In this document: one piece after another, positions 1 to 64,000 of the stretch
Layout of the letters: each line of letters starts with the position of its first letter
How positions within the stretch are numbered: position 1 is the first letter of the stretch
NCBI GenBank assembly: GCA_035366835.1
Contig: DAOSIS010000015.1
Location: forward strand, 23,949 to 87,948
Reading direction: 5' to 3'
Source of the DNA: Syntrophales bacterium
GTDB taxonomy: Bacteria; Desulfobacterota; Syntrophia; Syntrophales; UBA6109
Length of the DNA: 64,000 bases
The notes under the pieces: model-generated
The model's input: only the letters and a program-made list of their open reading frames with translations
Database searches by the model: none
Told to the model about the DNA's origin: nothing
Made by a program: the position numbers and the translations under genes

Positions 1-889
1 TGAGCTTGATGGAGACCCACCGTGTGCCGTAGGGCGGCTGCACGATGTCCCGGACGAGTTCCTCCAGCCGGTCGTAGATCTCCCGGTGGTCCGCCAGGAC
101 GTCGGGCAGGCGGGGGCGGTAATCCTCCGTCCGGTCGGCGACGGCGATCACCCTCGAGACGAGTTCGCGGATGCCGGTATTCTTTGTCGCCACCATGGAG
201 ACGACGGGGATGCCCAGGAACCGCTGCAGCGCGGCGGCATCGACGGAGATCCCCTGGGAATCGGCCACGTCCAGCATGTTCAGGCCCACGATGACGGGGG
301 TCTCCAGGAGAAGCAGTTCGGACAGGAGATAAAGGCTCCGCTCCAAGGCGGCCGCGTTGACGAGCAGGACGGTGACGTCCGGCCGGGAATGGATGATGAA
401 TTCGCGGGCGACGCGCTCCTCCTCGGAAAAGGCGGTCAGGCTGTAGGTGCCGGGGAGGTCCACGATGCGGAGTTCGACCCCTTCCGTGACGTAGGATCCT
501 TCCTTCTTCTCGACGGTCTTGCCGGGCCAGTTCCCGACGTGCTGGGAGAGCCCCGTGAGGATGTTGAACACCGTGGATTTTCCGACATTGGGCTGTCCGG
601 CGAGCGCGACGAGCAATTGCCGGCACTCCCTGCACTGCGCCTCGATGTCGTCGGGCTGGAAGCGGACGACCAAGATCTTTTCGGCCTCGCCGCGGCCCAG
701 CGCCACGCGGGTGTCGCCGGCCTGGAGCATGATGAGTCCGCCGCTCTTCTGAAGGATGCGGACGCGGAGGCTCGGAGCGAGCCCCATCGCCGCGAGGCGG
801 GCTGTGAGCGCCGTTCCGCCGCTGATCGTCTGGATGTATCCCTCGTCGCCCTCTTTCAGGACCAGCAGGGGGACTGTCTCTCTGTTCAT
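1..889 (-). CDS. feoB: FeoA-FeoB fusion ferrous iron transporter, N-terminal part (3' end outside window)
   Basis: Absent from the ORF track because there is no stop in the window. Manual translation from ATG 889-887 gives MNRETVPLLVLKEGDEGYIQTISGG... (FeoA-like domain), then GTPase motifs GQPNVGKST and DLPGTYSL. Confidence 0.85.
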   Translation of the reverse strand, partial: MNRETVPLLVLKEGDEGYIQTISGGTALTARLAAMGLAPSLRVRILQKSGGLIMLQAGDTRVALGRGEAEKILVVRFQPDDIEAQCRECRQLLVALAGQPNVGKSTVFNILTGLSQHVGNWPGKTVEKKEGSYVTEGVELRIVDLPGTYSLTAFSEEERVAREFIIHSRPDVTVLLVNAAALERSLYLLSELLLLETPVIVGLNMLDVADSQGISVDAAALQRFLGIPVVSMVATKNTGIRELVSRVIAVADRTEDYRPRLPDVLADHREIYDRLEELVRDIVQPPYGTRWVSIKL

Positions 890-905
890 CGGATTCGTCC
901 GCTTC

Positions 906-1628
906 TTACAGTGTCAGCGTTGCGCCGTTGCGCCTCAGCCACGCCCTTTGCTCCCGGTAGCCCGGGGCTGCGGCCGCGACGATCTTCCAGAAGGCCGGCG
1001 CATGGTTTTTCTCTTTCATGTGGGCCAGCTCGTGGACCACGACATAATCGATCGCCTCCGGCGGCGCCAGGATCAACCGCCAGGAAAAGGCCAGCCGGTT
1101 CGATGCCGAGCAGGAACCCCACCGCGCCGCCGCGTTGGTGATCCGGAACGGGGGGCACGGGAAGCCGAGCCGGTCGCTGAAGAACCTGACCCGGGGGCCG
1201 ATCCGGCGGCGGGCCATGCGCCGGTACCATCCGACGAACAGCGCCCTTGCCCGCTCCTCCGGCAGCGGCGTCATCGAAAAAAGACGGCCGTCGAACTCCA
1301 GGCTCGCCCGTCCGTCGTCCCCGCCGCGCAGAGACAACGGATAGCTCTTGCCAAGATAGAGGAAAGGTTCGCCTTCCCGGAAGGGTTTCGGCTGCACGCC
1401 GCAATCGGCCGTCGCCTCGCGGCGCTTGCGTTCGATCCAGTCCGCTTTGCGGCGGACGAAGTCCTCTACTTCCTCCCTGGCTGTCCACGCCGGCGCCCGG
1501 ACGACCACGCTTCCGTCGGGCCGGATCAGAATCGTCAGGGTTCTTTTTCGCTTCCGGCTGCGAACCAGGGTGTAGGCAGCGGCATCGGTCCCGTCAGGGT
1601 CTCTTTTCGATGCGGATGGCTGCTGCAC
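906..1628 (-). CDS. YgjP-like M48-family metal-dependent hydrolase (DUF45)
   Basis: ORF 906..1628 (240 aa). HEXXH motif in VVVHELAHMKEKNH. Size and layout are typical of the YgjP/DUF45 family. Confidence 0.8.
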   Translation of the reverse strand: MQQPSASKRDPDGTDAAAYTLVRSRKRKRTLTILIRPDGSVVVRAPAWTAREEVEDFVRRKADWIERKRREATADCGVQPKPFREGEPFLYLGKSYPLSLRGGDDGRASLEFDGRLFSMTPLPEERARALFVGWYRRMARRRIGPRVRFFSDRLGFPCPPFRITNAAARWGSCSASNRLAFSWRLILAPPEAIDYVVVHELAHMKEKNHAPAFWKIVAAAAPGYREQRAWLRRNGATLTL

Positions 1629-1968
1629 CTTTGGCCTTCTTGAGCTCGGCGGCGTTCCCGAGAATCCGGCCGACGAGATTGACGTCGCTTGCGGGGACCG
1701 GGTCCGGTCCCGAACTCATCGGCGTCCGCCCGAAAAAGACGGCGAGGGCGTTTCCCGGCGGCCAGTAGCCGATGTCGCCGACCGTGATCCTGCTCGTGGC
1801 GGTTTCATCGGAACCCATCTTCACGGGAATCGTGAAGTAGAACTCGTCGCCCCATACGCTGGGGGCGGTCTCGATGGGAAGCTTCGCCGCGATGGCCTTG
1901 GCACAGGCCGTGTCGAAAAGCTCCGCGTCGAGCGATACGTCTCCCACGGATATGCGGATGGCCGTCAT
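1594..1968 (-). CDS. cyclophilin-like fold protein
   Basis: Internal Met of ORF 1594..2547: MTAIRISVGDVSLDAELFDT...GDIGYWPPGNALAVFFG, as in the cyclophilin-like family. The upstream part of the ORF is low-complexity junk. Confidence 0.7.
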   Translation of the reverse strand: MTAIRISVGDVSLDAELFDTACAKAIAAKLPIETAPSVWGDEFYFTIPVKMGSDETATSRITVGDIGYWPPGNALAVFFGRTPMSSGPDPVPASDVNLVGRILGNAAELKKAKGAAAIRIEKRP

Positions 1969-2236
1969 CGTCTTCAGTCCTTTCTGTCCTGCCCGTGTGG
2001 CCGGGCGTTTTGCCGACAATCCTGCCTGCCGATCTATACAGGACCGGCGGCGATTTTGCAATTTGAAGCTTCCCGGGAATCCCTCCGGGGAGGTTTTCGG
2101 CGGCCCGGGATGAACATCGCCGGGACCGCGGCGCCATCGCTCCTTTCCGCCGGGCCGGGAAGCCCGGAAAGCCTTCCCCTCGACCCTGTGCTGTGCTATG
2201 GTGGCCGCAGCATCCCATCCGGAGAGGTGACGGAAC

Positions 2237-2581
2237 ATGACGGACGCCGAGCATCGCCCTTGGGGCTCTTTCGAAGTCCTGGCCGAAGCGCCTGACCACA
2301 AGGTCAAGAGGATCACCGTCCGTCCGGGGCAGCGCCTGAGCCTCCAGCGCCATCGCCGCCGGAAGGAGCACTGGTATGTCGTCGCGGGCGAGGCCCTCGT
2401 CCGGGTCGGCGACGGGGAAAGCCTGCTTCGGCCGGGACAGGCGGCCGACATCCCCTGCAGGACGCTGCACCGCATCCGCAATACCGGGGCGACGGACGTC
2501 GTTTTTATCGAGGTCCAGACCGGCGGGTACTTCGGTGAGGACGACATCGAGCGATTCGAGGATGACTACGGCCGGGCCTGA
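2237..2581 (+). CDS. cupin-domain protein resembling the C-terminal mannose-6-phosphate isomerase (type II PMI) domain
   Basis: 114 aa. RPWGSFEVL...KVKRITVRPGQRLSLQRHRRRKEHWYVV...HRIRNTG matches the ManC-type cupin signature. Confidence 0.75.
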   Translation: MTDAEHRPWGSFEVLAEAPDHKVKRITVRPGQRLSLQRHRRRKEHWYVVAGEALVRVGDGESLLRPGQAADIPCRTLHRIRNTGATDVVFIEVQTGGYFGEDDIERFEDDYGRA

Positions 2582-2805
2582 TCGCCGGCCGAGGCAGCAT
2601 TCGCGTAAGCAGGGGATAAACCGCCGGCGGCGTATTCACACCGCGGTCTTCCAGCCGGCCGAATTCCATCGCCGCCGCCGTCGCCGGGGTCGGGAAGATC
2701 GAAGGGGAGACGCTCTGCATCGGAGGGAGGTACTGCATCGGCGGGGACGCCCCTGCCGGACATCAAGATCGCGATGGATGACGAGATCGCGCCGGAGGGA
2801 TTTTC

Positions 2806-3930
2806 ATGAGTCTTCTGTTCACGCCAGCGAGAATCGCAAACCTGGAATTGCCGAACCGCTTCGTACGATCGGCCACGAACGACCGTTTTACCGAGGGGAG
2901 CGGTTTTATCACCGATCGGAAGGTCGCCCTGTACTCGGAGCTGGCCGCAGGAGGCATCGGCCTTATCATCAGTTCGGTCACCTCGGTGCACCCGATGGGA
3001 AAGCACACGGTTTCGCAGATGTCCGTAGCGGGGGATGAATACATCCCTCGTCTGAAGAAGCTGACCGGGGCGGTGCACGGGAAAGGGGCGAAGATCGCCA
3101 TCCAGCTGGGCCACGCCGGCAGGGAGGCGGCCGCGTACTGGAATACCGTGAACGAGAGATCCCTCGCCCCCTCCGCGGCCGAAGGAGATCCCTATTTCAG
3201 GGGAGAATCACGCGCCATGACCGAAGCGGAGATCTGGGAAGTGATCGAAGCCTATGGGGATGGGGCCCGGAGGGCGCGGGAAGCCGGATTCGACGCCGTT
3301 CAGGTTCATGCGGCCCACATGTTCCTTCTCCCCCAGTTCCTCTCACCGCAAACGAACCGGCGGAGCGACCGGTGGGGCGGGTCATTGGGAAACCGCCTCC
3401 GCATCCACCGGGAGATCTACCGGGCCATGCGGAAAACAACGGGAAAGGACTATCCCCTCTTCGTGAAGCTCGGCGTCCAGGACGGATTCGCCGGCGGCCT
3501 GGCGTTCGACGAAGGGCTCCGCGCCGCCGTGGAGCTCGCGCAACTCGGCTATGAGGCCCTGGAAATCAGCCAGGGCCTGAGGGGGACCCCCTATCAGGAG
3601 ACGGAATTCCGGACCGGAATCGACCGGCGCGAAAAAGAGGCGTACTTCCGCGGATGGGCGGCAGAGGTGAAGAAGAACGTGACCGTCCCGGTGATCATGG
3701 TGGGAGGACTGCGGACGTTCGAGCTCATGGAAGAGGTCGTCCGGAACGGGGAAGCCGATTTCGTCTCGCTCTGCCGTCCACTCATCCGGGAACCCGGCAT
3801 CGTCAACGAGTGGAAGCGTGGGAGCCGCCGCCGGGCGGCCTGCATATCCTGCAACAAATGCCTGGAAGCGAATCGCAGGGGAGAGGCGCTGGTCTGCATT
3901 TTCAACCGACGTGCCGATGAACAAGCCTGA
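2806..3930 (+). CDS. NADH:flavin oxidoreductase, Old Yellow Enzyme family
   Basis: 374 aa. N-terminus LFTPARIANLELPNRFVRSA, plus HAAHMFLLPQFLSPQTNRRSDRWGGSLGNR, typical of OYE/2,4-dienoyl-CoA reductase-like FMN domains. Confidence 0.85.
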   Translation: MSLLFTPARIANLELPNRFVRSATNDRFTEGSGFITDRKVALYSELAAGGIGLIISSVTSVHPMGKHTVSQMSVAGDEYIPRLKKLTGAVHGKGAKIAIQLGHAGREAAAYWNTVNERSLAPSAAEGDPYFRGESRAMTEAEIWEVIEAYGDGARRAREAGFDAVQVHAAHMFLLPQFLSPQTNRRSDRWGGSLGNRLRIHREIYRAMRKTTGKDYPLFVKLGVQDGFAGGLAFDEGLRAAVELAQLGYEALEISQGLRGTPYQETEFRTGIDRREKEAYFRGWAAEVKKNVTVPVIMVGGLRTFELMEEVVRNGEADFVSLCRPLIREPGIVNEWKRGSRRRAACISCNKCLEANRRGEALVCIFNRRADEQA

Positions 3931-4516
3931 CCTTCCGATGCCTGCGGCCCGCGAGAAAGGCGTCCCGCCGGCTGAAGCCGGGCGGGGTCATGCCTTCCGG
4001 CCTCGGTCCCTCGCCGCGGCCCTCGCCGGGTTGCTGATCCTTATCGGCGCACCGGTCCCCCGCGCGGAGGCGGACGGCGCCGTTTCCGTCCGAGGGCGCG
4101 TCTTTTCCGCGGAGGTCGCCCGGACGCCCCAGGAGAAGGCGAAAGGCCTCATGTTCCGGAAGGCGCTCGCCCGGGACGCCTGCATGTTCTTCCTCTACGA
4201 TGAAGATTCCCATCACGCCATCTGGATGAAAAACTGTTTCCTTCCGCTCGACGTCGTCTGGGTGGACGGGGAAGGGCGGGTCGTGGAGGTGGCGGAGAAC
4301 GTTCCACCGTGTGCGGCGGCCGCAGAGGCTTGCCCGTCGTACGGGGGGAAGGTCCTGTCGCGGCATTTCGTCGAATTCCCCGCCGGCACCGTCGCCGCGG
4401 TGGGAGTCCTGCCGGGAGAAGAAATCGGATGGGACCTGTCCGTGGCCGGGGAGGGGAGATGGATCAACACCCCCGACGACGGGATCCCCCCGTCATTCCT
4501 TCCCGCAGCACCCTGA
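3917..4516 (+). CDS. DUF192 domain protein with N-terminal signal/anchor
   Basis: Internal Met (MNKPDLPM...) of ORF 3818..4516. AEVARTPQEKAKGLMFR...MFFLY...IWMKNCFLPLDVVWVD is the DUF192 pattern. Overlaps the upstream gene by 14 nt. Confidence 0.7.
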   Translation: MNKPDLPMPAAREKGVPPAEAGRGHAFRPRSLAAALAGLLILIGAPVPRAEADGAVSVRGRVFSAEVARTPQEKAKGLMFRKALARDACMFFLYDEDSHHAIWMKNCFLPLDVVWVDGEGRVVEVAENVPPCAAAAEACPSYGGKVLSRHFVEFPAGTVAAVGVLPGEEIGWDLSVAGEGRWINTPDDGIPPSFLPAAP

Positions 4517-4639
4517 CGGCGCGGCGGCGGAGGAGCCCGGGCCGCGCCGGCCTGCCCCGGCCGTCAGATTGTTTCCGAAGCCCGCGCGCACGCATTCCCG
4601 ATCCTGTCCGGCCCGTTTTTCCGGAACACCTCTTCATAA

Positions 4640-4656
4640 AAACCCGGCGCGGGTTT
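4640..4656 (-). terminator. candidate intrinsic terminator downstream of ygiQ
   Basis: AAACCCG-GCG-CGGGTTT hairpin. On the minus strand it is followed by a T5 run (A5 at 4638-4642 on plus). Confidence 0.4.
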
Positions 4657-4696
4657 CAGGGCAAGGGCCTGTCAATATCCTCTTCGCGTGGGAAGA

Positions 4697-6496
4697 TCAT
4701 GTTGGGCAAGCCCGGCCCGCGTTTCGGTTCTTTTTCTTCCGGCGTTCCCGCCTTCCGTCGCCCGTCGCCAGGTCCTTCTGGCGCTGCTTCCCCCGGGCCG
4801 TCTTTTCCACGAAAAGCCTCCTGCCGCTGAAGGGGTCGACGCCCGTCCGGTACATGACGGTGGACCAGGTGGAGGGGGTCGGCGTGAAGATCTGGACCTG
4901 TTCGGGCACCAGGTGCAGTTCGCGCCGCGCGAATTCCCCGAGCCTTTGCATGTCCTCGTCGGTGCAGCCGGGATGGGCCGCGAGCAGGTAATAGGTGAGG
5001 AACTGTTTCTTCCCCGCCTTCCGGCTCAGGCGGTCGAAGGCCTCCTTGAAGTCCGCGAGGTGCCGGCGGCCGGCCTTGCCCATGACGTCGAGGACGCCCT
5101 GCTCGGAGTGTTCCGGGGCCAGCTTCAACTGGCCCGAGACGTGGTGGGCCGCGAGCTCTCCCAGGTAGGCGAGACCGGACCGGCGGTCGTCGAGGACGAG
5201 GTCGTGGCGGACGCCGGAAGAGACGAAGACATGGCGCACCCCCGGGAGGGCGCGCAGTTTCCGGAGCAGCCGCATCTGCCGGCCGTGGTCGTGCTCGAGC
5301 GACGGGCACGGTTCCGGGAAGAGGCAGCGGCGGTCCCGGCAGGCGCCGGACCGCTCCATCTTTCCGCAGGACAGTCCGTACATGTTGGCCGTGGGCCCGC
5401 CGACGTCCGATATGACGCCCCGGAAGCCCGCCGACGCGGCCAGGCGGCCCGCCTCGCGGAGGAGGGAGGCCTCCGAACGCGACAGGACGCGGCGTCCCTG
5501 GTGGAGCGCCACGGCACAGAAGCGGCACTCTCCGGCGCAGCCGCGATGCGAGGCCAGCGAGAAGCGGATGGTGTCCTGCGCGCGGACCGCGCCGCGCTGG
5601 GCGTCGAGGGGATGGACCTCCCTCGAAAAAGGAAGTTCGCAGACCTCATCGAGCCCGGCTTCCGAAAGATGCGGCTGCGGCGGATTGTGGACGAGCCAGC
5701 GTCCGTCCTGGCGCTGGCACAGTCGCTGCGCGGTAGGCGGGTCCTGGTTCTCGCAGAAGACGCGGAACATCCGGATGAAGGCGTCGGGATCGGCCCTGAC
5801 TTCGGCCAGGGAGGGGAGCGCGATGCAGCCGTCGGGAGGCGAAGCCGCCAGATGGCACAGGCCGCGGACGTCCCGCCAGTCGCGTCCGTCGCGCAGGCGG
5901 GCGGCGATCTCCAGCACGGCCCTCTCCCCCATGCCGTAGACCAGCGTGTCCGCCTTGGCGTCGGCGAGGATCGAACCGCGGATGGTGTCGGTCCAGTAGT
6001 CGTAATGCGCGACCCGCCGCAGGCTCGCCTCGATGCCGCCCAGGACGATCGGTTTCGTGCGCTTGAAGCGCGAACGGATCAGGTTGGTGTAGGCGATGAC
6101 TGCGCGGTCGGGACGCCGGTCGTTCAGGCCGCCGGGCGTGAAATCGTCGGTCCGGCGCGGTTTCCCGAGGGCGGTGTAGTTGGCGACCATGGAATCGACG
6201 CTGCCGCCGGAGACGCCCCAGAAGAGCGCGGGTTCGCCGAGACGCTCGATGTCGGTCCCCGACCGGACGTCGGGCTGGGCGAGGACGCCGACGCGGCAGC
6301 CGGCCTTTTCCAGCAGGCGTCCGATGGCGGCCGCACCGATGAAGGGGCTGTCGACGTAGGCGTCCCCCGTGACGAGAATCACGTCGAGGCGATCCCAGCC
6401 GCGGGCGGACATCTCCTCGCGCGTGGCGGGCAGGAAATCGGCATCCCGGGTCCGGCCGGACGGGAGGGATGTCCGGCGGCCGCCGCGGCGGGTCAT
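4697..6496 (-). CDS. ygiQ: YgiQ family radical SAM protein
   Basis: 599 aa. CxxxCxxC cluster motif in HRGCAGECRFCAV. N-terminal LDVILVTGDAYVDSPFIG is typical of UPF0313/YgiQ. Confidence 0.9.
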   Translation of the reverse strand: MTRRGGRRTSLPSGRTRDADFLPATREEMSARGWDRLDVILVTGDAYVDSPFIGAAAIGRLLEKAGCRVGVLAQPDVRSGTDIERLGEPALFWGVSGGSVDSMVANYTALGKPRRTDDFTPGGLNDRRPDRAVIAYTNLIRSRFKRTKPIVLGGIEASLRRVAHYDYWTDTIRGSILADAKADTLVYGMGERAVLEIAARLRDGRDWRDVRGLCHLAASPPDGCIALPSLAEVRADPDAFIRMFRVFCENQDPPTAQRLCQRQDGRWLVHNPPQPHLSEAGLDEVCELPFSREVHPLDAQRGAVRAQDTIRFSLASHRGCAGECRFCAVALHQGRRVLSRSEASLLREAGRLAASAGFRGVISDVGGPTANMYGLSCGKMERSGACRDRRCLFPEPCPSLEHDHGRQMRLLRKLRALPGVRHVFVSSGVRHDLVLDDRRSGLAYLGELAAHHVSGQLKLAPEHSEQGVLDVMGKAGRRHLADFKEAFDRLSRKAGKKQFLTYYLLAAHPGCTDEDMQRLGEFARRELHLVPEQVQIFTPTPSTWSTVMYRTGVDPFSGRRLFVEKTARGKQRQKDLATGDGRRERRKKKNRNAGRACPT

Positions 6497-7953
6497 GATT
6501 GCGAAGGGGGAAGGTCTCCCGGCGAAAAGCCGGCATCGCAGATTTCCCCGTAAAGGCGGTAGGTGTTGCGGCCCATCTTCTTGGCCTCGTACATGGCGAT
6601 GTCGGCCTTCTTCACGAGCGTGTCCACGTCCCTTCCGTCGAGGGGATACAGGGCCATGCCCACGCTGGTCGTCACCATGAGATCCCGGCCTTCCAGCCGG
6701 AAGGGCTGCTGAAAGGCCTGGATGATCTTCCCACCGAGAACATGGAGGTCCTCCAGCGCGTTGATCTCGGGCAGGATCATCATGAATTCGTCGCCGCCCA
6801 TCCGTGCGATGGTGTCGCTCTTGCGGACCAGCCCCGTCATCAGGGTAGCCGCCTCCTGCAGCAGGCGGTCTCCGAAGGTGTGGCCGAACGTGTCGTTGAT
6901 CTCCTTGAACTTGTCGAGGTCGAGCATCGTGATGGCGACCTTCCGGCCCGAGCGGTTCGCCTGGGCCAGCGCCATGCCGAGACGGTCGTTGAAGAGATAG
7001 CGGTTCGGCAGACCCGTCAGATGGTCGTGGTAGGCCATGTGGAGGATCGTCTCCTCGGCCCGTTTGACCTCGGTGATGTCGTGGAGGAGCGCGATCGTCC
7101 CCTCGAACTTCATGCTGACATCGAGCATCTTCTTGAGAAGGACCTGGTAGATGCGCCGCCCTTTCCGGCAGTCGAGCGCCTTCTCGAAACTCCGTTCCAG
7201 GGCATGGCTTTCGATTAGATCGTTCAACTCGCCGGCAAGCCAGGTCGGCGCGTCCTGAAGCGCCCGCCGTCCTCCGTAGTCGTCGTAGCCGGGCTTCTCG
7301 ATTCCGAAGAAGGATTCGATCGCCGCATGATTGGCGTTTTCGATCCTCCCGTCCCCGTTGAGAAACAGTACGGGGTTGTGGATGCTTTCAAAGATCGTGA
7401 TGTACTTGTTCTTTTCATTGGTGATGGCTCGGTTGGCTTCCTGCAGCTGCGCGACCGCGTCGAAGTCGGAAATGCTGAACCACTCCCGGAGAAACCCGAG
7501 TTCGAGCCGGTCGAAGAAGCGTTCGATGTACAGGAGGGAATAGCGTTCGCCGTCGGCGGGAAGGCCGGCCGCTTTCACCAGGTCCAGGTAGCTCTGCCGG
7601 TAATACTTCATCAGGCCCAGGAACATCTCGATCGTCACGCCGCGGGCGCGGTGGAGGCGGGCCTCACGGATGGCGAAGGTCGCCACGGTGTCGAGCGCGT
7701 AGTCCTCGTCCGGCCCCAGTTCGGGGACCGCCCCATTCCGCCCGAGCGATTCCCGCAGCGCGCCGGTGAGCCCGGCGATGGATATCCGCCAGTCCTCTTC
7801 GAGCGTGGACGTGTACTTGCTGTAGTCGCGCTGCCTCGCGTAGTCGAGGATCCGGCGCATCAGCCATTCCTCGCGGGAGCCGACCAGGCGGGACAGTTCT
7901 TCGGCGCGTTTCTTGTCGGAGTCTTCCATGACGTTTTCCGCGATCGGGTTCAA
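6493..7953 (-). CDS. PAS-containing diguanylate cyclase (GGDEF)
   Basis: 486 aa. Active site RMGGDEFMMILPE with an RxxD I-site (RKSD) just upstream. 4-nt overlap with ygiQ. Confidence 0.9.
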   Translation of the reverse strand: MNPIAENVMEDSDKKRAEELSRLVGSREEWLMRRILDYARQRDYSKYTSTLEEDWRISIAGLTGALRESLGRNGAVPELGPDEDYALDTVATFAIREARLHRARGVTIEMFLGLMKYYRQSYLDLVKAAGLPADGERYSLLYIERFFDRLELGFLREWFSISDFDAVAQLQEANRAITNEKNKYITIFESIHNPVLFLNGDGRIENANHAAIESFFGIEKPGYDDYGGRRALQDAPTWLAGELNDLIESHALERSFEKALDCRKGRRIYQVLLKKMLDVSMKFEGTIALLHDITEVKRAEETILHMAYHDHLTGLPNRYLFNDRLGMALAQANRSGRKVAITMLDLDKFKEINDTFGHTFGDRLLQEAATLMTGLVRKSDTIARMGGDEFMMILPEINALEDLHVLGGKIIQAFQQPFRLEGRDLMVTTSVGMALYPLDGRDVDTLVKKADIAMYEAKKMGRNTYRLYGEICDAGFSPGDLPPSQS

Positions 7954-8002
7954 AGGAGTCCGTACGAACGAACGGAGGCCCGGCAGACGGGGCCCGGTGA
8001 AG

Positions 8003-8842
8003 CTACAGGCGGATCTCCGTGTTCTGGGTCAAGGCAAAGCATTCCATTCTGCTTCCCTGCTGCGCGATTGTTCCCCGGCAGGAGGACACGATCTCGTCGA
8101 TCTCATCGTCCGACCGGTCCTGGTTGTGATGGAACAATCCGAGTTGCCTGACGTTGGCTTCCAGGGCCATGCGGAGCGTGTCCCTGTAGACGGAGTGCCC
8201 CCATCCTCTTGTCTTCCGATATTCGACTTCGTTGTATTCGGCGTCATGAATGAGAAGGTCCGCGTCCCGGGAGAATTCGAGGTAGTCCCGGAAATCGCGG
8301 CCGCCTTCGTGCCGGTAGGTCAATTCGTTGTCGGTCAGGAACACGAAGCTCCGGCCGTCTTCCTCGAACTTGTAGCCGATGCCCTGGTTCGGATGGCTCA
8401 GGTTGATCGGCGTCACGTTCAGGCCGTGGACGGAGAATCCGTCGTCGCAGTAGTCGTCGAATTTCAACTCGGCCCGGATGTCGTGGAAATTGACGGGAAA
8501 ATTCGGCGGGGCCATGACGCGGGAAATCACGTCCCGGATGGAGGCCAGGGCGAACGGGCAGCCGTAGATGCGCATGTGCGTCTTCGGGAAGTAGATCGGT
8601 TTGAAGAAGGGAAATCCCATCAGGTGGTCCCAATGGGCGTGCGTGAAGATCATCGTGTAGCGGCGCTTTCCCTCGCGGAGGAGGCTGTTGCCGAGCCGCC
8701 GCAGACCCGATCCGGCATCGACGATGACAACGTCGTCGTTCTTCGTTCGAAGTTCCAGGCAGGTCGTATCGCCGCCGTACTTGAGATATTCCCGTCCCGA
8801 GACCGGACTCGATCCGCGCGCTCCCCAGCAGCGAATGATCAT
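8003..8842 (-). CDS. MBL-fold metallo-hydrolase
   Basis: 279 aa. HxHxDH motif in FTHAHWDHLMG. Confidence 0.8.
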   Translation of the reverse strand: MIIRCWGARGSSPVSGREYLKYGGDTTCLELRTKNDDVVIVDAGSGLRRLGNSLLREGKRRYTMIFTHAHWDHLMGFPFFKPIYFPKTHMRIYGCPFALASIRDVISRVMAPPNFPVNFHDIRAELKFDDYCDDGFSVHGLNVTPINLSHPNQGIGYKFEEDGRSFVFLTDNELTYRHEGGRDFRDYLEFSRDADLLIHDAEYNEVEYRKTRGWGHSVYRDTLRMALEANVRQLGLFHHNQDRSDDEIDEIVSSCRGTIAQQGSRMECFALTQNTEIRL

Positions 8843-9084
8843 CCCTGCCCTCCGTTGTCGACGCCGACTCCAAGGCCGTCAGGCCGGCCCATATAACCAT
8901 ATTTATATTGACAATTCAAGCGATGGTTGCCGCCGGAAAGGGGCGCAGGCGGCGGAGTCGCATAGCAGGAAACCGGATCGCATTGCAACCGGATATGTCG
9001 TTTCCGGCTGCGGATTCCGGAACGGCCGTTTCATCCTTTGCCAGGCGGCGTTTGAGGGAATTCCGCGATTGCCCGGCAGTTCGA

Positions 9085-9104
9085 TGTGGGATATGATATC
9101 CACA
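9085..9104. promoter_or_regulatory. candidate operator palindrome upstream of copZ
   Basis: TGTGGGATATGATATCCACA with a perfect 13-bp core GGATATGATATCC (9089-9101), about 65 nt upstream of the copZ start. Confidence 0.3.
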
Positions 9105-9165
9105 GATTGCGCGCTCTTTGAGCCCATCCGGAGATTCCAATGCACGGCTTCACAGGAGGAGAGAG

Positions 9166-9363
9166 ATGAAAACGATCAGGATCAAGGGGATGACCTGCCG
9201 GCACTGCGTCATGGCCGTGACGAAGGCCCTGAGCAGCATCGACGGCGTCAAGGATGTGCGTGTGGACCTGGAAAAGGGGGAAGCCTCCTTCGAGGAGGAG
9301 CGGCCGGTCGACATGGAGACGGTGCGGCAGAAGATCGTCAAGGCGGGATATGAAATCGGCTGA
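9166..9363 (+). CDS. copZ: copper chaperone, heavy-metal-associated domain
   Basis: Internal Met of ORF 9118..9363: [22 protein letters not shown]..., carrying the GMxCxxC motif. Confidence 0.85.
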
Positions 9364-11617
9364 GGACGGGGAAGAGAAGACGACGGTGTCGGTCGGCGGC
9401 ATGACCTGTGCCGCCTGTGTCCGGCGGGTCGAGACGGCGATCAAGGAGCTCCCGGGCGTGAGGGATGCGGCCGTCAATCTCGCCACGGCCAGGGCGACCG
9501 TCCGGCACGGCGCCGACTGGGCGGGGCTGCCGGAACTGCGCAGGGCCATCGAGGATCAGGGCTACACCTTCCTCGGCGTCCCGCGCGACGACGAGGCCGA
9601 TCCGATCACGGCGCTGAGGGAACGCGAGATCCGCGAACTTCGCACGCGCCTCGCCGTCGGCGCCGTCCTCTCCGTCGTCGTCTTTCTCGGCTCCATGCAG
9701 CACTGGTTTCCCCTTCTGCACGGCCTGCCGCGCGGGATCGTCCTCTACGCGATGTTCGTCCTGACCTTCCCCGTCGTCTTCTGGGTGGGCGATCGCTTCA
9801 TCGTCGGGGCGCTCAAGGCCGCACGGCAGCATACGACCGACATGAACACCCTCGTGGCGGTGGGAGCGCTGTCCGCTTATCTGTATTCGGCGGCCGCCAC
9901 GTTTTTCCCCTCCTTCTTCTCCGCGGCCGGCGTCGCGCCGCACGTCTATTACGACGGCGCAGCAATCATCGTGACGCTGATCGTTCTCGGCAGGCTTCTG
10001 GAAGCGAAGGCGAAGGGAAGGACGTCGCTGGCGATCCGCAAGCTGCTGGATCTGACGCCGAAGACGGCCCGCGTCATGCGGGACGGCGTCGAGACGGAAC
10101 TCCCCATCGAGGGCGTGCTCACGGAGGACCTGGTGGTCGTCCGGCCGGGCGAGCGCATTCCGACCGATGGCGTCGTGGTCGCCGGCGCTTCCAACGTCGA
10201 CGAGTCCATGCTGACGGGCGAGAGCATGCCGGTGCCGAAAGAGCAAGGGGCGCAGGTCTTCGCGGCGACGATCAATCTGAACGGGACGGTCACCTTCCGC
10301 GCCACCCGCGTCGGGACGGAAACGGCCCTGGCGCAGATCGTGCGGATGGTCTCGGATGCCCAGGGATCGAAGGCGCCGATCCAGCGCATCGCCGACCGCG
10401 TCGCGTCCGTTTTCGTGCCCGCGGTCTTCGCGATCGGGGCGGTCACCTTCGCCGTCTGGTATTTCGCCCTTCCGGAGCCGTCCTTCAGCCGGGCCCTCCT
10501 GAATTTCGTCTCCGTCCTCGTCATCGCGTGCCCCTGCGCCCTCGGCCTTGCGACGCCGACGGCGGTCATGGTCGGCACGGGGCTCGGCGCCGATCACGGC
10601 ATCCTGATCCGCGACGCGGAGAGCCTCGAGAACGCCTACAAGCTCACCACGGTGGTGTTCGACAAGACGGGGACGCTGACGAGGGGGAAGCCGGAGGTCA
10701 CGGACGTCGTGCCCGTCCCGGGCGTCTCGGATCGGGAACTCCTGCAGACCGCGCTGTGCATCGAGAGCGCTTCGGAGCATCCCCTGGCGCGGGCCGTCAT
10801 GGCGCGGGCCGCGAAGGAGGGCCTGGCGCCTGAACCGACGGAGGGGTTTGAGGCCCTTTCCGGGTTCGGTGCGAGGGCGCGCATCGGCGGGAAGGACTGC
10901 ATGCTGGGGAACCGGCCGCTGATGGAGAGGAAGGAGGTGGCGTTCGACGAACTGGCAGCCGCCTGCGAACGCCTGAGCGGGGAGGGGAAGACCTGCGTCT
11001 TCGTGGCGCTGGAGAAGAGGGCGCTCGGCGTGATCGGCATCGCCGACACGCCCAGGGAATCGGCGGCCGCGGCGGTCGCGGCCCTCAGGGAGATGGGGCT
11101 GCAGGTCGCCATGATCACGGGGGACACGGCGGGAACGGGGAGGGCGGTGGCGGGGGCCGTCGGAATCGACCGCGTCCTGGCCGAGGTGCTTCCCGCGGGC
11201 AAGGCGGACGAAATCCGCCGTCTGCGCGAGAAGGGGGAGGTGGTCGCCATGGTGGGCGACGGCATCAACGATGCGCCGGCGCTGGCGGCGGCGGACATCG
11301 GGATCGCCGTCGGCGCCGGTACGGACATCGCCATCGAGGCCAGCGACATCACCCTGATGCGGGACGACCTCCGGACCGTACCGCACGCGATTCTTCTGTC
11401 GGCGGAAACGATGAAAGTGATCCGCCAGAACCTGTTCTGGGCGTTCGTCTACAACGTCGTCGGCATTCCCATCGCCGCCGGCGTCCTGTACCCCTTTTTC
11501 GGGATCCTCCTCAATCCGGAGTTTGCCGCTGCCGCGATGGCCATGAGTTCCGTCTCCGTCGTGAGCAACTCGCTGCGCCTGCGCAGGGTCTGGAAGAGGA
11601 AGATGGGCCGGGCCTGA
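9350..11617 (+). CDS. copA: copper-translocating P1B-type ATPase
   Basis: Internal Met ([24 protein letters not shown]) of ORF 9254..11617. CPC ([12 protein letters not shown]), DKTGTLT and [10 protein letters not shown] motifs. 14-nt overlap with copZ. Confidence 0.95.
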
Positions 11618-11732
11618 ACCGAAGTTGCAGACTGTTGAAAAACGCCCGTCTGCCGCGTTTCCCCCATCCTTCGCCATTCGACGTACGTCTTGCGTACGCC
11701 TCACGGCTCAGGATTTCGGAGCCTGCATTCTG

Positions 11733-12425
11733 TCATTTTTCCGGTTCGAACTTGCCCTTCTCCGCCCCGCACACCGGGCATATCCAGCCGTCGGGGAGCC
11801 TTTCGAAGGGTGTCCCGGGCGAAATGCCCGCATCGGGGTCTCCCTTTTCCGGGTCGTAGACGTAGCCGCAGACCGTGCAGACGGACCGCTTCGCCTTCAC
11901 GGGCGGTGCGTCCTTCGGTTCGTCCTTGATGAAGGTCGGGGCGTTCTTCGGCGACTTGCCGCCCTTGACCTCGTGATAGAAGGCGTAGGTCATCGGCTCC
12001 GCTTCGCTCAACACCCCGCAGTCGGCGACCTTGCCGATGAAGACGGTGTGCGTTGCGCAGTCCGTCTCGCCGATCACTTCCGCCTCGACATAGGCCACGG
12101 AAAAATCGGTCACGATCGGGGCGCCCGTCACACCGGTCCGGTAGCCGATGTCGGCGAACTTGTCGATGTCCCGGCCTCCCTTGAAACCGAAGCGGCCGAT
12201 GAAGGTCATGGGCGTATCCTTCGACAGGACCGACACCGAGAACACACGACTATCCCGCACGTAGTCGTGGGTGAGGTTCTGCTTGTTGAGGCTGATGGCG
12301 ATCGTAGCGGGGTCCGACGAAACCTGGAAGACGCTGTTCGCGATCTGGCCGTTGAGACGCTCTCCGCTGCGGGAACTGACGATGTAGAGGCCGTAGCTGA
12401 GCTTGCGGAATGCCCTGGTGTTCAT
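11733..12425 (-). CDS. flavin reductase domain fused to rubredoxin (high-molecular-weight rubredoxin type)
   Basis: 230 aa. N-terminal flavin reductase-like domain ([22 protein letters not shown]). C-terminal rubredoxin with [10 protein letters not shown]...WICPVCGA. Confidence 0.85.
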
Positions 12426-12449
12426 GGAATTCTCCTTTGCATGGACTTC

Positions 12450-13190
12450 TTATTTCACCTCCGGGGTCGCATCGGGGTCGAACGGGTTCGTCCGCATGGC
12501 GAACGAGAACAGGTACGGGAAATGGTCGTGGAGATGCTGCATGTAGTCCAGCCACGCGGAAACCAGCTGCCCGTAGACCCGCTGCATGTCTGTTTCGACG
12601 TGCCGGCAGTCCGTTGCCGTCAACGCCGCCAGGTCGGTCCGCGCGGCAAGCTCCTCGGTCAGGTGAAAGACGGCGATGAGGCAGTTCGTGAAGGAGTCGT
12701 GTTCCAGAAGGCTCGGATTTTCCAGGAGGCGGAGAAGAAACTCCCTGTGCCTGACGAGGAGATCCTTCAGGGCGCGGAGGTCCGCGCCGCAGACGGCCAT
12801 GTCGCCGCGGTGCTCTTTGAGCTTCCGGCTCGTTCCCGCAAACTCCTTTGCCGTCCAGGATGTCTTGACGAGGAGGTGCTTCGTGATTTGCGCGGCGCTC
12901 CGGTCGAAGCCCGACAGGACCCTCAGCAGATCGAGCCCCACTTCGCTGAAGAAGGAGCCGATCACCATGTTGAGCTTTTCCAGGAGGCTGCGCTTCTCTC
13001 GCAGGCTCAGCAATTCGTGCAGGATGAGCGTCACCAGGAGGACCTCGATGAAGACGAAGGCGACGTCTTCCAAAAGGAAGATGAAGATGTGGTGGGCGTC
13101 ACGGAAGATGAGCCAATGGATGTAGTAGACGAGCGCCGAGAGGGCGATCAGCGATGCCCCCAGCAGGAAGGGCCATCGGAATCGTTTCAC
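12450..13190 (-). CDS. hypothetical membrane protein (two N-terminal TM helices plus helical cytoplasmic domain)
   Basis: Tail of ORF 12450..13673. The plausible start is GTG at 13190, which forms a GTGA overlap with the yggS stop. Protein begins VKRFRWPFLLGASLIALSALVYYIHWLIF. No family recognised. Confidence 0.55.
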   Translation of the reverse strand: MKRFRWPFLLGASLIALSALVYYIHWLIFRDAHHIFIFLLEDVAFVFIEVLLVTLILHELLSLREKRSLLEKLNMVIGSFFSEVGLDLLRVLSGFDRSAAQITKHLLVKTSWTAKEFAGTSRKLKEHRGDMAVCGADLRALKDLLVRHREFLLRLLENPSLLEHDSFTNCLIAVFHLTEELAARTDLAALTATDCRHVETDMQRVYGQLVSAWLDYMQHLHDHFPYLFSFAMRTNPFDPDATPEVK

Positions 13191-13897
13191 GGGGATCCTT
13201 TCCGGACCGGCCGCTCGCCGAAGATCGCCCGGCCGATCCGTACGATCGTGGAGCCTTCTTCGACGGCGACTTCGAAGTCCTGGGTCATGCCCATGGACAG
13301 CTCGCGCATCGAAACCCCGGCGATGCGCTCTTCCGCGATCCGGTCCCGGAGTTCGCGGAGCGACCGGAAAAAGGGGCGGGCCTCTTCGGGATCGTCGAAC
13401 CACGGCGGCATGGTCATGAGTCCGCGAACGGAAAGATTCGGCAGGGCCGCGGCGCTCCGCACGAGTTCCATGGCGCGCGCCGGGGGAATGCCGCTCTTCG
13501 TGTCCTCGCCCCCCGTATTGACCTCCACGAGGACGGGTGTGACCGTTCCGGCAAGGGCGGAACGCCGGCTCAGTTCCTGCGCCAGTTCCATCCGGTCGAC
13601 GGAGTGGATCAGGTCGAAGAGCCGGACGGCGTACTTGGCCTTGTTCGTCTGGAGGTGGCCGATCATGTGCCATTCTACGGTCTTCCCGAGTTTCTCGATC
13701 TTCCGCTTCCCCTCCTGGACGTAGTTTTCGCCGATGATGTCCACGCCGGCGGCGATCGCCTCCGCCACCCGTTCGTCGTCCACCGTCTTGGTCACGGCCA
13801 TCAGGCGCACGTCGGAGGGGCGACGCCCCCCGCGCAGCGCCGCATCGGCCATGCGCTCGCGTATCCGCAGGATGTTGGAAAGGACCGCTGAGTCCAT
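13187..13897 (-). CDS. yggS: YggS-family pyridoxal phosphate homeostasis protein
   Basis: 236 aa. LMAVTKTV...IIGENYVQE...WHMIGHLQTNK are hallmark YggS motifs. Confidence 0.9.
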   Translation of the reverse strand: MDSAVLSNILRIRERMADAALRGGRRPSDVRLMAVTKTVDDERVAEAIAAGVDIIGENYVQEGKRKIEKLGKTVEWHMIGHLQTNKAKYAVRLFDLIHSVDRMELAQELSRRSALAGTVTPVLVEVNTGGEDTKSGIPPARAMELVRSAAALPNLSVRGLMTMPPWFDDPEEARPFFRSLRELRDRIAEERIAGVSMRELSMGMTQDFEVAVEEGSTIVRIGRAIFGERPVRKGSP

Positions 13898-13901
13898 GCT
13901 G

Positions 13902-14498
13902 CTAACCGGCGAAAGAGAGGATCCTGAGTTTCTTCAGAACGTCGACGACTTCACACAGCGGAAGGCCCATGACGTTCGTGTAGGAGCCGCGGATTTCCTT
14001 GATGAAGAAGGCGCCGAGCCCCTGAACGGCGTATGCGCCCGCCTTGTCGTACGGTTCGTCGGTCGCGGCGTACCAGGCGGCCTCGTCGTCGCCGATGGTC
14101 CGGAACGTCACGGCCGATTCCACGGCCTCGCTCACCGTCGCGGCGCGCTCCGCCGAGGTCATGCTGAAACCGGTGAAGACGCGGTGTTCCCGCCCGCTCA
14201 ACTTCCGCATCATGGCGATTGCCTCCGCGGGCGACGAGGGCTTCCCGAGGATCTCGCCGTCGATGACGACGATCGTATCGGCGCCCAGGACCCAGGCATC
14301 GGGCCGACGCAGGGAAACGGCGCCGGCCTTCGCTTCGGCCAGCCGCAGGACGTGATCCCGGGGGGATTCGCCTTCGCGAAAACTCTCATCGACGCCGCTC
14401 GGGAGGATTTCAAAGCGCAGGCCCATCTGCTGCAGCAGTTCGATGCGGCGAGGCGAGGCCGAGGCCAGGATGACCCGCCCCGTCGTCTGTAAACCCAT
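13902..14498 (-). CDS. maf: Maf-like nucleoside triphosphate pyrophosphatase
   Basis: 198 aa. ILASASPRRIELLQQMGL...GADTIVV...KAGAYAVQG. Confidence 0.9.
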   Translation of the reverse strand: MGLQTTGRVILASASPRRIELLQQMGLRFEILPSGVDESFREGESPRDHVLRLAEAKAGAVSLRRPDAWVLGADTIVVIDGEILGKPSSPAEAIAMMRKLSGREHRVFTGFSMTSAERAATVSEAVESAVTFRTIGDDEAAWYAATDEPYDKAGAYAVQGLGAFFIKEIRGSYTNVMGLPLCEVVDVLKKLRILSFAG

Positions 14499-14648
14499 GG
14501 TTGTTCTGTCTCTCCGTACTTCGTCTCGATACCTCCGTCCTTATAGAGGATTGAGGCGGGCGAGTCAAGGCGGACCCGTCCGGGGAAGGGGCTGGATTTT
14601 CGGACGGATCCGGTTTATAAGGACCCTGCCGATCGGGAGGGAAAGGAA

Positions 14649-14960
14649 ATGGCGCAACGTACGGGTTGGCTGCTGACATCGATCGCGGTGGTGGCTCTGC
14701 TGCTGGCGGGGCTCTTCGCCGCCGCGGATGCCGCCGAGAAGCGGGTTCGGGTCGTCGTTCCCGGCTGCAGTTCCTGAGGGACCGCGGCGAGGGTCCGTGC
14801 GGCCCTCCAATCCGCAGACGGGGTCGTCCGCTGGGAGACCGTGAAGGCGAACACCCTGGTCATCACGTTCGACGACGCAAGGACGTCGGTGGAACGTATC
14901 GTTGAATCCCTGAAGGCGGGCAAACTGACCGTGCAGGGGAAACCCGAGATCCTCAAATAG
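14649..14960 (+). CDS. candidate selenoprotein: secreted HMA/MerP-like domain protein with in-frame TGA (Sec) at 14775-14777
   Basis: Manual translation, not in the ORF track: MAQRTGWLLTSIAVVALLLAGLFAAADAAEKRVRVVVPGCSS[TGA]GTAARVRAALQSADGVVRWETVKANTLVITFDDARTSVERIVESLKAGKLTVQGKPEILK*. There is an SD GGGAGGGAAAGGAA before the ATG. The TGA sits at the second Cys position of the GMxCxxC loop. G/C third-position bias continues past the TGA. Confidence 0.6.
14789..14807 (+). promoter_or_regulatory. candidate bacterial SECIS hairpin
   Basis: GAGGG-T-CC-GTGC-GG-CCCTC begins 11 nt after the TGA. It has a 5+2 bp stem, a bulged U, and an apical loop GUGC containing G and U. Confidence 0.45.
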
Positions 14961-14981
14961 AAGAATCGGAGGGCGCAGGCG

Positions 14982-16052
14982 CTACAGCAGTTCCTTCCAG
15001 CCACGTCGCTCGATTTCCACGACCGCCTTCTTCACGTCCTGGGAGGCGCCTCTCCGGCAGATGAGGAGGGCGTCTTCCGTTTCCACGACGATCAGGTCCT
15101 TCACGCCGACGAGGGCGACGAGCTTTTTCGCGCCGTGGACCAGCACGTTCGCGGCATCGACCTCGACGAGACGGCAGGAGGCGGCGTTTCCGCAGGCGTC
15201 CTTTTCCGAGATCTCCCACAGGGCATCCCAACTGCCCACATCCGACCAGCCGAAGTCGCCGCGCAGGACGAGCACGTTGCCGGCCTTTTCCATCACGCCG
15301 TAGTCGATGGAGACGGCGGGAAGCTGCTCGTAGATCCTGCGGAATTCCTCTCTTGAAGGGGCGGAGGCCGGGAGTGCCGCGATCCTCCCGAGGCCGTCGT
15401 TCAGATCCGGCATCCAGCGTCCGATGGCCCGCAGGATGCTCCCCGCACGCCAGACGAACATGCCGCTGTTCCACAGGAATCCGCCCCGGGCGAGGAATTC
15501 GCAGGCCGTCGCGCGGTCCGGCTTTTCACGGATCGAGGCCACGCGGAACACCTCCTCCCCGCGGGCGTCGAAGGCCTTCTCGCCGCACTCCAGGTATCCG
15601 TAGCCGGTTTCCGGGCCGGTGGGCTGGATGCCGATCGTGACCAGGACGTCTCCCGTGGCAGCCGCATCCGCCGCCGCAGCCAGCACGCTGCGGAATCGTT
15701 CCGCGTCGAGGATGATCTGGTCGGAAGGCAGAACGAGCATCACCTCTCCGGGATCCCGCCGGGCGATCTCCATGGCGGCCCAGCCGATGCAGGGGGCCGT
15801 GTTCCGCCCCGCCGGTTCGATGAGGATGTTCTCGCGCGGCAATTCCGGGAGCTGGCGGATCAGCGCCCCGGCGTGGCTCTCGCCGGTCACGATCAGGATC
15901 TTCTCGGGCGGGACCAGGGGAAGCACCCGGGCGACCGTTTCCTGGACGATGGTCCTGCCGCCGAAGAGGTCCAAGAGGTGCTTGGGAAGTTTCTCCCGGC
16001 TCTTCGGCCAGAAGCGGCTTCCTCTCCCCCCTGCCATGATGACCGCGTGCAT
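14982..16052 (-). CDS. mannose-1-phosphate guanylyltransferase (nucleotidyltransferase domain only)
   Basis: Internal Met of ORF 14982..16214: MHAVIMAGGRGSRFWPKSREKLPKHLL.... The upstream extension is junk. Confidence 0.85.
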   Translation of the reverse strand: MHAVIMAGGRGSRFWPKSREKLPKHLLDLFGGRTIVQETVARVLPLVPPEKILIVTGESHAGALIRQLPELPRENILIEPAGRNTAPCIGWAAMEIARRDPGEVMLVLPSDQIILDAERFRSVLAAAADAAATGDVLVTIGIQPTGPETGYGYLECGEKAFDARGEEVFRVASIREKPDRATACEFLARGGFLWNSGMFVWRAGSILRAIGRWMPDLNDGLGRIAALPASAPSREEFRRIYEQLPAVSIDYGVMEKAGNVLVLRGDFGWSDVGSWDALWEISEKDACGNAASCRLVEVDAANVLVHGAKKLVALVGVKDLIVVETEDALLICRRGASQDVKKAVVEIERRGWKELL

Positions 16053-16340
16053 GGGTCTTTTCCTTTCGCTGTCCGGATCGCGGGAACGGCGCCTGCGGCA
16101 CCCGTCCGCGGAGGGCCTGGAGGCCGCAGGTGCTTCCTTATACAACGATCCGCCTTGCTTTTGAAGGGCCGAATCGATATGTTGGCGCCAGCGCAGAAAG
16201 CGCATTGATGACACCTGTCCCGGGTCGCCGGGATATTTTTCGACCCTGCAAACTCTCGCCGCGGAGGCAAGAGGCCCCGAAAAATCTCCAAGGCGCCCCT
16301 GCGACGGACATCATCAACAGCGGAAGAAGAGGCTGATGAC

Positions 16341-17525
16341 ATGCCCGATTACCCTGTTTTGAAATTGAAGGCCGGACGCGATGTCCCGCTGCGGCGCGGC
16401 CATCCCTGGGTCTTCTCGGGCGCCGTTTCGCGCGTGGAGGGGAATCCGGCCCCCGGAGACGTCGTGACGGCCGCCTCTTCCGACGGCGTTGCGTTGGCGA
16501 TCGGATTTTACCAGCCTTCGTCGGATATCGTCTTCCGGCGCCTGTCCTGGGACACCCGTGCGACCGTCGATGGGGACTTCTGGCGAAGAAGACTCCGGGA
16601 CGCGATGTCGTTGCGACGGCGTGTCGTGCCGCCGGACACGACGGCCTACCGCCTGGTCAATGCGGAAGGGGACGGCATGCCTGGCCTCGTGGCCGATCTC
16701 TACGGCGATGTCCTGGCGGTCTCCATCGGGACGGCGGGCATGGACCGCCGCCGCGAAGAACTCGCCGGGATCTTTCGGACGGAACTGTGCACGAGGTGGA
16801 TCTGCGAGCGGAGCGAAGGGCGCTCCCGCCGGCGCGAGGGGTTGTCCGACCGGGTCGGACTGCTGCAGGGAGAGGAACTGCCGGCCCTGGTGCCGATCCG
16901 CGAGGAAGGAAGGAAATACCTCGTCGATGTCGCTTCGGGACAGAAGACCGGTTTCTTTCTGGATCAGCGCGTCAACCGCGGGATCGTCGCCGAGATCAGC
17001 GCCGGCATGTCGGTCCTGAACGCCTTTTCCTACACCGGCGGATTCTCCGTCGCCTGTGCCTGCGCGGGCGCGGCCCGTGTGGTCTCCGTGGAGGTTTCTG
17101 CGGCCGCCAACGCCATTGCCGGGCGCAACCTTGCCGCCAATGGAATCCCCCTCGACCGGCACCCGATCGTGGAGGCGGACGTCTTCAACTATCTCAGGGA
17201 GACGGAGGAGAGGTTCGACGTGATCGTCCTCGACCCGCCCGCCTTTGCGAAGTCGAGCCGGGACGTGCCGTCGGCCGCAAGGGGCTACAAGGAGGTCCAT
17301 CTCCAGGCGCTGAAAAGGCTGAAAAGCGGGGGGATCCTGGCCACGTTTTCCTGCTCCAACCCCGTCGACGAAGAGCTGTTCAGGAAGATCGTCCTCGGGG
17401 CGCTTCGCGACGGGGGGCGGTCCGCCGCAATCCTCCGCTCGCTGGGCCCCTCGCCCGATCACCCCACGGACCCGGGCCATCCGGAGGGCCGTTATCTGAA
17501 GGGGCTGCTGCTGTTCGTGGCCTGA
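16341..17525 (+). CDS. rlmI: class I SAM-dependent 23S rRNA (cytosine-C5) methyltransferase, RlmI type
   Basis: 394 aa. N-terminal PUA-like LKLKAGRDVPLRRGHPWVFSGAV. MTase core VLNAFSYTGGFSVA and DVIVLDPPAFAKS. Confidence 0.85.
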   Translation: MPDYPVLKLKAGRDVPLRRGHPWVFSGAVSRVEGNPAPGDVVTAASSDGVALAIGFYQPSSDIVFRRLSWDTRATVDGDFWRRRLRDAMSLRRRVVPPDTTAYRLVNAEGDGMPGLVADLYGDVLAVSIGTAGMDRRREELAGIFRTELCTRWICERSEGRSRRREGLSDRVGLLQGEELPALVPIREEGRKYLVDVASGQKTGFFLDQRVNRGIVAEISAGMSVLNAFSYTGGFSVACACAGAARVVSVEVSAAANAIAGRNLAANGIPLDRHPIVEADVFNYLRETEERFDVIVLDPPAFAKSSRDVPSAARGYKEVHLQALKRLKSGGILATFSCSNPVDEELFRKIVLGALRDGGRSAAILRSLGPSPDHPTDPGHPEGRYLKGLLLFVA

Positions 17526-17566
17526 GCGCGCGCCGCTTCCCGCGGGTCTATGCGGTCATGATTCCT

Positions 17567-18013
17567 TCATTTCCCCTGCGGGGCGGAGTCCTGGGTCTCC
17601 GGGGCCAGGGCCTCGGAGATGCGTTTGCCGAGCCGTTCGTGGATGAGTTCCGAGGCCAGGTTGTTGCCGGCCATGCCGACACGGACACCCACGGCGGTCG
17701 AGTTCTTCTCGACGTACTCGATCTGAACCACGACGTTTTCATCCTGAACGACCGCCTTCATCGCGCCCGTAGCGATCTCGCGTTTTTTCTCGAGATCCCC
17801 TGCCTTGAGCTCCAGCAGCGTCTTTTCGGCGGCCGGCCAGACGACGTCGAAGGGCGCGTTGTACGTCGATCGGAGGTAGCCGTCCGTAAAGATGAAATGG
17901 CCCGAACGGACGCCGACGGTCTTGCTGCCCACGGTCAGGGCCGCGTCACATCCGATCAGGAGCACAAGGGCCGCAAGCGGCGCGAGAACCATTCGCAGTG
18001 TCCCTCTCTTCAT
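17567..18013 (-). CDS. lipoprotein, function unknown
   Basis: 148 aa. Signal peptide with lipobox LLIGC. Confidence 0.6.
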   Translation of the reverse strand: MKRGTLRMVLAPLAALVLLIGCDAALTVGSKTVGVRSGHFIFTDGYLRSTYNAPFDVVWPAAEKTLLELKAGDLEKKREIATGAMKAVVQDENVVVQIEYVEKNSTAVGVRVGMAGNNLASELIHERLGKRISEALAPETQDSAPQGK

Positions 18014-18182
18014 GGCGTGTCATCCTTTGCTGTGGCGAAGTTTCGTATGCCGGCGCCCCGCACGGCGGAACGCGGACCCATCGGCGAGCGGAGGCGGAAG
18101 GACGTTTTCGACGGACGGTCATAGTAAAATAGGACGCCCTGTCTGTCAATCTTCCCTTTTCGTTCCCCGCCGCCGGGAGGGA

Positions 18183-19361
18183 TCAGCGGAGATAGGGGCC
18201 GAGACCCTCGGCGGCGACTTTTTCGGAAACCGGGAAGTTTCTGAGTTCGACGGGTTTGCCGGGATTTGCTTCCTGAAAAGCCTTCAGGAATTCCTCGATG
18301 CCGGCCAGATGGCGGGCCACCCGTTCGTTCTCGAGGGGATGGCCGCCTTCGTCGTACTCCACGAAGAGACGCCCCGCCTTCGCCGCCCGCACATACATCT
18401 TGTCCCTGCCCTTGACGATCAGGTCGGCGGTTGTCCTTCCGCGCAGCCTCCCCTGCGCCGGGTTGGCGGTCTCCATGAGCACCGCCAGCGCCGCCGTGTG
18501 ATCGCCCAGTTCCCGATGCGTGAGGCCGTGCAGATTCTTCGGCGACGGCTCCAGGGCGATCTTGATCCCCCGCATCTCCAGGTTCATCACCACGGCCACG
18601 GCGAGCGGCATCGCCCGCTCGTGGGCGACGATGGCATGAATCACGGGATACTCCGGCGAGGCCTCGTGAAGGTCGATCACCAGGTCGACCTTTTCGCGCC
18701 GGACCAGTTCCGTGATGGCGAAGGCGACCCGTTCCGTGAAGTTTCCGTCCGGGCGGCCCGGAAAGGCCCGGTTCAGGTTCCTCGTCTGGTTGCCGGAGAG
18801 CGTCTGTCCCGATGGATAGTGAAGGTAGATGTCGGGGTCCGGCCATTGATCCATGGGGCTTGTTCCGCGTGAGCCGTAGCGGAACCAGCGTTTCCCCGAG
18901 GGCGTGTCGATGCTGAAGGCCTGCGGGCTTGCCTCCTGCGGGTCGCCGGCGGTGAAGCCGCTGGCGTTGGCCCGCGGGATCACGAAAAGGCGTCCCTTTT
19001 CGGCTGCGGCGTTTTCGACGATCGTGATCGCCGCCAGATGGCCGGACGGCTCGTTCGGATGGGTCCCCCCGAGGATGAGGACCGTGCCGCCGGGCTCTTT
19101 GCCTGCAAGAAGAAACACCTCGGAGTCCCCGCGCGTCCCCGCCAGCGGTCCGAAGTAATCGCGGAGATGGCGGATTTTCGTGACCCCGGGGCCGGCCTTG
19201 ACGGGCAGGGGACGGCGGTGGTCGAGGAACGAACCCGCCGCCGCCCCGGCGACGGCCAGCGCCGCCAGGAGCAGCAGCGTGCCCCGCGCCGTCTTCTTTT
19301 TCAGCAATCCTCGCAGACTCGACATGGTCGACCCGACTTCATCCGGTTTCCCGGCCTTCAC
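18183..19361 (-). CDS. succinylglutamate desuccinylase/aspartoacylase-family (M14-like) zinc hydrolase, exported
   Basis: 392 aa. Zinc motif GGTHPNEPSG plus a later DLHE. N-terminal hydrophobic signal. GTG start forms a GTGA overlap with the upstream small ORF (alternative ATG at 19325). Paralogue of 24987..26033. Confidence 0.75.
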   Translation of the reverse strand: MKAGKPDEVGSTMSSLRGLLKKKTARGTLLLLAALAVAGAAAGSFLDHRRPLPVKAGPGVTKIRHLRDYFGPLAGTRGDSEVFLLAGKEPGGTVLILGGTHPNEPSGHLAAITIVENAAAEKGRLFVIPRANASGFTAGDPQEASPQAFSIDTPSGKRWFRYGSRGTSPMDQWPDPDIYLHYPSGQTLSGNQTRNLNRAFPGRPDGNFTERVAFAITELVRREKVDLVIDLHEASPEYPVIHAIVAHERAMPLAVAVVMNLEMRGIKIALEPSPKNLHGLTHRELGDHTAALAVLMETANPAQGRLRGRTTADLIVKGRDKMYVRAAKAGRLFVEYDEGGHPLENERVARHLAGIEEFLKAFQEANPGKPVELRNFPVSEKVAAEGLGPYLR

Positions 19362-19516
19362 TTGATCATCAGGACGCGCAGCAGCAGCGGCACGACCAGG
19401 AACGCCGCCATCACCTGAAAATAACCATCCTCCTCGTCCAGGGCGCTCCAGGCGGTGAGGCCCAGAACCAGGAGGACGATGAGGCGGTAAACGATGACCA
19501 TGATGGCGTCGATCAT
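19358..19516 (-). CDS. 52-aa two-TM membrane protein, translationally coupled to the TRAP permease
   Basis: MIDAIMVIVYRLIVLLVLGLTAWSALDEEDGYFQVMAAFLVVPLLLRVLMIK. ATGA overlap with the permease stop at 19513-19516. Confidence 0.5.
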   Translation of the reverse strand: MIDAIMVIVYRLIVLLVLGLTAWSALDEEDGYFQVMAAFLVVPLLLRVLMIK

Positions 19517-20787
19517 AGAAGTTTCCCTACCCAGTTTGCGTAAACCAGCGCCGCGATGCCGACGAGATCGATGACGAGCGCCGGCCACAGGCAGCGCCGG
19601 AGGACCGTGAAGTAGTTTTCGATCTGCAGGACCTGCGCCGCGAACATCCCCGCCAGCGCCGTCGGCGGTACGAGGTCCCCGAGGCTTGACACCAGCGCCA
19701 GCGCCGACACGGCCAGGATCTGGTCCTTTCCCAGGAGTGCAAGCGCGATGGGAACGCCCAGGACGCTGGCGGAGCCGATCGCGGAAACGGCCCCGAAGGC
19801 GGGGACCGCCGTGGCGACGGCGATCAGGAGCCACGCCTTGGGCAGGGTGAGCGACGTCACGACGAAGGCGCCCCTCGCCCCCGTCAGCGTCATCATCTGG
19901 ATGAACATCCCGACGCCCATCAGGATTCCCATGACCGGGATGGCTTCGCGCATCGCTTCCCGCGCGGTCTTCAGGAACTGGATCCGCCGGCCCGTGAAGA
20001 GGCCGACCGCCGTCGAGAGGACGAAGGCGAAGGAGAGTCCGGGATCGTAGATATACCGCGGGGCCGCCTTCGGCAGGATCATGAGCGCGAAGAGGACGGC
20101 GAGGGGAAGGTAGAGCTTCCAGCCGTAATCGGGGAACAGGGACGGCGGCATGGAGGCGGACAGCTCGGCGAGCGGGATGTCCCGGCGGACGTGGCGCCTC
20201 CCCATGGCCAGGACGAAGACCATGGCGAGCGGAACGGTGAGCAGGGTCAGCGGCCAGAAAAACCCGACATAGGGCATGTCCAGGCCCTCGCCGACGATCA
20301 TGGCGGGGATGCAGACCGGCGGCGCGATCATGCCGAGCAGCGAACCGATGGCGATGATGGCCGCCGTCTGGGCGCGGGGGATGCCGAGGTTCATCATCAC
20401 CGGCGCCACCAGCGCGCCCGTCGTGAAGACGCAGGCCGTCGAAGAACCGGTGATGGCGCCGGGGAACAGGACCAGCAGCATGAGCACCATGAGCAGCAGC
20501 GAAGGCCTCCGATGGAATGCCTCCGTCACCTGCCGCCCGAGGGTGTCGAGCACTCCCGTGCGCTGGAGCACTTTCATGTAGATCATCGCCGTGGCGATGA
20601 CGATGATGAAATCGAAGAAGCTGAACATCCCCTCCACAAGCGACCGGATGGGGACGCCCTCGCCGGCGGCCAGGGCGCCGGTGACGGAGGCCGCCACGAG
20701 ACCGAGTGCGACCGGAAGCTTCAGGCCGAAACAGCCGCCCGCGAACACGGCGACCATCGCGGCAAGCGTAAGGAGTTCAGGTTCCAT
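19513..20787 (-). CDS. TRAP transporter large permease (DctM-like)
   Basis: 424 aa polytopic protein. LFPGAITGSSTACVFTTGALVAPVMMNLGIP...IGSLLGMIAPP matches the conserved DctM GS-loop region. Confidence 0.8.
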   Translation of the reverse strand: MEPELLTLAAMVAVFAGGCFGLKLPVALGLVAASVTGALAAGEGVPIRSLVEGMFSFFDFIIVIATAMIYMKVLQRTGVLDTLGRQVTEAFHRRPSLLLMVLMLLVLFPGAITGSSTACVFTTGALVAPVMMNLGIPRAQTAAIIAIGSLLGMIAPPVCIPAMIVGEGLDMPYVGFFWPLTLLTVPLAMVFVLAMGRRHVRRDIPLAELSASMPPSLFPDYGWKLYLPLAVLFALMILPKAAPRYIYDPGLSFAFVLSTAVGLFTGRRIQFLKTAREAMREAIPVMGILMGVGMFIQMMTLTGARGAFVVTSLTLPKAWLLIAVATAVPAFGAVSAIGSASVLGVPIALALLGKDQILAVSALALVSSLGDLVPPTALAGMFAAQVLQIENYFTVLRRCLWPALVIDLVGIAALVYANWVGKLL

Positions 20788-20847
20788 GGGTAGACCGCTT
20801 CCTCGACGATGTCAGGCTAATACCCGGCCGCGAACCCCGTCCCGTAT

Positions 20848-21417
20848 TCATTTTTTTCCGAATATGGCCTTCAGGGGCTCCTGGGTTTGGGAGACCTTGT
20901 CGACGAAGAGTACGGGGATGTTGTTTTTGGCGGAGGTCTTGGTGATGAAGCCGTCCTTGTCACCGTCCTTCAGCGCGATGACGCAGGCCGAGGCCGGCAC
21001 CACGAGACCGATGAAGCGGTCGGAGAGCTCTCCGCGCTTTGCGCTGCCGCCGACATGCAGGGACAGGATCGGTACGCCGAGTTCCTTCGCCTTGGCGACC
21101 ACCTTCTGGACCCGTGCGGCCTCCTTGTCGGCGTCCACGCCGGCGGCCCCCAGGCCCTTTGCGCTGCCGCCGATGGCGACGACCAGGGTCTTGACCCCTT
21201 GCAGATCGTCCGGGCCGGCGAGGGCGGCCGTCTTGACGGCGATCTTGTTTCGTTCGAGAAGCACCTTCACCATTTGGACGTCGGCGCTCTGCCCGGCCGA
21301 CGTCAACAGGACCGGTTCCTTGGCGGAGAACTTCACTTCCTTTTTTTCCTCGCCCGCCGACAGGACCGCCGGCAGGAAAAGGACCAGACACGCAGCGACC
21401 AACCATTCTTTTTTCAT
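20848..21417 (-). CDS. exported alpha/beta protein of unknown function
   Basis: 189 aa. Signal peptide MKKEWLVAACLVLFLPAVLSA. No DctP/TAXI similarity recognisable by eye. Confidence 0.65.
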   Translation of the reverse strand: MKKEWLVAACLVLFLPAVLSAGEEKKEVKFSAKEPVLLTSAGQSADVQMVKVLLERNKIAVKTAALAGPDDLQGVKTLVVAIGGSAKGLGAAGVDADKEAARVQKVVAKAKELGVPILSLHVGGSAKRGELSDRFIGLVVPASACVIALKDGDKDGFITKTSAKNNIPVLFVDKVSQTQEPLKAIFGKK

Positions 21418-21554
21418 GGAGCACCTCTCCTTTCGGAAACCGCCTTCTTCATGACTTCACAGGCGCCGCGGTCGGGATCCCGCCTATGACAAACCTTCAA
21501 GAGAAAACGTACCGGGGTGGCGGATGCCGTCCCCTTTTCGCCGGTTCCGCGCCG

Positions 21555-22556
21555 CTATTCGGGAAGGGCGCAGACCAGGGGCAGATCTTTCATCGTCAGC
21601 AATCCCGAGGGGGCTTCAACCGCCCGCGGAACGGAATTGACGATCATGGCCGCCGTCGCCAGGTCGCCGTGGACGCCGCCCTCGATCACGACCGCCAGAG
21701 GGGGCGTCCCGTCGATGGTGACGGCATCATAGGATTCCTTTGCGCCCAGGCACGCCTCGAATTCGAGCGTGATGACTTCGCGGCCGTCCCGATATCCCCT
21801 CCCTACCTGGCGGACGCCGGCCGCCTGACCGGCCTTGACGGTGAGGTACTGGCTCTTGACGGTCCTCTTCGCCACGATCGGTTCAATGGTCTCCGTGAGC
21901 TTGTCCAGTTCCCATCCCAGACCCGCTGCGATCATGCCGATCGATTCGGTCAGCCCCACGTGGCGTATCGTTCCCGCCTTCACCAGGTCCTTGAACTCCT
22001 TGACGGTCAAGCCGGCGCCGATTTTCTTCTGGAACGGCAGGCGCCGCGGCGTCGCATCCTGAAAGCGGGCGACCTTCACCTTCCGGACCGACTGGCACAC
22101 GCCGGTCATTGCCAGCGGCCATGCGTCCATCATGAAGCCCGGATTGACGCCCGTGCTCATGACGGTCACGCCGTGTTTCCTGGCCAGTTTGTCGATCTTC
22201 GCCGACAGGGACGGCTGATTGCGGAAGGGATAGGACATCTCTTCGCAGGTGGAAACGATGTTGACGCCGGCCTCGATCACGGTCCTGAGCTGCGGAAAGA
22301 CGCCTTTCAGCACCGATCCCGTCGCATGCATGACCACGTCCGGTCTTGTCCTTTTCAGAACGGCCCCTGCATCCTTCTCGATCAAGACCTCCAGTTTGCG
22401 GCCGACGCCTGCGACTTCCCCCAGGTCCCTGCCGACGTTCAGCAGGTCGACGGCGCCCACGATCCTGATGCCGGGCTTGCGGGCGGCAAGCCGTACGATG
22501 CCCGCGCCCACGGGACCGACTCCGAACTGTACGACCTTGATGACTTTCTTCGCCAT
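21555..22556 (-). CDS. DapB-like NAD(P)-dependent amine dehydrogenase family protein (2,4-diaminopentanoate dehydrogenase-like)
   Basis: 333 aa. Rossmann N-terminus KVVQFGVGPVGAGIVR. Layout matches the dihydrodipicolinate reductase-like amine dehydrogenase family. Confidence 0.7.
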   Translation of the reverse strand: MAKKVIKVVQFGVGPVGAGIVRLAARKPGIRIVGAVDLLNVGRDLGEVAGVGRKLEVLIEKDAGAVLKRTRPDVVMHATGSVLKGVFPQLRTVIEAGVNIVSTCEEMSYPFRNQPSLSAKIDKLARKHGVTVMSTGVNPGFMMDAWPLAMTGVCQSVRKVKVARFQDATPRRLPFQKKIGAGLTVKEFKDLVKAGTIRHVGLTESIGMIAAGLGWELDKLTETIEPIVAKRTVKSQYLTVKAGQAAGVRQVGRGYRDGREVITLEFEACLGAKESYDAVTIDGTPPLAVVIEGGVHGDLATAAMIVNSVPRAVEAPSGLLTMKDLPLVCALPE

Positions 22557-22572
22557 GACATTTCTCCCTTCT

Positions 22573-22996
22573 TCATCTCCTTCCGGGTTCGTTCATCGGT
22601 CCGGAGAAAGGACTCCAATGACTCCTGCAGATCTTTTCAACCTCTTCGACTTTTCGGGCTTCACGGCATCCAGGATTTTTCTGTGGCTCTCCGCAGATTT
22701 CTTCGGTACGCCCGGCCGGGAGTAGGATGCGATGCGCTCCCCCGGGTACTGAAGCATTTTCGACTGGATCTGTTCGAGTGTATAGCGCCTTCGCCTTCGA
22801 GCTTGCGGATGGCCTCGCCACAGGGGTGGTGCTTACGCCGAACTGGCGTGCGATGTCCTTTTCCCGGATGCGGTCGGAGGGGCTTGATCCGCTGGCTGGC
22901 GACGGCCTCGCGCAGGAACGCGTAGATGGCGTCCTTGCAGGTCCTGGGAGATTTTGTCGGCGTGAAGTCGGGGGTCTTTTCCGTGCTTTTTTTCAT
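22573..22996 (-). pseudogene. decayed GntR/FadR-family transcriptional regulator
   Basis: The wHTH sequence is split over frames: ...KDAIYAFLREAVASQRIKP / SDRIREKDIARQFGVSTTPV / EAIRKLEGEGAI. C-terminal FCD-like pieces (SAESHRKILDAVK, EEVEKI, DLQESLESFLRT) lie in different frames. Total length is far shorter than an intact FadR-type protein. Confidence 0.6.
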
Positions 22997-23025
22997 CGGA
23001 ATCCGCCTCGGCGCGAGATATATTT

Positions 23026-23042
23026 TCGTATAATTTATACGA
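23026..23042. promoter_or_regulatory. GntR-type operator palindrome with embedded TATAAT
   Basis: TCGTATAATTTATACGA is a perfect 17-bp palindrome with a GT-N-AC core, located between the decayed GntR gene and divergent ggt. Confidence 0.45.
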
Positions 23043-23288
23043 TGTCAAGAATGTTTTGGCCGGATGCCGTCCGGACCGGAATCTCCTTGTCCGGTCACCG
23101 GAAAAACCACCCCTTGTTTTTTTTTGGAGACAACGCTACAAGACAAGGCCCGAGAGGCACTCGTTCTTCCCATCACGGGCCCGCAGGTCCGATCGCGGGC
23201 AAGATTCCCTTCCCGGCTTTTCAGCGGGGCAGCGGTCCAAGGAAGTAATCCACAGCAACAGACGAACAACGAAACGGAAGGAGACGCC

Positions 23289-24962
23289 ATGAAGAGCCTG
23301 AGCAAGATGCGGTTCGAAAGGGAGGCAGTCGGGATGTTCCGGTATGCCTGCATGGTATGGATCCTGTTTTTCGTCTTCTGCCAACCTCTTCCGGCGGCGA
23401 CGAAAAATGTCCAGGTCGAAGCCGCCCACGGTATGGTGGCCTCGGCGCACCCGCTGGCATCCGAAGCCGGTTTGAAGATCCTCAAAGCCGGCGGCAACGC
23501 CGTCGATGCCGCGGTCGCGGCCGCTTTTGCCATCGGCGTCGTGGAGCTCAACGCCAGCGGCCTCGGCGGAGAGGGGATGATCGTCATCTACCGGGCCGAC
23601 ACCAAGACCGCCGTCGCCATCGATTACCGTTCCGCGGCGCCGGCCTCCGCCACGTTCCCCAAGAAGATTCCGGACGCCGGCTATGCGTCGGCGGCCATAC
23701 CCGGGACCGTTGCCGGACTTTCGACGGCGCTCGCCAAATACGGAACGATGCCGCTTCACCGGGTGATGGCGCCTGCCATCGGCCTTGCGGAGCAGGGCTT
23801 CACGGTATCGCCGACGCTGGCGGGGATGATCCAGGACAACTTCGACAGGATCAGCAAGAATCCGCCGCTGGCCGCCGTCACCTTCCGGGACGGCCTGCCG
23901 CTGGAGGCCGGCGCGACCTTGAAGAATCCGGATCTCGCGCTCAGCCTGCACAAGATCGCGGCCTTTGGTCCGGATGTCTTCTACCGAGGTGAACTGGCCG
24001 AGGCGATGGTTGCGGAAATGGCCGCGAACGGCGGGTTCTTTTCGAAATCGGACCTCGCCTCCTACAAGGCGGTCGTCCGCGAGCCGGTCCGGGGAAGGTA
24101 CCGCGGCTATGAACTGATTTCGGCGCCGCCCCCCGTCGGCGGCCTCTCGGTCATTCAGATTCTGCAGATCCTGGAGAATTTCGACCTCGCGAAGAATCCG
24201 CCGACCTCGACGATCAACGTGCATCTGATGGCGGAGGCCATGAAGAAGGGCTTCGCGGACTTCGCCGCCTTCATCGGCGATCCCGATTTTGAAAAAATAC
24301 CCGTCAAGGGGCTGCTTTCGCCGGAATACGCCAAGAAGAGGGCGGCCGAGATCAGGGCCGACGCCATCAGCGCCAGGATCGAGGCGGGCGAACCCTCGCG
24401 CGAAAGCGGGAGCACGACGGCCCTGTGCGTCGTGGACCGCAGAGGCAACGTGGTGGCGCTGACCCAGACGATCTCCAGCTTCTTCGGCGCCAGGGTCATG
24501 ATCGGCGGCACGGGAATCATCCTCAACAACGAGATGCAGAACTTCTCGGCCAAGGGCGTGAACGCCATGGCGCCGGGCAAGCGCATGCGCACCACCATCT
24601 CCCCGACGATCATGCTGAAAAACGGCAAGGCCTATGCGGCCATGGGAACGCCGGGGGCGGCGCGTATCATCTCGACCATGGCAATCCTGGTTTCGAACCT
24701 GGTGGACCACAAGATGCCGATCCAGGAAGCCATCGAGGCGCCGCGCTTTTTCGCGCGCGACAAGCCGAAGGATCTTTACGTGGAGACGCGTCTGCCGGCG
24801 GACACGCTGGCCGCGCTGGAGCGCATGGGCTATGCGCTGAAAAAATACAAGGACTACGATCTGTTCTTCGGCGGGGCCCAGGGAATCGTCATCGATCCCA
24901 AGAGCGGGAAGAAGATCGGCGGCGCCGACCCGCGGCGGGACGGCGTGGTCGTCGGCTATTGA
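23289..24962 (+). CDS. ggt: gamma-glutamyltransferase
   Basis: Internal Met (MKSLSKMRFE..., SD GGAAGGAG) of ORF 23064..24962. HGMVASAHPLASEAG. Nucleophile region ESGSTTALCVVD. GIILNNEM. Confidence 0.9.
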   Translation: MKSLSKMRFEREAVGMFRYACMVWILFFVFCQPLPAATKNVQVEAAHGMVASAHPLASEAGLKILKAGGNAVDAAVAAAFAIGVVELNASGLGGEGMIVIYRADTKTAVAIDYRSAAPASATFPKKIPDAGYASAAIPGTVAGLSTALAKYGTMPLHRVMAPAIGLAEQGFTVSPTLAGMIQDNFDRISKNPPLAAVTFRDGLPLEAGATLKNPDLALSLHKIAAFGPDVFYRGELAEAMVAEMAANGGFFSKSDLASYKAVVREPVRGRYRGYELISAPPPVGGLSVIQILQILENFDLAKNPPTSTINVHLMAEAMKKGFADFAAFIGDPDFEKIPVKGLLSPEYAKKRAAEIRADAISARIEAGEPSRESGSTTALCVVDRRGNVVALTQTISSFFGARVMIGGTGIILNNEMQNFSAKGVNAMAPGKRMRTTISPTIMLKNGKAYAAMGTPGAARIISTMAILVSNLVDHKMPIQEAIEAPRFFARDKPKDLYVETRLPADTLAALERMGYALKKYKDYDLFFGGAQGIVIDPKSGKKIGGADPRRDGVVVGY

Positions 24963-24986
24963 TCGAAACACGACGAAAGGACCGCT

Positions 24987-26033
24987 ATGAAACGCCTATG
25001 GCTCGCACTGGCCGCGATGGTGTTCCTGCCGCCGGCATCGCTTCCGGCGGCAGGGTCCGGCGGCGCGCTTCTGCACGATATCCGTCCGGGGAAGGGTGTG
25101 GCGGCCGTCAGACAGCTTTCCGATTATCTGCCCGTCCTGGCGGAGACGCCCGGGGATACGAGGATCTACGTTCTGGAAGGGAAGGAACCGGGCGGGACCG
25201 TCTTTGTCGCCGGCGGGACGCACGGCAACGAAATCGCGGGGATCGTCGCGGCGACGATCCTCGTCGAGCGGACGCAGGTGCAGAAGGGACGGCTGATCGT
25301 GGTCCCGCACGCCAACAACTCCGCCGTCGGGTACCCGGATGCGCGCCGGCCGGGGCCTCCGTCGATCTTCATCGAGACGCCGTCGGGCAAACGGGGCTTT
25401 CGCTACGGATCGAGGCTGACCAATCCCGACCATCAGGGGGCGAAGGATCCTCCCCAGTATCGCCCCCCCGGCTCCATGGAAGAGATCGAGGGATGGGAAG
25501 CGCGCAACCTGAATCGCAACTATCCCGGAAAGGCGGACGGCAATCTCACCCAGAAGATCGCCTTCGCCATCATGGAACTCCTGAGGAAGGAATCCGTGGA
25601 CGTCGCCTACGACTTCCACGAGACGGGGCCGGGGTCCCGGCTGGCGTGGATGCTGGTCGCCAACCCGAAGAACGTCGATGCGGGGGCCGCGGCGCTCCTC
25701 ACGCTGGATGAGGCGGGCATTCCCATCAAACTGGAGGCATCTTCGAAAACGTTCCGCGGGCTCTCGCACCGGGAATGGGGGGACGCGACGAGGGCCATGG
25801 CCTTTCTTTTCGAGACCCCCAATCCCCTGATGAAAGACGGCGACCGCGGCGCCGATACGGTGAACGATCCGGATCTGCCGCTTTCGCGGCGCGTGGGTGT
25901 CCAGCTTTCGGTGTTTCTGGCGGTCCTCGAGGCCTGCAACGGGGCTGCCGCGCCGGAGAAGAAATTCGGTCTGGCCGGCGTGCCGGGGTTCCCCGAGATC
26001 AAGGCCGCCGGTCTCGGCTCCTTCCTGAGATGA
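24987..26033 (+). CDS. succinylglutamate desuccinylase/aspartoacylase-family (M14-like) zinc hydrolase, exported (paralogue)
   Basis: 348 aa. Signal peptide. GGTHGNEIAG and DFHE zinc motifs. Collinear with 18183..19361 (EGKEPGGTV..GGTH.NE, KGRL.V.P.AN). Confidence 0.75.
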   Translation: MKRLWLALAAMVFLPPASLPAAGSGGALLHDIRPGKGVAAVRQLSDYLPVLAETPGDTRIYVLEGKEPGGTVFVAGGTHGNEIAGIVAATILVERTQVQKGRLIVVPHANNSAVGYPDARRPGPPSIFIETPSGKRGFRYGSRLTNPDHQGAKDPPQYRPPGSMEEIEGWEARNLNRNYPGKADGNLTQKIAFAIMELLRKESVDVAYDFHETGPGSRLAWMLVANPKNVDAGAAALLTLDEAGIPIKLEASSKTFRGLSHREWGDATRAMAFLFETPNPLMKDGDRGADTVNDPDLPLSRRVGVQLSVFLAVLEACNGAAAPEKKFGLAGVPGFPEIKAAGLGSFLR

Positions 26034-26066
26034 TGAAACCCCTGTAAGATCGGATGGAAAACCTGT

Positions 26067-26104
26067 GCATCCCCCGCCCCCGCGTTTGCGGGAGCGGGGG
26101 ATGC
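26067..26104. terminator. long GC hairpin between convergent genes
   Basis: GCATCCCCCGC...GCGGGGGATGC, perfect 11-bp arms enclosing an inner CCCGC/GCGGG stem. Same arm core as the repeats at 42198 and 51086. Confidence 0.5.
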
Positions 26105-26189
26105 TTCGTCTTGTCCCGTCTCTTTTCACTGGATGAATCGCAACTGCCGGACTCCCTCCGCAGGCGGCCGGGCAATTCCCATGCGGGAA

Positions 26190-28691
26190 TCAACGGTCGC
26201 CGACCGTGTCGCCTGAGTTGTAGTTGACCCGGCAATTGCCGTTCCCGCCGCTGATTTCAATGTCGGCGTTCATGGCGCCCGTGTAGTTGATGGTGCCCTG
26301 CGCAGCGCCGCAACTGCCGTTGTTCGTGTTGTACCTCGTCACCGTTTCACCCGAACTCAGCCGATAGGTGTCGGTCGTAATTTCACTGCCGTTGTTTACC
26401 CGCCGGCAGCCGGACCCGGTGACCCTGAAGTCGCGCCTGCTGCCGGTATTGTTCCATACCCTGTATTCGGAGCAGCCGGTATATACGGTAGCCGAGCAGG
26501 TGCTGCTGCCGTTGGCATTGCTGACCGTGAGGGTGTAGGTCCGATCGCCCGCCGTCGTCTGGCTTCCCGAAGTGCAGGTGCCGCCGCTCGAATTCGAGAA
26601 GTTCGCGCAGACGCCGCCGGGCGACGGGCTCCACGATCCGTTGGCGGGACCATTCGCGATGGTCCAGGTGAGACTCGTCGTGCCGCCGTAGGGCACGATA
26701 TTCGGGCTGACGGCGAGGGTGCAGGTCGGCTGGGCCGCCTGGGTCACCGTGAAGGTCTGCCCGGCGATGATCATCGTACCGGTGCGCGGGGCGCCGGTGT
26801 TGTTGGTGGAGACGCTATAGCCGACCGTTCCCGTCCCGGACCCGCTGCTGCCGGAGGTGATGGAGATCCAGGAGTTGTTACTCGCCGCGGTCCAGGTGCA
26901 GCCGGTCACGGAGGTCACGGTGACCGTTCCGGTTCCGGCGTACCGGCCGAAGGACTGGCTGTAGGAGCTCAGCGTATAGACGCAGCCGTCGGCCTGATTG
27001 ACCGTGAAGGTCTGCCCGACGATGTTGATGTAGCCGGTCCTTGCAGGGCCGGTATTGGCGGCGACGGCATAGCCGATCGTCCCGTTTCCAGCACCGACGC
27101 TGCCGGAAGTAACGGTGATCCAATCGGAGAGGCTCGACGTCATCCAGGGGCAGGACGTCGTCGTGGTGGTGAGGTTGACGCTGCCCGATCCTCCCGCGGC
27201 GGTGGCCGACGCAGCTTCGGGCGTGATGGAATACGTACAGTCCCCCTGCGGAAAGAAGACGCGGAAATTGGTGAGTTCGATCTGCTGGGTGCTCGATCCG
27301 GTCGCCTCCGTGAAGCCGAAGAAGATCTTGCTGAAGTCGTTGTGATCCGCTTCCGAGAGGGATACGGTCTTGTTGATCTGGGCGGTCGTATCGGTGTAGG
27401 GGACGATGACGTCCTGGAAGCGGCTCATGGCCAGAGGATCGGCGAAACTGTCCTTGCGCGAGATCCATGCTTTGATTTCATAAGGGTAAGGCCCCGAGAG
27501 CGAACCGGGGCGGACGATCTCGATCCTGCAGACGTAAGGGCGTCGGCTTTCCATCCAGTTGCAAGAGCCGGAGGTCATGCAGGGTTCCGTCTGGCTCGCG
27601 GGCTGATAGTAGCCGCTGTCGCCCGTCCCCGCCGAATTCTGGGGATTCCCCCCGGAACCGCCCGCGCCGTGCTTGTTGTCGTCGTAGCTGTTCGGGGATC
27701 CTGTGCAGCCGGTGCCGGATGCCGTCCTGGCGCCCCAGAACATGAGCGCCACGTGGTTGTAGAAGGTATAGGTCGGGTTCCACCATGGACCGCTCTGTGT
27801 CCGCGGATCGTTCCTGCTGTCCGATTGGCAGATGTTGCCGGTGCCGGGGTTGGGGAAGGTATCGAACTCCAGGGCTATTTTCGGGGGCTTCAGGCCGAGG
27901 CCGTCCGCCGTGTCCCCAGCGCCGGCGTAGCCGATGAGCTCGCCCTCTCCCACGGCCCCGCCGGTGCGGTCCCGCGTGTTGTTTCGGTCAGGATCCGTGG
28001 CGCTGAGGACGGCAAAGGTGAAGCCGTCGGCGTAGGCGGTGCTGTCGGAGGAACGGTCCTCGTTCAGGAAGGTGAATTCGAAGTAGGCCCGTATGCCGAG
28101 GCCGAAGTTGCATATGCCGTCGGTGCAGTAGCCGACGATGCTGCTCCCCTGGTACCAGAGGGAACCGTAGCTGTCCTCGACGCCGCCGCCCATCGTGATC
28201 GTGTTCGTGTCCGGATCGGCCTGGACGGCGCTGCCGCCCGATTCCCCCGAGGCGATGGGCTCGCTGAAACTGGGGAATTCCGTGTCGGACTCGATGACCG
28301 GCGACGTCGGCGGGGGCGGTTCCGATGTGCCCGTCCCCGAACCCCACGTCACGGCGAGGTCATAGACGATCACCCGCCGCGCCTCCAGAAACGAACCGGC
28401 GTTGGCAACGCCCGTCGAGGTGATCCTGTAGTTCTCGATCTTGATCGTGAAGGCCGAATTGGCGTCGGGCATGTAGAACGTGGTTTCAGGATAATTCGCG
28501 AGCTGGATGGCCACGCCGTAGCGCACGCCCGCCCTGGCGAGATCGTAGGCGTTGTCGTTCCTGTTGGTCAGGAGCTCCCCGAAGGTCGACGACGCGGTGA
28601 TGCTGTAGATCCCCGCGCCGAGAACGCCCATGATCAGCATGGCGATGATGATCGTGATGAGGACGTCGCCTTTTCGTTTCCGCAAGCCCAT
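26190..28691 (-). CDS. pilus-associated adhesin: PilX-type N-terminal anchor, L-type (legume-like) lectin domain, tandem beta-repeats, Cys-rich C-terminus
   Basis: Internal Met (MGLRKRKGDVLITIIIAMLIMGVLGAGIYS) of ORF 26190..28832. Lectin motifs ADGFTFAVL, KIALEFDTFPN and FFGFTEATGSSTQQIELTNFRVFF. Two ~84-aa repeats with a C..W..W.(S/T).TSGS..G.GT.GY....N.G..RTG...I.GQTFTV.Q pattern. Confidence 0.8.
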   Translation of the reverse strand: MGLRKRKGDVLITIIIAMLIMGVLGAGIYSITASSTFGELLTNRNDNAYDLARAGVRYGVAIQLANYPETTFYMPDANSAFTIKIENYRITSTGVANAGSFLEARRVIVYDLAVTWGSGTGTSEPPPPTSPVIESDTEFPSFSEPIASGESGGSAVQADPDTNTITMGGGVEDSYGSLWYQGSSIVGYCTDGICNFGLGIRAYFEFTFLNEDRSSDSTAYADGFTFAVLSATDPDRNNTRDRTGGAVGEGELIGYAGAGDTADGLGLKPPKIALEFDTFPNPGTGNICQSDSRNDPRTQSGPWWNPTYTFYNHVALMFWGARTASGTGCTGSPNSYDDNKHGAGGSGGNPQNSAGTGDSGYYQPASQTEPCMTSGSCNWMESRRPYVCRIEIVRPGSLSGPYPYEIKAWISRKDSFADPLAMSRFQDVIVPYTDTTAQINKTVSLSEADHNDFSKIFFGFTEATGSSTQQIELTNFRVFFPQGDCTYSITPEAASATAAGGSGSVNLTTTTTSCPWMTSSLSDWITVTSGSVGAGNGTIGYAVAANTGPARTGYINIVGQTFTVNQADGCVYTLSSYSQSFGRYAGTGTVTVTSVTGCTWTAASNNSWISITSGSSGSGTGTVGYSVSTNNTGAPRTGTMIIAGQTFTVTQAAQPTCTLAVSPNIVPYGGTTSLTWTIANGPANGSWSPSPGGVCANFSNSSGGTCTSGSQTTAGDRTYTLTVSNANGSSTCSATVYTGCSEYRVWNNTGSRRDFRVTGSGCRRVNNGSEITTDTYRLSSGETVTRYNTNNGSCGAAQGTINYTGAMNADIEISGGNGNCRVNYNSGDTVGDR

Positions 28692-28701
28692 GGGTTCCCC
28701 G

Positions 28702-29205
28702 TTACCAGTACGACTCCAGGATGTTGACACGCTGGCTGAAGCTGGACGCGGAATTGTCCGCGCCGGTGACCGTAAGGGCGACATCGATCCGGCGGATGTT
28801 GGCCGCCGTTGCCGTCGCCGTCCCCGAACCATCGAAGTAGCTGAGGGTGAAGGCGGTGACGCGGTCGATCAGGGTCGTCCCGTTGATCTGCACCTTGTCG
28901 CCGGAAAGGGCGATGGCGACGGTGACGGGTCCCGTCCGCGTGCAGGTCACCGCGGAGGTTACCGACTGGGCCGGCGAGGGCGCGACGGCCGTCGCCGCGT
29001 GCAGTTCCTTCGCGATCCGCGTCAAGGCGACCTGGGCCTTCTGGAGCGTATCGGCGTTTTTCCGGGCAAAGACGTAGCCGCTCGCAATCTGCGTCAGGCC
29101 CATCCCCACGACGGCGACGAGAATGCCGATCAGCACGAGGCAAACGATCATCTCGACGAGCGTGAAGCCCTTATCGTCTGAGCGGGGTCCGTGCATCATG
29201 GCCAT
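28702..29205 (-). CDS. prepilin-type minor pilin/pseudopilin
   Basis: 167 aa. N-terminal methylation motif DKGFTLVEMIVCLVLIGIL. Confidence 0.8.
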   Translation of the reverse strand: MAMMHGPRSDDKGFTLVEMIVCLVLIGILVAVVGMGLTQIASGYVFARKNADTLQKAQVALTRIAKELHAATAVAPSPAQSVTSAVTCTRTGPVTVAIALSGDKVQINGTTLIDRVTAFTLSYFDGSGTATATAANIRRIDVALTVTGADNSASSFSQRVNILESYW

Positions 29206-29220
29206 CTAAACCCTCTCCCC

Positions 29221-29874
29221 TCACCGCAGGACGAACAAAGCCGTCCGCGTTTCGCCCGTCCGGTTCGACGCGTCCGACCGGTGGCCGACGACGACCTTCA
29301 GGTAGCGCCCGTAGGCCGGATCGCCCGTCGATCCATTGATGTTTTCTTCCCTGTTGCTTGCATCGAACTTGATGAACCGGTTCTGGAGAACGCGGTAGTT
29401 CCCGAAGGCGTTGCCGTAGTCCTGGTTCTCTCCGCCGCCGGGGGCGCCGATGGCGGTCTGCAGGTCCGTCAGCGTCGGTGCCGCGCCGTTGTTCTGCCAG
29501 GTGACGGTTCCGTCGCTGACCGTGGCCCCGGCGGTGATCGGCCACGCCGGTTCGTTCTCGCCGCTGGTTCCGCCGCCCGTGCAGCGGTAGTGGAATCCGT
29601 TTCGTATGCGGATCGAGGGAAGGATGAGCGTATCGGCGGCGTAGGACGTGCTCGGCCGCCAGTGCGGGATCCTGCTGTACAGCGTCGTCATGTTCTCCAG
29701 GACCTGGCTCAGGTTTGCCGATGCCTGGAGCCGGGCGATGGGGGTGGAACTCAGGGAGATGGACGATCCGAAATAAGGCGCCATCATGGCGGCGACGATG
29801 GCGAGCATGACGATGGCCACGAGGATTTCGACCAGCGTCAGTCCGGATTTCATGAGTCTATTCCGTGGCGTCAT
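29221..29874 (-). CDS. prepilin-type minor pilin/pseudopilin
   Basis: 217 aa. KSGLTLVEILVAIVMLAIV. Contains GENEPAWPITAGATVSDGTVTWQN. Confidence 0.8.
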   Translation of the reverse strand: MTPRNRLMKSGLTLVEILVAIVMLAIVAAMMAPYFGSSISLSSTPIARLQASANLSQVLENMTTLYSRIPHWRPSTSYAADTLILPSIRIRNGFHYRCTGGGTSGENEPAWPITAGATVSDGTVTWQNNGAAPTLTDLQTAIGAPGGGENQDYGNAFGNYRVLQNRFIKFDASNREENINGSTGDPAYGRYLKVVVGHRSDASNRTGETRTALFVLR

Positions 29875-30329
29875 GGCGTGATGAACCCCGTATTGGCGGC
29901 GAGGATGATCGTGGATGTGCCGCTGTCCCCGCTCAAGGTGATCGACACATCGGAAGGCCCCGGGCTGCCCCAGGAATCGAAGCTGACCGTCACGGGCGTG
30001 GTCACCGTCGTGCCGGACGGGAAGGACCGCGTGCTGGAATTTTCAGTGGGGAGGTTGATCGCGGCGGCCGCGCCGTTGCGCTGAAGGGTGTAGGACCCGC
30101 CGGCGAATGCGATTCCCCAGGTTGCCGTATCGTCGTTCAGGGCCTTCATCTGGGCAAATCTGAGATGCGTCTTGACGATATCGGTCTGCACGACAAGGTC
30201 CTGCTGCGTCGTCAGGACGCGGCTGACGGCAACGGCGGCGATTACGCCGATGACCAGCAGAACGACGATCACCTCGACGAGGGTGAAGCCCCGGTCAGCA
30301 GTGTCTGTTGAGGCGTGATGGTTCATCAC
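29871..30329 (-). CDS. prepilin-type minor pilin (GspH/FimU-like size)
   Basis: 152 aa. DRGFTLVEVIVVLLVIGVI. 4-nt overlap with the next gene. Confidence 0.8.
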   Translation of the reverse strand: MMNHHASTDTADRGFTLVEVIVVLLVIGVIAAVAVSRVLTTQQDLVVQTDIVKTHLRFAQMKALNDDTATWGIAFAGGSYTLQRNGAAAAINLPTENSSTRSFPSGTTVTTPVTVSFDSWGSPGPSDVSITLSGDSGTSTIILAANTGFITP

Positions 30330-30354
30330 TTCTCAGGTCCTTATGTCACGCGGA

Positions 30355-30382
30355 CTATAAGGTGAAGCGGCCCGCTTGTCAA
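30355..30382 (-). promoter_or_regulatory. near-consensus sigma70 promoter for the minor-pilin operon
   Basis: Minus strand reads TTGACA (30382-30377), a 17-nt spacer, then TATAGT (30360-30355), about 25 nt upstream of ATG 30329. Confidence 0.45.
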
Positions 30383-30413
30383 TATCGCATCATGAGAAAA
30401 ACAGAAGACGGCG

Positions 30414-30737
30414 TCATCCGATCGTGGCCCGGATCACGGCGAAGCCTTCCCGTTCCATCTGTGCGGCGACGCGGTCCTGCAACTCCCTTCCCGGTGTGAG
30501 CGCGACCATGTAGCCGCCCTTCCCGGCGTAGACCCCTTCCAGGACTTCCGGATAGGGTTTTTCCAGAGACACAGGTGGCGAACCTCGCGGCCGTCGCGTT
30601 CGAAGGCCCTGGTGAGGATGGCGGCGGACCTGAGGCCGTCCGGGTCGTTGTGATGAAAGAGGGTGCGCCGTCCGGTCGGGCCATGCCCGCATCTCGCCGA
30701 TCGCCTTTCCCATCGCATGAACGAGATCATCGATCAT
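30414..30737 (-). pseudogene. small DHH-like ORF with an apparent compensating double frameshift
   Basis: The N-terminus (MIDDLVHAMGKAIGEMRAW) and C-terminus (VSLEKPYPEVLEGVYAGKGGYMVALTPGRELQDRVAAQMEREGFAVIRATIG) share a frame. The protein-like middle (RRTLFHHNDPDGLRSAAILTRAFERDGREVRHL) is in another frame. ATGA overlap with the GDPD stop. Confidence 0.3.
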
Positions 30738-31504
30738 CCCCGAGCTCCCTGTGCGATTCGCGGATCGTCCGAGATCACGCCGTCCACCTCTGCCGCCAGG
30801 GCGCAGCGGAATTCGTCGGCCCTGTCGACGCGATAGGGGAAGACGGCGATGCCCGCTTCGTGCATGCGGGCGACGTGTTCCTTTTGGAGAAAGAGCCAGT
30901 TCGGATGTACGGAAAAGATTCCGAGGGACCGGCAGCGCCCCGGGAGGCCTTCTTCGCCGGGGTTCTTCGTGATGAAGGCAAGAGAAACGTCGCTGCGATC
31001 GCGTCGGATGCTTTCGAGGACGCGCCATTCGAAACTGGAGATCAGCACGGAATCCAGCAATCGGCGTTCTTCGACAAGGGCGACGAGCTGGCGCTCCACC
31101 GCATCGGCCGGGCCGTCCGCCTCTAAGGCTTCCTTCTTGATCTCGAAGTTGATCAGGACCCTGCCGCCGAACAGGTCGAGGACCTCCTCCGGCGTCGGGA
31201 CCGGCTCGCCGGTGAAGCGGACGTCGAACCAGCGGCCGGCGTCCAGCTTCTTGATCTCCTCCAGGGTTCGGCCGTTCACCCGTCCCGTTCCGTCGGTCGT
31301 GCGCTCCAGGCCCGGATCGTGAATTACGATCAGCCTGCGGTCTAGGGTCAACTGGATGTCCATTTCGAGCATGTCCACGTCCGCCTCAAAGGCCGCCCGG
31401 AACGCGGCGAAGGTGTTTTCCGGGCAGCGGACCCGGTCTCCCCGGTGGGCGACAATCCACGGCTTCCTGATGCGGAGTCGATCCTGGAGCGAAGGTGTCG
31501 GCAT
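30734..31504 (-). CDS. glycerophosphodiester phosphodiesterase (cytoplasmic UgpQ type)
   Basis: 256 aa. WIVAHRGDRVRCPENTFAAF...EMDIQLTLDRRLIVIHD. No signal peptide. Confidence 0.9.
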   Translation of the reverse strand: MPTPSLQDRLRIRKPWIVAHRGDRVRCPENTFAAFRAAFEADVDMLEMDIQLTLDRRLIVIHDPGLERTTDGTGRVNGRTLEEIKKLDAGRWFDVRFTGEPVPTPEEVLDLFGGRVLINFEIKKEALEADGPADAVERQLVALVEERRLLDSVLISSFEWRVLESIRRDRSDVSLAFITKNPGEEGLPGRCRSLGIFSVHPNWLFLQKEHVARMHEAGIAVFPYRVDRADEFRCALAAEVDGVISDDPRIAQGARG

Positions 31505-31540
31505 GAAAACGGGTGCCTTCCCGGATTTCGATGTCGGTTC

Positions 31541-31621
31541 TTAGCGGAACCGGAGGCCGGCTGCCCGGTCGAACACGTGCAGATCCTGCGGTGGAACCTC
31601 GACGGGGAGCCTATCCTGTTT
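31541..31621 (-). pseudogene. relic of the 3' end of a MalK/UgpC-type ABC ATPase gene
   Basis: Manual translation gives *KQDRLPVEVPPQDLHVFDRAAGLRFR*, which matches the ...lHlFD..tG.r. C-terminal signature. Only about 26 codons remain after an in-frame stop. Confidence 0.35.
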
Positions 31622-31816
31622 CTACAGCTGATGCAAGAGACGGACCGTTGCGGGGTTTCGGTGGCGTCGAAAGGGCCGTACCACCCGGGTGTCGGCGCCT
31701 AGGATTCCTGAAGACGACGCGTTTTTCCATGGGGCTCCGCCGGGATCAACCGTGTGCCCGCCGGCTCCGGCTAGCGGATACCGGGAAAATCATCAGGAGA
31801 CTGAGGTCAACGGATT

Positions 31817-31959
31817 CTACTTGCTGGTTTCTTCAAACTGCCGCAGTTTCTTGTTCCCCCCGCGACGGCGTCGTCGAGGGCTTGTTGGGCGGTCATCTTG
31901 TCGGAAAAAGCGGATTCGAGTTCGTCGTAGACGATTTTCACGAAATGGATTGCCGAACG
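31817..31959 (-). pseudogene. relic of the 3' end of a family-1 solute-binding protein gene (UgpB-like)
   Basis: Manual translation gives RSAIHFVKIVYDELESAFSDKMTAQQALDDAVAGG, then a 1-nt frame shift at the C6 run (31856-31861), then NKKLRQFEETSK*. An in-frame stop lies directly upstream. Confidence 0.4.
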
Positions 31960-32120
31960 TCAATCCGTCATCTACAAAAAATGTAGGTAAATGACAAAAA
32001 TTAGTAGAATTCGTTTTCCAAGGAGTACGGTCGAGTTGAGGATCGGAGGGTATTCAAGACAAAAAACGTTGTAAATCAACATGTTAATCATTATATTTTG
32101 GCATTTGCTTTCCAGGATAC

Positions 32121-32136
32121 TGGCATGTTATGTGCT
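32121..32136 (+). promoter_or_regulatory. candidate sigma54 (-24/-12) promoter for the pilin genes
   Basis: TGGCATGTTATGTGCT has GG-N10-GC spacing and is close to TGGCAC-N5-TTGC. It lies in an AT-rich region about 83 nt upstream of ATG 32219. Confidence 0.55.
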
Positions 32137-32218
32137 AAAGCCAAATTCTGAAAATGGAGGAGTAGTCCATTATCGACCATCCTGCTCCGTCAGGAAAAAA
32201 CTCTGAGGAGGAAATTGT

Positions 32219-32617
32219 ATGAGAACAAATCAGAAAGGCTTTACATTGATCGAGATCATCGCCGTCTTGATCATTCTTGGCATTCTGGCCGCAGTAGCCG
32301 TGCCGAGATTCATGGATCTGACGGCAGACGCCAGGAGGCAGGCCGCAAACGCAGCGGTTGCCGAAGGGATCGCGAGGGCAAATATGCTAATAGCTAGGAA
32401 CATTTTGTCAAGCGGTGGAACGATACCTACTGCGGCATGCGTAGTTGAGGGCCTGAACGCGAGTTATCAGAATGCGGGTGATTTCTCAATCTCCTATGCA
32501 GGTGCGGGCGGCGGTGGAACTGCGGGAACCATCACGGTTTCCGGATGGGGCGTCTCCGGCAACGTAAGTGGCGGGGATACCGTTGAAAAAGCGTTTGACA
32601 TGCCGACCTCCAATTAA
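32219..32617 (+). CDS. type IV pilin / pseudopilin (prepilin N-terminal methylation domain)
   Basis: 132 aa. MRTNQKGFTLIEIIAVLIILGILAAVAVPRF. SD GAGGAGG upstream. Confidence 0.85.
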   Translation: MRTNQKGFTLIEIIAVLIILGILAAVAVPRFMDLTADARRQAANAAVAEGIARANMLIARNILSSGGTIPTAACVVEGLNASYQNAGDFSISYAGAGGGGTAGTITVSGWGVSGNVSGGDTVEKAFDMPTSN

Positions 32618-32658
32618 TTTAATCTACACGCGTCCACCCATCTGAGGGGGGTGGTGAA

Positions 32659-33063
32659 ATGGCGTTTCGAACGAGGAGGGCGTCCCCTGGCCCGAGAGGC
32701 GAGGGTGGGTTTACATTAATTGAGATTATAAGCGTCCTCGTCATAATTGGAGTTCTTGCGGCTATCGCAGTTCCAAGATACATGGACCTCATCGACTACG
32801 CGAGGAACAGGGCCGCCTACGCGGCGCTTGCCGAGGGTATGGCCCGTGTGAACATGATCGCCGCCAAGCGGATTCTTCAAACCGGGAGCATTCCGAGCGC
32901 GGCGAGCGTTGTCGCCGATTCGGCATTGAACACGGATGCAGGAGATTTTTCCCTTAGTTTCGCAGCAAACGGCGAAGGCAGCGTCAATATCACTGCTTCC
33001 GGCACGGCGGGAAACGTGGACGGCGGAAGCGTGACAGGCAATGTCGGATTGCCCGTGTTGTAG
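32659..33063 (+). CDS. second type IV pilin paralogue
   Basis: 134 aa. GEGGFTLIEIISVLVIIGVLAAIAVPRY. Collinear with the first pilin (GDFS.S.A..G.G). Unusually long leader peptide if the start is correct. Confidence 0.8.
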   Translation: MAFRTRRASPGPRGEGGFTLIEIISVLVIIGVLAAIAVPRYMDLIDYARNRAAYAALAEGMARVNMIAAKRILQTGSIPSAASVVADSALNTDAGDFSLSFAANGEGSVNITASGTAGNVDGGSVTGNVGLPVL

Positions 33064-33100
33064 TGTTAACGGGAAACGGACAGATCGTGGTTTAGAACCA

Positions 33101-33146
33101 AGACAGGACATCGCCACCGATTAATAATTGTGGCGATGTCCTGTCT
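33101..33146. terminator. 17-bp perfect inverted repeat between convergent pilin and TPR genes
   Basis: AGACAGGACATCGCCAC - 12 nt - GTGGCGATGTCCTGTCT. The loop holds the stop codon of the minus-strand gene and the right arm encodes its last residues. Confidence 0.55.
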
Positions 33147-35115
33147 TCTTATGATGGATCCCTCTTTTTTTTTGTTCTGTATTGCGTCCTGCAGCCACTA
33201 ACGAGACGGTCTGACGGAGATTTTCACGTGCTTTTTCATAGCCGGGGTTGAGCATCAGCGCTGCCGAGAAGTAATACGCCGCTTTTTCCCAATCGGCGGT
33301 CTTTTGCATGGCGATGCCTGCATTGTTGTATGCCGCTACGAAATCCGGCTGCAACGCAATTGCGGCGACGAGGAATTGGATGGCATCCCGAGGGCGGTCC
33401 AAAAGGTTCAGGACTCTGCCGATATTGTTGTTGGTGTCCGCCCTCTTGGGCGACAGTACCAATGCCCGATGGAAATGGGCCAGAGCACGGTTGAGGAGGC
33501 CGACTCCCGCGTAGGCAACCCCTAAAATATTATGTTTCCACGAATTGTCGTCTGTCAACATTTCCGCGGCTGAATAGGCAGCGATCGCCCGTTTCGTTTC
33601 TCCCATTTTCACCAGGAGGTCTCCCTTTCCGATATAGGCATAGGAGTTTTTCCTGTCACGGAGAAGCGCATCGTTGAAATGGACCAGCACTTCTTCCAGC
33701 GGTGCGCCCTTTTTTTCAAGGAGATTTGCCAGGCTGGCATGCACGGAGGAGTAACCCGGCCAGATGGCGAGGGACTTGAGGATTTCCCTTTCCGCTGCTG
33801 CAAGATTCCCTTCCACCAGTAGAACATCGCCCAAAATCCGATGGGCGAGCCAGTTCTTTGCGGTGACCTCCGTCGCATGCTGAAAGAGGGTCTTGGTGTT
33901 CCTCCAATATTCCACTTGCCGCCAGGTGACCACGGACAGGATGATGAGAATTGACGCCGTCACAGCGGTCGCGAGCATCCATTGACGGGGGGCATCACTG
34001 AAGGCCGAGACACTCCAGACAATTGCAATGAAGACGCCGATAGAAGGCAGATACATGTATCGATCCGCCATGGACTGTAACCCTACCTGAACAATACCGA
34101 TTACGGGCAGCAGTGTGATCAGAAACCACAGCCAGCCGAACAGCACATAGGGGTGACGGCGGACGAGCAGGAAGGCGGCAAGCGAAACAAGGAGTAGGAA
34201 AACGCCTGCGCCGATAACACGCGGCGACAGAAGGGGGAAAGAAACATAAGGATAGAAAATGGCCAGACTGTCCGGCCAGAAAGTCTTTTCCATGTATCCC
34301 TGGTAGGATACCGCGGCATTCAAAATCCTCGCAGACAGCGGAATTCCGCTCAGGGTTGCCATCGCCCCGGCCTTTGCCTGGACGATCATCGTCACGATGC
34401 CTGAAAATAGGGAAAGGGAAAAAAACGGTATTTTTTCCATGACGACGGAGCGGTGCAATCTCAAATTCTGGAAACGCATCCAATCGGAGTATTGGTCTGG
34501 CGCCTCGATGCGCTTCAGAGGCCAGAAATCGAGGAGGAGAAAGACGATCGGCAGCGTGACGAGCATCGGTTTGGACAGGAGACCGAGGGCGAAGAGGAAA
34601 AGCGTTGCGGTGTAGCGAAGGGGGTGAGGTTTCCTTGCATAGCGTACATAGGAAAGGAGCGCCAGGATGCCGAAGAATCCCGATAGAACATCCTTCCTTT
34701 CCGAAATCCACGCCACCGACTCCACGTGGAGCGGATGGATACCGAAGAGCGCCGCGACCACGGCGCTTTCCCATCGCCTTCCCGTGGTTTCCAACAGCAA
34801 AAGAAACAGCAGCAGAGTATTGGCGATGTGAAAAAAGAGACTTGTCAGGTGATGTCCCACCGGATGCACGCCGTACATCTGGCAATCGAACATATGGGAA
34901 ATCATCGTAAGGGGATGCCAGTTGGCGGCAGCTTGGGTGGTGAACGCCCGGATCAGGCCTTCTTTCGTCAACCCCGCCTGAACGTGGTCATTCTGCGTGA
35001 CATATAACTGGTCGTCGTATCCGACGAAGTCGTTCTTGACCACGCCGCCGAAGGCGGTCAGGACCAGAAGGATCAGAACAAGACCGATCCAGCGGTCCTT
35101 CATGGAGATCGTCAT
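33121..35115 (-). CDS. TMTC/PMT_2-like polytopic membrane glycosyltransferase (GT-C type) with C-terminal TPR repeats
   Basis: Internal Met (MTISMKDRWIGLV...) of ORF 33121..35373. NDFVGYDDQLYVTQNDHV and FGIHPLHVESVAWISERKDVLSG resemble the TMTC/DUF1736 signature. The C-terminal half is TPR-like. Confidence 0.65.
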   Translation of the reverse strand: MTISMKDRWIGLVLILLVLTAFGGVVKNDFVGYDDQLYVTQNDHVQAGLTKEGLIRAFTTQAAANWHPLTMISHMFDCQMYGVHPVGHHLTSLFFHIANTLLLFLLLLETTGRRWESAVVAALFGIHPLHVESVAWISERKDVLSGFFGILALLSYVRYARKPHPLRYTATLFLFALGLLSKPMLVTLPIVFLLLDFWPLKRIEAPDQYSDWMRFQNLRLHRSVVMEKIPFFSLSLFSGIVTMIVQAKAGAMATLSGIPLSARILNAAVSYQGYMEKTFWPDSLAIFYPYVSFPLLSPRVIGAGVFLLLVSLAAFLLVRRHPYVLFGWLWFLITLLPVIGIVQVGLQSMADRYMYLPSIGVFIAIVWSVSAFSDAPRQWMLATAVTASILIILSVVTWRQVEYWRNTKTLFQHATEVTAKNWLAHRILGDVLLVEGNLAAAEREILKSLAIWPGYSSVHASLANLLEKKGAPLEEVLVHFNDALLRDRKNSYAYIGKGDLLVKMGETKRAIAAYSAAEMLTDDNSWKHNILGVAYAGVGLLNRALAHFHRALVLSPKRADTNNNIGRVLNLLDRPRDAIQFLVAAIALQPDFVAAYNNAGIAMQKTADWEKAAYYFSAALMLNPGYEKARENLRQTVSLVAAGRNTEQKKRGIHHKKTGHRHNY

Positions 35116-35366
35116 AAGGGGAGTCTCCCTGGCGGTTGCCGGAGACTTTATAGCGTACTCCTGCCGATTCCGCAAAATATTTGCGGAGCCCCAGGTAAGA
35201 GTTATCGTTGTTGATGGTTGCTCATCTGCCGTCGTCTGCCCTGACATTGCGTCCTGCCTTTCCTGAGAAGCAGCGCATGATTTTTCTTTTCTGAAATGTG
35301 CGGCGTTCACGGACAGGGCGCGAAAAAATAGTTTACGCGGGCACCCCTCAGCGGCTAATAAGGAGC

Positions 35367-37289
35367 ATGGCATTGAAAGAGCAAACCATCTCGCCGATCC
35401 TGATCGCGGCGGCGCTTATCGGGAGCCTTTTTTTCCAGGGACGAAATCTTTATGTCTTTCTTGCGGTGCAGGCGGCCCTGGTCTGCGCCTTGACGTATCG
35501 ACTGATGAGGGCACAGGCGGAAACCGTCCTCCTCAAGATCGATTTCATGTCCGGGGCCGTTCTTCTCTTCTGGGTATGGCTTGCCGTCAGCGCTTTTCTC
35601 TCCCGCGTTCCCTACGTCAGTGGGTTCATCTTCTGGTGGATCGGGGTCCTGCCGATGGTCTATCTGATCCATGTCCTGTCGCCGGAGACCGAAGATTCCG
35701 GGTCGGCGACTGTGATGGTTCTGCTCGCCGTTGGATCGGGGCTGGCTGCATGGGCTCTGTGCCAATTTATTGTCTGGCAGGATCCTCCGCGGGGACCTTT
35801 TATCTATCGTAATCTGCTGGCGGCGTTTCTCGGCATGCTGGCATTGATCGTGTCTGCCCGTTTCCTCATGAGAGACGAGAACGGGGGAACCCGTGAATTC
35901 TGGTTCCTGGCCGGGATCTTTCTGATGGTCCTGATCGTGGGTTTGATCCAGAGTCGCGGAGTCCTGCTCTGTTTTTCCATCGGTGCCTTCGCCCTCCTCT
36001 CTTTCTCTCGTCCGTTCGTGAAGAAAAGAAAGGATATCCTGACGATCATCGCAGTCTATGCGGTCGCCCTGGCCCTGGCCCAGGTCTCCTCGTCGGGGGA
36101 GATGGGTGCGAGAATGGCTACTCTCCAGGATCCCTATCAGGCTGGGGGAACCCGCTTCGTCATCTGGGAGGGGTCGTGGGAATTGTGGCAGCAGTCCCCT
36201 TGGTACGGCAACGGCATCGGGACGTACTGGCTGGCCTATCCGGCCTATCGGCAGGCGGACGATACCAACGCGGGCTTCTACGTCCACAACGACTACCTGC
36301 AGATTCTGATCGAAAGCGGCTGGCCGGCCCTGCTCCTGCTTTGCTGCATTTTGCTTGCGATCCTTTTTCTGTTCGTCAAGACATACAGGAGCGAATCGAC
36401 CGGCCCTTCTGCAAAAATCGAAGCTGCGGGCCTGTTTGCCGCGCTGCTGTCGATTTTTCTGCACAGCTTGCTCGATTTCAATCTCTATACGGTGCCGACC
36501 ATGATCCTGGCGGGGCTGGCCATGGGACGCCTCCGCTCGCTCTGTCATGACCCGCTTCCGTCCGTATCCATGAAAATTTCTTTAGGCCGCTGGCTCCGGC
36601 CGACTGTTTTTCGCTGCTGCCTGCTGTTTTTGGGACTCCTTCCGGGGATCTATTTCGTCACGGTTGGCGTTTCCTACTATTACCTCCAACGTGGCGAGGC
36701 GTTGATCGAGAAGGCTCAATTGAAAGAGGCCCTTGGGTCGCTGCGGATTTCCGAAGCCCTGTGGTCGAACCAGGACCGGCCGAAATATCTGCAGGCCAAC
36801 ATCTATCAGTTGACGCTGCAGGAAAATCCGCAAATGGATCTCGCGGTGCGTAGACAAGTATATGACGATGCACAGATGAAGTTGCAGCAGGCCGAAAGTT
36901 TGAATCCCTGGCGGCCGGAGATTCATGCCGTCCGCGGTCAACTGTACCGACAGAACCGCGACCTCGCCGGCCCGGACTGGTATGAAAAGGCCGTGCGGTC
37001 CTTTCGTCACGCGCTGGCTATCGACCCGCGATGCTACGATGCGCGGGTCTTCTACGCAAGGATGCTCTTGGAGACGGGCGATGCTCCAAAGGCCGCCGAT
37101 GTCTTGAAAGCGGGATTGAAATACTGGCATACGCCGGATGCCCGGATGATTTCCTATTATCGACTGACAGCGTTCGTTTGTCGGCAACAGGGAGATCATG
37201 CCTCGGCCACGGAAGCGGAAAAGAAGATGGCGGCCGTTATCGCGGCCTACCAAAGAGCCGCGCGGGAGAAATGGGAAAGGCCCTTTTGA
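35367..37289 (+). CDS. O-antigen ligase (Wzy_C) domain membrane protein with C-terminal TPR repeats
   Basis: Internal Met (MALKEQTISP..., SD AAGGAG) of ORF 35298..37289. NAGFYVHNDYLQILIESGWPALLLL is the Wzy_C/WaaL/PglL-type loop motif. TPR-like tail. Confidence 0.75.
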   Translation: MALKEQTISPILIAAALIGSLFFQGRNLYVFLAVQAALVCALTYRLMRAQAETVLLKIDFMSGAVLLFWVWLAVSAFLSRVPYVSGFIFWWIGVLPMVYLIHVLSPETEDSGSATVMVLLAVGSGLAAWALCQFIVWQDPPRGPFIYRNLLAAFLGMLALIVSARFLMRDENGGTREFWFLAGIFLMVLIVGLIQSRGVLLCFSIGAFALLSFSRPFVKKRKDILTIIAVYAVALALAQVSSSGEMGARMATLQDPYQAGGTRFVIWEGSWELWQQSPWYGNGIGTYWLAYPAYRQADDTNAGFYVHNDYLQILIESGWPALLLLCCILLAILFLFVKTYRSESTGPSAKIEAAGLFAALLSIFLHSLLDFNLYTVPTMILAGLAMGRLRSLCHDPLPSVSMKISLGRWLRPTVFRCCLLFLGLLPGIYFVTVGVSYYYLQRGEALIEKAQLKEALGSLRISEALWSNQDRPKYLQANIYQLTLQENPQMDLAVRRQVYDDAQMKLQQAESLNPWRPEIHAVRGQLYRQNRDLAGPDWYEKAVRSFRHALAIDPRCYDARVFYARMLLETGDAPKAADVLKAGLKYWHTPDARMISYYRLTAFVCRQQGDHASATEAEKKMAAVIAAYQRAAREKWERPF

Positions 37290-37342
37290 AGGCAGGTACT
37301 CGGCCTGAGTTCTTTCAATCGCCTTGACAATGCGGGAGCGGC

Positions 37343-38914
37343 TTGTTACGACTCGATGCAAGATATTTCGCGGGGTCTCCGTTCGTGCATCTCAAGACCG
37401 AGGTGATCATCATAGGCGGCGGTTCCACCGGGACGGGCATCGCCCGGGACCTCGCGCTGCGGGAGATTCCTTCCATCCTCCTGGAAAAGGGGGACTTCAC
37501 CAGCGGCGCCTCGGGAAGGAATCACGGCCTCCTCCACAGCGGCGCGCGCTATGTCGTCTCCGACCGGGAAGCCGCGCGGGAATGCATCACGGAAAACCGG
37601 ATCCTCAAGGCCATCGCCCCCCATTGCATCGAAGCGACGGGGGGCTTTTTCGTCTCCCTGCCGGAAGACAGCCTTTACTGGCGGGACCAGTTCATCCGCT
37701 CCTGCATGGACGTGGGCATCGAGGCGGAGCCGCTGCAGAGGGACGATGTCCTGCAGAGGGACCCGGCGATCAATCCCGACCTCGTCGCGGCGGTGCGCGT
37801 GCCGGACGGGGCGGTCGACCCCTTTCTCCTGGTGATCGAAAACGCCCGCGACGCCGAGAGGAACGGCGCCAAGTGCCTGACGCACGTCGAGGTCACGGAA
37901 CTGCTCGCTGCAGGGGGGCGTATCCGCGGGGTGATGGCGAGGGATACCATCACCGGAGAGCCCCACGACATCGAAGCGCCCTTCGTCGTGAATGCGACGG
38001 GCGCCTGGGCGGACCACATCCTCAAACTGGCGGGCCTGCACCTGGGGCTCATCCTTTCGAAGGGAAGCATGCTCATCACGAATCGCCGCCTCTGCCGGCA
38101 CGTCATCAACCGCTGCCGGCCGCCGGGCGACGGTGACATCATCGTTCCCAACGAGACGGTCTCCATCCTGGGGACCACGTCCGTGACCATCGACGACATC
38201 GGCAGAATCGAAGTCACGCCTCCGGAGGTCTCCCGGCTCATCGAGGCGGCCTCCCATCTGATTCCCGCCGTGAAGACGACGCGCTTCATCCGGGCCTACG
38301 CGGGGGTGAGGCCGCTCTTCCAGTTCGCGGATGCCGCCGACGGCCGCGCCGTCAGCCGCGAGTTTGTCCTGGTGGATCACGGGGCCCGCGACGGCCTGTC
38401 GGGATTGATCACCATTACCGGCGGAAAGCTCATCACGTACCGGCTCATGGCGGAAAAGGTCTGCGATCTCCTCTGCGGGAAGATGGGCGTCCGCGTCGAC
38501 TGCAAGACGGCCGTCACGCCGCTGCCCGGTGCGGAAAGGCCCTTCGACCTCAGCGGACGGCTGAAGGAATTCGGGGACGTTCCTCTCCAGGGCCGCGGCG
38601 AGACGCTCTGCGACTGCGAACTGATCGGCAGGGGCGAAATCGAGGGGATCCTCCGGCAGGGCCGCCTGCGGAACCTCCAGGACATCCTGCACCGCACCCG
38701 GCTGGCCAAGGGGACCTGCCAGGGTGCCTTCTGCGTGTACCGGCTGCTGGGCGTCCTGCAGGAGCAAGGGCTCACCGGGGGCGGCGAGCCCCACGAGATC
38801 CTCAAGGGGTTTCTGGAAGAACGCTGGAAAGGCGTCCGGCCCATTCTGGGGGGGCTGTCGCTGAGAGAAGAAGAACTCATCGAATCCATTTATCGGGGTC
38901 TCTTCAACCTGTAG
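37343..38914 (+). CDS. glpA: anaerobic glycerol-3-phosphate dehydrogenase subunit A
   Basis: 523 aa. EVIIIGGGSTGTGIARDLALR...SGASGRNHGLLHSGARYVV. The start is uncertain: TTG 37343 or GTG 37385. Confidence 0.9.
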   Translation: MLRLDARYFAGSPFVHLKTEVIIIGGGSTGTGIARDLALREIPSILLEKGDFTSGASGRNHGLLHSGARYVVSDREAARECITENRILKAIAPHCIEATGGFFVSLPEDSLYWRDQFIRSCMDVGIEAEPLQRDDVLQRDPAINPDLVAAVRVPDGAVDPFLLVIENARDAERNGAKCLTHVEVTELLAAGGRIRGVMARDTITGEPHDIEAPFVVNATGAWADHILKLAGLHLGLILSKGSMLITNRRLCRHVINRCRPPGDGDIIVPNETVSILGTTSVTIDDIGRIEVTPPEVSRLIEAASHLIPAVKTTRFIRAYAGVRPLFQFADAADGRAVSREFVLVDHGARDGLSGLITITGGKLITYRLMAEKVCDLLCGKMGVRVDCKTAVTPLPGAERPFDLSGRLKEFGDVPLQGRGETLCDCELIGRGEIEGILRQGRLRNLQDILHRTRLAKGTCQGAFCVYRLLGVLQEQGLTGGGEPHEILKGFLEERWKGVRPILGGLSLREEELIESIYRGLFNL

Positions 38915-38971
38915 GATGGATTTCGAAGAAACGGCCTTCTGCAACGGCTCGTTCGACAGGCTGCTGAATCT

Positions 38972-40195
38972 ATGCGCTACGATCTCATCGTCATCGGCAT
39001 GGGGCTTTCGGGCCTGATGTCCGCGAAAACGGCGGTCGACGCCGGGGCGAAGGTCCTCGTCGTCGGCAAAGGCACGGGCGGGTTGTGCCTCTTCACCTCG
39101 GGCATCGACGTCATGGGGGCCCTCCCCGCGGGCGCGGCGATGGGGGAGGCGCTGCCGCGCTGGATCGAACGGCATCCCGATCATCCCTATGCCAAGATGG
39201 GCTGGGAGGGCGTGCGCGAGGCGCTCGAAGCCTTTGCCGAGCTTTTCCCGCCGCCCTACGGCTTCGCGCCGGAAGGCGAGGGGAACTGCCTTCTTCCGAC
39301 CGGCGCAGGGACGACAAGGCCGACCTACCTCGTGCCGGCCACGATGCGCAGTGCCTGCCGCCTGGAGAAGGAACGGACGCTCCTCGTCGGATTCCAGGGC
39401 TTCCGCGACTTCTACGCGGAGTATGCTGCGGCCGGGCTGAAGTGCCGGGGGGAGAATCTGGCGATTCCGGAGATCGCGGGCCGGAACAACTCGGCGACTT
39501 CCCTGGCGCGACTCCTGGAGGACTTGCCGTTCCGGGAGCAGGTGGCCGCGGAAATCGTCCGCCGGCTTCGGGGGGAGACCCATGTCGGTTTCCCCGCCCT
39601 GCTGGGATTCCGCAATCCCATGGAGATCCTGAAGGACCTGGAGGACCGGACGGGGACCGCGATCTTCGAAATCCCCATTCTTCCGCCTTCCGTTCCCGGG
39701 ATGCGCATCTTCCGCCGTTTCCGGCAGCATCTGATCGCGCGGGGCGCGACTTTTCTCCTCGGCAGTCCCGTCAGCCGGATCCTGCGGAACGGACCGTCCT
39801 GCACGGCCGTCGAGATCCTCCATCCTCCCGTGACGCAGGTCTATGAAGCCGATCGATTCGTCCTCGCGACCGGGCGCTTCATGGGGGGCGGGCTCTGCGC
39901 CGACGAGGAGACGATGCGTGAGCCGCTGCTGGGCCTTCCGCTTTCGGCCTCCCTGCCCCGGGAGCATTGGTTCGAGCGTTCGTTCCTGGAAGGCCGCGAA
40001 CATGCCATTCACGGCGTCGGAGTCGTGACGGACGGGGATTTGCGGCCCCTGGACGGGGCGGGGCGTCCTTACGCTGCGAACCTCTGGATCGCGGGCACCC
40101 TCCTTGCCCATCAGCGCTGGATCGATGAGAAATCCCGCGAAGGCATCGAGATCGCCACGGGATACCGGGCGGCGCGAAAGGCCCTGGCGTCATGA
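38972..40195 (+). CDS. glpB: anaerobic glycerol-3-phosphate dehydrogenase subunit B
   Basis: 407 aa. MRYDLIVIGMGLSGLMSA. Position between glpA and glpC. Confidence 0.85.
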   Translation: MRYDLIVIGMGLSGLMSAKTAVDAGAKVLVVGKGTGGLCLFTSGIDVMGALPAGAAMGEALPRWIERHPDHPYAKMGWEGVREALEAFAELFPPPYGFAPEGEGNCLLPTGAGTTRPTYLVPATMRSACRLEKERTLLVGFQGFRDFYAEYAAAGLKCRGENLAIPEIAGRNNSATSLARLLEDLPFREQVAAEIVRRLRGETHVGFPALLGFRNPMEILKDLEDRTGTAIFEIPILPPSVPGMRIFRRFRQHLIARGATFLLGSPVSRILRNGPSCTAVEILHPPVTQVYEADRFVLATGRFMGGGLCADEETMREPLLGLPLSASLPREHWFERSFLEGREHAIHGVGVVTDGDLRPLDGAGRPYAANLWIAGTLLAHQRWIDEKSREGIEIATGYRAARKALAS

Positions 40196-41406
40196 ACAGA
40201 GAAGAGTCGAAGATCGTCAATCCCGACGTCTGCATCCGGTGCGCAACCTGCATGGGGATCTGTCCCGTCGCCCGTGTGACGGCGTCCTTCCCGGGTCCGA
40301 AGCAGGCGGGGCCCGGGGCGGAGCGGTTCCGCAAGCCCGGCGATCCCTCCGTAGACGAGTGGATTCATCTGTGCATCGGCTGCCGCCTGTGCGACACGGT
40401 CTGCTCCTCCTGCGTCAACGTTTCCGAGATGAATCTCCTGGCGAAGGCGAAGTACCGGGACGAGCACGGCATGCCCCTGCGGGACTGGATGTTTGCCCAC
40501 AACTCCTTCGTTGAAAAGCTGGCCGGCCGCGTCCCCCGCCTCTCCAATGCGGTCTTGCGGAATCCGCTCGTCCGCCGTCTCCTGGACAGGCTTCTGAAGA
40601 TCGATCTCCGCAGGCCCCTGCCCGTCTATGAAGCAACGACGTTCCGGCAGTGGTTCCGGACGCACACCGGGCGCGGCGGAAAGCCGATCGGCTACTTTTA
40701 CGGCTGCTACGCCAACACCCACGAAAGGGATGTCGCCATTGCCGCCGTCCAGGTTCTGGAGGCGGCCGGCTACGAGGTCGTCATACCCCGGCAGGAATGC
40801 TGCGGCCTTCCGGCATTGGGGCAGGGAGACGTCGGGGAAGCGCGGCGGATGGCGGAAAGGAACGTCCCCTGGCTGCTGGCGGCCGTGCGCTCCGGCCTGG
40901 AGATCGTCTTCACGTCGACCAGCTGCGGCCACATGCTCAAATACGAGTACAGCCGTTTTCTGGAAATTCCCGATGCGGACGAGGTGGCGCGCCATCTTCA
41001 CGAACTGTTCGATTATCTGCGCGACCTCCAGGGAAAGGGACAGTTCGACGTCCGCTTCCGTTCCCGGCCGCTCCGGGCCGCGTACTTTGCCCCCTGCCAC
41101 CTGCGGTCGTTGCAGATCGGCTTCCCGTCCCTCGATATCCTGCGGCGGATTCCCGAACTGCAGATCGAGATGGTGGACGCCGATTGCTGCGGCATGGGCG
41201 GCCTCTACGGATTCAAGAAGGAAAAAGCCCCGATCGCGGACGCGATCGGGGCCGACCTGACGAAGGCGGTGGAGCGCCTGAACGTGGAGATGGTGCTGAC
41301 GGAATGCGAAGGGTGCCGCATGCAGATCCAGCGCCTGACGGGCCTCAGGACCCTGCATCCGATCCAGATCGTCCGGGACGCGTTGGAGCCGGGGGCCGGC
41401 AACTGA
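40192..41406 (+). CDS. glpC: anaerobic glycerol-3-phosphate dehydrogenase subunit C (2x4Fe-4S plus CCG domains)
   Basis: 404 aa. CIRCATCMGICP and CIGCRLCDTVC ferredoxin motifs. CCG motifs (QECCGLP, ADCCGMGG). Confidence 0.9.
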   Translation: MNREESKIVNPDVCIRCATCMGICPVARVTASFPGPKQAGPGAERFRKPGDPSVDEWIHLCIGCRLCDTVCSSCVNVSEMNLLAKAKYRDEHGMPLRDWMFAHNSFVEKLAGRVPRLSNAVLRNPLVRRLLDRLLKIDLRRPLPVYEATTFRQWFRTHTGRGGKPIGYFYGCYANTHERDVAIAAVQVLEAAGYEVVIPRQECCGLPALGQGDVGEARRMAERNVPWLLAAVRSGLEIVFTSTSCGHMLKYEYSRFLEIPDADEVARHLHELFDYLRDLQGKGQFDVRFRSRPLRAAYFAPCHLRSLQIGFPSLDILRRIPELQIEMVDADCCGMGGLYGFKKEKAPIADAIGADLTKAVERLNVEMVLTECEGCRMQIQRLTGLRTLHPIQIVRDALEPGAGN

Positions 41407-41465
41407 GGAGAAAGTCATTTGAACGGTCTGTCCGAGGCTTGGCGCAGCCATGAAACGTCGCGGAG

Positions 41466-42188
41466 GTGCTCGTGAAACGCATCCGTTCCGTCCTGCTTCA
41501 CCTGTTTCTTCTCCCGGCCGTCGCCCTTTCCGTGGGCGGCTGTTCCCTTTCTCATCCGTTCTCGGCGCAGGACGCGGCCGCTCTTCTGGCGTCGACGCCG
41601 CGGGTTCCGGAGAACACCGGTCAGGCCCTTTTTGCCGGGGAGGAAAGGTTCCTCTTCCGGAGGCAGATCAAGGTCTACGCGCTGGAGAAACGCGATGCGA
41701 CCTGGAGGCCGGCCTTCGGACCGATCGATGCCGTCATCGGTCGTAACGGTTTCGCGCCCGCCGGGGAAAAGAGGGAGGGGGACGGGCGGACGCCGTCCGG
41801 CATCTTTCCTCTGAAACTGGTTTTCGGTTACGAAGAGAAGTCCCGAACCAGGATGCCCTACCGCCAGGCCCGGGACGAGGACCTGTGGGTGGATGACCCG
41901 GAATCGCCCGATTACAACCGCTGGGTCGCAAAGGGAGGGACGACCGCCGCCTCGTTCGAGAAGCTCAGGCGCGACGACGACCTTTACAGGTATGCGATCG
42001 TCATCGGGTACAATACCGACCCGGTCGTCAAGGGACACGGCAGCGCGATCTTCTTCCATGTGTGGAGGGGGCGCGGCTCATCCACGGCCGGATGCGTCGC
42101 CGTCGCGGAGGAAGACCTCCTGAAGATTCTTGCCTGGCTGGAACCCGACGCCAAGCCGGTCATCGTCATGGGGACGGATTCGCCATGA
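41466..42188 (+). CDS. L,D-transpeptidase (YkuD) family protein
   Basis: 240 aa. Signal peptide. Catalytic region GSAIFFHVWRGRGSSTAGCVAV. Confidence 0.85.
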   Translation: MLVKRIRSVLLHLFLLPAVALSVGGCSLSHPFSAQDAAALLASTPRVPENTGQALFAGEERFLFRRQIKVYALEKRDATWRPAFGPIDAVIGRNGFAPAGEKREGDGRTPSGIFPLKLVFGYEEKSRTRMPYRQARDEDLWVDDPESPDYNRWVAKGGTTAASFEKLRRDDDLYRYAIVIGYNTDPVVKGHGSAIFFHVWRGRGSSTAGCVAVAEEDLLKILAWLEPDAKPVIVMGTDSP

Positions 42189-42304
42189 ATCCGGCAGCGC
42201 CCGCATCCCCCGCGGCTTGCCGCGGGGGATGCGGGCGAATGATGTTCAAAATCCCTTCCTTGGGGATCGAAGATTTTCCGGAGCTTACTCCGGAGAGCTT
42301 CAAA
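42186..42304 (+). repeat. intergenic repeat element copy A (18-bp-stem hairpin plus conserved 3' box)
   Basis: CGCCCGCATCCCCCGCGG-CTTG-CCGCGGGGGATGCGGGCG, followed by GAAT..TGTT..ATCCCTTCCTTGGGGATCGAAGATTTTCCGGAG...TCCGGAGAGCTTCAA. Near-identical copy at 51070..51175. Confidence 0.6.
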
Positions 42305-42426
42305 CCGGCAGCCCCTTTGAGCCGGGCAAACCCGGGTCAAGGGGGCGAAGAAAGACAAGACATTTTCCCTGTGGATCGAGTATCCTCCGGAGCTTTCTCC
42401 GGGGAGCTGTAAAGGAGGCAACACCG

Positions 42427-43194
42427 ATGCAACGGAAATCTCTCTTTGTCCTGTGCCTTGTCCTGTTCTGCGGCTTTCTGCCTCCGGCGCCCGTTGTCCC
42501 GGGGGCCGAGAAGATGCCGCCCGGCTTCGTCGATGTCGCGAGCGTCGTTCCTTCGGCGCTTCTGGAGATCCGCTACTACGGCGAGCACAACTTCGTCGGC
42601 CGGCCGGTGGACGGCTACCGGGCGCCGAAGTGTCTGCTGACACGCCCGGCGGCCGAGGCGCTGGCGAAGGTTCAGGCGGACCTGGCGCCTTTCTCCATGA
42701 CCCTCAAGATCTACGACGGCTATCGCCCGCAGGCCGCGGTCGACCACTTCGTGCGGTGGGCCAGGGAACTCGGCGACGTGCGCACGAAAAAGGAGTTCTA
42801 TCCCACGGTCGACAAGGCCCATCTCTTCCGCGACGGTTATATCGACAGCCGTTCGGGGCACAGTCGGGGCAGCACCGTCGATCTGACGATCGTCCCTCTG
42901 CCGGTCCCGTCCCAGCCGGCTTACGTCGGGGGTCAGCCGCTCGTTGCCTGCTATCGGCCGGCCGGCGAACGCTTCGCGGACAACAGCATCGATATGGGCA
43001 CAGGCTTCGATTGCTTTCACGAGCTGTCGCACCCGGAGAACCCGGGAATCGGCCTGCAGCAGAGGATCAACCGGCTTCTGCTCAAGACGCTCATGGAGAA
43101 GCACGGCTTCCGCAATTACGACAAGGAATGGTGGCACTTCACGCTGAAGAACGAACCCTATCCCGACAGATACTTCAACTTTCCCGTCGAGTAG
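42427..43194 (+). CDS. D-alanyl-D-alanine dipeptidase (VanX/DdpX, M15D)
   Basis: Internal Met (MQRKSLFVLCLVL..., SD AAGGAGG) of ORF 42130..43194. LEIRYYGEHNFVGRPVDGY, SGHSRGSTVDLT and EWWHFTL motifs. Confidence 0.85.
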   Translation: MQRKSLFVLCLVLFCGFLPPAPVVPGAEKMPPGFVDVASVVPSALLEIRYYGEHNFVGRPVDGYRAPKCLLTRPAAEALAKVQADLAPFSMTLKIYDGYRPQAAVDHFVRWARELGDVRTKKEFYPTVDKAHLFRDGYIDSRSGHSRGSTVDLTIVPLPVPSQPAYVGGQPLVACYRPAGERFADNSIDMGTGFDCFHELSHPENPGIGLQQRINRLLLKTLMEKHGFRNYDKEWWHFTLKNEPYPDRYFNFPVE

Positions 43195-43259
43195 GGACGG
43201 CTCGGCGGCCTTCCGCGGATCCGCCCCGGGGACGGAGGAAAGCGAAGGGAAGCAAAATC

Positions 43260-43288
43260 TTGACTTTCGAACCCGTTCATTTTAAGGT
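43260..43288 (+). promoter_or_regulatory. candidate sigma70 promoter of the ABC/Slam operon
   Basis: TTGACT, 17 nt, TAAGGT. About 315 nt upstream of the SBP start. Confidence 0.3.
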
Positions 43289-43603
43289 TCGCCTGTCTTG
43301 TCGGCAGAGAATACAATCACGCAGCGCGGCTCCGATGGTTTCCGAAGCGACGATACCGATGATGCGCTCATTCTGTCCAGAGAGATCCTCCATTCCGTCC
43401 GTATCCGCGGGTCCTGTTTCGTTTTCATCCACCACCAGCAAAGGGCGGCGTCTGCCCTGTTCCTGGCGCCCGGCATGGGCGGTCCCCGATGCCGGGAAGG
43501 CGGCAGGCGGCCGTTGGCGGTGCGTCCAGGCGAGAGGGGAAAGGGAAACGGGGAATCGAGAAAAGCAGCCCAACATTTAGATAGAATGAAGGAGGGGAGA
43601 ATC

Positions 43604-44731
43604 ATGAAACGTTTTGTGTGGATGTTGGCCCTGTGCGTATTGGCCCTGTTCTGTTTCAGCGGCACCGGCTTCGCCCAGGCCGTTGAGAACGAACTGTACT
43701 TGATCACGCCCGTCTCAAAGGACGTCCATGATCCGGTGCTGAAGGCGTTTGCCGGCTATGCGAAGAAGAAGTGGGGCATCGACGTGAAAACGAGTGCCAT
43801 GCCCAAGGGCACCCCCGTCGCTTACGGACAGATCGTGGAGTGGAAGGGAAGGCCCCAGGCGGACGTCTTCTGGGGCGGCGAAGGGACGCTCTTCGACAAC
43901 CTCGCCAAGCAGGACTTGCTCGATAAGATCCAGGTGCCGGACAAGATGTGGAACGAGATCCCCGCCGAGATCGGCAAGCCCGTCGGGCTCCCGCTGAAGG
44001 ATCCCAAGAAATTCTGGGTCGGGACGATGCTCGAGCCCTACGGCCTGATCTATCAGCCGAAGCTTCTGAAGCGCCTCGGCGTCGTCATCAAGGACTGGGA
44101 CGACCTCCTGAATCCGAAACTGAAGGGGCAGATCGCGCAGTGCACGCCGGACCGTTCCAGCAGCAGCCATGCCTCCTATGAGGTCATCCTCGCCATGCAC
44201 GGCTGGGAGAAAGGCTGGCAGTGGTTGACGAAGCTGGCGGCCAACACGGGGATCTTCACGGCCCGTTCCCGCGACGTTCCGAGCGTCGTGTCCAAGGGGG
44301 AATTCGCCGTTGGATTCGCCGTGCCGAGCTACATGGCCTTCGCGGAAGCCCTCGGCGGATACGACGTCATGTACGTCTATCCGAAGAACGCCTACGTGAC
44401 GCCGGAGCCCATGGCCGTGCTCAAGGGAGCCCCCCATCCCAAGGCGGCCCACGCCTTCATCGAATTCCTGCTGACGGAAGAGGGCCAGCAGCTGGTCTCC
44501 CAGCTCGGCGTCTATCCCATCACCCCCAAATACAAAGTCCAGGGTCCTCCGGGGTCCAACCAGGAGAAGGCCGTGGCCTTCACGGGCGGCATGAGGTCTT
44601 TCTTCGACATCGAGGTCGGCAACGTCTACAACGACGAGATCGCCGGACCGAAGAAGCGCATCGAAGAAGTGAACTCCTATTTCCGCAAGGAAATCGCAGA
44701 AAAGCACAAGGACATCGTCAAGCAGAAATGA
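43604..44731 (+). CDS. ABC transporter periplasmic substrate-binding protein (Fe3+/AfuA-FbpA-like family)
   Basis: Internal Met (MKRFVWMLALCVLALFCFSGTGFA, SD GAAGGAGGGG) of ORF 43298..44731. Confidence 0.8.
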   Translation: MKRFVWMLALCVLALFCFSGTGFAQAVENELYLITPVSKDVHDPVLKAFAGYAKKKWGIDVKTSAMPKGTPVAYGQIVEWKGRPQADVFWGGEGTLFDNLAKQDLLDKIQVPDKMWNEIPAEIGKPVGLPLKDPKKFWVGTMLEPYGLIYQPKLLKRLGVVIKDWDDLLNPKLKGQIAQCTPDRSSSSHASYEVILAMHGWEKGWQWLTKLAANTGIFTARSRDVPSVVSKGEFAVGFAVPSYMAFAEALGGYDVMYVYPKNAYVTPEPMAVLKGAPHPKAAHAFIEFLLTEEGQQLVSQLGVYPITPKYKVQGPPGSNQEKAVAFTGGMRSFFDIEVGNVYNDEIAGPKKRIEEVNSYFRKEIAEKHKDIVKQK

Positions 44732-44751
44732 CGTCCGAAGACGTTCCATGA

Positions 44752-44795
44752 GGGACTCCCTGAAAGCGGCGCTTTCAGGGAGTCCCCTTTGTCTT
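44752..44795 (+). terminator. intra-operon hairpin / partial terminator after the SBP gene
   Basis: GGGACTCCCTGAAAGC-GGC-GCTTTCAGGGAGTCCC, a 16-bp perfect stem followed by CTTTGTCTT. Confidence 0.55.
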
Positions 44796-44821
44796 CAGCC
44801 TGCAACGAATCGGGTTCGACT

Positions 44822-45928
44822 ATGAATATTCAACTGAAGGACATGGTGAAGCGTTTCGGCGCCCTGGAGGCGGTGAGTCACGTTTCGCTTGACATCAAGG
44901 ACGGTGAGCTCTTCACGCTGCTCGGACCCTCCGGGTGCGGCAAGACGACGATCCTCCGTCTCATCGGCGGCTTTCACCGGCCCGATTGCGGAGAGATCTA
45001 CTTCGGGGACAAGGAGGTCTCGGACATTCCGCCCTACGAGCGGAACATCGGCATGGTTTTTCAGAACTACGCCCTGTGGCCCCACATGACGATCTTCGAG
45101 AACGTCGCCTACGGACTGAATATCCAGAAGAAGGTGCCGAAGAAGGATGTCGCCGAGAAGGTCAACTCGACGCTGTTGCTGGTCAATCTCACGGGCCTGG
45201 AAAAACGCTTTCCGGGCCAGCTTTCGGGGGGACAGCAGCAGCGCGTTGCCCTGGCAAGGGCCCTCGTCCTCAATCCGGACGTCCTCCTGCTCGACGAGCC
45301 GCTGTCCAACCTCGACGCCAAAATCCGGCAGCAGGTCCGTGCCGAAATCCGGAAACTCCAGAAGGAACTGGCCATCACCTCCATTTACGTGACCCACGAC
45401 CAGGAGGAGGCCCTTACCCTTTCCGACCGGATCGCCGTCCTGGATCACGGGAAGATTCAGCAGATCGGTTCCCCGCACGACCTTTACGAGCGGCCGGGGA
45501 ATCCCTTCGTCGCCGATTTCATCGGCATCAACAACCTGATCCCCGGCGACGTCCGGGAGATTCTCGAAACGCAGGGCCTGCTGGCCGTTTCGACCCGTTT
45601 CGGCTCGTTCCGCTGCGTGAACGAGGGCCTGCTGGAAAAGGGCGATCCCTGCAGGATCTGCGTACGCCCGGAAACCGCCTCCATCGGTTATGACGCAGCG
45701 CCGCAGGAGGGCCTCAATACGCTGGCGGGAAAAGTCAGTTTCGCCTCCTATATCGGGAACGCCATCCGTTACGACATCGAACTCGATCCCGAGACCATCT
45801 TCAAGGTGGACGTGCAGAATCCCTGGCACCAGCAGGCATTTCCGGTCGGCGAGAAGATCTTCGTGCGCTTCCCCGTGCAGATTACGCGGGGCATTCCCGT
45901 CCGAGATTCGAGAGGACTCCACACGTGA
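44822..45928 (+). CDS. ABC transporter ATP-binding protein (PotA/FbpC type)
   Basis: MNIQLKDMVKRFG.... Walker A GPSGCGKTT, signature LSGGQQQR, Walker B LLLDEP. Confidence 0.9.
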   Translation: MNIQLKDMVKRFGALEAVSHVSLDIKDGELFTLLGPSGCGKTTILRLIGGFHRPDCGEIYFGDKEVSDIPPYERNIGMVFQNYALWPHMTIFENVAYGLNIQKKVPKKDVAEKVNSTLLLVNLTGLEKRFPGQLSGGQQQRVALARALVLNPDVLLLDEPLSNLDAKIRQQVRAEIRKLQKELAITSIYVTHDQEEALTLSDRIAVLDHGKIQQIGSPHDLYERPGNPFVADFIGINNLIPGDVREILETQGLLAVSTRFGSFRCVNEGLLEKGDPCRICVRPETASIGYDAAPQEGLNTLAGKVSFASYIGNAIRYDIELDPETIFKVDVQNPWHQQAFPVGEKIFVRFPVQITRGIPVRDSRGLHT

Positions 45929-47640
45929 AGAGCATGTCGTCAACCGTTGCCCTGCCCAAAACCCGCTTTCTGGAGAACGTGACATTCGGAGGCTTGGCAG
46001 GCTATGCCGCCATCTGGCTCTTTTTCCTGGTTTTTCTCATCTATCCGCTGATCCGCCTCTTCTACGACAGCTTCACGACGGACGACGGCGTCTTCACGCT
46101 CGCCAATTTCCAGGATTTCTTCACGGACCGGTACTACCTGAAGTCGTTGATGAACTCTCTCGTTCTGGGCGTCGCCACGGTGGTCACGACGTCGGTCATC
46201 GGGATCGCCATCGCCTTCCTTCTCCTGCGCTACGACTTCCCCGGCCGCGGGCTCTTCTCGTATCTGACGATCATTCCGATGATCATGCCGCCCCTGGTCG
46301 GCGTCATGGGATTCGTCTTCATCATGGGCCGGGCCGGAACGGTCAACATCATCCTCCAGGATTATTTCGGTCTTCAGCAGCCCATCAATTTCATGTACGG
46401 CATCCACGGCGTTCTGCTCGTCGAGACGCTCCATCTCTTTCCCCTCATGACGCTCTCCATCGTGGACGCCATGGGGAAGATCTCCCCCTCGCTCGACGAG
46501 GCCGCGGAGAGCGTCGGATCCCGGGGGTTCCGGAAATTCTGGGACATCACCTTTCCCCTGACGACGCCGGGCTACGTCTCCGGGGCGCTCCTCGTTTTCA
46601 TCTGGACCTTCGCGGATTTCGCAACGCCGCTCGTTGTCGGGGTCGACGACCTGCTGGCCTCCCAGGCCTACCTGAACATCGTCCAGTTCGTGGACCGGCG
46701 CCTCTTCAAGATGGGGATCGTCATCTCGGCCATCATGGTCATTCTCGCGATCCTCTTCCTCATCATCGCGAAGAAGTACGTGTCCCTCAAGGATTACAGC
46801 TCCCTGAGCTATTCCGTGATCGAGCGGAAGAAACTCTCGCCGCTCGCGCAGGTCGGCGCGGTCCTTTTCCTGTCGCTGATCCTGCTTCTGGCTTTCATTC
46901 CCTATCTGGGGATTGCCTTGGATTCATTCGGGAAGGGGTGGGCCCTGACGCCCTTCCCCGTGAAATACACGCTCCAGTACTTCCAGCGGGTCGCGTTCGA
47001 AACGCCCAAGTTCATCCTCAACAGTCTCCTCTTCTCCGGCATCTCGGTGCTGATCTGCATCGTCGTCGGCGTGCCCGTGGCCTGGGTCATGGCGCGGACG
47101 AGGCTGCCGGGGAGGGACGTGCTGGACTCCCTGACGACGCTGATCCTGGCGCTGCCGGGCACCGGCATCGGCATCGCCTACATGCGGGCCTTCCGGGAGC
47201 CGTTCCCGTTCATGGAGACGGCGCTGATCGGCATGTGGATCATTATCCCGATCGTCCTAGGGGTCCGGCGCCTTCCCTACACCGTGCGGGGGACCTTCGC
47301 CTCGCTCCTCATCGTCCACAAGTCTTTCGAGGAGGCGGCGGAAAGCGTGGGTGCCACGAAGTCGAAAACCTTCAAGGACGTGACGCTGCCGCTGATCTGG
47401 AAAGGGGTGCTCGTCGGGTCGCTCTACTCGTTCATCCTCGCCCTGCAGGAGGCATCGGCCGCCCTGCTGCTCGTCGTTCCCGGCCACGAGATGATGACGG
47501 TGGGCATCTTCAACTTCTACATCGGCGGTTCCGTGAACGAGGCGGCCGCCCTGGGTTTCATTCTGATCATTCTGGGGGCGCTGTGCCTTCTGGTCATCAA
47601 CCGCCTGGCAGGTTCCAAGATGGGCGGCGTCTTCGGCTAG
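45925..47640 (+). CDS. ABC transporter permease, duplicated two-domain type (FbpB/ThiP-like)
   Basis: 571 aa polytopic protein. 4-nt overlap with the ATPase gene. Confidence 0.9.
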   Translation: MKSMSSTVALPKTRFLENVTFGGLAGYAAIWLFFLVFLIYPLIRLFYDSFTTDDGVFTLANFQDFFTDRYYLKSLMNSLVLGVATVVTTSVIGIAIAFLLLRYDFPGRGLFSYLTIIPMIMPPLVGVMGFVFIMGRAGTVNIILQDYFGLQQPINFMYGIHGVLLVETLHLFPLMTLSIVDAMGKISPSLDEAAESVGSRGFRKFWDITFPLTTPGYVSGALLVFIWTFADFATPLVVGVDDLLASQAYLNIVQFVDRRLFKMGIVISAIMVILAILFLIIAKKYVSLKDYSSLSYSVIERKKLSPLAQVGAVLFLSLILLLAFIPYLGIALDSFGKGWALTPFPVKYTLQYFQRVAFETPKFILNSLLFSGISVLICIVVGVPVAWVMARTRLPGRDVLDSLTTLILALPGTGIGIAYMRAFREPFPFMETALIGMWIIIPIVLGVRRLPYTVRGTFASLLIVHKSFEEAAESVGATKSKTFKDVTLPLIWKGVLVGSLYSFILALQEASAALLLVVPGHEMMTVGIFNFYIGGSVNEAAALGFILIILGALCLLVINRLAGSKMGGVFG

Positions 47641-47703
47641 AATGCGTCCGACGTCCTTCACGCACGGCTCTGCAAGCCCGCAACCTTCCGGAGGGTTCCG
47701 ATA

Positions 47704-49149
47704 ATGAGCGAAAGACTTTCTGCCTTCTTCTCCTTCCCAGGACTGATCCTCGTCGCATTGCTGGTCTTGACGCTCCCGCCGGCGCCAGCCTGCGTCCAGG
47801 CGCAGCCTCCGTCCGAAACCGGCAGCGCGGGCGGAGAGGTGGACTTCAGGACCGCGAACAAGGAGGCCATCGAGAAGCTGCGCAAGCTGCCGCCGGAAAA
47901 GATCGCCAGCCTCGACGAAAAACTCGCCGAGGCCCTGACCCTCTATTACGACGGGAAGTTCGCCCAGGCCCTGCCCATCTTCAACATGATCTCCGCCGAC
48001 GTGGAGACCATGGACATCATGTGGTGGCTGGGAACGAGCGCGATGAACGTCGGGGAGACGCGCCTCGCCGTGCAGAAATTCCAGCAGATGCTGGCGATCG
48101 ATCCCTCGCTGCACCGCGTCCGTCTCGAACTGGCCGCCGCCTATTTCCAGTTGAAACAGTACGAGGACGCCCGCCGTGAGGCGGAGGCGGTCAAGAATGC
48201 CCGGCCGCCGGAAGCGGTGGTCCGGAACATCGACAAACTCCTCGCGGCGATCGAGGAGAGCACCAAGACCCTCTACTGGAACGTGCGCTTCTCTCAGGGG
48301 ATTCAGTGGGACAGCAACATTTCCAGCGGCCCCGACCAGAAGGTGCTCAATGTGACGGGAGGAACCCTGACCCTCAACAACGACACGGCGGAGATCGGTG
48401 ACTGGGCGTCCATCACGAACTTCTCGGGGAACGTCCTGTACGACTTCGGCCGGAAGCAGGGCTTCATGTGGAATACGACGGCCGATCTCTACAACCAGTT
48501 CTACTTCCACAACGGCAAGTACAACTACAGCCTTGCGGATGTCTCGACAGGGCTCTGGTGGGTCGGACCCAGGGATATCCTGAAACTTCCCCTGGGTATG
48601 GCCAAGCAGGAGTTCGGCAGCGACCCGCTGTCCACCATCTATCACGTCAAGCCGAGCTGGGAGCACTACTTCACCCCCGGCTTCAGCGTCAAGGCCCTGT
48701 ACGCGTACAGCAACGAGCGCTTCATCGATGTGGAATACGATGATCAGGACAATGTCACGAACCGCTTCGAAATTACGCCGAACTTCTATTTCCTGAACCG
48801 GCGGCACATCGTTTCGATCAGCGGCGGCTACGAAAGATCCGCCGCGGACGCCCGGCGCTTCACCTACACGGCCCCCTACGGCGCCGTCTCCTACTATACG
48901 CGCTTTCCCACCAACACGGACCTTTTCCTGCGTTACCAGTATTCGAACCGGGATTACAAGGCGGCGCCCCTGCTCTACTCGGAAGATCGTGTCGACCGGC
49001 GCCACGCCTTTTCCATCGCCCTGAGCCAGGAGTTTCTGAAGCACTTCTTCACCTCTCTGGCCTTCAATTACATCGACAACCACTCGAATCTCGAACTGTA
49101 CGCTTTCCGAAAGCAGACCTACACACTCAGCTTCGGATTCTATTTCTGA
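47704..49149 (+). CDS. Slam-like outer-membrane protein (N-terminal TPR plus DUF560-type beta-barrel; type XI secretion-like)
   Basis: 481 aa. Signal peptide. TPR-like segment (LTLYYDGKFAQALPIF...AAAYFQLKQYEDA). Alternating-pattern barrel ending in the OMP C-terminus YTLSFGFYF. Confidence 0.7.
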   Translation: MSERLSAFFSFPGLILVALLVLTLPPAPACVQAQPPSETGSAGGEVDFRTANKEAIEKLRKLPPEKIASLDEKLAEALTLYYDGKFAQALPIFNMISADVETMDIMWWLGTSAMNVGETRLAVQKFQQMLAIDPSLHRVRLELAAAYFQLKQYEDARREAEAVKNARPPEAVVRNIDKLLAAIEESTKTLYWNVRFSQGIQWDSNISSGPDQKVLNVTGGTLTLNNDTAEIGDWASITNFSGNVLYDFGRKQGFMWNTTADLYNQFYFHNGKYNYSLADVSTGLWWVGPRDILKLPLGMAKQEFGSDPLSTIYHVKPSWEHYFTPGFSVKALYAYSNERFIDVEYDDQDNVTNRFEITPNFYFLNRRHIVSISGGYERSAADARRFTYTAPYGAVSYYTRFPTNTDLFLRYQYSNRDYKAAPLLYSEDRVDRRHAFSIALSQEFLKHFFTSLAFNYIDNHSNLELYAFRKQTYTLSFGFYF

Positions 49150-49167
49150 TTTTTCCGGGAGGTCACC

Positions 49168-51018
49168 ATGAACCGACGCATGCCCGTCCTGATCGTTCTC
49201 GCCGCAAGCCTGGCACTTCTTTGCTGTGCATGGCAGGTTGCCGACACTTTTGCCGCCGAGAAGAGCAGAGGCCATGCCGTTCCGGCGAGCCTCCTTCCCC
49301 GGGAGCTGAAGAACGTCGACGTCAAGGACCATTTCATCCCCGCAGGCACGAAGGCGGTCGGGGTGATCCAGTCCGTCATCGCCCATGTCGTCGTGGCCCG
49401 CAGGGATCTCGGCCAGGCCTACTATGCGGCCGACGGGGACAGGCTCTTTGAACAGGATGTGGTCTTCACATTGAAGGACTCCAAATGCCGCATCAAGCTC
49501 GCCAACGACGACATCATCACCGTGGGCGACAACAGCCGCCTGGCCGTCAACGAGATGACGGGCGACCGGAAGACCCCGGAAAAGAAATCGGTTCTGGAAC
49601 TGGCGCGCGGCAAGGCGATGTTCTATGCCATCCGCCTCCTCAACCACAAGAGCGCGACCATGAACGTGGTGAGCCCGACGGCCGTTACCGGCGTCCGGGG
49701 AACGAAATTCGGCATCGAAGTCACCGTGACGAACGAGACGGCGGCCGCCGCGCAGCCGATTCTTCTGGCCGACGCCTCCGCCGACTGGGGGCGACATCTC
49801 ATCCTCGCGCAGGCCGCGCCGTTGCCGGGAGTCACGACGGTCGTCCACGGATTTGAAGGCACCGTGGTGGTCACATCGACCGTCGACGGCAGGACGCAGA
49901 CCGTCGGCGCCGGGCAGACCTTATCGACCACACCGCAGGGCATCGGGGCGCTGATCCCGACGCCTCCGCAGGTTTCCCAGAGCTTCCAGTCCGCCACGAA
50001 TGTCCCGCCGCCGCAAGGGGCCGGAGGTGCCGGCGGCACGAGCGGCGGTCAGACCGGCGGCCAGAGCCAGGGCACGGCCGGCGGCACCGGGACGACGACC
50101 GCGACCACGACAACCTCCACCGAAACATCGCCGCCGCTGGTGGATACTTCGAGCGTGACGCAGACGCAGAGCACCAGCCAGACCGAACAGGCGGCAACGC
50201 AGACGGACCCCGTGACGGATCCGAAGACCAATGCCTCGGGCGGCCATACGGGCTATTTCGCGGGGATCCTCACCAACCTTTCTAAGGCGGGGATACAGGA
50301 CGTCTATGTCAGCCGGAACCGCTACGACGGCGACAGCAGCGTCTGGGGCAGGGGGCTCCTGAGCGCCCTGGATTATCTCCGTGTCGAGGGCGGCGGAAAG
50401 TTCGGGAACCCCACCCTGAAATGGGCCGAGCTCTTCGGTGCGACAAAATCTTCCGGGCCGCTCACGGTTCCCGTATCCTGCACAATCATGGGTACCTATA
50501 CCGACGGGTACGGCGGGCAGTACCTGGAATGGGGCTATGCCACGATTCCGTCCTTTGCGGTCGGCACGGAGAACTACGCCGTGGACAACCGGGCCTACTA
50601 CATCTTCGGCCAGAGCACGACCTCCGCCGACCTCATGAGCCTTACGGGAACGGCGATCTATTCGGGGGACGCCTTCGGGACCTACTGGACCTCCTCGGGC
50701 GGCGTGAACATGTCCGGCAGCTTCTCCTGTGACGTCAATTTCGCGACCAAGGCCGTGTCCGGCTTCAACCTCGGCGTATCGGGCTCCAATGTCTCCGCCG
50801 GGATCTCCGGCGCAAGCGGAACGATCGGCAGCGACGCGCACTTCCAGCTGACCGGCGGGACCTGGAGCCTCAACGGCACGACCCCCGCGAACACCAACGC
50901 CGGCGGCTCCCTCTACGGGCCGTCCGGCAGCTACATCGGCGGCCCCTGGGGAATGTCCACGAACGATGCGGCCGCCGCAGGCATCTACAAGGGGATAAAA
51001 AGCGGCGGGCCCTACTGA
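49168..51018 (+). CDS. exported FecR-domain protein with T/Q/G-rich linker and TbpB-like C-terminal beta-barrel (putative Slam cargo)
   Basis: 616 aa. FecR-like block (...ITVGDNSRLAVNEM...ARGKAMFYA...VVSPTAVTGVRGTKFGIEV). C-terminal pattern YSGDAFGTYW...GSFSCDVNFATKAVSGFNLGV...GGSLYGPSGSYIGGPWGM...AAGIYKGIK is collinear with TbpB/fHbp-type barrels. Confidence 0.7.
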   Translation: MNRRMPVLIVLAASLALLCCAWQVADTFAAEKSRGHAVPASLLPRELKNVDVKDHFIPAGTKAVGVIQSVIAHVVVARRDLGQAYYAADGDRLFEQDVVFTLKDSKCRIKLANDDIITVGDNSRLAVNEMTGDRKTPEKKSVLELARGKAMFYAIRLLNHKSATMNVVSPTAVTGVRGTKFGIEVTVTNETAAAAQPILLADASADWGRHLILAQAAPLPGVTTVVHGFEGTVVVTSTVDGRTQTVGAGQTLSTTPQGIGALIPTPPQVSQSFQSATNVPPPQGAGGAGGTSGGQTGGQSQGTAGGTGTTTATTTTSTETSPPLVDTSSVTQTQSTSQTEQAATQTDPVTDPKTNASGGHTGYFAGILTNLSKAGIQDVYVSRNRYDGDSSVWGRGLLSALDYLRVEGGGKFGNPTLKWAELFGATKSSGPLTVPVSCTIMGTYTDGYGGQYLEWGYATIPSFAVGTENYAVDNRAYYIFGQSTTSADLMSLTGTAIYSGDAFGTYWTSSGGVNMSGSFSCDVNFATKAVSGFNLGVSGSNVSAGISGASGTIGSDAHFQLTGGTWSLNGTTPANTNAGGSLYGPSGSYIGGPWGMSTNDAAAAGIYKGIKSGGPY

Positions 51019-51069
51019 CGGCCGGCCCGGGATCTCCGAGACCTGAAAGCCGCAGTTTTCGGCCGGTGT

Positions 51070-51175
51070 TGAATCCAGTAGAGAGCGCATTCCCCGCGGC
51101 TTGCTGCGGGGGATGCGAGCGAATCCTGTTTGAGATCCCTTCCTTGAGGACCGAAGATTCTCCGGAGAGCTTCAA
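51070..51175 (+). repeat. intergenic repeat element copy B
   Basis: GCATTCCCCGCGG-CTTG-CTGCGGGGGATGC (two G-U wobbles relative to copy A), then GCGAAT..TGTT..ATCCCTTCCTTGAGGACCGAAGATTCTCCGGAGAGCTTCAA. Confidence 0.6.
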
Positions 51176-51190
51176 TTTTGCCCAACGGGC

Positions 51191-51228
51191 GGATGTCCTG
51201 TATCAGCGGCGGGGCATCCGTTTTTTTT
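51191..51228 (+). terminator. intrinsic terminator after repeat copy B
   Basis: GGATGTCC-12 nt-GGGCATCC (8 bp including one G-U), followed by G and a T8 run (51221-51228). Confidence 0.55.
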
Positions 51229-51416
51229 CAGCGGTAAGTCCTCCATTTCCTCTCTGTGCAATGTCTCACGTCATGCACGTTTCTTCCCCTCCCATCCGAC
51301 GCCTGCTTCCGAATCAGATGTACAGGAGGACGCCTCGCAGAGTGAAGGCCCGGCCGATGGTGTGGCGGGTACATCATCGGCAGCCTGGGGAGAGGCAGGC
51401 GAGTGTCGGAATGGGC

Positions 51417-52256
51417 TCAGAAGAAGGCGAAATAAAGCGCACGGGCGGACGCCCAGGCGAGCACGGCGGCGTTCACGACCACGGCCGCCGAAGAGAGGAT
51501 CCTGTGGAGGGCTGTTTCGGACCGTTTCTCCTCGTATCCGGCGAGGAGTCCGATCAGAATGCCCGCTGCGATGCCGCCGCCGTGGGCCCAGTTGTTGATG
51601 CCCGGGAAGACGAGCCCGAAAAGGGCGAGACCGACGATCCATCCCATCGCCTGACGGTAGACCGCCTGGCCGTAGAATCCTCCGCGGCTCTTGCCGTAGT
51701 ACAGAATCGCGCCGATGAGGCCGCAAACGGAGGCGGAGGCGCCGATCGTAAAGGGTATCCCCGCCGGCAGCGACACGGCGAACCCGGCCACGCCGCTCAG
51801 GAGATAGATCAAGAGGAACCGGGCCGTCCCGTATTCCTGCCGGACGAAGGGGCCCAGCTGGTGGAGGGCCATCATGTTGAAGACGATGTGGAGGATTCCC
51901 CCGTGGAGAAAGGACGCCGTCAGCAGCGTCCACCATCGCCCGTACCCTTCGACGGGGATCGTGCCCGTCGCCCCGAGGACGAAGAGGCTGTTCGTCGTCG
52001 GCGAGAGGAACGTGAGGGGATTCATGGAGAAGCCGGCGCCCATCGGATTGAGGAGCAGTGAAAGGAGATAGCAGGCGGCGTTCACGCCGATGAGAATCCG
52101 CACGGGATCCAGATCGGTGTACCGGCCGGCGAGCAGCAGGCGCCGGAATCCCGAAGAGGGATTCTTCATGCCGCAATAAGGGCAGACCGGTTCGCCGGCG
52201 CTCAGGAGCCTGCGGCAGTTGGGGCACAAGAAGGAGGTTCGCCGGCGGTCGTTCAT
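51417..52256 (-). CDS. rhomboid-family intramembrane serine protease with N-terminal zinc ribbon
   Basis: 279 aa. CPNCRRLL...CPYCG. HGGILHIVFNMMAL. Catalytic GASASVCG and a downstream HGGGIAAG. Confidence 0.85.
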   Translation of the reverse strand: MNDRRRTSFLCPNCRRLLSAGEPVCPYCGMKNPSSGFRRLLLAGRYTDLDPVRILIGVNAACYLLSLLLNPMGAGFSMNPLTFLSPTTNSLFVLGATGTIPVEGYGRWWTLLTASFLHGGILHIVFNMMALHQLGPFVRQEYGTARFLLIYLLSGVAGFAVSLPAGIPFTIGASASVCGLIGAILYYGKSRGGFYGQAVYRQAMGWIVGLALFGLVFPGINNWAHGGGIAAGILIGLLAGYEEKRSETALHRILSSAAVVVNAAVLAWASARALYFAFF

Positions 52257-52265
52257 CGTCGCTCC

Positions 52266-53423
52266 TCAGAAGAACCGCATCATCACAGGTATCGCGACGA
52301 AGGTGCCGACGGACGTGGTCAGGTTCACGACGGCCACGAGGAGCAGGATGCGGGTGATCTTGTTGCGGACGAAACCGTAGAGCGTCGTGATATCGTCGGC
52401 CAGCGCCAGGAAATCCTTGACCTGCGGCTTGCGCAGGCTGGCCTCGGTCAGGCCGGCCACCCATCCGGCGGCGATCAGGGGATGGAGCGTGGTGATCGGA
52501 GCCGCCGCCGCGGAGGCGACGATCGTCAGCGGATGGGCCAGGAGCATGGCGGCGCCGAGCGCGGCGCACGCCGAGGTGATGATCGTCCACCACTTGATCA
52601 TGTTGAGGCTCGCCTGGGACCCCGAGTAGAAGAAGCCGGCGGCGAACAGGATGATGATGCCCAGGGAAAAGCCCCAGCCGAAGAACCGGGACCAGAGGCC
52701 GGGCGGCGGGACGGTATTGAGGGCGTCGATATCGATCTCCCTTCCGAAGTTCCGGACAATGCCGGGCACGTGTCCCGCGCCGACGACGGCGACGATCTTT
52801 TCGCCGGGGGCGGCTCCGATCTCATGGGCAAGATAGAGGTCCCGCTCGTCGATGAGCGTCGTCTTGAGGCTGGGCATCTTCTCCCCCACCGCCTGCAGGG
52901 CGATCTCCAGGACGTCGCTTTGCTTGAGTTTTTCGATTTCCTCTTCGGTGACTTCCTCCCCGATGAAGGGCGAGGCGAGCATCTCCGTCAGCAGTTTCGT
53001 CTTCGTCCAGAAACCCATCTTGCGCCAGGTGCGCAGCATGGTCACCCGGATGCCGCGGTCGGCGAGAACCATGCGGGCGCCGATCTCCTCCGCCTTCGCG
53101 AGGGCCCGCATCATCTCTTCACCGGGACGGATGTTGAATTTTTTCGCCAGCCGTTTCTGGAAGGAGGACATCAGCAGTTGGGACAGGAGGAGGGAGGTCC
53201 GCTTCTGCCGGATCACCTTCACGATATCCATCTCCCGCCAGCTGTCCTGCTGGCGCAGGGCCTCATAGCGGTCCCTGCAGAGCTCCACACAAACGGTGTC
53301 CGGCCTCTCCTCGTCGATGGTCCTTTCCACCAGCGCCACGCTTTCCCGCGAAATATGGGCGGTTCCGACCAGGACGATCCGTTTGCCGCCGGTCTCGATC
53401 CGTTGTATATTCTGCTCGCTCAG
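52266..53423 (-). CDS. TraB/GumN-family protein with C-terminal membrane domain
   Basis: ORF 52266..53339 starts at a GTG inside the conserved region. The in-frame upstream sequence encodes LSEQNIQRIETGGKRIVLVGTAHISRESVALVERTIDEERPD. The only start-like codon is CTG 53423-53421, 8 nt after GGAGGAG. Confidence 0.7.
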   Translation of the reverse strand: MSEQNIQRIETGGKRIVLVGTAHISRESVALVERTIDEERPDTVCVELCRDRYEALRQQDSWREMDIVKVIRQKRTSLLLSQLLMSSFQKRLAKKFNIRPGEEMMRALAKAEEIGARMVLADRGIRVTMLRTWRKMGFWTKTKLLTEMLASPFIGEEVTEEEIEKLKQSDVLEIALQAVGEKMPSLKTTLIDERDLYLAHEIGAAPGEKIVAVVGAGHVPGIVRNFGREIDIDALNTVPPPGLWSRFFGWGFSLGIIILFAAGFFYSGSQASLNMIKWWTIITSACAALGAAMLLAHPLTIVASAAAAPITTLHPLIAAGWVAGLTEASLRKPQVKDFLALADDITTLYGFVRNKITRILLLVAVVNLTTSVGTFVAIPVMMRFF

Positions 53424-53529
53424 GGTTCCCTCTCCTCCGGAATGTCTCCGGACGCTGGGGTCGTCATTATCAACAAACCGGAGTGTTGTAAAGCGAAAGG
53501 AAAAAGGTTTGCGTCAACGGCAGGGCGGC

Positions 53530-54729
53530 ATGAAGCGGGGCGATATCGTCGAAGTCTCGATCGGCGCATCGGCCTTCGGAGGCGAGGGCGTGGGGCGCAT
53601 CGCCGGGCAGGTCGTCTTTGTCCCCTTCACGGTCCCGGGCGACCGGGCCGAAGTGAAGATTCTCGAAGCGAAGAAGGCCTTTGCCCGGGGCAGGGCGCTT
53701 CGCATCCTGCAGCCCTCCGCCGGTCGGATCGAACCGCGCTGCTCCGTGTACGGACGGTGCGGCGGATGCTGCTACCAGCAGTTGCCCTACGAGCGCCAGA
53801 CCTCCCTCAAGGAGGCCCAGGTAACGGAAGCCTTTCGAAGAATCGGCGGAGTCGACGCGCCGCCGGTGAGGCCCATCCTGGCATCGCCGCTGCAGTTCCG
53901 CTACCGGGATCGGGCGGAGTTCCACTTCCGGACGGAAGGGGACGGACGTCTTCGCGCGGGCTTCATGCAGTGGCGCGACCGCCGGATCGTGGAAATCGAA
54001 GGCTGCGAAATCGTTCACCGCTCGATCGAAGAGAAGTTCCGCGCCTTCCGGGACGAACTGCGCGGCCGCCGGGATTCGCCCCTGAACCGGAAGGTCCTGT
54101 TCTGGTCGGACGGCGGGGAGCCTCTGTCCGGCGTCGGGAAGGGGAGGGCCGAAGAAGGATGCGTCCTGCGCGGCGTCAAGGAGCATTCCTTTCTCGTGCC
54201 GGCGGGAGGATTCTTCCAGGCGAACGGTTCCCTCGCCGGTGCGCTCGTCGATGCCGTCGTCGAGGCATGCGGGCTTCGCGGCAACGAGGTCGTGCTCGAC
54301 GCCTACAGCGGCTCCGGCCTCTTCGCGCTCTTCCTCGCCGCCCGGGCCGGGCGGGTCGTCGGTGTCGAGCGGGACCCGGACGCCGTCCGCTGCGCCCGAC
54401 GGAATGCGGAGCGGCTCGGCGTTCGCAACGCCGACTTTTCCTGCGGCGACGCGGCCGCCGCGTTGAGGGGGGAGGCACCGCTTGTACGGCCGGACGTCGA
54501 TGTCGTCGTTCTCGACCCGCCCCGGATCGGGATGGGCCCCGGTACCGCCGAGGGTTTGGCCCGGCTGCGACCGAAGAGAATCGTCTACGTCTCCTGCGAC
54601 CCCGCCACGCAGGCCCGGGACATCCGGTGCCTGACCGGCATGGGGTTCGCCCTGCGCAGCCTTCAGCCCCTGGACATGTTTCCGCAGACGTCGCACGTGG
54701 AAATTGTCGGTCTCCTGGAGGCCTCCTGA
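53530..54729 (+). CDS. rlmD: TRAM-domain 23S rRNA (uracil-C5)-methyltransferase, RlmD/RumA family
   Basis: Internal Met (MKRGDIVEVSIGASAFGGEGVGR) of ORF 53296..54729. Fe-S Cys cluster CSVYGRCGGCCYQ. FFQAN. VVLDPPR. Confidence 0.8.
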   Translation: MKRGDIVEVSIGASAFGGEGVGRIAGQVVFVPFTVPGDRAEVKILEAKKAFARGRALRILQPSAGRIEPRCSVYGRCGGCCYQQLPYERQTSLKEAQVTEAFRRIGGVDAPPVRPILASPLQFRYRDRAEFHFRTEGDGRLRAGFMQWRDRRIVEIEGCEIVHRSIEEKFRAFRDELRGRRDSPLNRKVLFWSDGGEPLSGVGKGRAEEGCVLRGVKEHSFLVPAGGFFQANGSLAGALVDAVVEACGLRGNEVVLDAYSGSGLFALFLAARAGRVVGVERDPDAVRCARRNAERLGVRNADFSCGDAAAALRGEAPLVRPDVDVVVLDPPRIGMGPGTAEGLARLRPKRIVYVSCDPATQARDIRCLTGMGFALRSLQPLDMFPQTSHVEIVGLLEAS

Positions 54730-54741
54730 AGGGAACTCCCG

Positions 54742-55491
54742 CTACAGTTCCAGAACCGCGTCATCCATGGCGGCGAAGGCAGACGGAAAGGTCCTTCGGG
54801 CGACAGCCTCCGCCTCCCTGCGGTCCGCGGGCGAGGCGTACTCGACTGCATCGAAGTGGACAAGGGCAAGCCTTTTCGCGCCCGCATCGACGGCGATCCG
54901 CGCGGCCGTTTCCGGGTTCAGGTGCGGCCAGGCTTCGTTGCTTCTCCCTTCCCGGTAAGCGCACTCCGCGATCAGCAGGTCCGCCCCGGCGGCCAGACGG
55001 ATGGCGTTTTCGCAGTAGCCCGTGTCCGGGCAGTAGGCGATGGTATGCCCGGCGAAACGGAAGCGGTAGCCGAGAGTCAGGGACGCATGGAGGAGGGGTC
55101 TCGCCTCCACCGGAAAGGGGAGGGAGGCGCCCTCGTCGGGCAATTCGCATACGGCCGTGGGGTAGGGCAGGCCGTTGAGGGGGACGGTGAAGGGCTGGTT
55201 CATGATCGTGTCCAGGACGGTCCTGGTTCCCGCGGGTCCGCAGACCGTCAGTTTTCCGAGACGGAGCTTGCAGAGCGTGTGCAGTCCGACGATGTGGTCC
55301 AGGTGAAAATGGCTCAGAAAGAGAAAGGTGCCCCGTCCCGGCGCGGTGTAGCGGTCCAGCTTGGCGATCCCGTAGCCGGCATCCAGGACGACGTCGAAAT
55401 CGTCGGCGCGGATCACGATGGAAATGGTGTTGCCGGTGACGGAGTCATACCACCCGTTTGTTCCCAGAAAAACCGCGTCCATCCCGTTCAA
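54742..55491 (-). CDS. MBL-fold metallo-hydrolase
   Basis: 249 aa. LSHFHLDHIVG motif. Confidence 0.8.
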   Translation of the reverse strand: MNGMDAVFLGTNGWYDSVTGNTISIVIRADDFDVVLDAGYGIAKLDRYTAPGRGTFLFLSHFHLDHIVGLHTLCKLRLGKLTVCGPAGTRTVLDTIMNQPFTVPLNGLPYPTAVCELPDEGASLPFPVEARPLLHASLTLGYRFRFAGHTIAYCPDTGYCENAIRLAAGADLLIAECAYREGRSNEAWPHLNPETAARIAVDAGAKRLALVHFDAVEYASPADRREAEAVARRTFPSAFAAMDDAVLEL

Positions 55492-55787
55492 CCTCCCGTG
55501 ATGAGCCTTTTCGCCCGGGCGAAAACCTCCGCCCGGAACTGGGGATAGCCGGGGATGACCCGGTTGAGGAACTTCGTGGTGTACTGGCTGTCGTAGGCGA
55601 GCAGATGCTCGTAGTCCCGCTTCTTGCCGCGGAACTCCATCTGCTTCAGGACCTCTTCCTGGTAGATCTCCTCCAGCTTCCCCGCGTACTGATCGACAAG
55701 ACGGCGCCTCGTGTCGTCGTCGAGGGGCTGCAGCTTTCCCTCCCGTTCCATTTCATCCAGCCACTCTCCCGCGGCCTGCTTGAACAT
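55488..55787 (-). CDS. hypothetical small acidic protein
   Basis: Internal Met (MFKQAAGEWLDEMEREGK...) preceded by GGAGGAG at a 6-nt spacing. 4-nt overlap with the downstream MBL gene. Confidence 0.55.
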   Translation of the reverse strand: MFKQAAGEWLDEMEREGKLQPLDDDTRRRLVDQYAGKLEEIYQEEVLKQMEFRGKKRDYEHLLAYDSQYTTKFLNRVIPGYPQFRAEVFARAKRLITGG

Positions 55788-55910
55788 GATTGGCTCCTCC
55801 TTCCCGCGGATGACCTGCAAGAAATGCCCCTACCCCTACCACATTCGCTTCCGGGCGACAATCGGATTGCAGCGGCGCGCTCAAGTTTCGGGGCCGTTCG
55901 TCCGATCCTC

Positions 55911-56381
55911 ATGAAGGAGGCTCTGGAAGTGTATCGCATCCTGCTGGCTGTCACGCTTCTCGTCGTGTCGGGTCCTGCCCGGGCCGGGGAGTCTCAGTAT
56001 GCAACAGCCAATGAACTGTTGAGCGGATTGAAGACGGGCACGACGTGGGTGGCGTCATACCGGTACAGGGAGTTTGACTGTTCCGTTCAGTCGACGACCC
56101 TGTGGCATCTTCTCAAGGAGAAGGGAATACGCGCGAAAATCCTGTACGCCGTATCCTTCGACGAAAGGGACAGGCTGCGGAGAGACCATGCATTCCTCAT
56201 CGCGGAGCTGGACGGGAGGACGCACAGCATCGAGGCCACCTTGCTGGAAATACGGGACACCCGCTTCCTCTCCCACGGGTACTACGTGATCGGTCTGTAC
56301 GACTCCCCGGAAGAGGCGAGCCGTGAATGGCCGGGGGATTTTCTGCGATGGGACCTCTCAAGACTTCAAAAGGGAAAGTGA
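55911..56381 (+). CDS. hypothetical exported protein
   Basis: C-terminal part of ORF 55458..56381. Signal-like YRILLAVTLLVVSGPARAGE. The start is ATG 55911 or GTG 55929 (after AAGGAGG). Confidence 0.5.
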   Translation: MKEALEVYRILLAVTLLVVSGPARAGESQYATANELLSGLKTGTTWVASYRYREFDCSVQSTTLWHLLKEKGIRAKILYAVSFDERDRLRRDHAFLIAELDGRTHSIEATLLEIRDTRFLSHGYYVIGLYDSPEEASREWPGDFLRWDLSRLQKGK

Positions 56382-56536
56382 CGGCGATCCAACTGCCGCC
56401 CCGGGGCCGATCGGAAGGACGGCGGCGGCCGCATGCCTGTGCGGCGGGGGCCGATGATGGGTTTCGGCGTCGGCCGGCGATGCCGGCTCCGGGCCGCCCT
56501 TGAGCGTTGTTCGATCTGCAGACGGAGGTGTCCGCA

Positions 56537-57214
56537 ATGCCCAAACTGATCGTGGCCGTCGACGGCATGACCTATCAGGCGGCGTCCGAAGCGAAGGTGT
56601 TTTCAACGCTGTCGAAGGCGTGGGAACAGGGATTGATCTGGGGGGTCAAAGTCAGCGACATGCTCTACGGAGGCGACTCCGCGAAGATCATCACGTCCCT
56701 GAAGGACGATTTCAAGCTCGGCGTCATGGCGGATGTGAAACTGCACGACATTCCCTCGACCATGGAGAACAGCCTCGCGAAGCTGACCAACGCCGGGGCG
56801 AACATCGTGACGATCCACTGTTCCTCCAATTTCCGCCCGAAGAACGCCGAACTGCTGAAATACATCGCCGGTGTGACCGCCCTGACCTCGTTCACCGATC
56901 TCGAGATCAAGTGGATCTATGACAAGAGCACACAGGAGATCGTCAAGGCCTTTGCGGACATGGCCCTCATGAACAGCTACGAATACATCATGTGTTCCGT
57001 GAAGGACCTGAATTACATCCGGGAGATCCCGCTGAAGAAGATCTGCACGGGCATCCGGCCCGCATGGTACTCCGACCGGCACGACCAGGTGCGGATCGCC
57101 TCCGTCAAGGAGGCATCGCGGCTGGAAGCGGATTTCATCATCCTGGGCAGGCCGATCATGCAGTCCAGGAGCATCCTGGAGGCGATCGAGAAGGTCTGCC
57201 GCGAGATTTCCTGA
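56537..57214 (+). CDS. pyrF: orotidine 5'-phosphate decarboxylase family protein
   Basis: MPKLIVAVDG...ADVKLHDIPST...GIRP...DQVRIASV...FIILGRPI match the OMP decarboxylase motifs. The sequence looks divergent. Confidence 0.7.
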   Translation: MPKLIVAVDGMTYQAASEAKVFSTLSKAWEQGLIWGVKVSDMLYGGDSAKIITSLKDDFKLGVMADVKLHDIPSTMENSLAKLTNAGANIVTIHCSSNFRPKNAELLKYIAGVTALTSFTDLEIKWIYDKSTQEIVKAFADMALMNSYEYIMCSVKDLNYIREIPLKKICTGIRPAWYSDRHDQVRIASVKEASRLEADFIILGRPIMQSRSILEAIEKVCREIS

Positions 57215-57224
57215 CCGGTGCCGG

Positions 57225-58217
57225 TCAGCGCCGGCGGGGAAGGACCTCCGGGTTCACCGGATGAGGCGGGACCTTGCCGGTGAGGCCCGCGATCAGGTTC
57301 TCGGCCGCCATGACGGCCATGCGTGTCCGGGTGGCGTGGGTCGCGCTGCCGATGTGGGGTACGACGAGGCAGTTCTTCAGGGTCAGGAGCCTGTGGTCGG
57401 CGGGCAGGGGCTCCGGCTCCGTGACATCGAGCGCCGCACCGGCGATTCTCCCCTCTTGCAGCGCCTCGTACAAGGCATCCGGATCGACGACCGGACCCCG
57501 GGAGGCATTCACGAGGATGGCCGTCGGCTTCATGGCCCCGAGTGCGCGCCTGCCGATGAGATGGTGCGTCTGCGGCCCGAGGGGCACATGGAGGCTGACG
57601 AAATCGGCCCGGCCGAGCAGTTCGTCCAGAACCGTACAGCGGATCGCCCCGGCAGGAAGGGGCACGTCGGCCGGTGCGAAGGGATCGTAGTAGAGGATCT
57701 TCATGTCGAAGCCGGCCGCCCGCTTCGCCATGGCGCGGCCGATCTGTCCCATCCCCACAATCCCCAGGGATGCACCGTGGATGTCCCGCCCCAGCATGAG
57801 CATGGGCTGAAAGGTCGTCCAGAGACCGGCACGGACGAAGTCTGCGCCTTCCGGCAGGCGGCGCGCCGCCGCCATCAGCAGTGCAAAGGCGAGATCCGCC
57901 GTGGTTTCCGTGAGCACCCCCGGGGTGTTGCCGACCAGGATTCCCCGCTCCGTGGCGGCAGGGACATCGATGTTGTCGTAGCCCACGGCGAAATTGCTGA
58001 CGACTTTCAGAGTCGGCCCCGCCGCGTCGAGGAGTTGCCCGTCGATCCGGTCCGTCAGAAGCGACAGCAGCCCGTCAACGCCCCGGACCTTTTCCATCAG
58101 GACGTTGGGGGGAGGCGGCGCGTCCTCCCGCCAGACTTCCGCGTCGCAGGCATCGAGGACCCTGTTCAGTCCCTCTTCGGGCAGGATCCTCGTTACGAAC
58201 ACCTTTGGCTTCTTCAT
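57225..58217 (-). CDS. D-isomer-specific 2-hydroxyacid dehydrogenase (glyoxylate/hydroxypyruvate reductase type)
   Basis: Internal Met (MKKPKVFVTRILPEEG) of ORF 57225..58493. GIVGMGQIGRAMA NAD motif. VNASRGPVVD. PHIGSAT. Confidence 0.85.
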   Translation of the reverse strand: MKKPKVFVTRILPEEGLNRVLDACDAEVWREDAPPPPNVLMEKVRGVDGLLSLLTDRIDGQLLDAAGPTLKVVSNFAVGYDNIDVPAATERGILVGNTPGVLTETTADLAFALLMAAARRLPEGADFVRAGLWTTFQPMLMLGRDIHGASLGIVGMGQIGRAMAKRAAGFDMKILYYDPFAPADVPLPAGAIRCTVLDELLGRADFVSLHVPLGPQTHHLIGRRALGAMKPTAILVNASRGPVVDPDALYEALQEGRIAGAALDVTEPEPLPADHRLLTLKNCLVVPHIGSATHATRTRMAVMAAENLIAGLTGKVPPHPVNPEVLPRRR

Positions 58218-58248
58218 GCCTTTCCCTGCTTTTTCAAGTTCTTTGATG

Positions 58249-59184
58249 TCACGTCGCCGCCGCTGCGGCGCGCGCGGCCAGTTCCGCGTAGAGTTTTTCG
58301 TACAGGGGAACGGACAGCCCCCTTTCCTTGGCCGCCCTGACCACGTATCCGGCAAAGGTCTCCAGTTCCGTCCGCCGCCCGCGTTCGAAGTCCAGCTGCA
58401 TTGACGAGCGTGACGAATAGGGAAGCTGGCGGGCCATTTCGACGGATTTTGCGACGAGGCTTTCCGGCAGGTCGACGCCGAGGGCGGTTGCAAGGGTGCG
58501 GATTTCCCGCATCATTCCTTCCACCGTCCGCCGCCACTCTTCATTTTCGACGACAGCACCGAAGGGCTGTCCGGTGAGCGACGTGACGCATGCGTAGGGT
58601 GCGACGAAGAGAAACTTGGACCAGACATCTCTTCGAATCGATTCGGACAGGCGCACGGCGATGCTCGCTTCCTGAATGAACCGTTCCACGTGACGGTAGG
58701 GATCGATCGGACCCGAAACAGGCCCGAAAAGGATGCGGCAGGAGCCGCCCACCTGGTGGATGACGCCGGGCCGTTCGATGTAGCTGCTGATGTAGACGCA
58801 TCCCTCCAGGACGGTTCCCGCCCGGATCCGCGAGCGGATCCGGGCCCCGTTGTCCACGCCGTTGAGGAGCGGGATCAGGATCGTGTCATCGCCGATGTTG
58901 CCGGCAAGGGACGAGACGGCGTTCTCCAGGTCGTAGCCTTTTACGCACAGGAGGATCAGGTCGGCCCGACCGAGCGTTTCCGGCCGGTCCGTGGCAGCGG
59001 TGGGCACGGCGATGAAATTTCCGTCCACCGTCTGCACCGAAAGACCCTCCGCGCGGATCTTCTCCAGGTGAGCGCCGCGGGCGACAAAGGAGACGGCGTG
59101 TCCGGGCGCCGCAGCGTATGTCCGTGCCAGTTTGCCGCCGAAATACCCTCCGACCCCTCCGATCCCGACAATGATCGTTTTCAT
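58249..59184 (-). CDS. panE: 2-dehydropantoate 2-reductase (ketopantoate reductase) family
   Basis: 311 aa. MKTIIVGIGGVGGYFGGKLA and LLCVKGYDLE are typical of ApbA/PanE. Confidence 0.75.
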   Translation of the reverse strand: MKTIIVGIGGVGGYFGGKLARTYAAAPGHAVSFVARGAHLEKIRAEGLSVQTVDGNFIAVPTAATDRPETLGRADLILLCVKGYDLENAVSSLAGNIGDDTILIPLLNGVDNGARIRSRIRAGTVLEGCVYISSYIERPGVIHQVGGSCRILFGPVSGPIDPYRHVERFIQEASIAVRLSESIRRDVWSKFLFVAPYACVTSLTGQPFGAVVENEEWRRTVEGMMREIRTLATALGVDLPESLVAKSVEMARQLPYSSRSSMQLDFERGRRTELETFAGYVVRAAKERGLSVPLYEKLYAELAARAAAAAT

Positions 59185-59328
59185 AAGCCCTTCCTGTGAA
59201 GAGATTCTTTTCTTCCCCGGCTGCAGACAGGGGGAATTTCATCTTCGGTTACAGCCGGCGCCCGGAAAAGTCAAACGGTTTTGTGAAACTGCAGGGACGG
59301 CTGTCGCCGCCGGCGAAAAAAAAGGGGG

Positions 59329-59356
59329 TTGACTTTTCTTTCCACTGTGTTAAGAG
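59329..59356 (+). promoter_or_regulatory. candidate promoter of metK
   Basis: TTGACT (59329-59334), about 16 nt, TAAGAG, preceded by an A-rich tract. Confidence 0.3.
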
Positions 59357-59359
59357 CAG

Positions 59360-59456
59360 GCACGCGGTGATTTAAGGGTAAATTGCTCCGCGATATAAAT
59401 GTGCTAAAGCGCCAGGGTCGAGAAAGCCAGCCCGCGCAACAGCGCGGGTTTTTTTT
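59360..59456 (+). ncRNA. riboswitch-like 5' leader of metK ending in an intrinsic terminator (class unresolved)
   Basis: Two CGCGG and two CCGCG segments allow alternative pairings. Contains UGAUUU...AUUGCUCCGCG...GCUAAAGCG. Terminator CCCGCGC-AACA-GCGCGGG plus T8 (59431-59456) lies 54 nt before the ATG. Confidence 0.4.
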
Positions 59457-59509
59457 GCTCCGGTCCCCGGCGAGGCGGAAGTGACAAAAGAATTCAAGGA
59501 GAATTGGAC

Positions 59510-60697
59510 ATGCGCATCACATCGGAAAGCATCAAGGTGGGACATCCGGATATCGTGGCGGACATGATCGCGGCCAACATCATCGCCGAGATCCTCGACG
59601 AGGAAAAGAAACTGGGGGTGGGGCTCCAAAACATGCCCCATTGCGGTCTGGAGGTCTTCCTCGGCAGGGGCCTGTGCCTTGTCGGCGGAGAAGTCACGAC
59701 CCGCGCCAAGGTGGATGTCGAGCGGTCCGTCAGGAAGACGGTCCTCGATCTCGGATACGGGGACGTAGCCGTCGGGCTCGACGGCAGCACCATGAAGATC
59801 CTCAACGAAATCATCCCGCAGTCTCCGGACATCAACCAGGGGACGAGCGCCGTCCTGAATGTCAACCAGGAGGTCGGGGCCGGCGATCAGGGCATCATGT
59901 ACGGCTTCGCCTGCGACGAGACGCCGGAGCTTCTGCCGCTGCCGTACGTGCTGGTCAACCGGATGATGCGGGTCTTCGAGACCTGCGGCGATCCGGCCTT
60001 TGCGCCCGACGGGAAGGGCCAGGTCTCCATCGAATACGACGAAGAGACGAGGCGCCCCGTTCGCGTCGCGAAATGCCTCATGTCCAACGCCATCGACTAC
60101 CGCCACGTGGACAAGGCAAACAAGGACGGCGTCCGCGAAAAGGCGCGGAAGATCGCCTTCGATTGCCTCGGAAAATGGGCGGATTCCCACACGGAGTTTC
60201 TCTTCAATCCCACCGGTGAATGGCAGGCCGTCAATTCCTGCAGCGCCGCCGATTCGGGCGTGACCGGGCGCAAACTCGTCGTGCAGTTTTACGGCGGCTA
60301 TCCGGGGGCGCAGGTCGGGGGAGGCGCCGTCGTGAACAAATCGCCGGAGAAGGTGGACTGCTCGGCGGCCTTCGGCGCCCGGTACGTGGCGAAGAACATC
60401 GTGGCTTCGGGGTTGGCGAAGAAGTGCTCGGTGCAGCTCTCCTACGCGATCGGCGTGGCGAAGCCGTTTTCCGTCTATGTGGACACTTTCGGAACGGGCG
60501 CCGTTTCAAACTGCGTGCTGGCTGGAGTCATCGACAAGATCTTCGATCTCACCCCCGGCGGGATGATCCGCCGCTTCGATCTTCTGAGCGGCGACGTCTA
60601 CCGGAGACTGCCGAAGACCTTCTTCCTGGACGACTATCCCTGGGAAAAAACGGATCTCGCGGAGGAGATCCGGAAAGCGGCGAACGCCTGCGCCTGA
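59510..60697 (+). CDS. metK: S-adenosylmethionine synthetase
   Basis: ATG 59510 after AAGGAG. GHPDIVAD, GAGDQGIMYGFA and DSGVTGRK motifs. Confidence 0.9.
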   Translation: MRITSESIKVGHPDIVADMIAANIIAEILDEEKKLGVGLQNMPHCGLEVFLGRGLCLVGGEVTTRAKVDVERSVRKTVLDLGYGDVAVGLDGSTMKILNEIIPQSPDINQGTSAVLNVNQEVGAGDQGIMYGFACDETPELLPLPYVLVNRMMRVFETCGDPAFAPDGKGQVSIEYDEETRRPVRVAKCLMSNAIDYRHVDKANKDGVREKARKIAFDCLGKWADSHTEFLFNPTGEWQAVNSCSAADSGVTGRKLVVQFYGGYPGAQVGGGAVVNKSPEKVDCSAAFGARYVAKNIVASGLAKKCSVQLSYAIGVAKPFSVYVDTFGTGAVSNCVLAGVIDKIFDLTPGGMIRRFDLLSGDVYRRLPKTFFLDDYPWEKTDLAEEIRKAANACA

Positions 60698-60711
60698 AAA
60701 AAGCACACGGA

Positions 60712-60742
60712 CCATCGCCCTCCCGAGGGCGATGGCCTATTT
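60712..60742 (+). terminator. hairpin downstream of metK
   Basis: CCATCGCCCT-CCCG-AGGGCGATGG (10 bp) followed by CCTATTT. Confidence 0.45.
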
Positions 60743-61024
60743 CCCGCCGCCGGCCTCCCTGTCGCCGTCGGCAGGCGGTTCGGGCCTCCGGCCGTCGCGC
60801 CGGAGGTACTGGCGGATTTTCAGCCGGATCGATTCGGGGAGCTTGATGCCGACCGACCTGATCCGGCTTTCGTATCTGTCGGAGGACCGCGTGTGCTGCG
60901 ACATGTTGGTGGAGGTCTGGAAGCAGGAACGGACGCTTCTCTCCGGTTCGGAGCGCTGGATCTTGCTGCCGTAATTCTTCCCCCTCAGCGTGCGGTAACG
61001 TTCCGCATCCACGACCGTTTCCAT
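60737..61024 (-). CDS. hypothetical small basic protein
   Basis: 95-aa ORF with strong G/C third-position bias. No family recognised. Confidence 0.4.
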   Translation of the reverse strand: METVVDAERYRTLRGKNYGSKIQRSEPERSVRSCFQTSTNMSQHTRSSDRYESRIRSVGIKLPESIRLKIRQYLRRDGRRPEPPADGDREAGGGK

Positions 61025-61072
61025 CCAGCGGCCGTCGGCCTCGCCATAGTGGGCGGTTCGCAGGTTCGGAGC

Positions 61073-62119
61073 TCATCTCTTGAGCAGCGCCTTGATCTGT
61101 CCGACGGCCTCAGCGGCCTTCCGGCGGCCCTCGGCGATCGCTTCTTCCACACGGGAGAATTCCAGCGAACTGATGTCGGAGACGTCCGGAGCGATGAGGA
61201 CGTCGTGGTTTTCGTGAGCGAGGATGAGTTTGTTTTTCTGGTACTGTTGAATGTTGGCGGACGCGAGGAGGACGTCGAAGATGTTCAGGACGTGCGGCCG
61301 GGTCGGAGCGGTCTTCTTCGTGCCCCCGCCGAACTGCTCGCGAAGCACTTCGACGAAGTAGGAGTCGCGGATGGCGTTGCCGTTGAGCCGCCGGAAGATG
61401 TTGCGGGCAAGAGGCGCAATGCCGTTTTGAAATATTCCCGAGCCGGCCATGGCCGAAACGCGTTCCATGATCCAGGACGGCACGTCCACGTCCCTTTCCA
61501 GGACTCTTTTCTCCTCCCGGAGGACGGCTTTGCGGCGGACGCTGTCGAAGCGGTCGGGCATCCGCGGGTGGAGGTTCACGGCGATGGTGATGTCCGGCGC
61601 ATAGCGCTTGAGAACATCAAGGGGAAGCGGGTCGGTGACGCCGCCGTCGGTCAGCAGCCGGTCCATGTGGATGACGGGCTTGAAGATGCCCGGGAGAGAA
61701 ATGCTTGCCATGACGGCATCGACGAGGGGACCGCGGTCGATGGCCACCGTCTCGCCGGTGTGGAGATCGGTTGCGACGGCGGCGAATCGGACGGGCAGGT
61801 CTTCGATGTTCACATCGCCGAGGATGCTGCGGAGAAACGCCCGGGCTTTCTTCCCCGCCAGGAACCCCGAGCGGGGGAAAACGGGGTCGACATAGTAGCC
61901 GAGGGATTCGCGGAGCGTGAGGTCCCGGACGACGGTCTTGATCTTCCCGAGCGAGCCCGTGGCGTAGAGGGCGCCGACGAAGGCGCCGGCGCTCGATCCG
62001 ACGACGATGTCGACGGGGATGCCGTTTTCCCGAAGCACATCCATCACTCCGATGTGGGCGCCTCCCTTGGCACCGCCCGTGTCGAGCGCGATGCCGACCC
62101 GCGGCCTCTTCTTCACCAT
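61073..62119 (-). CDS. patatin-like phospholipase family protein
   Basis: 348 aa. Oxyanion DTGGAKGGAHIG, GxSxG in VVGSSAG, catalytic DGG in LTDGGVTD. Confidence 0.9.
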   Translation of the reverse strand: MVKKRPRVGIALDTGGAKGGAHIGVMDVLRENGIPVDIVVGSSAGAFVGALYATGSLGKIKTVVRDLTLRESLGYYVDPVFPRSGFLAGKKARAFLRSILGDVNIEDLPVRFAAVATDLHTGETVAIDRGPLVDAVMASISLPGIFKPVIHMDRLLTDGGVTDPLPLDVLKRYAPDITIAVNLHPRMPDRFDSVRRKAVLREEKRVLERDVDVPSWIMERVSAMAGSGIFQNGIAPLARNIFRRLNGNAIRDSYFVEVLREQFGGGTKKTAPTRPHVLNIFDVLLASANIQQYQKNKLILAHENHDVLIAPDVSDISSLEFSRVEEAIAEGRRKAAEAVGQIKALLKR

Positions 62120-62334
62120 GCCTTGCCGACCTTCCGCAGCAAAATCGTTGTCCGAGGAATGTCCTGGAGGAAGCGGCGGGATTTGTCAATATTTTTTCGC
62201 GGAGGGAGGATCGATGGATGGGCCGAAGGACTCTTCCCGGGAGTAATGACCGCCCGATGAACAATAGCCTGCGGGAATCATTGTCATTACGCGCGGGTTA
62301 TGATAAGGAAGCTGACAGCCGCGAGGGAAAGACG

Positions 62335-63969
62335 ATGGTACGTAAGCGGAAGGTCGGACCGACGCGAAGTTTCTCCCGGGAAACGGACGAGTTGAAGGCC
62401 CGCCTCAAGGAGGCGGAAGAGACCCTGGAGGCCATCCGTTCCGGCGCTGTCGATGCCATCGTTGTCTCCGGGAAAACGGGGGAAAGGATCTATACCCTCC
62501 AAGGGGCTGACCAATCCTACCGGCTCCTCGTCGAATCGATCAGCGAGGGGGCTCTCACGCTGAACGCCGACGGCACCATCCTTTATGGGAACCTTCAGTT
62601 CGCGACCATGCTGGGGATCCCGCTGGATCAAATCATCGGCACATCCTTCTTAGGCTGCCTGTTCGAGGACGACCGGCGCGTCATCGAGCGGGTATTCCGC
62701 CGGGGAGATCCCGGAATTTCGCGCCATCAGGTGGCCCTGATAACCAGGGAAGGGGAGGGTCTTCCCGTCCAGTTCTCCCTGAACATCGCGGATATCGCCG
62801 GTGACCGGATCTTTACAGCCGTCGTCACGGACCTGGCGGAACAGATCCGTTACCGGGAAATCGTCGACGAAGAAAAACTGCTTCGCTCCATCCTGGAACA
62901 GGAACCGGTTGGGATCGCCGTATGTGACGCCACCGGGCGGATCATCCGGTGCAGCCGGGCGCTCCATGAGTTTTGCCACGAGCCTCCCGAAAAGCGCTTC
63001 TTCGAGGATCTCCTCGACCTCCGATACGAGGAAAACGGCGGGTGGGAGAAGTTGTTGCCGGCCATTCCGCTCCAAGGCGTGTCTTTGTCTGTCGTCGACA
63101 GCATCCTTCGTTGTCCGGACGGGAAAGTCCGTTATCTCCTGACCAGCGCCGCACCCCTCTTGGACGGGCATGGGAAAACCGTCGGCTGTCTTATCGTCCT
63201 CAGGGACGTCACCGAACGCAAGGCGATGGAAGAGCATCTCGCCGCACAGACGGTCGAACTCCGGACGAGTCAGGCGCAGCTGATGGATGCGAACAAAGAA
63301 CTGGAGAGTTTCAGCTATTCCGTTTCTCACGACCTGCGTGCCCCCCTGCGGGCCATCGACGGATACGCGCGGATGATCATGAGAAAGCAGGGCGACGCGT
63401 TCGATGATGAGACCAGAGAGCGGTTCAATCTCATTCGAAAGAACGCCGGCATCATGGGGAAACTGATCGACGATCTCCTGGCCTTCTCACGCCTGGGCAG
63501 AAAGGAATTGCAGGCGACGGCGATCGACATGCGGAAGATGCTGGAGAGCATCTGGGAAGAGCTGCAGGACCTCCACCCACATCGGCGGATGATCCTGAAG
63601 ATCGGCGACTTTCCGCCCGGCTGGGGCGATCCGGCCCTCATCAAGCAGGTCCTTGTCAACCTCCTTTCCAATGCGGTCAAGTTCACCAGAGGTCGGGAGG
63701 AGGCCTTCATCGAAGCGGGCACCTGCATCGAGGACGGTATGACGGCCTATTATATCCGCGACAACGGCGTCGGCTTCGACATGCGGTACGCAGACAAGCT
63801 GTTCAACGTCTTTCAACGGCTTCACGACGCCGATGAATTCGAGGGGACCGGGGTCGGCCTGGCCATCGTCCTGCGCATCGTCAAACGGCACGGCGGCCGG
63901 GTCTGGGCGGACGGAGAAGTGGACAGGGGCGCCGGCTTCTATTTTTCGCTGCCGGCGCGGGGCGGGTGA
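62335..63969 (+). CDS. PAS-domain sensor histidine kinase
   Basis: Internal Met (MVRKRKVGP...) of ORF 62218..63969. Two PAS-like segments. H-box FSYSVSHDLRAPLRAI. N, G1 and G2 boxes (LLSNAVKF, DNGVGF, GTGVGLAI). Confidence 0.9.
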   Translation: MVRKRKVGPTRSFSRETDELKARLKEAEETLEAIRSGAVDAIVVSGKTGERIYTLQGADQSYRLLVESISEGALTLNADGTILYGNLQFATMLGIPLDQIIGTSFLGCLFEDDRRVIERVFRRGDPGISRHQVALITREGEGLPVQFSLNIADIAGDRIFTAVVTDLAEQIRYREIVDEEKLLRSILEQEPVGIAVCDATGRIIRCSRALHEFCHEPPEKRFFEDLLDLRYEENGGWEKLLPAIPLQGVSLSVVDSILRCPDGKVRYLLTSAAPLLDGHGKTVGCLIVLRDVTERKAMEEHLAAQTVELRTSQAQLMDANKELESFSYSVSHDLRAPLRAIDGYARMIMRKQGDAFDDETRERFNLIRKNAGIMGKLIDDLLAFSRLGRKELQATAIDMRKMLESIWEELQDLHPHRRMILKIGDFPPGWGDPALIKQVLVNLLSNAVKFTRGREEAFIEAGTCIEDGMTAYYIRDNGVGFDMRYADKLFNVFQRLHDADEFEGTGVGLAIVLRIVKRHGGRVWADGEVDRGAGFYFSLPARGG

Positions 63970-64000
63970 AACGCACACATTCTTGTTTTCACGGCCATTG

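Follow-up and report, generated by a model that had tools for sequence, protein, structure and literature searches.

Modular minor pilins and tip adhesins are an established theme in type IV filaments. CofB and TcpB of type IVb pili are minor pilins located at the pilus tip, and CofB carries an H-type lectin domain. In Streptococcus sanguinis, the type IV minor pilin PilC is modular and includes a concanavalin-A-like lectin domain (PMC9934059), and Caulobacter CpaL is a minor-pilin-like protein of the Tad pilus with an adhesin domain (PMC12607857, PMC13533445). Arrangements with which a minor-pilin locus can be compared are pilVWX-Y1 and mshDOP-Q (PMC13533445), and the absence of a glutamate at position +5 (Glu5) is a mark of the apical K subunit (PMC13533445, PMC9934059). 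We analysed a 64-kb stretch of DNA (the window) from a sludge-dwelling deltaproteobacterium-like organism, which carries a four-gene minor-pilin operon, g1 to g4, on its minus strand. In our assessment these genes are likely to encode an H-I-J-K minor-pilin set whose K subunit, g4, is a tip lectin adhesin; the fusion of a K-type subunit with a predicted lectin would be a new form of the known theme.

Organization of the operon

The operon consists of the following elements, in the order of transcription.

30354..30382, minus strand: sigma-70-type promoter TTGACA-17-TATAGT, 5' of the operon, 11 of 12 positions matching
29871..30329, minus strand: g1, 152-aa prepilin, N-terminus GFTLVE, H-type (FimU/GspH-like) by position and weak HMM matches
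29221..29874, minus strand: g2, 217-aa prepilin, N-terminus GLTLVE, I-type (PilV/GspI position), with an inserted module
28702..29205, minus strand: g3, 167-aa prepilin, N-terminus GFTLVE, J-type (PilW/GspJ position) by position
26190..28691, minus strand: g4, 833 aa, K-type minor-pilin module followed by lectin, two BACON, Ig-like and C-terminal domains, as judged from homologues and a predicted model

The near-consensus promoter that an earlier note had claimed upstream of the operon is present at 30382-30354 (minus strand). Only two sites in the whole 64 kb differ from TTGACA-N17-TATAAT at no more than one position (0.00 expected from shuffles), and the other one, at 32595-32623 on the plus strand, lies 5' of a pilin gene. 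The prepilin genes are as tightly packed as had been described, with an overlap of 4 nt between g1 and g2 and a gap of 15 nt between g2 and g3; the 10-nt gap between g3 and g4 contains a Shine-Dalgarno-like GGGGA, so that these two genes do not overlap. The GC content at the third codon position of g4 is 0.85. Metatranscriptome contigs (from one run, at low depth) span all four operon genes as well as the pilin genes and leave the flanking genes uncovered.

All three upstream genes scored above the Pfam N_methyl and TIGR02532 cut-offs, in agreement with their description as prepilins. Their assignment to the H, I and J subtypes is based chiefly on gene order: g1, which reached 35 bits on GspH, under the cut-off, is the first gene in a conserved four-gene order, and g3, whose only subtype matches were weak ones to ComGF and GspJ, keeps its third place across loci.

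The N-terminal module of g4

We identified 91 homologues of g4 and predicted its structure with AlphaFold2 (mean pLDDT 86.7, pTM 0.66).

28347..28691, minus strand: g4 aa 1-115, pilin-like module with a basic leader, Gly8, a hydrophobic helix, Thr instead of Glu at +5, and four beta-strands

The protein begins with MGLRKRKG followed by DVLITIIIAMLIMGVLG, which places a Gly at -1 and an Asp at +1, with no Glu at +5. Gly8 is present in 57 of the 68 family sequences that are ungapped there, while the +5 residue is Thr in 39 and Glu is outside the five commonest residues. In the model, a helix (7-62) and four strands (66-111) precede a low-confidence linker, rich in Pro, Ser and Thr, that leads to the lectin domain. 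Neither PilX_N (PF14341) nor the GspK models of Pfam and NCBIfam matched g4 at E <= 1, nor did PilX_N match its first 130 aa, so that a search the earlier note had suggested for this region came out negative. On the other hand, the N-terminus of g4 matches the stand-alone PilX-like genes of related loci by tblastn with E-values of 1e-10 to 1e-15, and one such PilX-like protein (from locus L005) approaches PilX_N itself (E = 1.3e-4, 22.4 bits, cut-off 25.5). Thus, g4 has the features by which we recognised a K-type subunit, namely, a class III signal-like N-terminus with Gly at -1, a hydrophobic helix without Glu at +5, and the fourth place behind H-, I- and J-type prepilins. The earlier contrast of a PilX-like N-terminus with that of a cleavable prepilin is not supported in that form. 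Since the conserved Gly at -1 follows a basic leader, as in cleaved K-type minor pilins, processing of g4 by a prepilin peptidase after Gly8 is plausible.

The lectin domain of g4

27249..28259, minus strand: g4 aa ~145-481, predicted L-type (legume-type) lectin fold, with long loops specific to the family, from Foldseek, profile and conservation

The motifs that had been read as legume-lectin hallmarks are located at aa 221 (ADGFTFAVL), 272 (IALEFDTF), 457 (FFGFTEATG) and 472 (ELTNFRVFF). The Lectin_legB and Bact_lectin searches proposed along with that reading were negative: none of the Pfam lectin models (PF00139 Lectin_legB, PF18483, Bact_lectin) matched g4 at E <= 1, and NCBIfam yielded no lectin match either. 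The fold itself, however, is supported by several lines of prediction. Using Foldseek, we found that the model matches the legume lectins 3zvx, 9c4i, 5eyx, 5t50, 1q8q and 2gn3 with target-normalised TM-scores of 0.50-0.58 (E 1e-8 to 1e-7, probability 1.00), and the top matches also include the L-type lectin adhesin YwfG (7yl4); the structures that match best are lectins in complex with sugars. When a profile of the lectin core (A4) was compared with PDB sequences, legume lectins were the only matches, with a weak one to 2fmd_A (E = 0.019), in which the ADG, GxLG, EFDTYPN and GF(S/T)xxTG motifs are in register with the legume lectin (gdGFTFav/ADALTFFI, gellgYaG/RLLGLFG, mAvEFDTYPNt/VSVEFDTYPNT and fGFTeATG/VGFSATTG). 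Moreover, two distant family members reach the Pfam Lectin_legB cut-off of 26.3 bits, namely, P0089 (90.8) and P0091 (26.3).

The putative metal- and sugar-binding residues are highly conserved among 77 homologues: D222 in 74, E275 in 64 (with Gln in 12 others), D277 in 76, Y/F279 in 72, N281 in 71, D295 in 77 and H313 in 63, where we take D295 and H313 to correspond to metal-site residues of concanavalin A. The predicted Ca/Mn and sugar site of g4 thus appears to be intact. The domain also contains long conserved insertions that are absent in plant lectins and include the invariant residues D337, D338, N339 and H341; therefore, its ligand may differ from those of plant lectins.

The BACON repeats and C-terminal domains of g4

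26985..27239, minus strand: g4 aa 485-569, BACON repeat 1 (Pfam PF13004)
26724..26984, minus strand: g4 aa 570-656, BACON repeat 2 (Pfam PF13004, best stretch 599-652)
26475..26723, minus strand: g4 aa 657-739, predicted beta-sandwich (Ig-like) domain, model strands 656-738
26193..26474, minus strand: g4 aa 740-833, conserved C-terminal domain with 4 Cys, ending in NCRVNYNSGDTVGDR (alignment A3)

The two BACON-like repeats proposed earlier turn out to be true BACON domains: PF13004 matches g4 in two stretches with 51.2 bits (cut-off 25), and the repeats share 39 of 84 residues (z = 17). The next segment (aa 657-739) had been taken for a third, degenerate repeat, an idea we abandon, as it has no significant sequence similarity to repeat 1 or 2 (z < 1.5) and only the model shows it as a beta-sandwich. 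Likewise, the supposed Cys-rich tail has just 4 Cys per 94 aa and is instead a conserved domain. It matches 142 cluster representatives at E <= 1e-3, and in 85 of the 90 new full-length representatives (≥200 aa) it lies at the extreme C-terminus; a pilin-like N-terminus occurs in 61 of the 90, 49 of them without a lectin.

A carbohydrate-binding-like module in g2

29494..29664, minus strand: g2 aa 71-127, module of ~57 aa, CBM5/12-like, of phage receptor-binding-protein type (PHROG 20658, Foldseek)

The g2 family alignment (A2, 54 sequences) and the predicted structure of g2 (mean pLDDT 82) contain an insert with the pattern W..P.T.Y...P...NG..Y.C..GGTSG..EP.WP...G.TV.DG.V.W. The insert had no Pfam match; PHROG 20658 ('head decoration') matches residues 71-127 with E = 2e-10. 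Using Foldseek, the module was aligned with the tailspike of cyanophage Pam1 (7eea; 63 columns, rmsd 1.8 A, 27% identity) and also with a Vibrio chitin deacetylase, although these PDB matches cover ~60 residues with weak E-values of 0.014-0.1. Against BFVD, 15 matches at E <= 1e-3 are to phage baseplate, tail-fibre and tailspike proteins. The likeness to carbohydrate-binding motifs of phage fibres noted earlier in this pilin thus finds support in profile and fold matches. In g2 homologues of 280-310 aa the module is present in two copies.

Other genes in the window and related loci

We searched 42 ORFs, chosen by a high third-codon-position GC content and spread over the 64 kb, with Pfam. A PilY1-like propeller gene had been reported missing, and indeed none was found among these ORFs, nor were pilus machinery, a prepilin peptidase or a secretin. 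g4 itself has no Pfam match to the beta-propeller family PF05567, and its model consists of beta-sandwich modules. Two pilin genes lie upstream of the operon, on the opposite strand.

32219..32617, plus strand: pilin gene, 132 aa, passing N_methyl and a candidate for the filament's major pilin
32659..33063, plus strand: second pilin gene, 134 aa, with the near-consensus promoter 32595-32623 on its 5' side

A metatranscriptome contig covers 32397-33109. Pilins like the 132-aa one are found beside the machinery in locus L003 and beside the operon in locus L001.

The g4 family was detected in ~70 species-level genomes, mostly of Desulfobacterota, in two forms. In the split form (10-11 loci, e.g., L005, L013, L020 and L024), three prepilin genes are followed by a stand-alone PilX-like gene and then by a gene for a lectin protein with a Sec signal; in the fused form, to which the window belongs, the PilX-like and lectin parts are one protein in at least 40 genomes. 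The lectin gene of the split relatives is placed directly 3' of the PilX-like gene, which is the PilY1/MshQ position, and encodes, like pilY1/pilC, a secreted non-pilin protein; in the window the two genes are fused. This arrangement favors the earlier suggestion that the lectin fusion occupies the tip-adhesin position, from which we infer a location at the tip. Furthermore, an assembly ATPase and a platform gene are located within 10 kb of ~18 related loci.

Alternative explanations

One alternative is that the four genes specify the GspH-I-J-K pseudopilus tip of a T2SS-like system, in which the lectin/BACON part would recognise glycosylated cargo or the envelope in the periplasm instead of serving as an adhesin outside the cell. 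In NCBIfam searches, g1-g3 and the neighbouring pilins matched GspG/GspH as well as pilins, all under the cut-offs, and the T2SS, which has no PilY1, possesses a K subunit, GspK, that bears a large additional domain (PMC13533445). For the L003 machinery, PilB and GspE fit the ATPase about equally well, GspF is the best-scoring model for the platform, and GspM weakly matches the PilO-like protein. However, the secretin of L003 scores above the PilQ cut-off (317 vs 284) and below that of GspD (208 vs 351); PilM_2 and PilO occur in place of GspL and GspC; the ATPase passes the model of the MshE-type c-di-GMP motif (48.9 bits vs 38); and the machinery genes follow the msh order I-J-K-L-M-E-G-pilins, although the secretin fails the MshL model (98 vs 250). 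That related loci adjoin a cluster of PilM, PilO, a PilQ-type secretin, ATPase and platform argues against a T2SS with a separate function. An exposed adhesin is also the better fit for a tip module of ~700 aa attached through a flexible linker and for the Sec-secreted protein that stands at the PilY1 position in the split form, and we consider a pseudopilus quite unlikely.

It is highly improbable that g4 is no filament subunit at all and that its N-terminal helix is an inner-membrane or uncleaved signal anchor of a periplasmic or surface glycan-binding protein co-transcribed by chance. Although the failure of the PilX/GspK models, the unusual Asp at +1 and the lack of machinery in the window would agree with such an anchor, the place behind three prepilins is kept in dozens of genomes, the N-terminal module has homologues in the stand-alone PilX-like genes, the sheet of four strands after the helix is pilin-like in the model, and more than 60 clusters of proteins that start with a pilin-type N-terminus have the C-terminal domain as well. 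Finally, g4 might be a tip subunit whose lectin-fold domain binds a protein or mineral surface or is a scaffold, with any adhesion due to the other modules. Concanavalin-like folds have many functions, g4 falls under every lectin HMM threshold, large conserved family-specific loops surround the canonical site, and glycan binding by BACON domains is unproven. On the other hand, D222, E275, D277, N281, D295 and H313, the most conserved positions of the family, are metal/sugar residues in legume lectins and in register with them, the closest structures are bound to sugars, and g2 bears a second carbohydrate-binding-like module. Hence, we regard a non-carbohydrate role as unlikely, even if it is the most credible of the three alternatives.

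A model for the g1-g4 set

In the reading that we prefer, the H-I-J-K set g1-g4 would prime type IV filament assembly and afterwards form the cap, with the K subunit g4 at the apex because it lacks Glu5. The filament served would most likely be a pilus of the type IVa/MSHA-like kind, with its machinery encoded elsewhere in the genome. The Pro/Ser/Thr-rich linker would carry the lectin, the two BACON, the Ig-like and the C-terminal domains out from the pilin module, and g2, as the I subunit, may add another small carbohydrate-binding-like module close to the tip. Since a predicted legume-type lectin is fused to the capping subunit, the end of the pilus is probably formed by an adhesin that binds sugars. 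The tip would thus display a glycan-binding adhesin, and a single polypeptide would do the work of the PilX and PilY1 (or MshP and MshQ) pairs.

Comparison with known systems

PilC of S. sanguinis resembles g4 in having lectin-fold and Ig-like modules grafted on a pilin module, with a proposed glycan-binding role in a minor-pilin tip complex. However, it belongs to a monoderm and has PilA and PilB as partners without a full H-I-J-K set, whereas g4 is from a diderm and is K-type without Glu5; moreover, the PilC lectin is detectable by sequence (SSF49899), while that of g4 is legume-type with long insertions and is followed by BACON domains and a conserved C-terminal domain. CofB and TcpB share with the proposed g4 a lectin-type domain on a minor pilin at the pilus tip, but they differ in their homotrimeric tip, the absence of an H-I-J-K set and another lectin class. 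CpaL, which occupies the K position, is built in a similar way, with a pilin-like module at the N-terminus, an extensive central region and an element at the C-terminus; however, it belongs to a T4c/Tad system and lacks both lectin and BACON domains. GspK/XcpX of the T2SS is, like g4, K-type without Glu5, caps an I-J-K complex and has an extra domain; this is, however, a ~180-aa alpha-domain inside the pilin sheet (PMC13533445), whereas g4 has a C-terminal string of beta-sandwiches and no GspK model match. With legume lectins and Lactococcus YwfG, g4 shares the predicted fold and the ADG, EFDT(Y/F)PN and GF(T/S)xxTG motifs, but the identity is 11-15%, and g4 has ~100 extra residues in conserved loops as well as the pilin attachment. 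The order of H-I-J-K genes and then a large adhesin is the same as in PilX/PilK with PilY1/PilC (type IVa) and MshP with MshQ (MSHA) (PMC13533445, PMC11046646). In PilY1/PilC adhesins a C-terminal beta-strand completes the sheet of the K subunit, a feature with which the conserved C-terminal domain of g4 may be compared. g4 lacks the C-terminal PF05567 beta-propeller of PilY1, and at least 40 genomes, like the window, have the adhesin fused to the K subunit.

Organization of the operon

The four genes lie on the minus strand behind a promoter-like site:

Features of the lectin operon in the window
30382-30354, minus strand, promoter-like site TTGACA-17-TATAGT, matching at 11 of 12 positions
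29871-30329, minus strand, g1, prepilin, 152 aa
29221-29874, minus strand, g2, prepilin, 217 aa
28702-29205, minus strand, g3, prepilin, 167 aa
26190-28691, minus strand, g4, K-type pilin module fused to a lectin, 833 aa

The earlier note had placed a near-consensus promoter before the operon, and it is indeed there: with at most one mismatch, TTGACA-N17-TATAAT occurs at two sites in the whole 64 kb and at none in shuffled sequences. The other site, the only near-consensus sigma-70 promoter besides that of the operon, is TTGACA-17-TTTAAT (32595-32623, plus strand), at the end of the first of two neighbouring pilin genes and directly before the second. The genes are tightly packed, with a 4-nt overlap between g1 and g2, 15 nt between g2 and g3, and 10 nt, including a GGGGA, between the end of g3 and the ATG of g4. 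We dropped an 880-aa open reading frame starting at 28832 in favour of the start at 28691, since homologues begin with MGLRK or MRLKN, a Shine-Dalgarno-like motif is present and the g3 stop codon lies 10 nt upstream. All three prepilins pass Pfam N_methyl and TIGR02532; none of their subtype matches (GspH, GspG, ComGF and GspJ) reaches its cut-off. The GC content at third codon positions is 0.82-0.88 in all four genes, similar to that of the remaining genome.

The middle pilin g2 carries a module (residues 71-127) that matches a phage 'head decoration' PHROG (E = 2e-10) and is found in one or two copies in 54 homologues. Compared with phage baseplate, tail-fibre and tailspike proteins, it gave many matches, 15 of them at E <= 1e-3. 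In the g2 model (pLDDT 82) the module matches the tailspike of cyanophage Pam1 over 63 columns (rmsd 1.8 A, 27% identity) and also a Vibrio chitin deacetylase in the PDB, where its matches are weak, none reaching E <= 0.001. The phage-fibre-type motif suspected in this pilin is thus backed by both the PHROG and the fold matches.

Domain architecture of g4

The N-terminus of g4 consists of a basic leader, MGLRKRKG, followed by DVLITIIIAMLIMGVLG, with Gly at position -1 in 57 of the 68 ungapped sequences and Thr in place of Glu at position +5. K-type minor pilins lack Glu5, which is the reason for assigning them to the apex (PMC13533445, PMC9934059). PilX_N matched neither g4 nor its N-terminal 130 aa, and Pfam, NCBIfam and PHROGs returned nothing useful on g4 beyond two BACON stretches. 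An AlphaFold2 model based on an alignment of 77 homologues was confident (mean pLDDT 86.7, pTM 0.66): a long helix (7-62) and four strands (66-111), which is the layout of a pilin, are followed by a large beta domain up to about residue 481 and four beta-sandwich modules, with low confidence around 117-123, within GSGTGTSEPPPPTSPV.

Foldseek matches of g4 in the PDB fall into two classes, namely, multi-Ig proteins, reflecting its tandem sandwiches, and mannoside-bound legume lectins (from Platypodium, Centrolobium, Bauhinia and Pterocarpus; TM-score normalised to target 0.50-0.58, E ~1e-8, probability 1.00); the L-type lectin adhesin YwfG is also among the matches. A lectin-core profile built from 41 loci found only two matches in PDB sequences at E <= 10, both of them legume lectins, the better being 2fmd_A (E = 0.019), with ADG(F/L)TF, G.LG, EFDTYPN and GF(T/S)..TG aligned in register. 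This was the only PDB sequence search to find a lectin, as searches with full-length g4, the full-family profile or the distant homologue P0089 found none. The following residues are among the most conserved positions of the family:

Conserved lectin-domain residues in 77 family sequences
D222, 74/77
E275, 64/77 (plus 12 Gln)
D277, 76/77
Y/F279, 72/77
N281, 71/77
D295, 77/77
H313, 63/77

Distant members from the same search pass or reach Pfam Lectin_legB (P0089, 90.8 bits; P0091, 26.3 bits). Taken together, the fold matches, the profile, the conservation and these distant members show that the lectin hallmarks read in g4 by the earlier note are real, although the HMM test it had proposed for them fails on g4 itself. 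Conserved loops add about 100 residues to the domain, D337, D338, N339 and H341 being invariant or nearly so, and the ligand of the domain need not resemble those of plant lectins. A GH16-type glycosidase reading was rejected, since the sole GH16 match in the PDB covers its BACON-like N-terminal part, not the lectin region.

Two of the repeats proposed to follow the lectin, at residues 485-569 and 570-656, are indeed BACON domains in tandem (39/84 identical, z = 17), in accordance with the two Pfam BACON stretches. The supposed third, degenerate copy (657-739) was discarded, its similarity to repeats 1 and 2 not being significant.

The C-terminal domain

Residues 740-833, ending in ...NCRVNYNSGDTVGDR, form a conserved domain that has no Pfam model. 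An exhaustive profile search with this domain found 142 cluster representatives at E <= 1e-3; a word-index search yielded 1 match only. The domain lies at the extreme C-terminus in 85 of the 90 new full-length representatives, and 61 of the 90 have a pilin-type N-terminus. As 49 of these 61 lack the lectin, the tail of g4 is a C-terminal domain of modular pilin-like proteins in general, not one specific to the lectin. The lectin-less representatives that we sampled carry N_methyl and He_PIG Ig domains. Such lectin-less pilin-like proteins lie in the set P0154-P0283, where the N-terminus is of the canonical GFTLIE kind in 33 and several contain He_PIG Ig domains.

The 3' end of g4 differs between the window (26039-26738) and L001, the locus of its closest relative (11939-12654). 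The operon DNA of the two is about 84% identical, with similarity stopping at 26738 and resuming at 26038, and in L001 a different BACON-like ending replaces the last ~185 aa (the Ig-like and C-terminal domains), which looks like a cassette swap.

Split and fused forms of the family

A genome scan identified 69 loci, one per species, almost all in Desulfobacterota (Syntrophales/Smithella, Syntrophorhabdus, Desulfobacterales and Desulfovibrionaceae), one of them (L043) from a cultured strain, Salidesulfovibrio brasiliensis JCM 12178. In most loci the lectin gene is preceded by two to four prepilin genes. At least 40 loci have the fused form seen in the window, in which the lectin is joined to a pilin-like N-terminus without Glu5; a true Glu5 prepilin is fused to the lectin in locus L036 and in the Thermodesulfobacterium proteins P0090 and P0091. 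In the split form, seen in 10-11 loci, three prepilin genes are followed by a stand-alone PilX-like gene (315-351 aa) and then by the lectin gene, whose product carries a Sec signal peptide instead. The N-terminal module of g4 matches the stand-alone PilX-like genes with E-values of 1e-10 to 1e-15, and one of these proteins reaches PilX_N (E = 1.3e-4). The split loci have the pilV-W-X-Y1 or mshD-O-P-Q arrangement (PMC13533445), with the lectin protein at the adhesin position.

Three loci from Desulfovibrionaceae/Desulfolutivibrio MAGs (L031, L035 and L036) each contain two lectin-core copies about 1.7 kb apart, which may represent paralogues in tandem or one protein with two lectins. One genome (L010) has a second H-I-J-K set (12685-15705, minus strand), and the C-terminal part of its 573-aa K-type protein, unrelated to the lectin and without a Pfam match, suggests that tip modules are interchangeable.

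Filament machinery and genomic neighbourhood

Pfam searches of 42 window ORFs with high third-codon-position GC found no pilB, pilC, pilM-Q, gsp, pilD or pilY1, in line with the earlier claim that a PilY1-like gene is missing. At 18 loci, genes for an assembly ATPase and a platform occur within 10 kb. In L003, PilM_2, a PilO-like gene, a small gene, a secretin, an AAA_22 ATPase, MshEN/T2SSE, T2SSF and two pilins form a block convergent with a TPR gene, two prepilins and the lectin gene. Its secretin passes the PilQ subfamily model and fails GspD and MshL, and its ATPase passes the MshE-type c-di-GMP motif model; therefore, the balance favours a type IVa/MSHA-like pilus over a T2SS, an assignment that is provisional for the window's own genome. 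Because of this c-di-GMP motif, a GGDEF diguanylate cyclase gene in the window (6493-7953, minus strand) may be relevant.

The GC content at 32000-36000 is 0.53-0.55, against ~0.64 elsewhere in the window. Two pilin genes lie in this region, together with the gene of a 750-aa protein (33121-35373, minus strand) with C-terminal TPR repeats and an N-terminal half that reads, from sequence alone, as multi-pass membrane. NCBIfam gave only generic TPR matches; similar proteins adjoin the lectin operon in ~16 related loci, and the 750-aa protein might act in pilus biogenesis or modify pilins. Compared with L001, the window is missing sequence at 30414-30730 and 31705/31706: about 1.8 kb, comprising a GHMP kinase and the greater part of a 404-aa gene, is absent, leaving out-of-frame remnants just upstream of the operon promoter, as is a further ~2.6 kb with a block of ABC sugar-transporter genes. 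At 47704-51018 (plus strand), downstream of an ABC transporter, the window encodes a Slam-like outer-membrane protein (SlipAM and TPR_Slam) and then a 616-aa protein with a FecR domain.

Metagenomes from activated sludge, digesters and bioreactors contain the window stretch. One metatranscriptome contained contigs over parts of g1, g2, g3 and g4 and the pilin genes, and none over flanking genes, hinting at transcription of the operon.

A putative lectin-bearing pilus tip

Type IV pili gain binding specificity through modular minor pilins and tip adhesins, which are known from a few pathogens and model organisms. S. sanguinis is an established case of modular minor pilins that carry a lectin at the pilus tip (PMC9934059); CpaL, a pilin-like protein, occupies the K position and has an adhesin domain (PMC13533445); and PilY1 has variable N-terminal domains and docks on PilX via a C-terminal strand (PMC11046646, PMC13533445). 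Our findings could be read jointly, although we regard this reading as speculative and rather unlikely, as a natural fusion/fission series of an apical minor pilin and a PilY1-position adhesin, in which the common C-terminal domain would be a module of general use, docking back onto the pilin and so licensing assembly of the tip complex. Docking might occur by beta-strand addition in cis or trans, the mechanism proposed for GspK, CpaL and PilY1. With their lectin tip, syntrophic Desulfobacterota in sludge would recognise glycans on the surface of specific partner cells, for instance methanogens, or glycans of the biofilm matrix.

Full-text literature searches found no description of this family, which in ~70 species of anaerobic, mostly syntrophic Desulfobacterota provides a predicted capping subunit with a legume-type lectin, and a candidate for the recognition of other cells or of the matrix within methanogenic consortia. 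Its naturally split and fused forms can serve as they are to test the recent model in which the adhesin is tied to the K subunit, and the conserved C-terminal domain defined here is common to more than 100 clusters of pilin-like proteins. Compared with the known tip adhesins, this family differs in that its carrier is a K-type subunit, that it combines a legume-type lectin with BACON repeats, that it belongs to a diderm, mostly syntrophic lineage, that split and fused forms occur side by side, and that a common C-terminal domain is present.

Follow-up and report, generated by a model that had tools for sequence, protein, structure and literature searches.

Pilin glycosylation alters the surface chemistry of the pilus and, in Pseudomonas aeruginosa, blocks pilus-specific phages. 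The known pilin-directed O-oligosaccharyltransferases, PglL, PglS, TfpO (PilO) and TfpM, are inner-membrane proteins of 420-600 aa with a Wzy_C domain, a conserved Arg/Arg/His set and a periplasmic active loop; their genes often lie directly 3' of a pilin gene, and no TPR domain has been reported in any of these classes. Members of the TfpO/TfpM class, at 420-470 aa, have no large C-terminal domain, and their cognate pilins end in Ser or Thr (PMC9829042). TfpW, from group IV strains of P. aeruginosa, is a proven and pilin-specific glycosyltransferase of the GT-C type that transfers D-arabinofuranose. Three-component GT2/flippase/GT-C systems, which are Gtr-like, also carry out periplasmic glycosylation (PMC11127046).

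The locus considered here lies in a 64 kb stretch of DNA, analysed as a whole and referred to as the window, in which two small pilins are encoded beside two large membrane proteins with TPR domains. Pilin-accessory glycosylation cassettes are known; what would be new here is a variant of one. We hold with moderate confidence that the locus is such a cassette and acts on its pilins, a reading whose support is contextual rather than chemical. Its features and those of a nearby operon are as follows.

26190..30329, minus strand: operon encoding three minor-pilin-like proteins and one BACON-domain protein of 833/880 aa (PF07963; PF13004, BACON)
29871-30329, 29221-29874 and 28702-29205, minus strand: the minor-pilin-like genes (PF07963)
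31960..32218, plus strand: AT-rich upstream and promoter region of the pilin operon, directly 5' of pilin 1 (GC 0.378)
32121..32136, plus strand: sigma-54 type -24/-12 promoter match, TGGCATGTTATGTGCT, the sole TGGCAY-N5-KTGCW match in 64 kb
32219..32617, plus strand: pilin 1, a 132-aa prepilin with leader MRTNQKG and mature start FTLIEII (PF07963, E=6.4e-9; TIGR02532)
32659..33063, plus strand: pilin 2, a 134-aa prepilin with a 17-aa leader and no cysteine (PF07963, E=1.4e-6; TIGR02532)
33100..33147, no strand assigned: perfect 18-bp inverted repeat (100% complementary) between the convergent pilin 2 and GT-C-TPR genes
33121..35115, minus strand: GT-C-TPR, a 664-aa GT-C-like membrane protein (PMT_2 family by its homologues) with a C-terminal TPR domain (TPR matches only)
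35116..35366, no strand assigned: divergent intergenic region between the two enzyme genes (GC 0.53; read from the sequence)
35367..37289, plus strand: Wzy_C-TPR, a 638/640-aa membrane protein of the O-antigen-ligase (Wzy_C) superfamily with a C-terminal TPR domain (PF04932, 69.9 bits)

The block from 31960 to 37300, containing the two pilin and the two TPR membrane-protein genes, is distinct in composition from its surroundings. The initial annotation had described a lower-GC island here, beginning with a very AT-rich promoter stretch, and both descriptions are borne out: GC per 1 kb falls from 0.61-0.65 outside to 0.52-0.575 over 32-37 kb, the promoter stretch (31960-32218) is 37.8% GC, and the four genes have GC3 values of 0.571, 0.637, 0.654 and 0.702, with z from -5.1 to -2.4 against the 42 other genes of the window (0.819±0.048). 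The horizontal acquisition that had been read from this shift fared less well. The 64 kb window holds no tRNA, no meaningful flanking repeats of the block were found, and there is no integrase, transposase or other mobility gene among its annotated neighbours. A synteny comparison with relatives lacking the island had been proposed; the relatives found carry an equally low-GC module in the same glpABC context, with GT-C-TPR and Wzy_C-TPR 62-81% identical to those of the window. It was seen beside glpABC in loci L001 and L087 (L002 is a short contig without flanks), and in each of the six distinct contexts displayed, from a set of 23 contigs with an identical neighbouring GDPD protein, these being short contigs on which the module was scored where the contig reaches that far. 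No empty site was found among the contexts compared. Because the relatives share both the low GC and the glpABC context, any transfer must be old, and a recent horizontal acquisition of the block is not supported.

The two short paralogous pilins reported initially are just that. They share 54% identity across 113 aligned positions, both exceed the cut-offs for PF07963 (N_methyl) and TIGR02532, and both have a cleavage/methylation site of the G|F-T-L-x-E type (...KG|FTLIEIIAVLIILGILAAVAVP in pilin 1 and ...GG|FTLIEIISVLVIIGVLAAIAVP in pilin 2) that leads into a hydrophobic helix of ~20 residues. Neither matches PF00114, the globular domain of T4a major pilins, and with a single cysteine in pilin 1 and none in pilin 2 they lack the T4a C-terminal disulfide loop. 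They belong instead to a separate conserved family of small, ~120-aa pilins that occur in pairs. Genes for a secretin, a PilB-type ATPase and a platform protein are absent from the 64 kb window; the same pilin family is found inside pilus-machine clusters in L084/85, L086 and L004. The minor-pilin operon at 26190..30329 has native composition (GC3 0.82-0.85), its arrangement is repeated in those contigs of the same organism that reach that far, and it may be the source of minor pilins and a tip protein for what we infer to be the same pilus.

The pilins are transcribed together, as a single transcript in four metatranscriptomes; one RNA contig (32233-33097) covers both genes, and contigs over pilin 1 have a depth of 14-21. 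The one sigma-54 match in the window, against 0.09 expected by chance, lies 83 bp upstream of the pilin 1 ATG, and RNA contigs begin about 30-40 nt downstream of it, at 32167/32174. In related loci a sigma-54 activator is encoded within the cluster. At the other end, RNA contigs stop at 33081-33102, by the hairpin at 33100..33147 (fold energy -38.9 kcal/mol, z=-5.1), which is likely to be a two-way terminator; in the pilin-accessory cassettes of P. aeruginosa a terminator likewise lies 3' of the pilin gene (PMC11841053). The GT-C-TPR gene gives a weak signal in the metatranscriptomes, and both enzyme genes appear to be expressed at a far lower level than the pilins. The source organism is common in anaerobic digesters, where the pilins are highly transcribed.

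The unit of two pilins, GT-C-TPR and Wzy_C-TPR recurs in L001, L002 and L087. The same families are found in L084/85 and L086 inside a full pilus cluster, with a PilQ-type secretin, an AAA ATPase, a PilB/MshE-type ATPase, a T2SSF protein, a sigma-54 activator and minor pilins. L004 has the same pilin family with GT-C-TPR genes and no Wzy_C gene, and a Sulfurifustis locus, L031, has in order a PF00114 pilin, two homologous TPR membrane proteins and Wzy_C-TPR.

The start of Wzy_C-TPR is either an ATG at 35367 (640 aa) or a TTG at 35373 (638 aa), the latter with better Shine-Dalgarno spacing. The initial description of a divergent 640-aa protein with the Wzy_C loop HNDYLQILIESG and TPRs holds, with PF04932 matched at residues 206-348 (69.9 bits against a cut-off of 31.7) alongside TPR matches. 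Residues R195, R261, H305, D307, Q310, E314 and H364 are all invariant. The first three, conserved throughout 32 sequences and separated by 66 and 44 residues, resemble in order and spacing the conserved Arg/Arg/His of E. coli WaaL (R215/R288/H338) and of PglL (R224/R298/H349), with spacings of 73-74 and 50-51, the likeness to WaaL being one of spacing and motif and not of residue-level superposition. The AF2 model (pLDDT 90) has WaaL as its best PDB match in Foldseek (7tpg_B, E=3.9e-5; TM-score 0.59 normalised to the target, 436 aligned columns, 15% identity), by way of the membrane domain. WaaL, however, has 12 transmembrane helices, a cytoplasmic C terminus and no TPR, whereas Wzy_C-TPR has 13 predicted helices, the extra one placing the TPR domain in the periplasm.

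The family to which this protein belongs is large, uniform and unnamed, and clearly linked to pilus genes. It numbers at least 150 cluster representatives (clustered at 50% identity), mostly of 620-680 aa, that align end to end including the TPR. Of the 60 genome loci that span 8 kb or more, 34 carry a type IV pilus gene (pilin, pilB or pilC) no further than 4 kb from the family member, and in 16 of 62 genome loci a pilin gene ends no more than 400 bp upstream on the same strand, against a chance estimate of about 0.1. The linkage is strong in unrelated Gammaproteobacteria, and in the window clade the gene lies no more than 2.3 kb from the pilins. The protein thus shares with TfpO/PilO, TfpM, PglL and PglS the Wzy_C domain, the Arg/Arg/His set, a gene often directly 3' of a pilin and a predicted periplasmic active loop in the inner membrane, but at 638-680 aa, with a periplasmic TPR domain of about 190 aa, it differs from all of them. 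Unlike PglL it has no PglL_A motif (PF15864; no match at E<=0.01). It does not fit the TfpO/TfpM class in its length of 638/640 aa, its TPR domain or the ends of its pilins, ...PTSN in pilin 1 and ...LPVL in pilin 2. The window pilins thus lack the terminal Ser or Thr, and most of the Gammaproteobacterial pilins encoded just 5' of family members have ...GC or ...CK termini, so that the C-terminal rule of TfpO/TfpM is not followed.

The two enzymes could instead serve the glycans of the cell envelope. Wzy_C-TPR would then be an O-antigen or exopolysaccharide ligase or polymerase, GT-C-TPR would decorate a glycan or lipid in the manner of ArnT or a Gtr-type GT-C enzyme, and the proximity of both to pilins would reflect co-regulated surface structures or inherited gene order. 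The Wzy_C domain spans ligases, polymerases and oligosaccharyltransferases, which sequence alone does not separate, and the best structural match is a ligase; to this may be added the missing PglL_A match, the 26 of 60 Wzy_C-TPR loci with no pilus gene inside 4 kb and the lack of pilins at most GT-C-TPR loci. We nevertheless consider an envelope role rather unlikely. A position directly 3' of a pilin or beside pilB/pilC occurs far above chance and in distant lineages, no LPS or exopolysaccharide cluster adjoins Wzy_C-TPR in the window, L001, L087, L084 or L086, and a periplasmic TPR domain is more suited to a protein than to lipid A-core as the acceptor.

The GT-C-TPR gene converges on the pilins and lies 58 bp from pilin 2. 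Its product begins MTISMKDRW, and the initial reading of a convergent 664-aa polytopic protein with FGIHPLHVESVAWISERKDVLSG and TPRs stands, many TPR matches being found; its identification as TMTC/PMT_2-like does not stand in the same way, there being no direct match to PMT_2, DUF1736 or TMTC. Whereas the proposed profile searches recovered Wzy_C (69.9 bits) and TPR, PMT_2 and DUF1736 (PF08409) went unmatched, and the 417-aa membrane domain has no Pfam match even at E<=10. PMT_2 (PF13231) is matched by 23 of 40 aligned homologues (best E=1.1e-8), and a paralogue with 49% identity, L004:6330-7859, clears the cut-off of 26.1 bits with a score of 35.7; because the window protein has no Pfam match in its membrane domain, the label is owed entirely to these homologues. 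Seven residues (D33, D34, H126, R139, R262, Y273 and P280) are invariant, including in comparison with distant pilin-linked relatives, the acidic loop-1 motif D33-D34 (GYDDQ) being invariant in the 40 homologues as well as those relatives, and a Y-x6-P-x7-P motif is present. The AF2 model has a pLDDT of 88. Foldseek with this model returned TPR matches only among the 50 matches listed and, because these filled the list, the fold search shows no GT-C fold. A sequence profile of the membrane domain found no solved structure in the PDB, and hence none of a PMT. From hydropathy, the positive-inside rule and the helices of the AF2 model we predict 11 transmembrane helices, a cytoplasmic N terminus and a periplasmic TPR domain. 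JGI names some homologues 'protein O-mannosyl-transferase' and others 'PilF' or 'TadD'.

In architecture the protein resembles TfpW. Compared on the published description, not on sequence homology, and with the window topology predicted, each protein is about 650 aa long, has its N terminus in the cytoplasm and is predicted to cross the membrane 11 times. Both have an acidic DDx motif in periplasmic loop 1, a motif rich in Tyr and Pro in one of the late periplasmic loops and, on the periplasmic side, a large TPR domain at the C terminus, and both genes adjoin that of a pilin. The differences are that the window module has no nearby D-Araf synthesis genes, that the TfpW gene is downstream of its pilin whereas that of GT-C-TPR converges on the pilins, and that the window pilins are small, paired and without a disulfide loop. 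No protein named TfpW was among the 120 best hits listed for a Gammaproteobacterial relative. The eukaryotic TMTC1-4 and PMT protein O-mannosyltransferases are GT-C enzymes; a polytopic GT-C-type domain with TPRs after it on the non-cytoplasmic side (luminal in the TMTCs) is a shared feature, and homologues of GT-C-TPR match PF13231, but GT-C-TPR itself matches neither DUF1736 nor PMT_2. As a DUF1736-type TMTC it was rejected, given that its 417-aa membrane domain matches no Pfam family.

The GT-C-TPR family is very large, with more than 8000 members and tandem paralogues common, and mostly without pilin linkage: among 50 metagenome loci no shorter than 6 kb, only about 6 have the pilin family nearby. 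Conceivably, only Wzy_C-TPR is pilin-dedicated, GT-C-TPR being a broad periplasmic protein O-glycosyltransferase of a bacterial TMTC/PMT-like kind, with many or non-pilin substrates and a lineage-specific gene order. The size of the family and its many paralogues accord with this, as do a rough tree in which pilin-linked members are scattered and do not form one clade, the absence of a pilin within 8 kb at the closest outgroup locus (L003), and the presence of a GT-C-TPR gene in just one, L031, of the 79 genome loci with a Wzy_C-TPR match. Against it, GT-C-TPR is linked to pilins repeatedly and in dissimilar settings (the window clade, L004, L084/85, L086, L091, L104, L137 and L031), and the architecture is that of a pilin-specific enzyme, TfpW; we think this division of labour distinctly unlikely. 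Highly improbable is a role for both in assembling or stabilising the pilus without catalysis, after the fashion of the TPR proteins PilF, PilW and MshN, since the JGI labels 'PilF' and 'TadD' and the NCBIfam matches to PilW and Tgl that might suggest it come from the TPR part only and fall far under cut-offs, whereas both proteins have invariant catalytic-type residues in large polytopic domains and Wzy_C is above its Pfam threshold.

On the glycosylation-cassette reading, both enzymes would reside in the inner membrane, with their catalytic loops and C-terminal TPRs predicted to be periplasmic, and would modify pilin subunits there, ahead of pilus assembly. The activities and acceptors that we infer are as follows. 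Wzy_C-TPR would transfer a ready-made oligosaccharide from undecaprenyl pyrophosphate to pilin Ser/Thr by way of its conserved Arg/Arg/His site, in the manner of PglL, PglS and TfpO, while GT-C-TPR, acting like TfpW or a PMT through its loop-1 DD, would transfer single sugars from a polyprenyl-monophosphate sugar to Ser/Thr residues of the pilin's C-terminal half, which is rich in Gly, Ser and Thr. Recognising the protein substrate would fall to the TPR domains. Related loci resemble the GT2/flippase/GT-C systems in carrying a GT2 gene beside their GT-C-TPR genes, its best matches (PpgS, AglJ, dolichyl-phosphate hexose transferase and ArnC) being polyprenyl-phosphate sugar synthases. The window module differs from such systems in having no donor-synthesis genes (GT2, initiating transferase or small flippase), so any donor must come from elsewhere, presumably by synthesis elsewhere in the genome; ManC, 17 kb away, is the only sugar-nucleotide gene found in the window. 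The dedicated pilin modification first proposed thus retains the conserved unit, the pilus linkage of Wzy_C-TPR and the TfpW architecture in its favour, but loses something from the absence of donor genes and from a GT-C-TPR family that is mostly not near pilins. The likely benefit would be a changed pilus surface, for example as a means of escape from pilus-specific phages.

O-oligosaccharyltransferases are the working enzymes of bioconjugate vaccine production, and each new class has widened the range of usable glycans and acceptor sites. Wzy_C-TPR is a concrete candidate for a new one. We would tentatively propose it as a fifth, undescribed class of pilin-directed O-oligosaccharyltransferase after PglL, PglS, TfpO and TfpM, in which the fused periplasmic TPR domain picks internal pilin sites, and which would be widespread in sulfur-oxidising Gammaproteobacteria and this sludge lineage; if it is such a class, it would make it possible to ask how acceptor choice is governed by a protein-binding domain. 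Given how common the organism is in anaerobic digesters and how strongly its pilins are transcribed in them, the answer may already lie in public metaproteomes. In the window lineage the enzyme is paired with the TfpW-like GT-C-TPR, so that a single pilus would be O-glycosylated in two chemically different ways, possibly one for each pilin paralogue, and a single pilin locus with both known enzyme types would let one test directly whether two glycosylation routes serve one filament.

The four genes between 32 and 37 kb are set apart from the rest of the window by their composition. GC content per kb falls to 0.52-0.575 in this block, against a window mean of about 64%, and the GC3 values of its genes (0.571, 0.637, 0.654, and 0.702) correspond to z = -5.1 to -2.4 relative to the 42 other window genes (0.819 ± 0.048). 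The 259 bases 5' of the first gene contain 37.8% GC. The block and its neighbors are arranged as follows:

26190-30329, - strand: three minor-pilin-like genes in one operon with the gene for a large BACON-domain protein (833/880 aa), normal composition
30734-31504, - strand: GDPD (UgpQ-like) phosphodiesterase gene, upstream flank of the block, normal composition
32219-32617, + strand: pilin 1, 132 aa
32659-33063, + strand: pilin 2, 134 aa
33121-35115, - strand: polytopic protein with TPR domain (GT-C-TPR), 664 aa
35367 or 35373 to 37289, + strand: Wzy_C protein with TPR domain (Wzy_C-TPR), 640 or 638 aa
37343-41406: glpA, glpB, and glpC, downstream of the block

For Wzy_C-TPR, the 638-aa form agrees with other gene callers and has the better Shine-Dalgarno spacing. 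The factual parts of the initial annotation are all correct: a lower-GC block preceded by an AT-rich region, two paralogous short pilins, a convergent polytopic TPR protein, and a divergent protein with a Wzy_C motif and TPRs. We favor, with moderate confidence, the view that the block serves as a pilin-accessory cassette and that at least one of its two TPR-fused enzymes would glycosylate both pilins in the periplasm; this view draws on sequences and models rather than on pilin chemistry.

The remaining window genes scanned are housekeeping in character, with the exception of a 699-aa ORF (11625-13724, + strand) for which Pfam returned nothing at E ≤ 1e-5 and whose GC3 (0.65) is lower than that of any other gene beyond the module. 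No pilus assembly genes were found among them, and the only glycan-synthesis gene encodes a ManC-type nucleotidyltransferase (14982-16214). The minor-pilin/BACON operon has a native GC3 of 0.82-0.85, unlike the adjoining pilin block; its largest product combines two BACON domains with Ser/Thr/Gly-rich repeats and could be a pilus tip adhesin. Elsewhere, a Slam-like outer-membrane protein (SlipAM + TPR_Slam) followed by a 616-aa FecR-domain protein (47704-51018, + strand) may constitute a surface-lipoprotein export pair.

Both pilins carry class III signals (...KG/FTLIEII and ...GG/FTLIEII, with the slash marking cleavage), are 54% identical to one another, and lack the PF00114 domain and the disulfide loop. 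Their C-terminal halves, LSSGGTIPTAACVV...PTSN in pilin 1 and LQTGSIPSAASVV...LPVL in pilin 2, are Gly-rich and consist of about 23% Ser or Thr. The family to which they belong is well conserved, and its pilins, of about 120 aa, are always paired in related loci. The sole sigma-54-type match in the 64-kb window, TGGCAT-N5-GTGCT, lies at 32121-32136 (chance expectation 0.09). The organism is found in activated-sludge and anaerobic-digester samples, and in four digester metatranscriptomes RNA was assembled over 32167-33100 at a word depth of 14-21, with a single contig spanning both pilin genes and ending at a perfect 18-bp hairpin (33100-33147; fold z = -5.1). The same data gave only weak contigs on the 3' part of the GT-C-TPR gene, and the Wzy_C gene had no contigs; depth of this kind reflects expression poorly, and a depth of zero is no proof of silence. 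This layout equals that of Pseudomonas pilin-accessory cassettes, in which strong pilin expression is followed by a terminator and low-level accessory genes (PMC11841053). A separate contig from a hydrocarbon metagenome (run X12; very high depth, about 294) matches only the conserved coding stretch of the pilin N terminus, 32234-32301, and runs into unrelated sequence on either side; it probably stems from another abundant organism there that has a pilin with the same N terminus.

Wzy_C-TPR exceeds the Pfam Wzy_C threshold, and its AF2 model (pLDDT 90) has the O-antigen ligase WaaL as best match (7tpg_B; E = 3.9e-5, TM-score 0.59). Residues R195, R261, H305, D307, Q310, E314, and H364 are invariant across 32 relatives, and the Arg-Arg-His set resembles the essential residues of WaaL and PglL in order and spacing. 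Thirteen transmembrane segments and a periplasmic TPR domain are predicted from hydropathy, the positive-inside rule, and the helices of the model; PglL_A has no match in the protein. Known pilin oligosaccharyltransferases are smaller (420-600 aa), and a TPR domain has not been reported for any of them. A word-indexed search returned about 35 full-length matches. By exhaustive search the family has at least 150 cluster representatives at 50% identity, mostly 620-680 aa, that match end to end, TPR included.

The less likely possibility that both proteins are envelope-glycan enzymes, encoded beside pilins without acting on them, has the likeness to WaaL on its side and must be weighed against the gene neighborhoods. 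These were taken from 79 genome loci, mostly of Sulfurifustis, Sulfuricaulis, Acidiferrobacterales, Thiohalophilus, and other Gammaproteobacteria. At 16 of 62 usable loci, Wzy_C-TPR is preceded on the same strand by a pilin ORF that ends no more than 400 bp away, where about 0.1 such cases would be estimated by chance, and a pilin, pilB, or pilC lies within 4 kb at 34 of 60. The link between this family and pili is thus strong and general. The upstream pilins end mostly in Cys or Cys-Lys, not Ser/Thr, so the enzymes, if they act on pilins, would use internal sites, as do PglL and PglS and unlike TfpO and TfpM, which act at the C terminus. One Acidiferrobacterales locus (L008, 9290-13999) has a pilin, two tandem Wzy_C-TPR genes (E = 3e-234 and 5e-247), and a further pilin downstream.

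The GT-C-TPR family is very large (>8000 matches, at which the search saturated), and its neighborhoods tell a different story. Among 80 metagenome loci encoding proteins of 44-51% identity, 50 had enough flank; the block's pilin family was near GT-C-TPR in only about 6 of these, and tandem GT-C-TPR paralogues occurred in 22. These counts make its link to pilins recurrent but confined to a minority of members, a distribution consistent with a second, likewise less probable alternative, in which a pilin-specific Wzy_C-TPR is paired with a GT-C-TPR of broad specificity. Apparent Wzy_C matches in the same loci were discarded as TPR-only matches on the GT-C genes themselves. The idea of a dedicated pilin-linked subfamily was also dropped, pilin-linked members being scattered in a rough neighbor-joining tree of 115 domains.

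The TMTC/PMT_2-like label that the initial annotation gave to GT-C-TPR has no direct match behind it and derives from homologues. Pfam matches of the whole protein are to TPR only, and its 417-aa membrane domain matches no family even at E ≤ 10, whereas 23 of 40 aligned homologues match PMT_2 and a paralogue with 49% identity in the membrane domain exceeds the PMT_2 threshold. The AF2 model is confident (pLDDT 88); all 50 matches listed for the full model are TPR proteins, single-sequence PDB searches gave TPR matches only, and the membrane-domain profile had no match among PDB sequences even at E ≤ 10. Among its invariant residues are D33-D34 of the first loop, NWHP, H126, E131, R139, R262, Y273, P280, and an ADRY motif, and the predicted topology is of 11 transmembrane segments with the N terminus inside and a periplasmic TPR. 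TfpW, the GT-C pilin arabinosyltransferase encoded beside pilA in P. aeruginosa group IV strains, has 646 aa and 11 predicted transmembrane helices; its loop 1 bears an essential DDx, and it also has a Y-x6-P-F-x7-P motif and a TPR on the periplasmic side. Compared by published description, the motifs and predicted topology of the two agree point for point. A link by name was not found, none of the 120 best matches listed for a pilin-adjacent Sulfurifustis query being named TfpW or coming from Pseudomonas. That both membrane proteins are non-catalytic assembly factors is a third and very unlikely alternative, which sits poorly with their invariant residues of catalytic type.

The unit recurs in related loci. 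The same four genes are present in L001, L002, and L087, at 62-81% identity to the window proteins, with glpABC adjoining in L001 and L087. In L084/85 and L086 (about 50% for Wzy_C-TPR), members of the pilin family are encoded alongside Wzy_C-TPR, a GT2 gene, and one or two genes of GT-C type, all within a full pilus cluster: PilQ-type secretin, AAA ATPase, T2SSF protein, sigma-54 activator, minor pilins, and a PilB-like ATPase bearing an MshE c-di-GMP domain. In L004 (52% for GT-C-TPR), a pair of pilin genes and a pair of GT-C-TPR genes are accompanied by a GT2 gene and pilus genes, with no Wzy_C. The best matches of the GT2 proteins, below family thresholds, are polyprenyl-phosphate sugar synthases (PpgS, AglJ, dolichyl-phosphate hexose transferase, and ArnC), which are the partners expected to make donors for GT-C enzymes. 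Both enzyme types occur together at only one of the 79 genome loci that have a Wzy_C-TPR match, L031 of Sulfurifustis, where a PF00114 pilin is followed by two homologous TPR membrane proteins that match the GT-C-TPR profile (E = 2e-16; 26% identity over aligned catalytic segments) and by Wzy_C-TPR. The candidate glycosylation genes of L086 (10019-14011) and L003 (1308-4580) have as neighbors genes for a PMT_2 protein that lacks TPRs, an MFS transporter, and a protein resembling spermine synthase (a 566-aa form in L003).

As to the horizontal acquisition suggested by the initial annotation, the composition is clearly deviant, but the window has no tRNA, and no integrase or mobility gene or meaningful flanking repeats of the block were found. 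Nor did the proposed comparison with island-free relatives yield an empty site: an identical GDPD protein is encoded on 23 contigs, and each of the six distinct contexts shown contains the module, as far as the short contigs extend. DNA contigs from four metagenomes were fragmented and noisy, and one 6.9-kb skip with a 23-letter anchor was distrusted. In L001 and L087 the module likewise has a GC of 0.47-0.55 against flanks of 0.59-0.66. There its neighbors are glpABC on one side and, where the window has its GDPD gene, a sugar-type ABC transporter on the other (SBP_bac_1, two permeases, and a MalK-like ATPase; L087 1-4180, L001 13593-14909). This arrangement would be compatible with an old insertion into a locus for glycerol-phosphate utilisation. 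Its GC resembles that of L084/L086-type organisms (0.45-0.55), where the module is part of the whole pilus cluster. In our reading, the module was probably transferred at some time in the past and is old rather than a recent island.

Each enzyme type has proven pilin-modifying counterparts, namely TfpO, PglL, PglS, and TfpM for the Wzy_C type and TfpW for the GT-C type, and the kind of system is therefore already known. The literature searched holds no account of a Wzy_C protein with a TPR domain in a pilin locus, nor any description of the family to which it belongs. What is new is this large and uniform Wzy_C family with a fused TPR domain, predicted to be periplasmic, together with the finding that, in the lineage of the window, the two enzyme types are regularly paired at a single pilin locus.

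What the first reader, a model, noticed from the sequence alone, without database searches (positions are those of the whole stretch)
43604..51228. Fe3+-type ABC importer operon extended by a Slam/DUF560 (type XI secretion-like) protein and its putative cargo
- Five co-directional genes with short gaps or overlaps: SBP, ATPase, duplicated permease, a 481-aa TPR plus beta-barrel OMP (C-terminal ...YTLSFGFYF), and a 616-aa exported protein whose C-terminus is collinear with TbpB/fHbp-type 8-strand barrels.
- In Neisseria-type systems, Slam sits next to the surface protein it translocates. Iron then enters through a TonB-dependent receptor and FbpABC.
- Here the importer and the Slam/cargo pair appear fused into one transcription unit, with only a partial hairpin after the SBP gene and a terminator only at 51191-51228. 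No TonB-dependent receptor is present in the window.
- This arrangement, in a high-GC and apparently anaerobic lineage, suggests a ligand-capture system different from the characterised transferrin/haem systems.
Basis: partly seen in the sequence, partly recalled or inferred. Interest (0 to 1): 0.8.

Follow-up and report, generated by a model that had tools for sequence, protein, structure and literature searches.

The report
Slam secretion pair beside unrelated importer
A Syntrophaceae genome carries a genuine Slam-type (type XI) outer-membrane secretion gene and a new kind of exported cargo protein, but their position behind an ABC importer is peculiar to this one lineage and gives no sign of a shared iron-capture system.

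Summary
The five co-directional genes exist as described.

**Slam/cargo pair**
- Gene 4 (47704-49149) passes both Pfam Slam models and models as a TPR domain plus a 14-strand barrel.
- Gene 5 (49168-51018) is a Sec-exported protein without a lipobox. It has a FecR-fold N-domain, a 60-residue disordered linker and a C-terminal handle plus 8-strand barrel.
- Its best structural matches are TbpB, NHBA, fHbp and HphA, which are surface or secreted proteins of Neisseria and Haemophilus, several of them proven Slam cargo.
- In 78 related loci from Thermodesulfobacteriota, Slam lies directly upstream of this cargo in 60.

**ABC importer linkage**
- The importer is adjacent only in the window's own species group.
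- None of 25 informative loci carrying the orthologous importer has Slam or cargo.
- Sister species keep a 305-375 nt spacer with a promoter-like site before Slam. The window lineage lacks it.

**Iron**
- The binding protein resembles AfuA/P5PA, which bind phosphate esters, and lacks two of the three FbpA iron ligands that could be aligned.
- There is no Fur box and no TonB-dependent receptor in the window.

**Verdict:** two independent modules placed side by side. The novelty is a FecR-effector cargo class for an uncharacterised type XI branch in anaerobes. It is not a fused capture-and-import system.

The parts
43604..44731 (+). Periplasmic substrate-binding protein (375 aa) of the FbpA/AfuA/PhnS2 group. 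Substrate unresolved, and probably not Fe3+.
   Evidence: Pfam SBP_bac_6/8/11/1. Best solved relatives are P5PA 6wce (5.7e-16) and AfuA 4r72 (2e-15), then HitA/FbpA. Aligned to HitA, the 'NNYYW' motif reads 'VPSYM' and 'YTEE' reads 'WGGE'.
44752..44786 (+). Perfect 16-bp stem-loop after the SBP gene, with a T-poor tail. Likely an attenuator or mRNA-stabilising hairpin.
   Evidence: sequence read.
44822..45928 (+). ABC ATPase (368 aa) with a C-terminal TOBE_2 domain.
   Evidence: Pfam ABC_tran and TOBE_2. Nearest NCBIfam models are PhnT2, PotA and others, all below their cut-offs.
45925..47640 (+). Fused two-domain ABC permease (571 aa).
   Evidence: Two BPD_transp_1 stretches. Nearest NCBIfam model is PhnU2, with ModB-like halves, all below cut-off.
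47641..47703 (+). 63-nt permease-to-Slam spacer. It lacks the 305-375 nt promoter-bearing segment present in the sister species.
   Evidence: Alignment A4. L081 has the same short gap. The promoter-like site is at L001 8331-8359.
47704..49149 (+). Slam-like type XI secretion outer-membrane protein (481 aa): signal peptide, periplasmic TPR domain (aa 49-187; nt 47848-48264) and 14-strand barrel (aa 190-480; nt 48271-49143).
   Evidence: PF04575 and PF24575 both above their gathering scores. AlphaFold2 model with pLDDT 87.4. Nearest solved folds are TPR-plus-barrel exporters and the barrels CymA and OmpG, which I know as 14-stranded.
49168..51018 (+). Predicted type XI cargo (616 aa): Sec signal peptide without a lipobox, FecR-fold N-domain (aa ~50-280; nt 49315-50007), disordered S/T/G/P-rich linker (aa 284-343; nt 50017-50196), handle (aa 361-481; nt 50248-50610) and 8-strand barrel (aa 495-612; nt 50650-51003).
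   Evidence: Pfam FecR. Model. Foldseek matches to TbpB, NHBA, fHbp, HphA and PupR. Family profile against the PDB hits only TbpB. Signal-peptide inspection.
51187..51223 (+). Intrinsic-terminator-like hairpin followed by a T-run, ending the gene row.
   Evidence: sequence read.

Best explanation
Two independent modules lie head to tail.

**Module A (43604-47640)** is an ordinary three-gene ABC importer: binding protein, ATPase and fused permease. It belongs to the FbpA/AfuA/PhnS2 group. Its ligand is most likely a small anion such as a phosphate ester, not ferric iron.

**Module B (47704-51018)** is a type XI (Slam) secretion pair.
1. Both proteins are exported by Sec.
2. The Slam-like protein inserts into the outer membrane as a 14-strand barrel, with a periplasmic TPR domain.
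3. The cargo carries no lipid anchor. Slam recognises it through its C-terminal handle and 8-strand TbpB-type barrel and moves it across the outer membrane.
4. Outside the cell, the conserved FecR-fold N-domain sits on a flexible linker and acts as the effector. It is probably a binding or sensing module.

**The juxtaposition** of A and B is specific to this species group. In the window lineage the promoter-bearing spacer before Slam is missing, so B may now be transcribed by read-through from A.

**Shown:** domain content, predicted folds and patterns of gene neighbourhood.
**Inferred:** secretion itself, the role of the effector domain and co-transcription.
For: **Slam and cargo identity**
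- Both Slam Pfam models pass their cut-offs. The model has 9 helices plus 14 long strands at pLDDT 87.
- The cargo's C-terminal lobe has pLDDT above 90.
- Apart from one PupR match to the N-domain, the 50 listed structural matches are TbpB, NHBA, fHbp and HphA, surface or secreted proteins of Neisseria and Haemophilus that include proven Slam cargo. NHBA gives TM 0.74.
- A profile of the cargo family against the PDB hits only TbpB. 7 of 14 family members hit Pfam TbpB_B_D.

**Linkage**
- Slam lies directly upstream on the same strand in 60 of 78 non-redundant cargo loci. 12 loci carry two or more cargo copies.
- ABC genes are adjacent only in L001/L002, L004 and L081.
- None of 25 informative orthologous ABC loci has Slam or cargo.
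- Sister Syntrophaceae place Slam-cargo between yciO and skp instead.
- A promoter-like site sits in the spacer before Slam in sister species and is absent here.

**Cargo anchoring and importer substrate**
- There is no conserved lipobox. A conserved A-x-A / ENRG site fits signal peptidase I.
- The binding protein is nearest to P5PA and AfuA, and two aligned iron ligands are replaced.
- No Fur-box-like site and no TonB-dependent receptor.
Against: - No experiment shows secretion.
- No Slam structure is solved, so the barrel's nearest solved folds are generic barrels and TPR-barrel exporters.
- The window protein alone falls below the Pfam cut-offs for TbpB_B_D and FHBP_C.
- In the window lineage the 63-nt gap has no terminator, so real co-expression with the importer is possible, and it could have become functional.
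- 9 of 78 cargo loci with enough flanking sequence have no adjacent Slam.
- The importer's ligand is not identified.
Confidence: 0.72

Rival explanations
1. One reading: one integrated capture-and-import system. The Slam-exported protein captures a ligand (iron or another nutrient) outside the cell and passes it to the adjacent ABC importer without a TonB-dependent receptor.
For: - The five genes are co-directional, with a 63-nt gap and no terminator between the permease and Slam in the window and in an independent MAG.
- Known Slam cargo often serves nutrient capture.
- The type XI literature speculates about links to cobalamin or molybdopterin uptake.
- Orthologous ABC operons lie near molybdenum-cofactor biosynthesis genes.
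Against: - The adjacency is confined to one species group. None of 25 informative ABC loci has Slam or cargo, and only 2 of 78 non-redundant cargo loci (both close relatives of the window) have ABC genes.
- Sister species have a separate promoter-like site before Slam.
- There is no route for a captured ligand across the outer membrane.
- The binding protein lacks two aligned iron ligands, and no Fur-box-like site is present.
Confidence: 0.07
2. The FecR-fold protein is not secreted. It works in the periplasm as a sensing partner, for example of CHASE2-domain receptors or of the outer-membrane protein's TPR domain. The barrel protein then serves as an anchor or signal entry point.
For: - The FecR fold matches the periplasmic signalling domain of PupR.
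- A CHASE2 cyclase gene lies convergently downstream of the cargo in 10 Desulfobacterales loci.
- FecR-domain plus CHASE2 kinase operons are described in Burkholderia.
- The N-domain is better conserved than the C-lobe in 33 of 41 loci.
Against: - The C-terminal handle and 8-strand barrel is the hallmark of type XI cargo. It can occur in up to 6 copies, typical of surface proteins.
- No ECF sigma factor, anti-sigma domain or transmembrane segment is present.
- No CHASE2 gene is in the window.
- Leptospira FecR-domain proteins (Lsa33, LipL45), which NCBIfam names a surface adhesin and a lipoprotein, are the nearest named families.
Confidence: 0.12
3. The outer-membrane protein is a TPR-barrel polysaccharide exporter of the PgaA/BcsC/PelB kind, and its position next to the FecR protein is coincidental.
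For: The top Foldseek matches are BcsC and PelBC. PgaA (4y25) is also listed.
Against: - Both Slam-specific Pfam models pass their cut-offs.
- The barrel is about 290 residues with 14 strands. The TM-scores normalised to the target are highest for OmpG (0.66-0.75) and CymA (0.54-0.56) and low for BcsC (0.32) and PelBC (0.38).
- The gene lies directly upstream of a cargo gene with a TbpB-type barrel in 60 of 78 loci.
- No polysaccharide synthase genes are adjacent.
Confidence: 0.03

Closest known systems
Neisseria Slam1/Slam2 with TbpB, LbpB, fHbp or HpuA (surface lipoprotein assembly modulators; type XI secretion)
   Same: - Outer-membrane protein with an N-terminal TPR domain and a DUF560 barrel.
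- Cargo gene adjacent.
- Cargo ends in a handle and an 8-strand TbpB-type barrel. Longer homologues have two or more lobes, as TbpB does.
   Different: - The cargo has no lipobox.
- No TonB-dependent receptor partner is present.
- The N-terminal effector is a FecR fold.
- The host is a free-living strict anaerobe (Syntrophaceae), not a bacterium of animal mucosa.
HrpB/HrpC, HsmA/HphA and Hpl (type XI secretors of soluble hemophilin-type cargo)
   Same: Soluble, Sec-dependent, non-lipidated cargo that is secreted through its C-terminal barrel. HphA appears among the fold matches.
   Different: - There is no haem-binding clamp domain.
- The cargo is twice as long, with a separate FecR-fold domain and a 60-residue disordered linker.
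- No haem oxygenase, TonB or receptor genes are nearby.
NHBA (GNA2132) C-terminal barrel
   Same: Best single-domain match by sequence (E = 5e-5) and by fold (TM 0.74, rmsd 4.0 Å).
   Different: From my own knowledge, NHBA is a lipoprotein with a disordered, arginine-rich heparin-binding N-region. It has no FecR domain and no handle domain.
FecR/PupR anti-sigma regulators, and the Leptospira FecR-domain proteins Lsa33 (named a surface adhesin) and LipL45 (named a lipoprotein)
   Same: The N-domain hits Pfam FecR above its cut-off. It superposes on the PupR periplasmic domain (TM 0.54). NCBIfam Lsa33 gives E = 1.5e-11.
   Different: - No cytoplasmic anti-sigma domain and no transmembrane helix.
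- No ECF sigma factor or receptor partner.
- The NCBIfam scores are far below the Lsa33 and LipL45 cut-offs.
AfuABC / P5PAB and FbpABC importers
   Same: - Gene order and a fused two-domain permease.
- The binding protein has the same fold family and the 'ADV(F/W)xGG' motif of AfuA and P5PA.
   Different: - AfuA His205 and Thr60 are replaced.
- FbpA Tyr195 and Glu57 are replaced.
- All NCBIfam equivalog scores are far below their cut-offs.
- The ligand is unknown.

Membership tests
Type XI secretion system / Slam outer-membrane protein | DUF560 (SlipAM, PF04575) barrel domain | tested here: met
   44.4 bits against a gathering score of 22, covering aa 192-481 on profile positions 1-288 of 288.
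Type XI secretion system / Slam outer-membrane protein | N-terminal periplasmic TPR domain | tested here: met
   PF24575 TPR_Slam at 38.9 bits against 35.2. The model has 9 helices over aa 49-187.
Type XI secretion system / Slam outer-membrane protein | 14-stranded beta-barrel | tested here: met
   The secondary-structure assignment of a pLDDT 87 model gives 14 long strands, counting 307-324 as one kinked strand. TM-scores normalised to the target are highest for OmpG (0.66-0.75) and CymA (0.54-0.56), which I know as 14-strand barrels. This rests on a prediction only.
Type XI secretion system / Slam outer-membrane protein | Adjacent gene for a Sec-exported cargo with a C-terminal 8-strand TbpBBD or lipoprotein-C type barrel | tested here: met
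   The model shows 8 strands over aa 495-612 at pLDDT above 90. Foldseek matches TbpB, NHBA, fHbp and HphA. The family profile hits only TbpB in the PDB. The adjacency holds in 60 of 78 loci. The window protein alone is below the Pfam cut-offs.
Type XI secretion system / Slam outer-membrane protein | Cargo reaches the surface or the medium only when the Slam protein is present | not testable with these tools
   Needs co-expression and localisation experiments.
TbpB-type surface lipoprotein (transferrin/lactoferrin receptor component) | N-terminal lipobox cysteine | tested here: not met
   No lipobox in the window protein. Only 5 of 30 family members have even a loose match. A conserved A-x-A / ENRG signal peptidase I site is present instead.
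TbpB-type surface lipoprotein (transferrin/lactoferrin receptor component) | Partner TonB-dependent receptor encoded nearby | tested here: not met
   No such family hit among any window ORF of 450 aa or more. No recurrent receptor-sized gene appears in 78 related loci.
FecR-type anti-sigma regulator (cell-surface signalling) | Cytoplasmic anti-sigma domain, one transmembrane helix, periplasmic FecR domain; adjacent ECF sigma factor | tested here: not met
   Only the FecR domain is present (aa 98-185). The N-terminus is a cleavable signal peptide. No sigma factor gene recurs in the neighbourhoods.
FbpABC ferric-iron importer | Binding protein with the His9/Glu57/Tyr195/Tyr196 iron site. Ligand identities come from established knowledge of H. 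influenzae FbpA. | tested here: not met
   In the alignment to HitA, 'NNYYW' reads 'VPSYM' (first Tyr to Ser) and 'YTEE' reads 'WGGE' (Glu to Gly). The His position lies outside the aligned stretch.
FbpABC ferric-iron importer | Iron-responsive regulation (Fur box) | tested here: not met
   The best match upstream of the SBP gene or Slam is 10 of 19, which is background level for this window. The Fur motif of this lineage is not known, so this is a weak test.
AfuABC / P5PAB phosphate-ester importers | Ser/Gly/Thr phosphate-binding motifs and ring-binding Tyr103/His203-205 | tested here: inconclusive
   A Ser-rich motif 'DRSSSSHAS' aligns with AfuA 'DPQSSGTAY', and 'ADVFWGGEG' aligns with 'ADVWYGGTL'. 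However, AfuA His205 aligns to Ser and Thr60 to Glu.

The most novel reading that the evidence does not exclude
Two readings remain open.

**A new cargo class.** The FecR-fold proteins with handle-barrel lobes are the missing cargo of an uncharacterised, deltaproteobacterial branch of type XI secretion. That branch is listed under what appears to be cluster 7 in Table S1 of Grossman et al. 2021. This would be a new class of secreted or surface proteins in strictly anaerobic, free-living Thermodesulfobacteriota, which display a signalling-type FecR domain outside the cell. In some lineages it may be coupled to CHASE2 cyclases or carry sugars on its Ser/Thr-rich linker.

**The boldest version.** In the window's lineage the pair has been recruited, by loss of its own promoter, into the transcription unit of an anion importer, giving a receptor-independent capture-and-import system. 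I put this boldest version at about 0.05. The probability given here is for the new cargo class being truly Slam-secreted.
Probability: 0.55. Interest if true: 0.6.

Novelty: new variant of a known kind. Interest (0 to 1): 0.45.

Why it matters
- Type XI secretion has been studied almost only in host-associated Proteobacteria, where it exports iron-, haem- and host-factor-binding proteins. Nine of the ten sequence clusters of its outer-membrane component have no characterised member, and only clusters 1 and 3 have had cargo predicted.
- This locus and its roughly 80 relatives give a concrete, testable cargo for one of those clusters.
- They show that the TbpB-type barrel serves as an export tag well outside animal-associated bacteria, in syntrophic and sulfate-reducing anaerobes.
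- They show that a FecR fold, known as a periplasmic signalling module, can be the exported effector.
- The case also warns that gene adjacency within one lineage, here with an 'Fe3+-type' importer, can suggest a system that comparative data do not support.

Tried and rejected
- **Rfam.** A scan of 41000-52000 at E ≤ 1 gave only a chance snoRNA match. No riboswitch lies in the 409-nt leader of the SBP gene.
- **Fur box.** Nothing above background.
- **TonB-dependent receptor.** None found in any window ORF of 450 aa or more.
- **Fold search of the Slam model.** It cannot confirm Slam membership, because no Slam structure is in the PDB. It returned generic barrels and TPR-barrel exporters.
- **Pfam TbpB_B_D and FHBP_C.** Both are below their cut-offs on the window protein. 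A family profile was needed to reach TbpB by sequence.
- **Mobile-island idea.** A 98-nt repeat flanks the block, but it is absent from sister species that have the same gene order. This idea was rejected.
- **Molybdate/tungstate as the importer's ligand.** This was suggested by neighbouring moaA, moaC, mog and moeA genes. It is not favoured, because no ModA, WtpA or TupA structure appears among the binding protein's PDB relatives. It is not excluded.
- **Classical FecR cell-surface signalling.** Rejected, because there is no anti-sigma domain, transmembrane helix or sigma factor.
- **Promoter scan of the window.** No + strand site was found anywhere in 43000-51600, so it says nothing about an internal promoter here.
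Full report
**1. The observation**

ORF listing and family scans confirm five co-directional genes on the + strand.

| Gene | Coordinates | Product |
|---|---|---|
| 1 | 43604-44731 | substrate-binding protein (SBP) |
| 2 | 44822-45928 | ABC ATPase with a TOBE_2 tail |
| 3 | 45925-47640 | fused two-domain permease |
| 4 | 47704-49149 | 481-aa TPR-plus-barrel protein ending YTLSFGFYF |
| 5 | 49168-51018 | 616-aa exported protein |

- The gaps are 90 nt, -4 nt, 63 nt and 18 nt.
- A perfect 16-bp hairpin with a T-poor tail follows the SBP gene (44752-44786).
- A hairpin plus T-run at 51187-51223 ends the row.
- GC content is 60-65%.
- The closest relatives are genomes assembled from metagenomes (MAGs) labelled Syntrophaceae/Syntrophales.
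- Upstream lie genes resembling the glycerol-3-phosphate dehydrogenase genes glpA, glpB and glpC, then a YkuD gene and an M15 peptidase gene.

**2. The Slam-like gene**

- Gene 4 passes both Pfam models that define Slam. SlipAM/DUF560 scores 44.4 bits against a cut-off of 22, over the full profile length. TPR_Slam scores 38.9 against 35.2.
- An AlphaFold2 model built on 38 homologues has mean pLDDT 87.4. It shows nine helices (aa 49-187) followed by 14 long strands (aa 190-480).
- The PDB holds no Slam structure, so the fold search cannot confirm membership. It returns TPR-plus-barrel exporters (BcsC, PelBC) and barrels such as CymA and OmpG, which I know as 14-stranded. OmpG gives target-normalised TM-scores of 0.66-0.75 and CymA 0.54-0.56.

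**3. The cargo**

- Gene 5 has a signal peptide without a lipobox. Most of the 30 family members lack a lipobox as well. Most of them share an A-x-A / ENRG motif that fits signal peptidase I.
- Pfam finds a FecR domain at aa 98-185 (34.4 bits against 24).
- The model shows four regions:
  - a beta-rich N-domain, aa ~50-280;
  - a disordered Ser/Thr/Gly/Pro-rich linker, aa 284-343, with pLDDT below 50;
  - a handle, aa 361-481;
  - an eight-strand barrel, aa 495-612. The handle and barrel together have pLDDT above 90.
- Apart from one PupR hit, the 50 listed Foldseek matches in the PDB are TbpB, NHBA, fHbp and HphA. These are surface or secreted proteins of Neisseria and Haemophilus, and several are experimentally proven Slam cargo. 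TbpB gives 7.8e-8, and the NHBA C-domain gives TM 0.74 at rmsd 4.0 Å.
- The N-domain matches the periplasmic signalling domain of the anti-sigma regulator PupR (TM 0.54, rmsd 3.4 Å).
- By sequence, the window protein reaches NHBA at E = 5e-5.
- A profile of 14 family C-lobes hits ten TbpB sequences and nothing else at E ≤ 0.01.
- 7 of 14 members hit Pfam TbpB_B_D, although the window protein alone stays below the cut-off.

**4. What is conserved**

- A scan of one genome per prokaryotic species, using the cargo alignment, returned 77 loci. By record title, all that name a lineage are Syntrophales, Desulfobacterales, Desulfatiglandales or Desulfatibacillaceae; the rest carry only broad labels such as Deltaproteobacteria or Proteobacteria.
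- Among 78 non-redundant cargo loci:
  - Slam is directly upstream on the same strand in 60;
  - Slam is within 3 kb upstream in 3;
  - Slam is divergent in 2;
  - Slam is absent despite enough flanking sequence in 9;
  - 4 cannot be judged.
- Twelve loci carry two or more cargo copies.
- Many homologues are about 870 aa and carry two handle-barrel lobes, as TbpB does.
- An exhaustive search of 1.84 billion representative proteins with the C-lobe finds only 199 clusters at E ≤ 0.001. Some have 4-6 lobes. 7 of 9 sampled members start with a FecR domain.
- The N-domain is better conserved than the C-lobe in 33 of 41 loci.

**5. The link to the importer**

- ABC genes accompany Slam-cargo only in the window's nearest relatives. 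These are L001/L002 and L004 (cargo 79-81% identical) and L081, an independent MAG that is 97-99% identical.
- In more distant Syntrophaceae, the pair sits between purE/yciO and skp/DUF3426/hpt.
- The reverse test used 80 metagenome loci with SBP orthologues at 80-88% identity. Of these, 25 have at least 1.5 kb of sequence beyond the permease. None contains Slam or cargo.
- In those loci the operon is followed by a HAD-IIA hydrolase (29 loci) and a PiT phosphate transporter (15). It is preceded by a metallophosphoesterase (11) and by divergent moaA, moaC, mog, moeA and MOSC genes (16-27 loci). glpA- and glpC-like genes lie nearby in 9-10 loci.
- In sister species L001 and L004, the permease-to-Slam spacer is 305-375 nt long. 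It contains a conserved TTGACA-N17-TA(A/G)ACT site. This is the only + strand promoter-like site in the 8.4 kb scanned.
- The window and L081 lack exactly this segment, which leaves 59-63 nt and no terminator. Co-transcription is therefore plausible here, but it is confined to the window lineage rather than a general property of the system.

**6. Iron**

- The SBP's best solved relatives are P5PA (which binds pyridoxal phosphate) and AfuA (which binds sugar phosphates). HitA/FbpA come next.
- In the alignment to HitA, the Tyr-Tyr iron ligands read Ser-Tyr and the Glu reads Gly. The 'ADVFWGGEG' motif follows the AfuA/P5PA pattern. The identity of the ligands rests on established knowledge of FbpA.
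- A review warns that AfuA-type proteins have been mislabelled as iron binders.
- No Fur-box-like site lies upstream of the SBP gene or Slam.
- No TonB-dependent receptor is encoded in the window.
- The ligand remains open. A phosphate ester is my first guess, and molybdate or tungstate is a weaker alternative.

**7. Comparison with the literature**

- Slam homologues were reported in all proteobacterial classes, including delta.
- The Grossman et al. 2021 network table lists DUF560 proteins from Ca. Magnetomorum and Syntrophorhabdus under what appears to be cluster 7. Nine of the ten clusters have no characterised member.
- The 2025 cargo survey covered only clusters 1 and 3. It describes about ten cargo architectures, none with a FecR domain.
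- In the hemophilin papers, FecR appears only as a neighbouring regulator gene.
- The Slam-cargo pair is therefore a new variant of a known system. It has a new effector domain, no lipid anchor, no receptor partner, and a host that is an anaerobic, free-living lineage.

**8. Verdict**

- The Slam/cargo reading is supported.
- The fused importer-plus-capture reading is not supported by comparative data, and the iron label is unsupported.
- The most likely mechanism is Sec export followed by Slam-dependent translocation of a soluble FecR-effector protein. The neighbouring importer works independently.

Noticed in passing
window 42186-42283 and 51070-51167: A 98-nt direct repeat, 84% identical, brackets the M15 peptidase, ABC, Slam and cargo genes. 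Each copy folds into a long GC-rich hairpin (MFE -61.7 and -38.0 kcal/mol). The downstream copy is also present in L081 (8243-8372). The repeat is absent from sister species L001 and L004, and it matches no Rfam family.
   Followed up: partly
window 37343-41406: Three genes resembling the anaerobic glycerol-3-phosphate dehydrogenase genes glpA, glpB and glpC (DAO plus BFD; FAD_binding_2; Fer4_8 plus CCG) lie upstream. glpA- and glpC-like genes also lie near orthologous ABC operons in 9-10 metagenome loci. This hints at a phosphate-ester ligand.
   Followed up: partly
L082-L161 (orthologous ABC loci): The conserved neighbours of the ABC operon are a HAD-IIA hydrolase and a PiT transporter downstream, and divergent moaA, moaC, mog, moeA and MOSC genes upstream. 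These suggest either organophosphate or molybdenum/tungsten metabolism.
   Followed up: partly
window 32000-37300: This is a low-GC stretch (53-55% against about 64%). It holds a multi-pass membrane protein with TPR repeats (33121-35373, - strand) and a Wzy_C-plus-TPR protein (35298-37289, + strand). Homologues of the first lie within a few kb downstream of cargo genes in 12 other loci, in some of them with GT1 glycosyltransferase genes. A link to glycosylation of the Ser/Thr-rich cargo linker is possible but speculative.
   Followed up: partly
L023, L025, L027, L028, L032, L033, L043, L049, L063, L075: A CHASE2 plus adenylate/guanylate cyclase gene lies downstream of the cargo gene, on the opposite strand in nine of these ten loci. 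FecR-domain plus CHASE2 kinase operons are described in Burkholderia (PMC5192318).
   Followed up: partly
L031, L053, L056, L058, L076; protein P0182: A 180-aa OmpA-family gene sits between Slam and cargo in five loci. One representative protein (P0182) fuses OmpA, FecR and a handle-barrel lobe.
   Followed up: no
L003/L008, L005, L007, L009: A skp (OmpH) chaperone gene directly follows the cargo gene(s) in these Syntrophaceae loci. Skp has been implicated as the periplasmic holdase for Slam cargo. The linkage may simply reflect shared ancestry of closely related genomes.
   Followed up: no
proteins P0154, P0155, P0156: Giant family members of 1421-1973 aa carry one FecR domain followed by 4-6 handle-barrel lobes.
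   Followed up: partly
window 26190-28832 (- strand): An 880-aa protein with BACON domains. It is unrelated to the finding.
   Followed up: no
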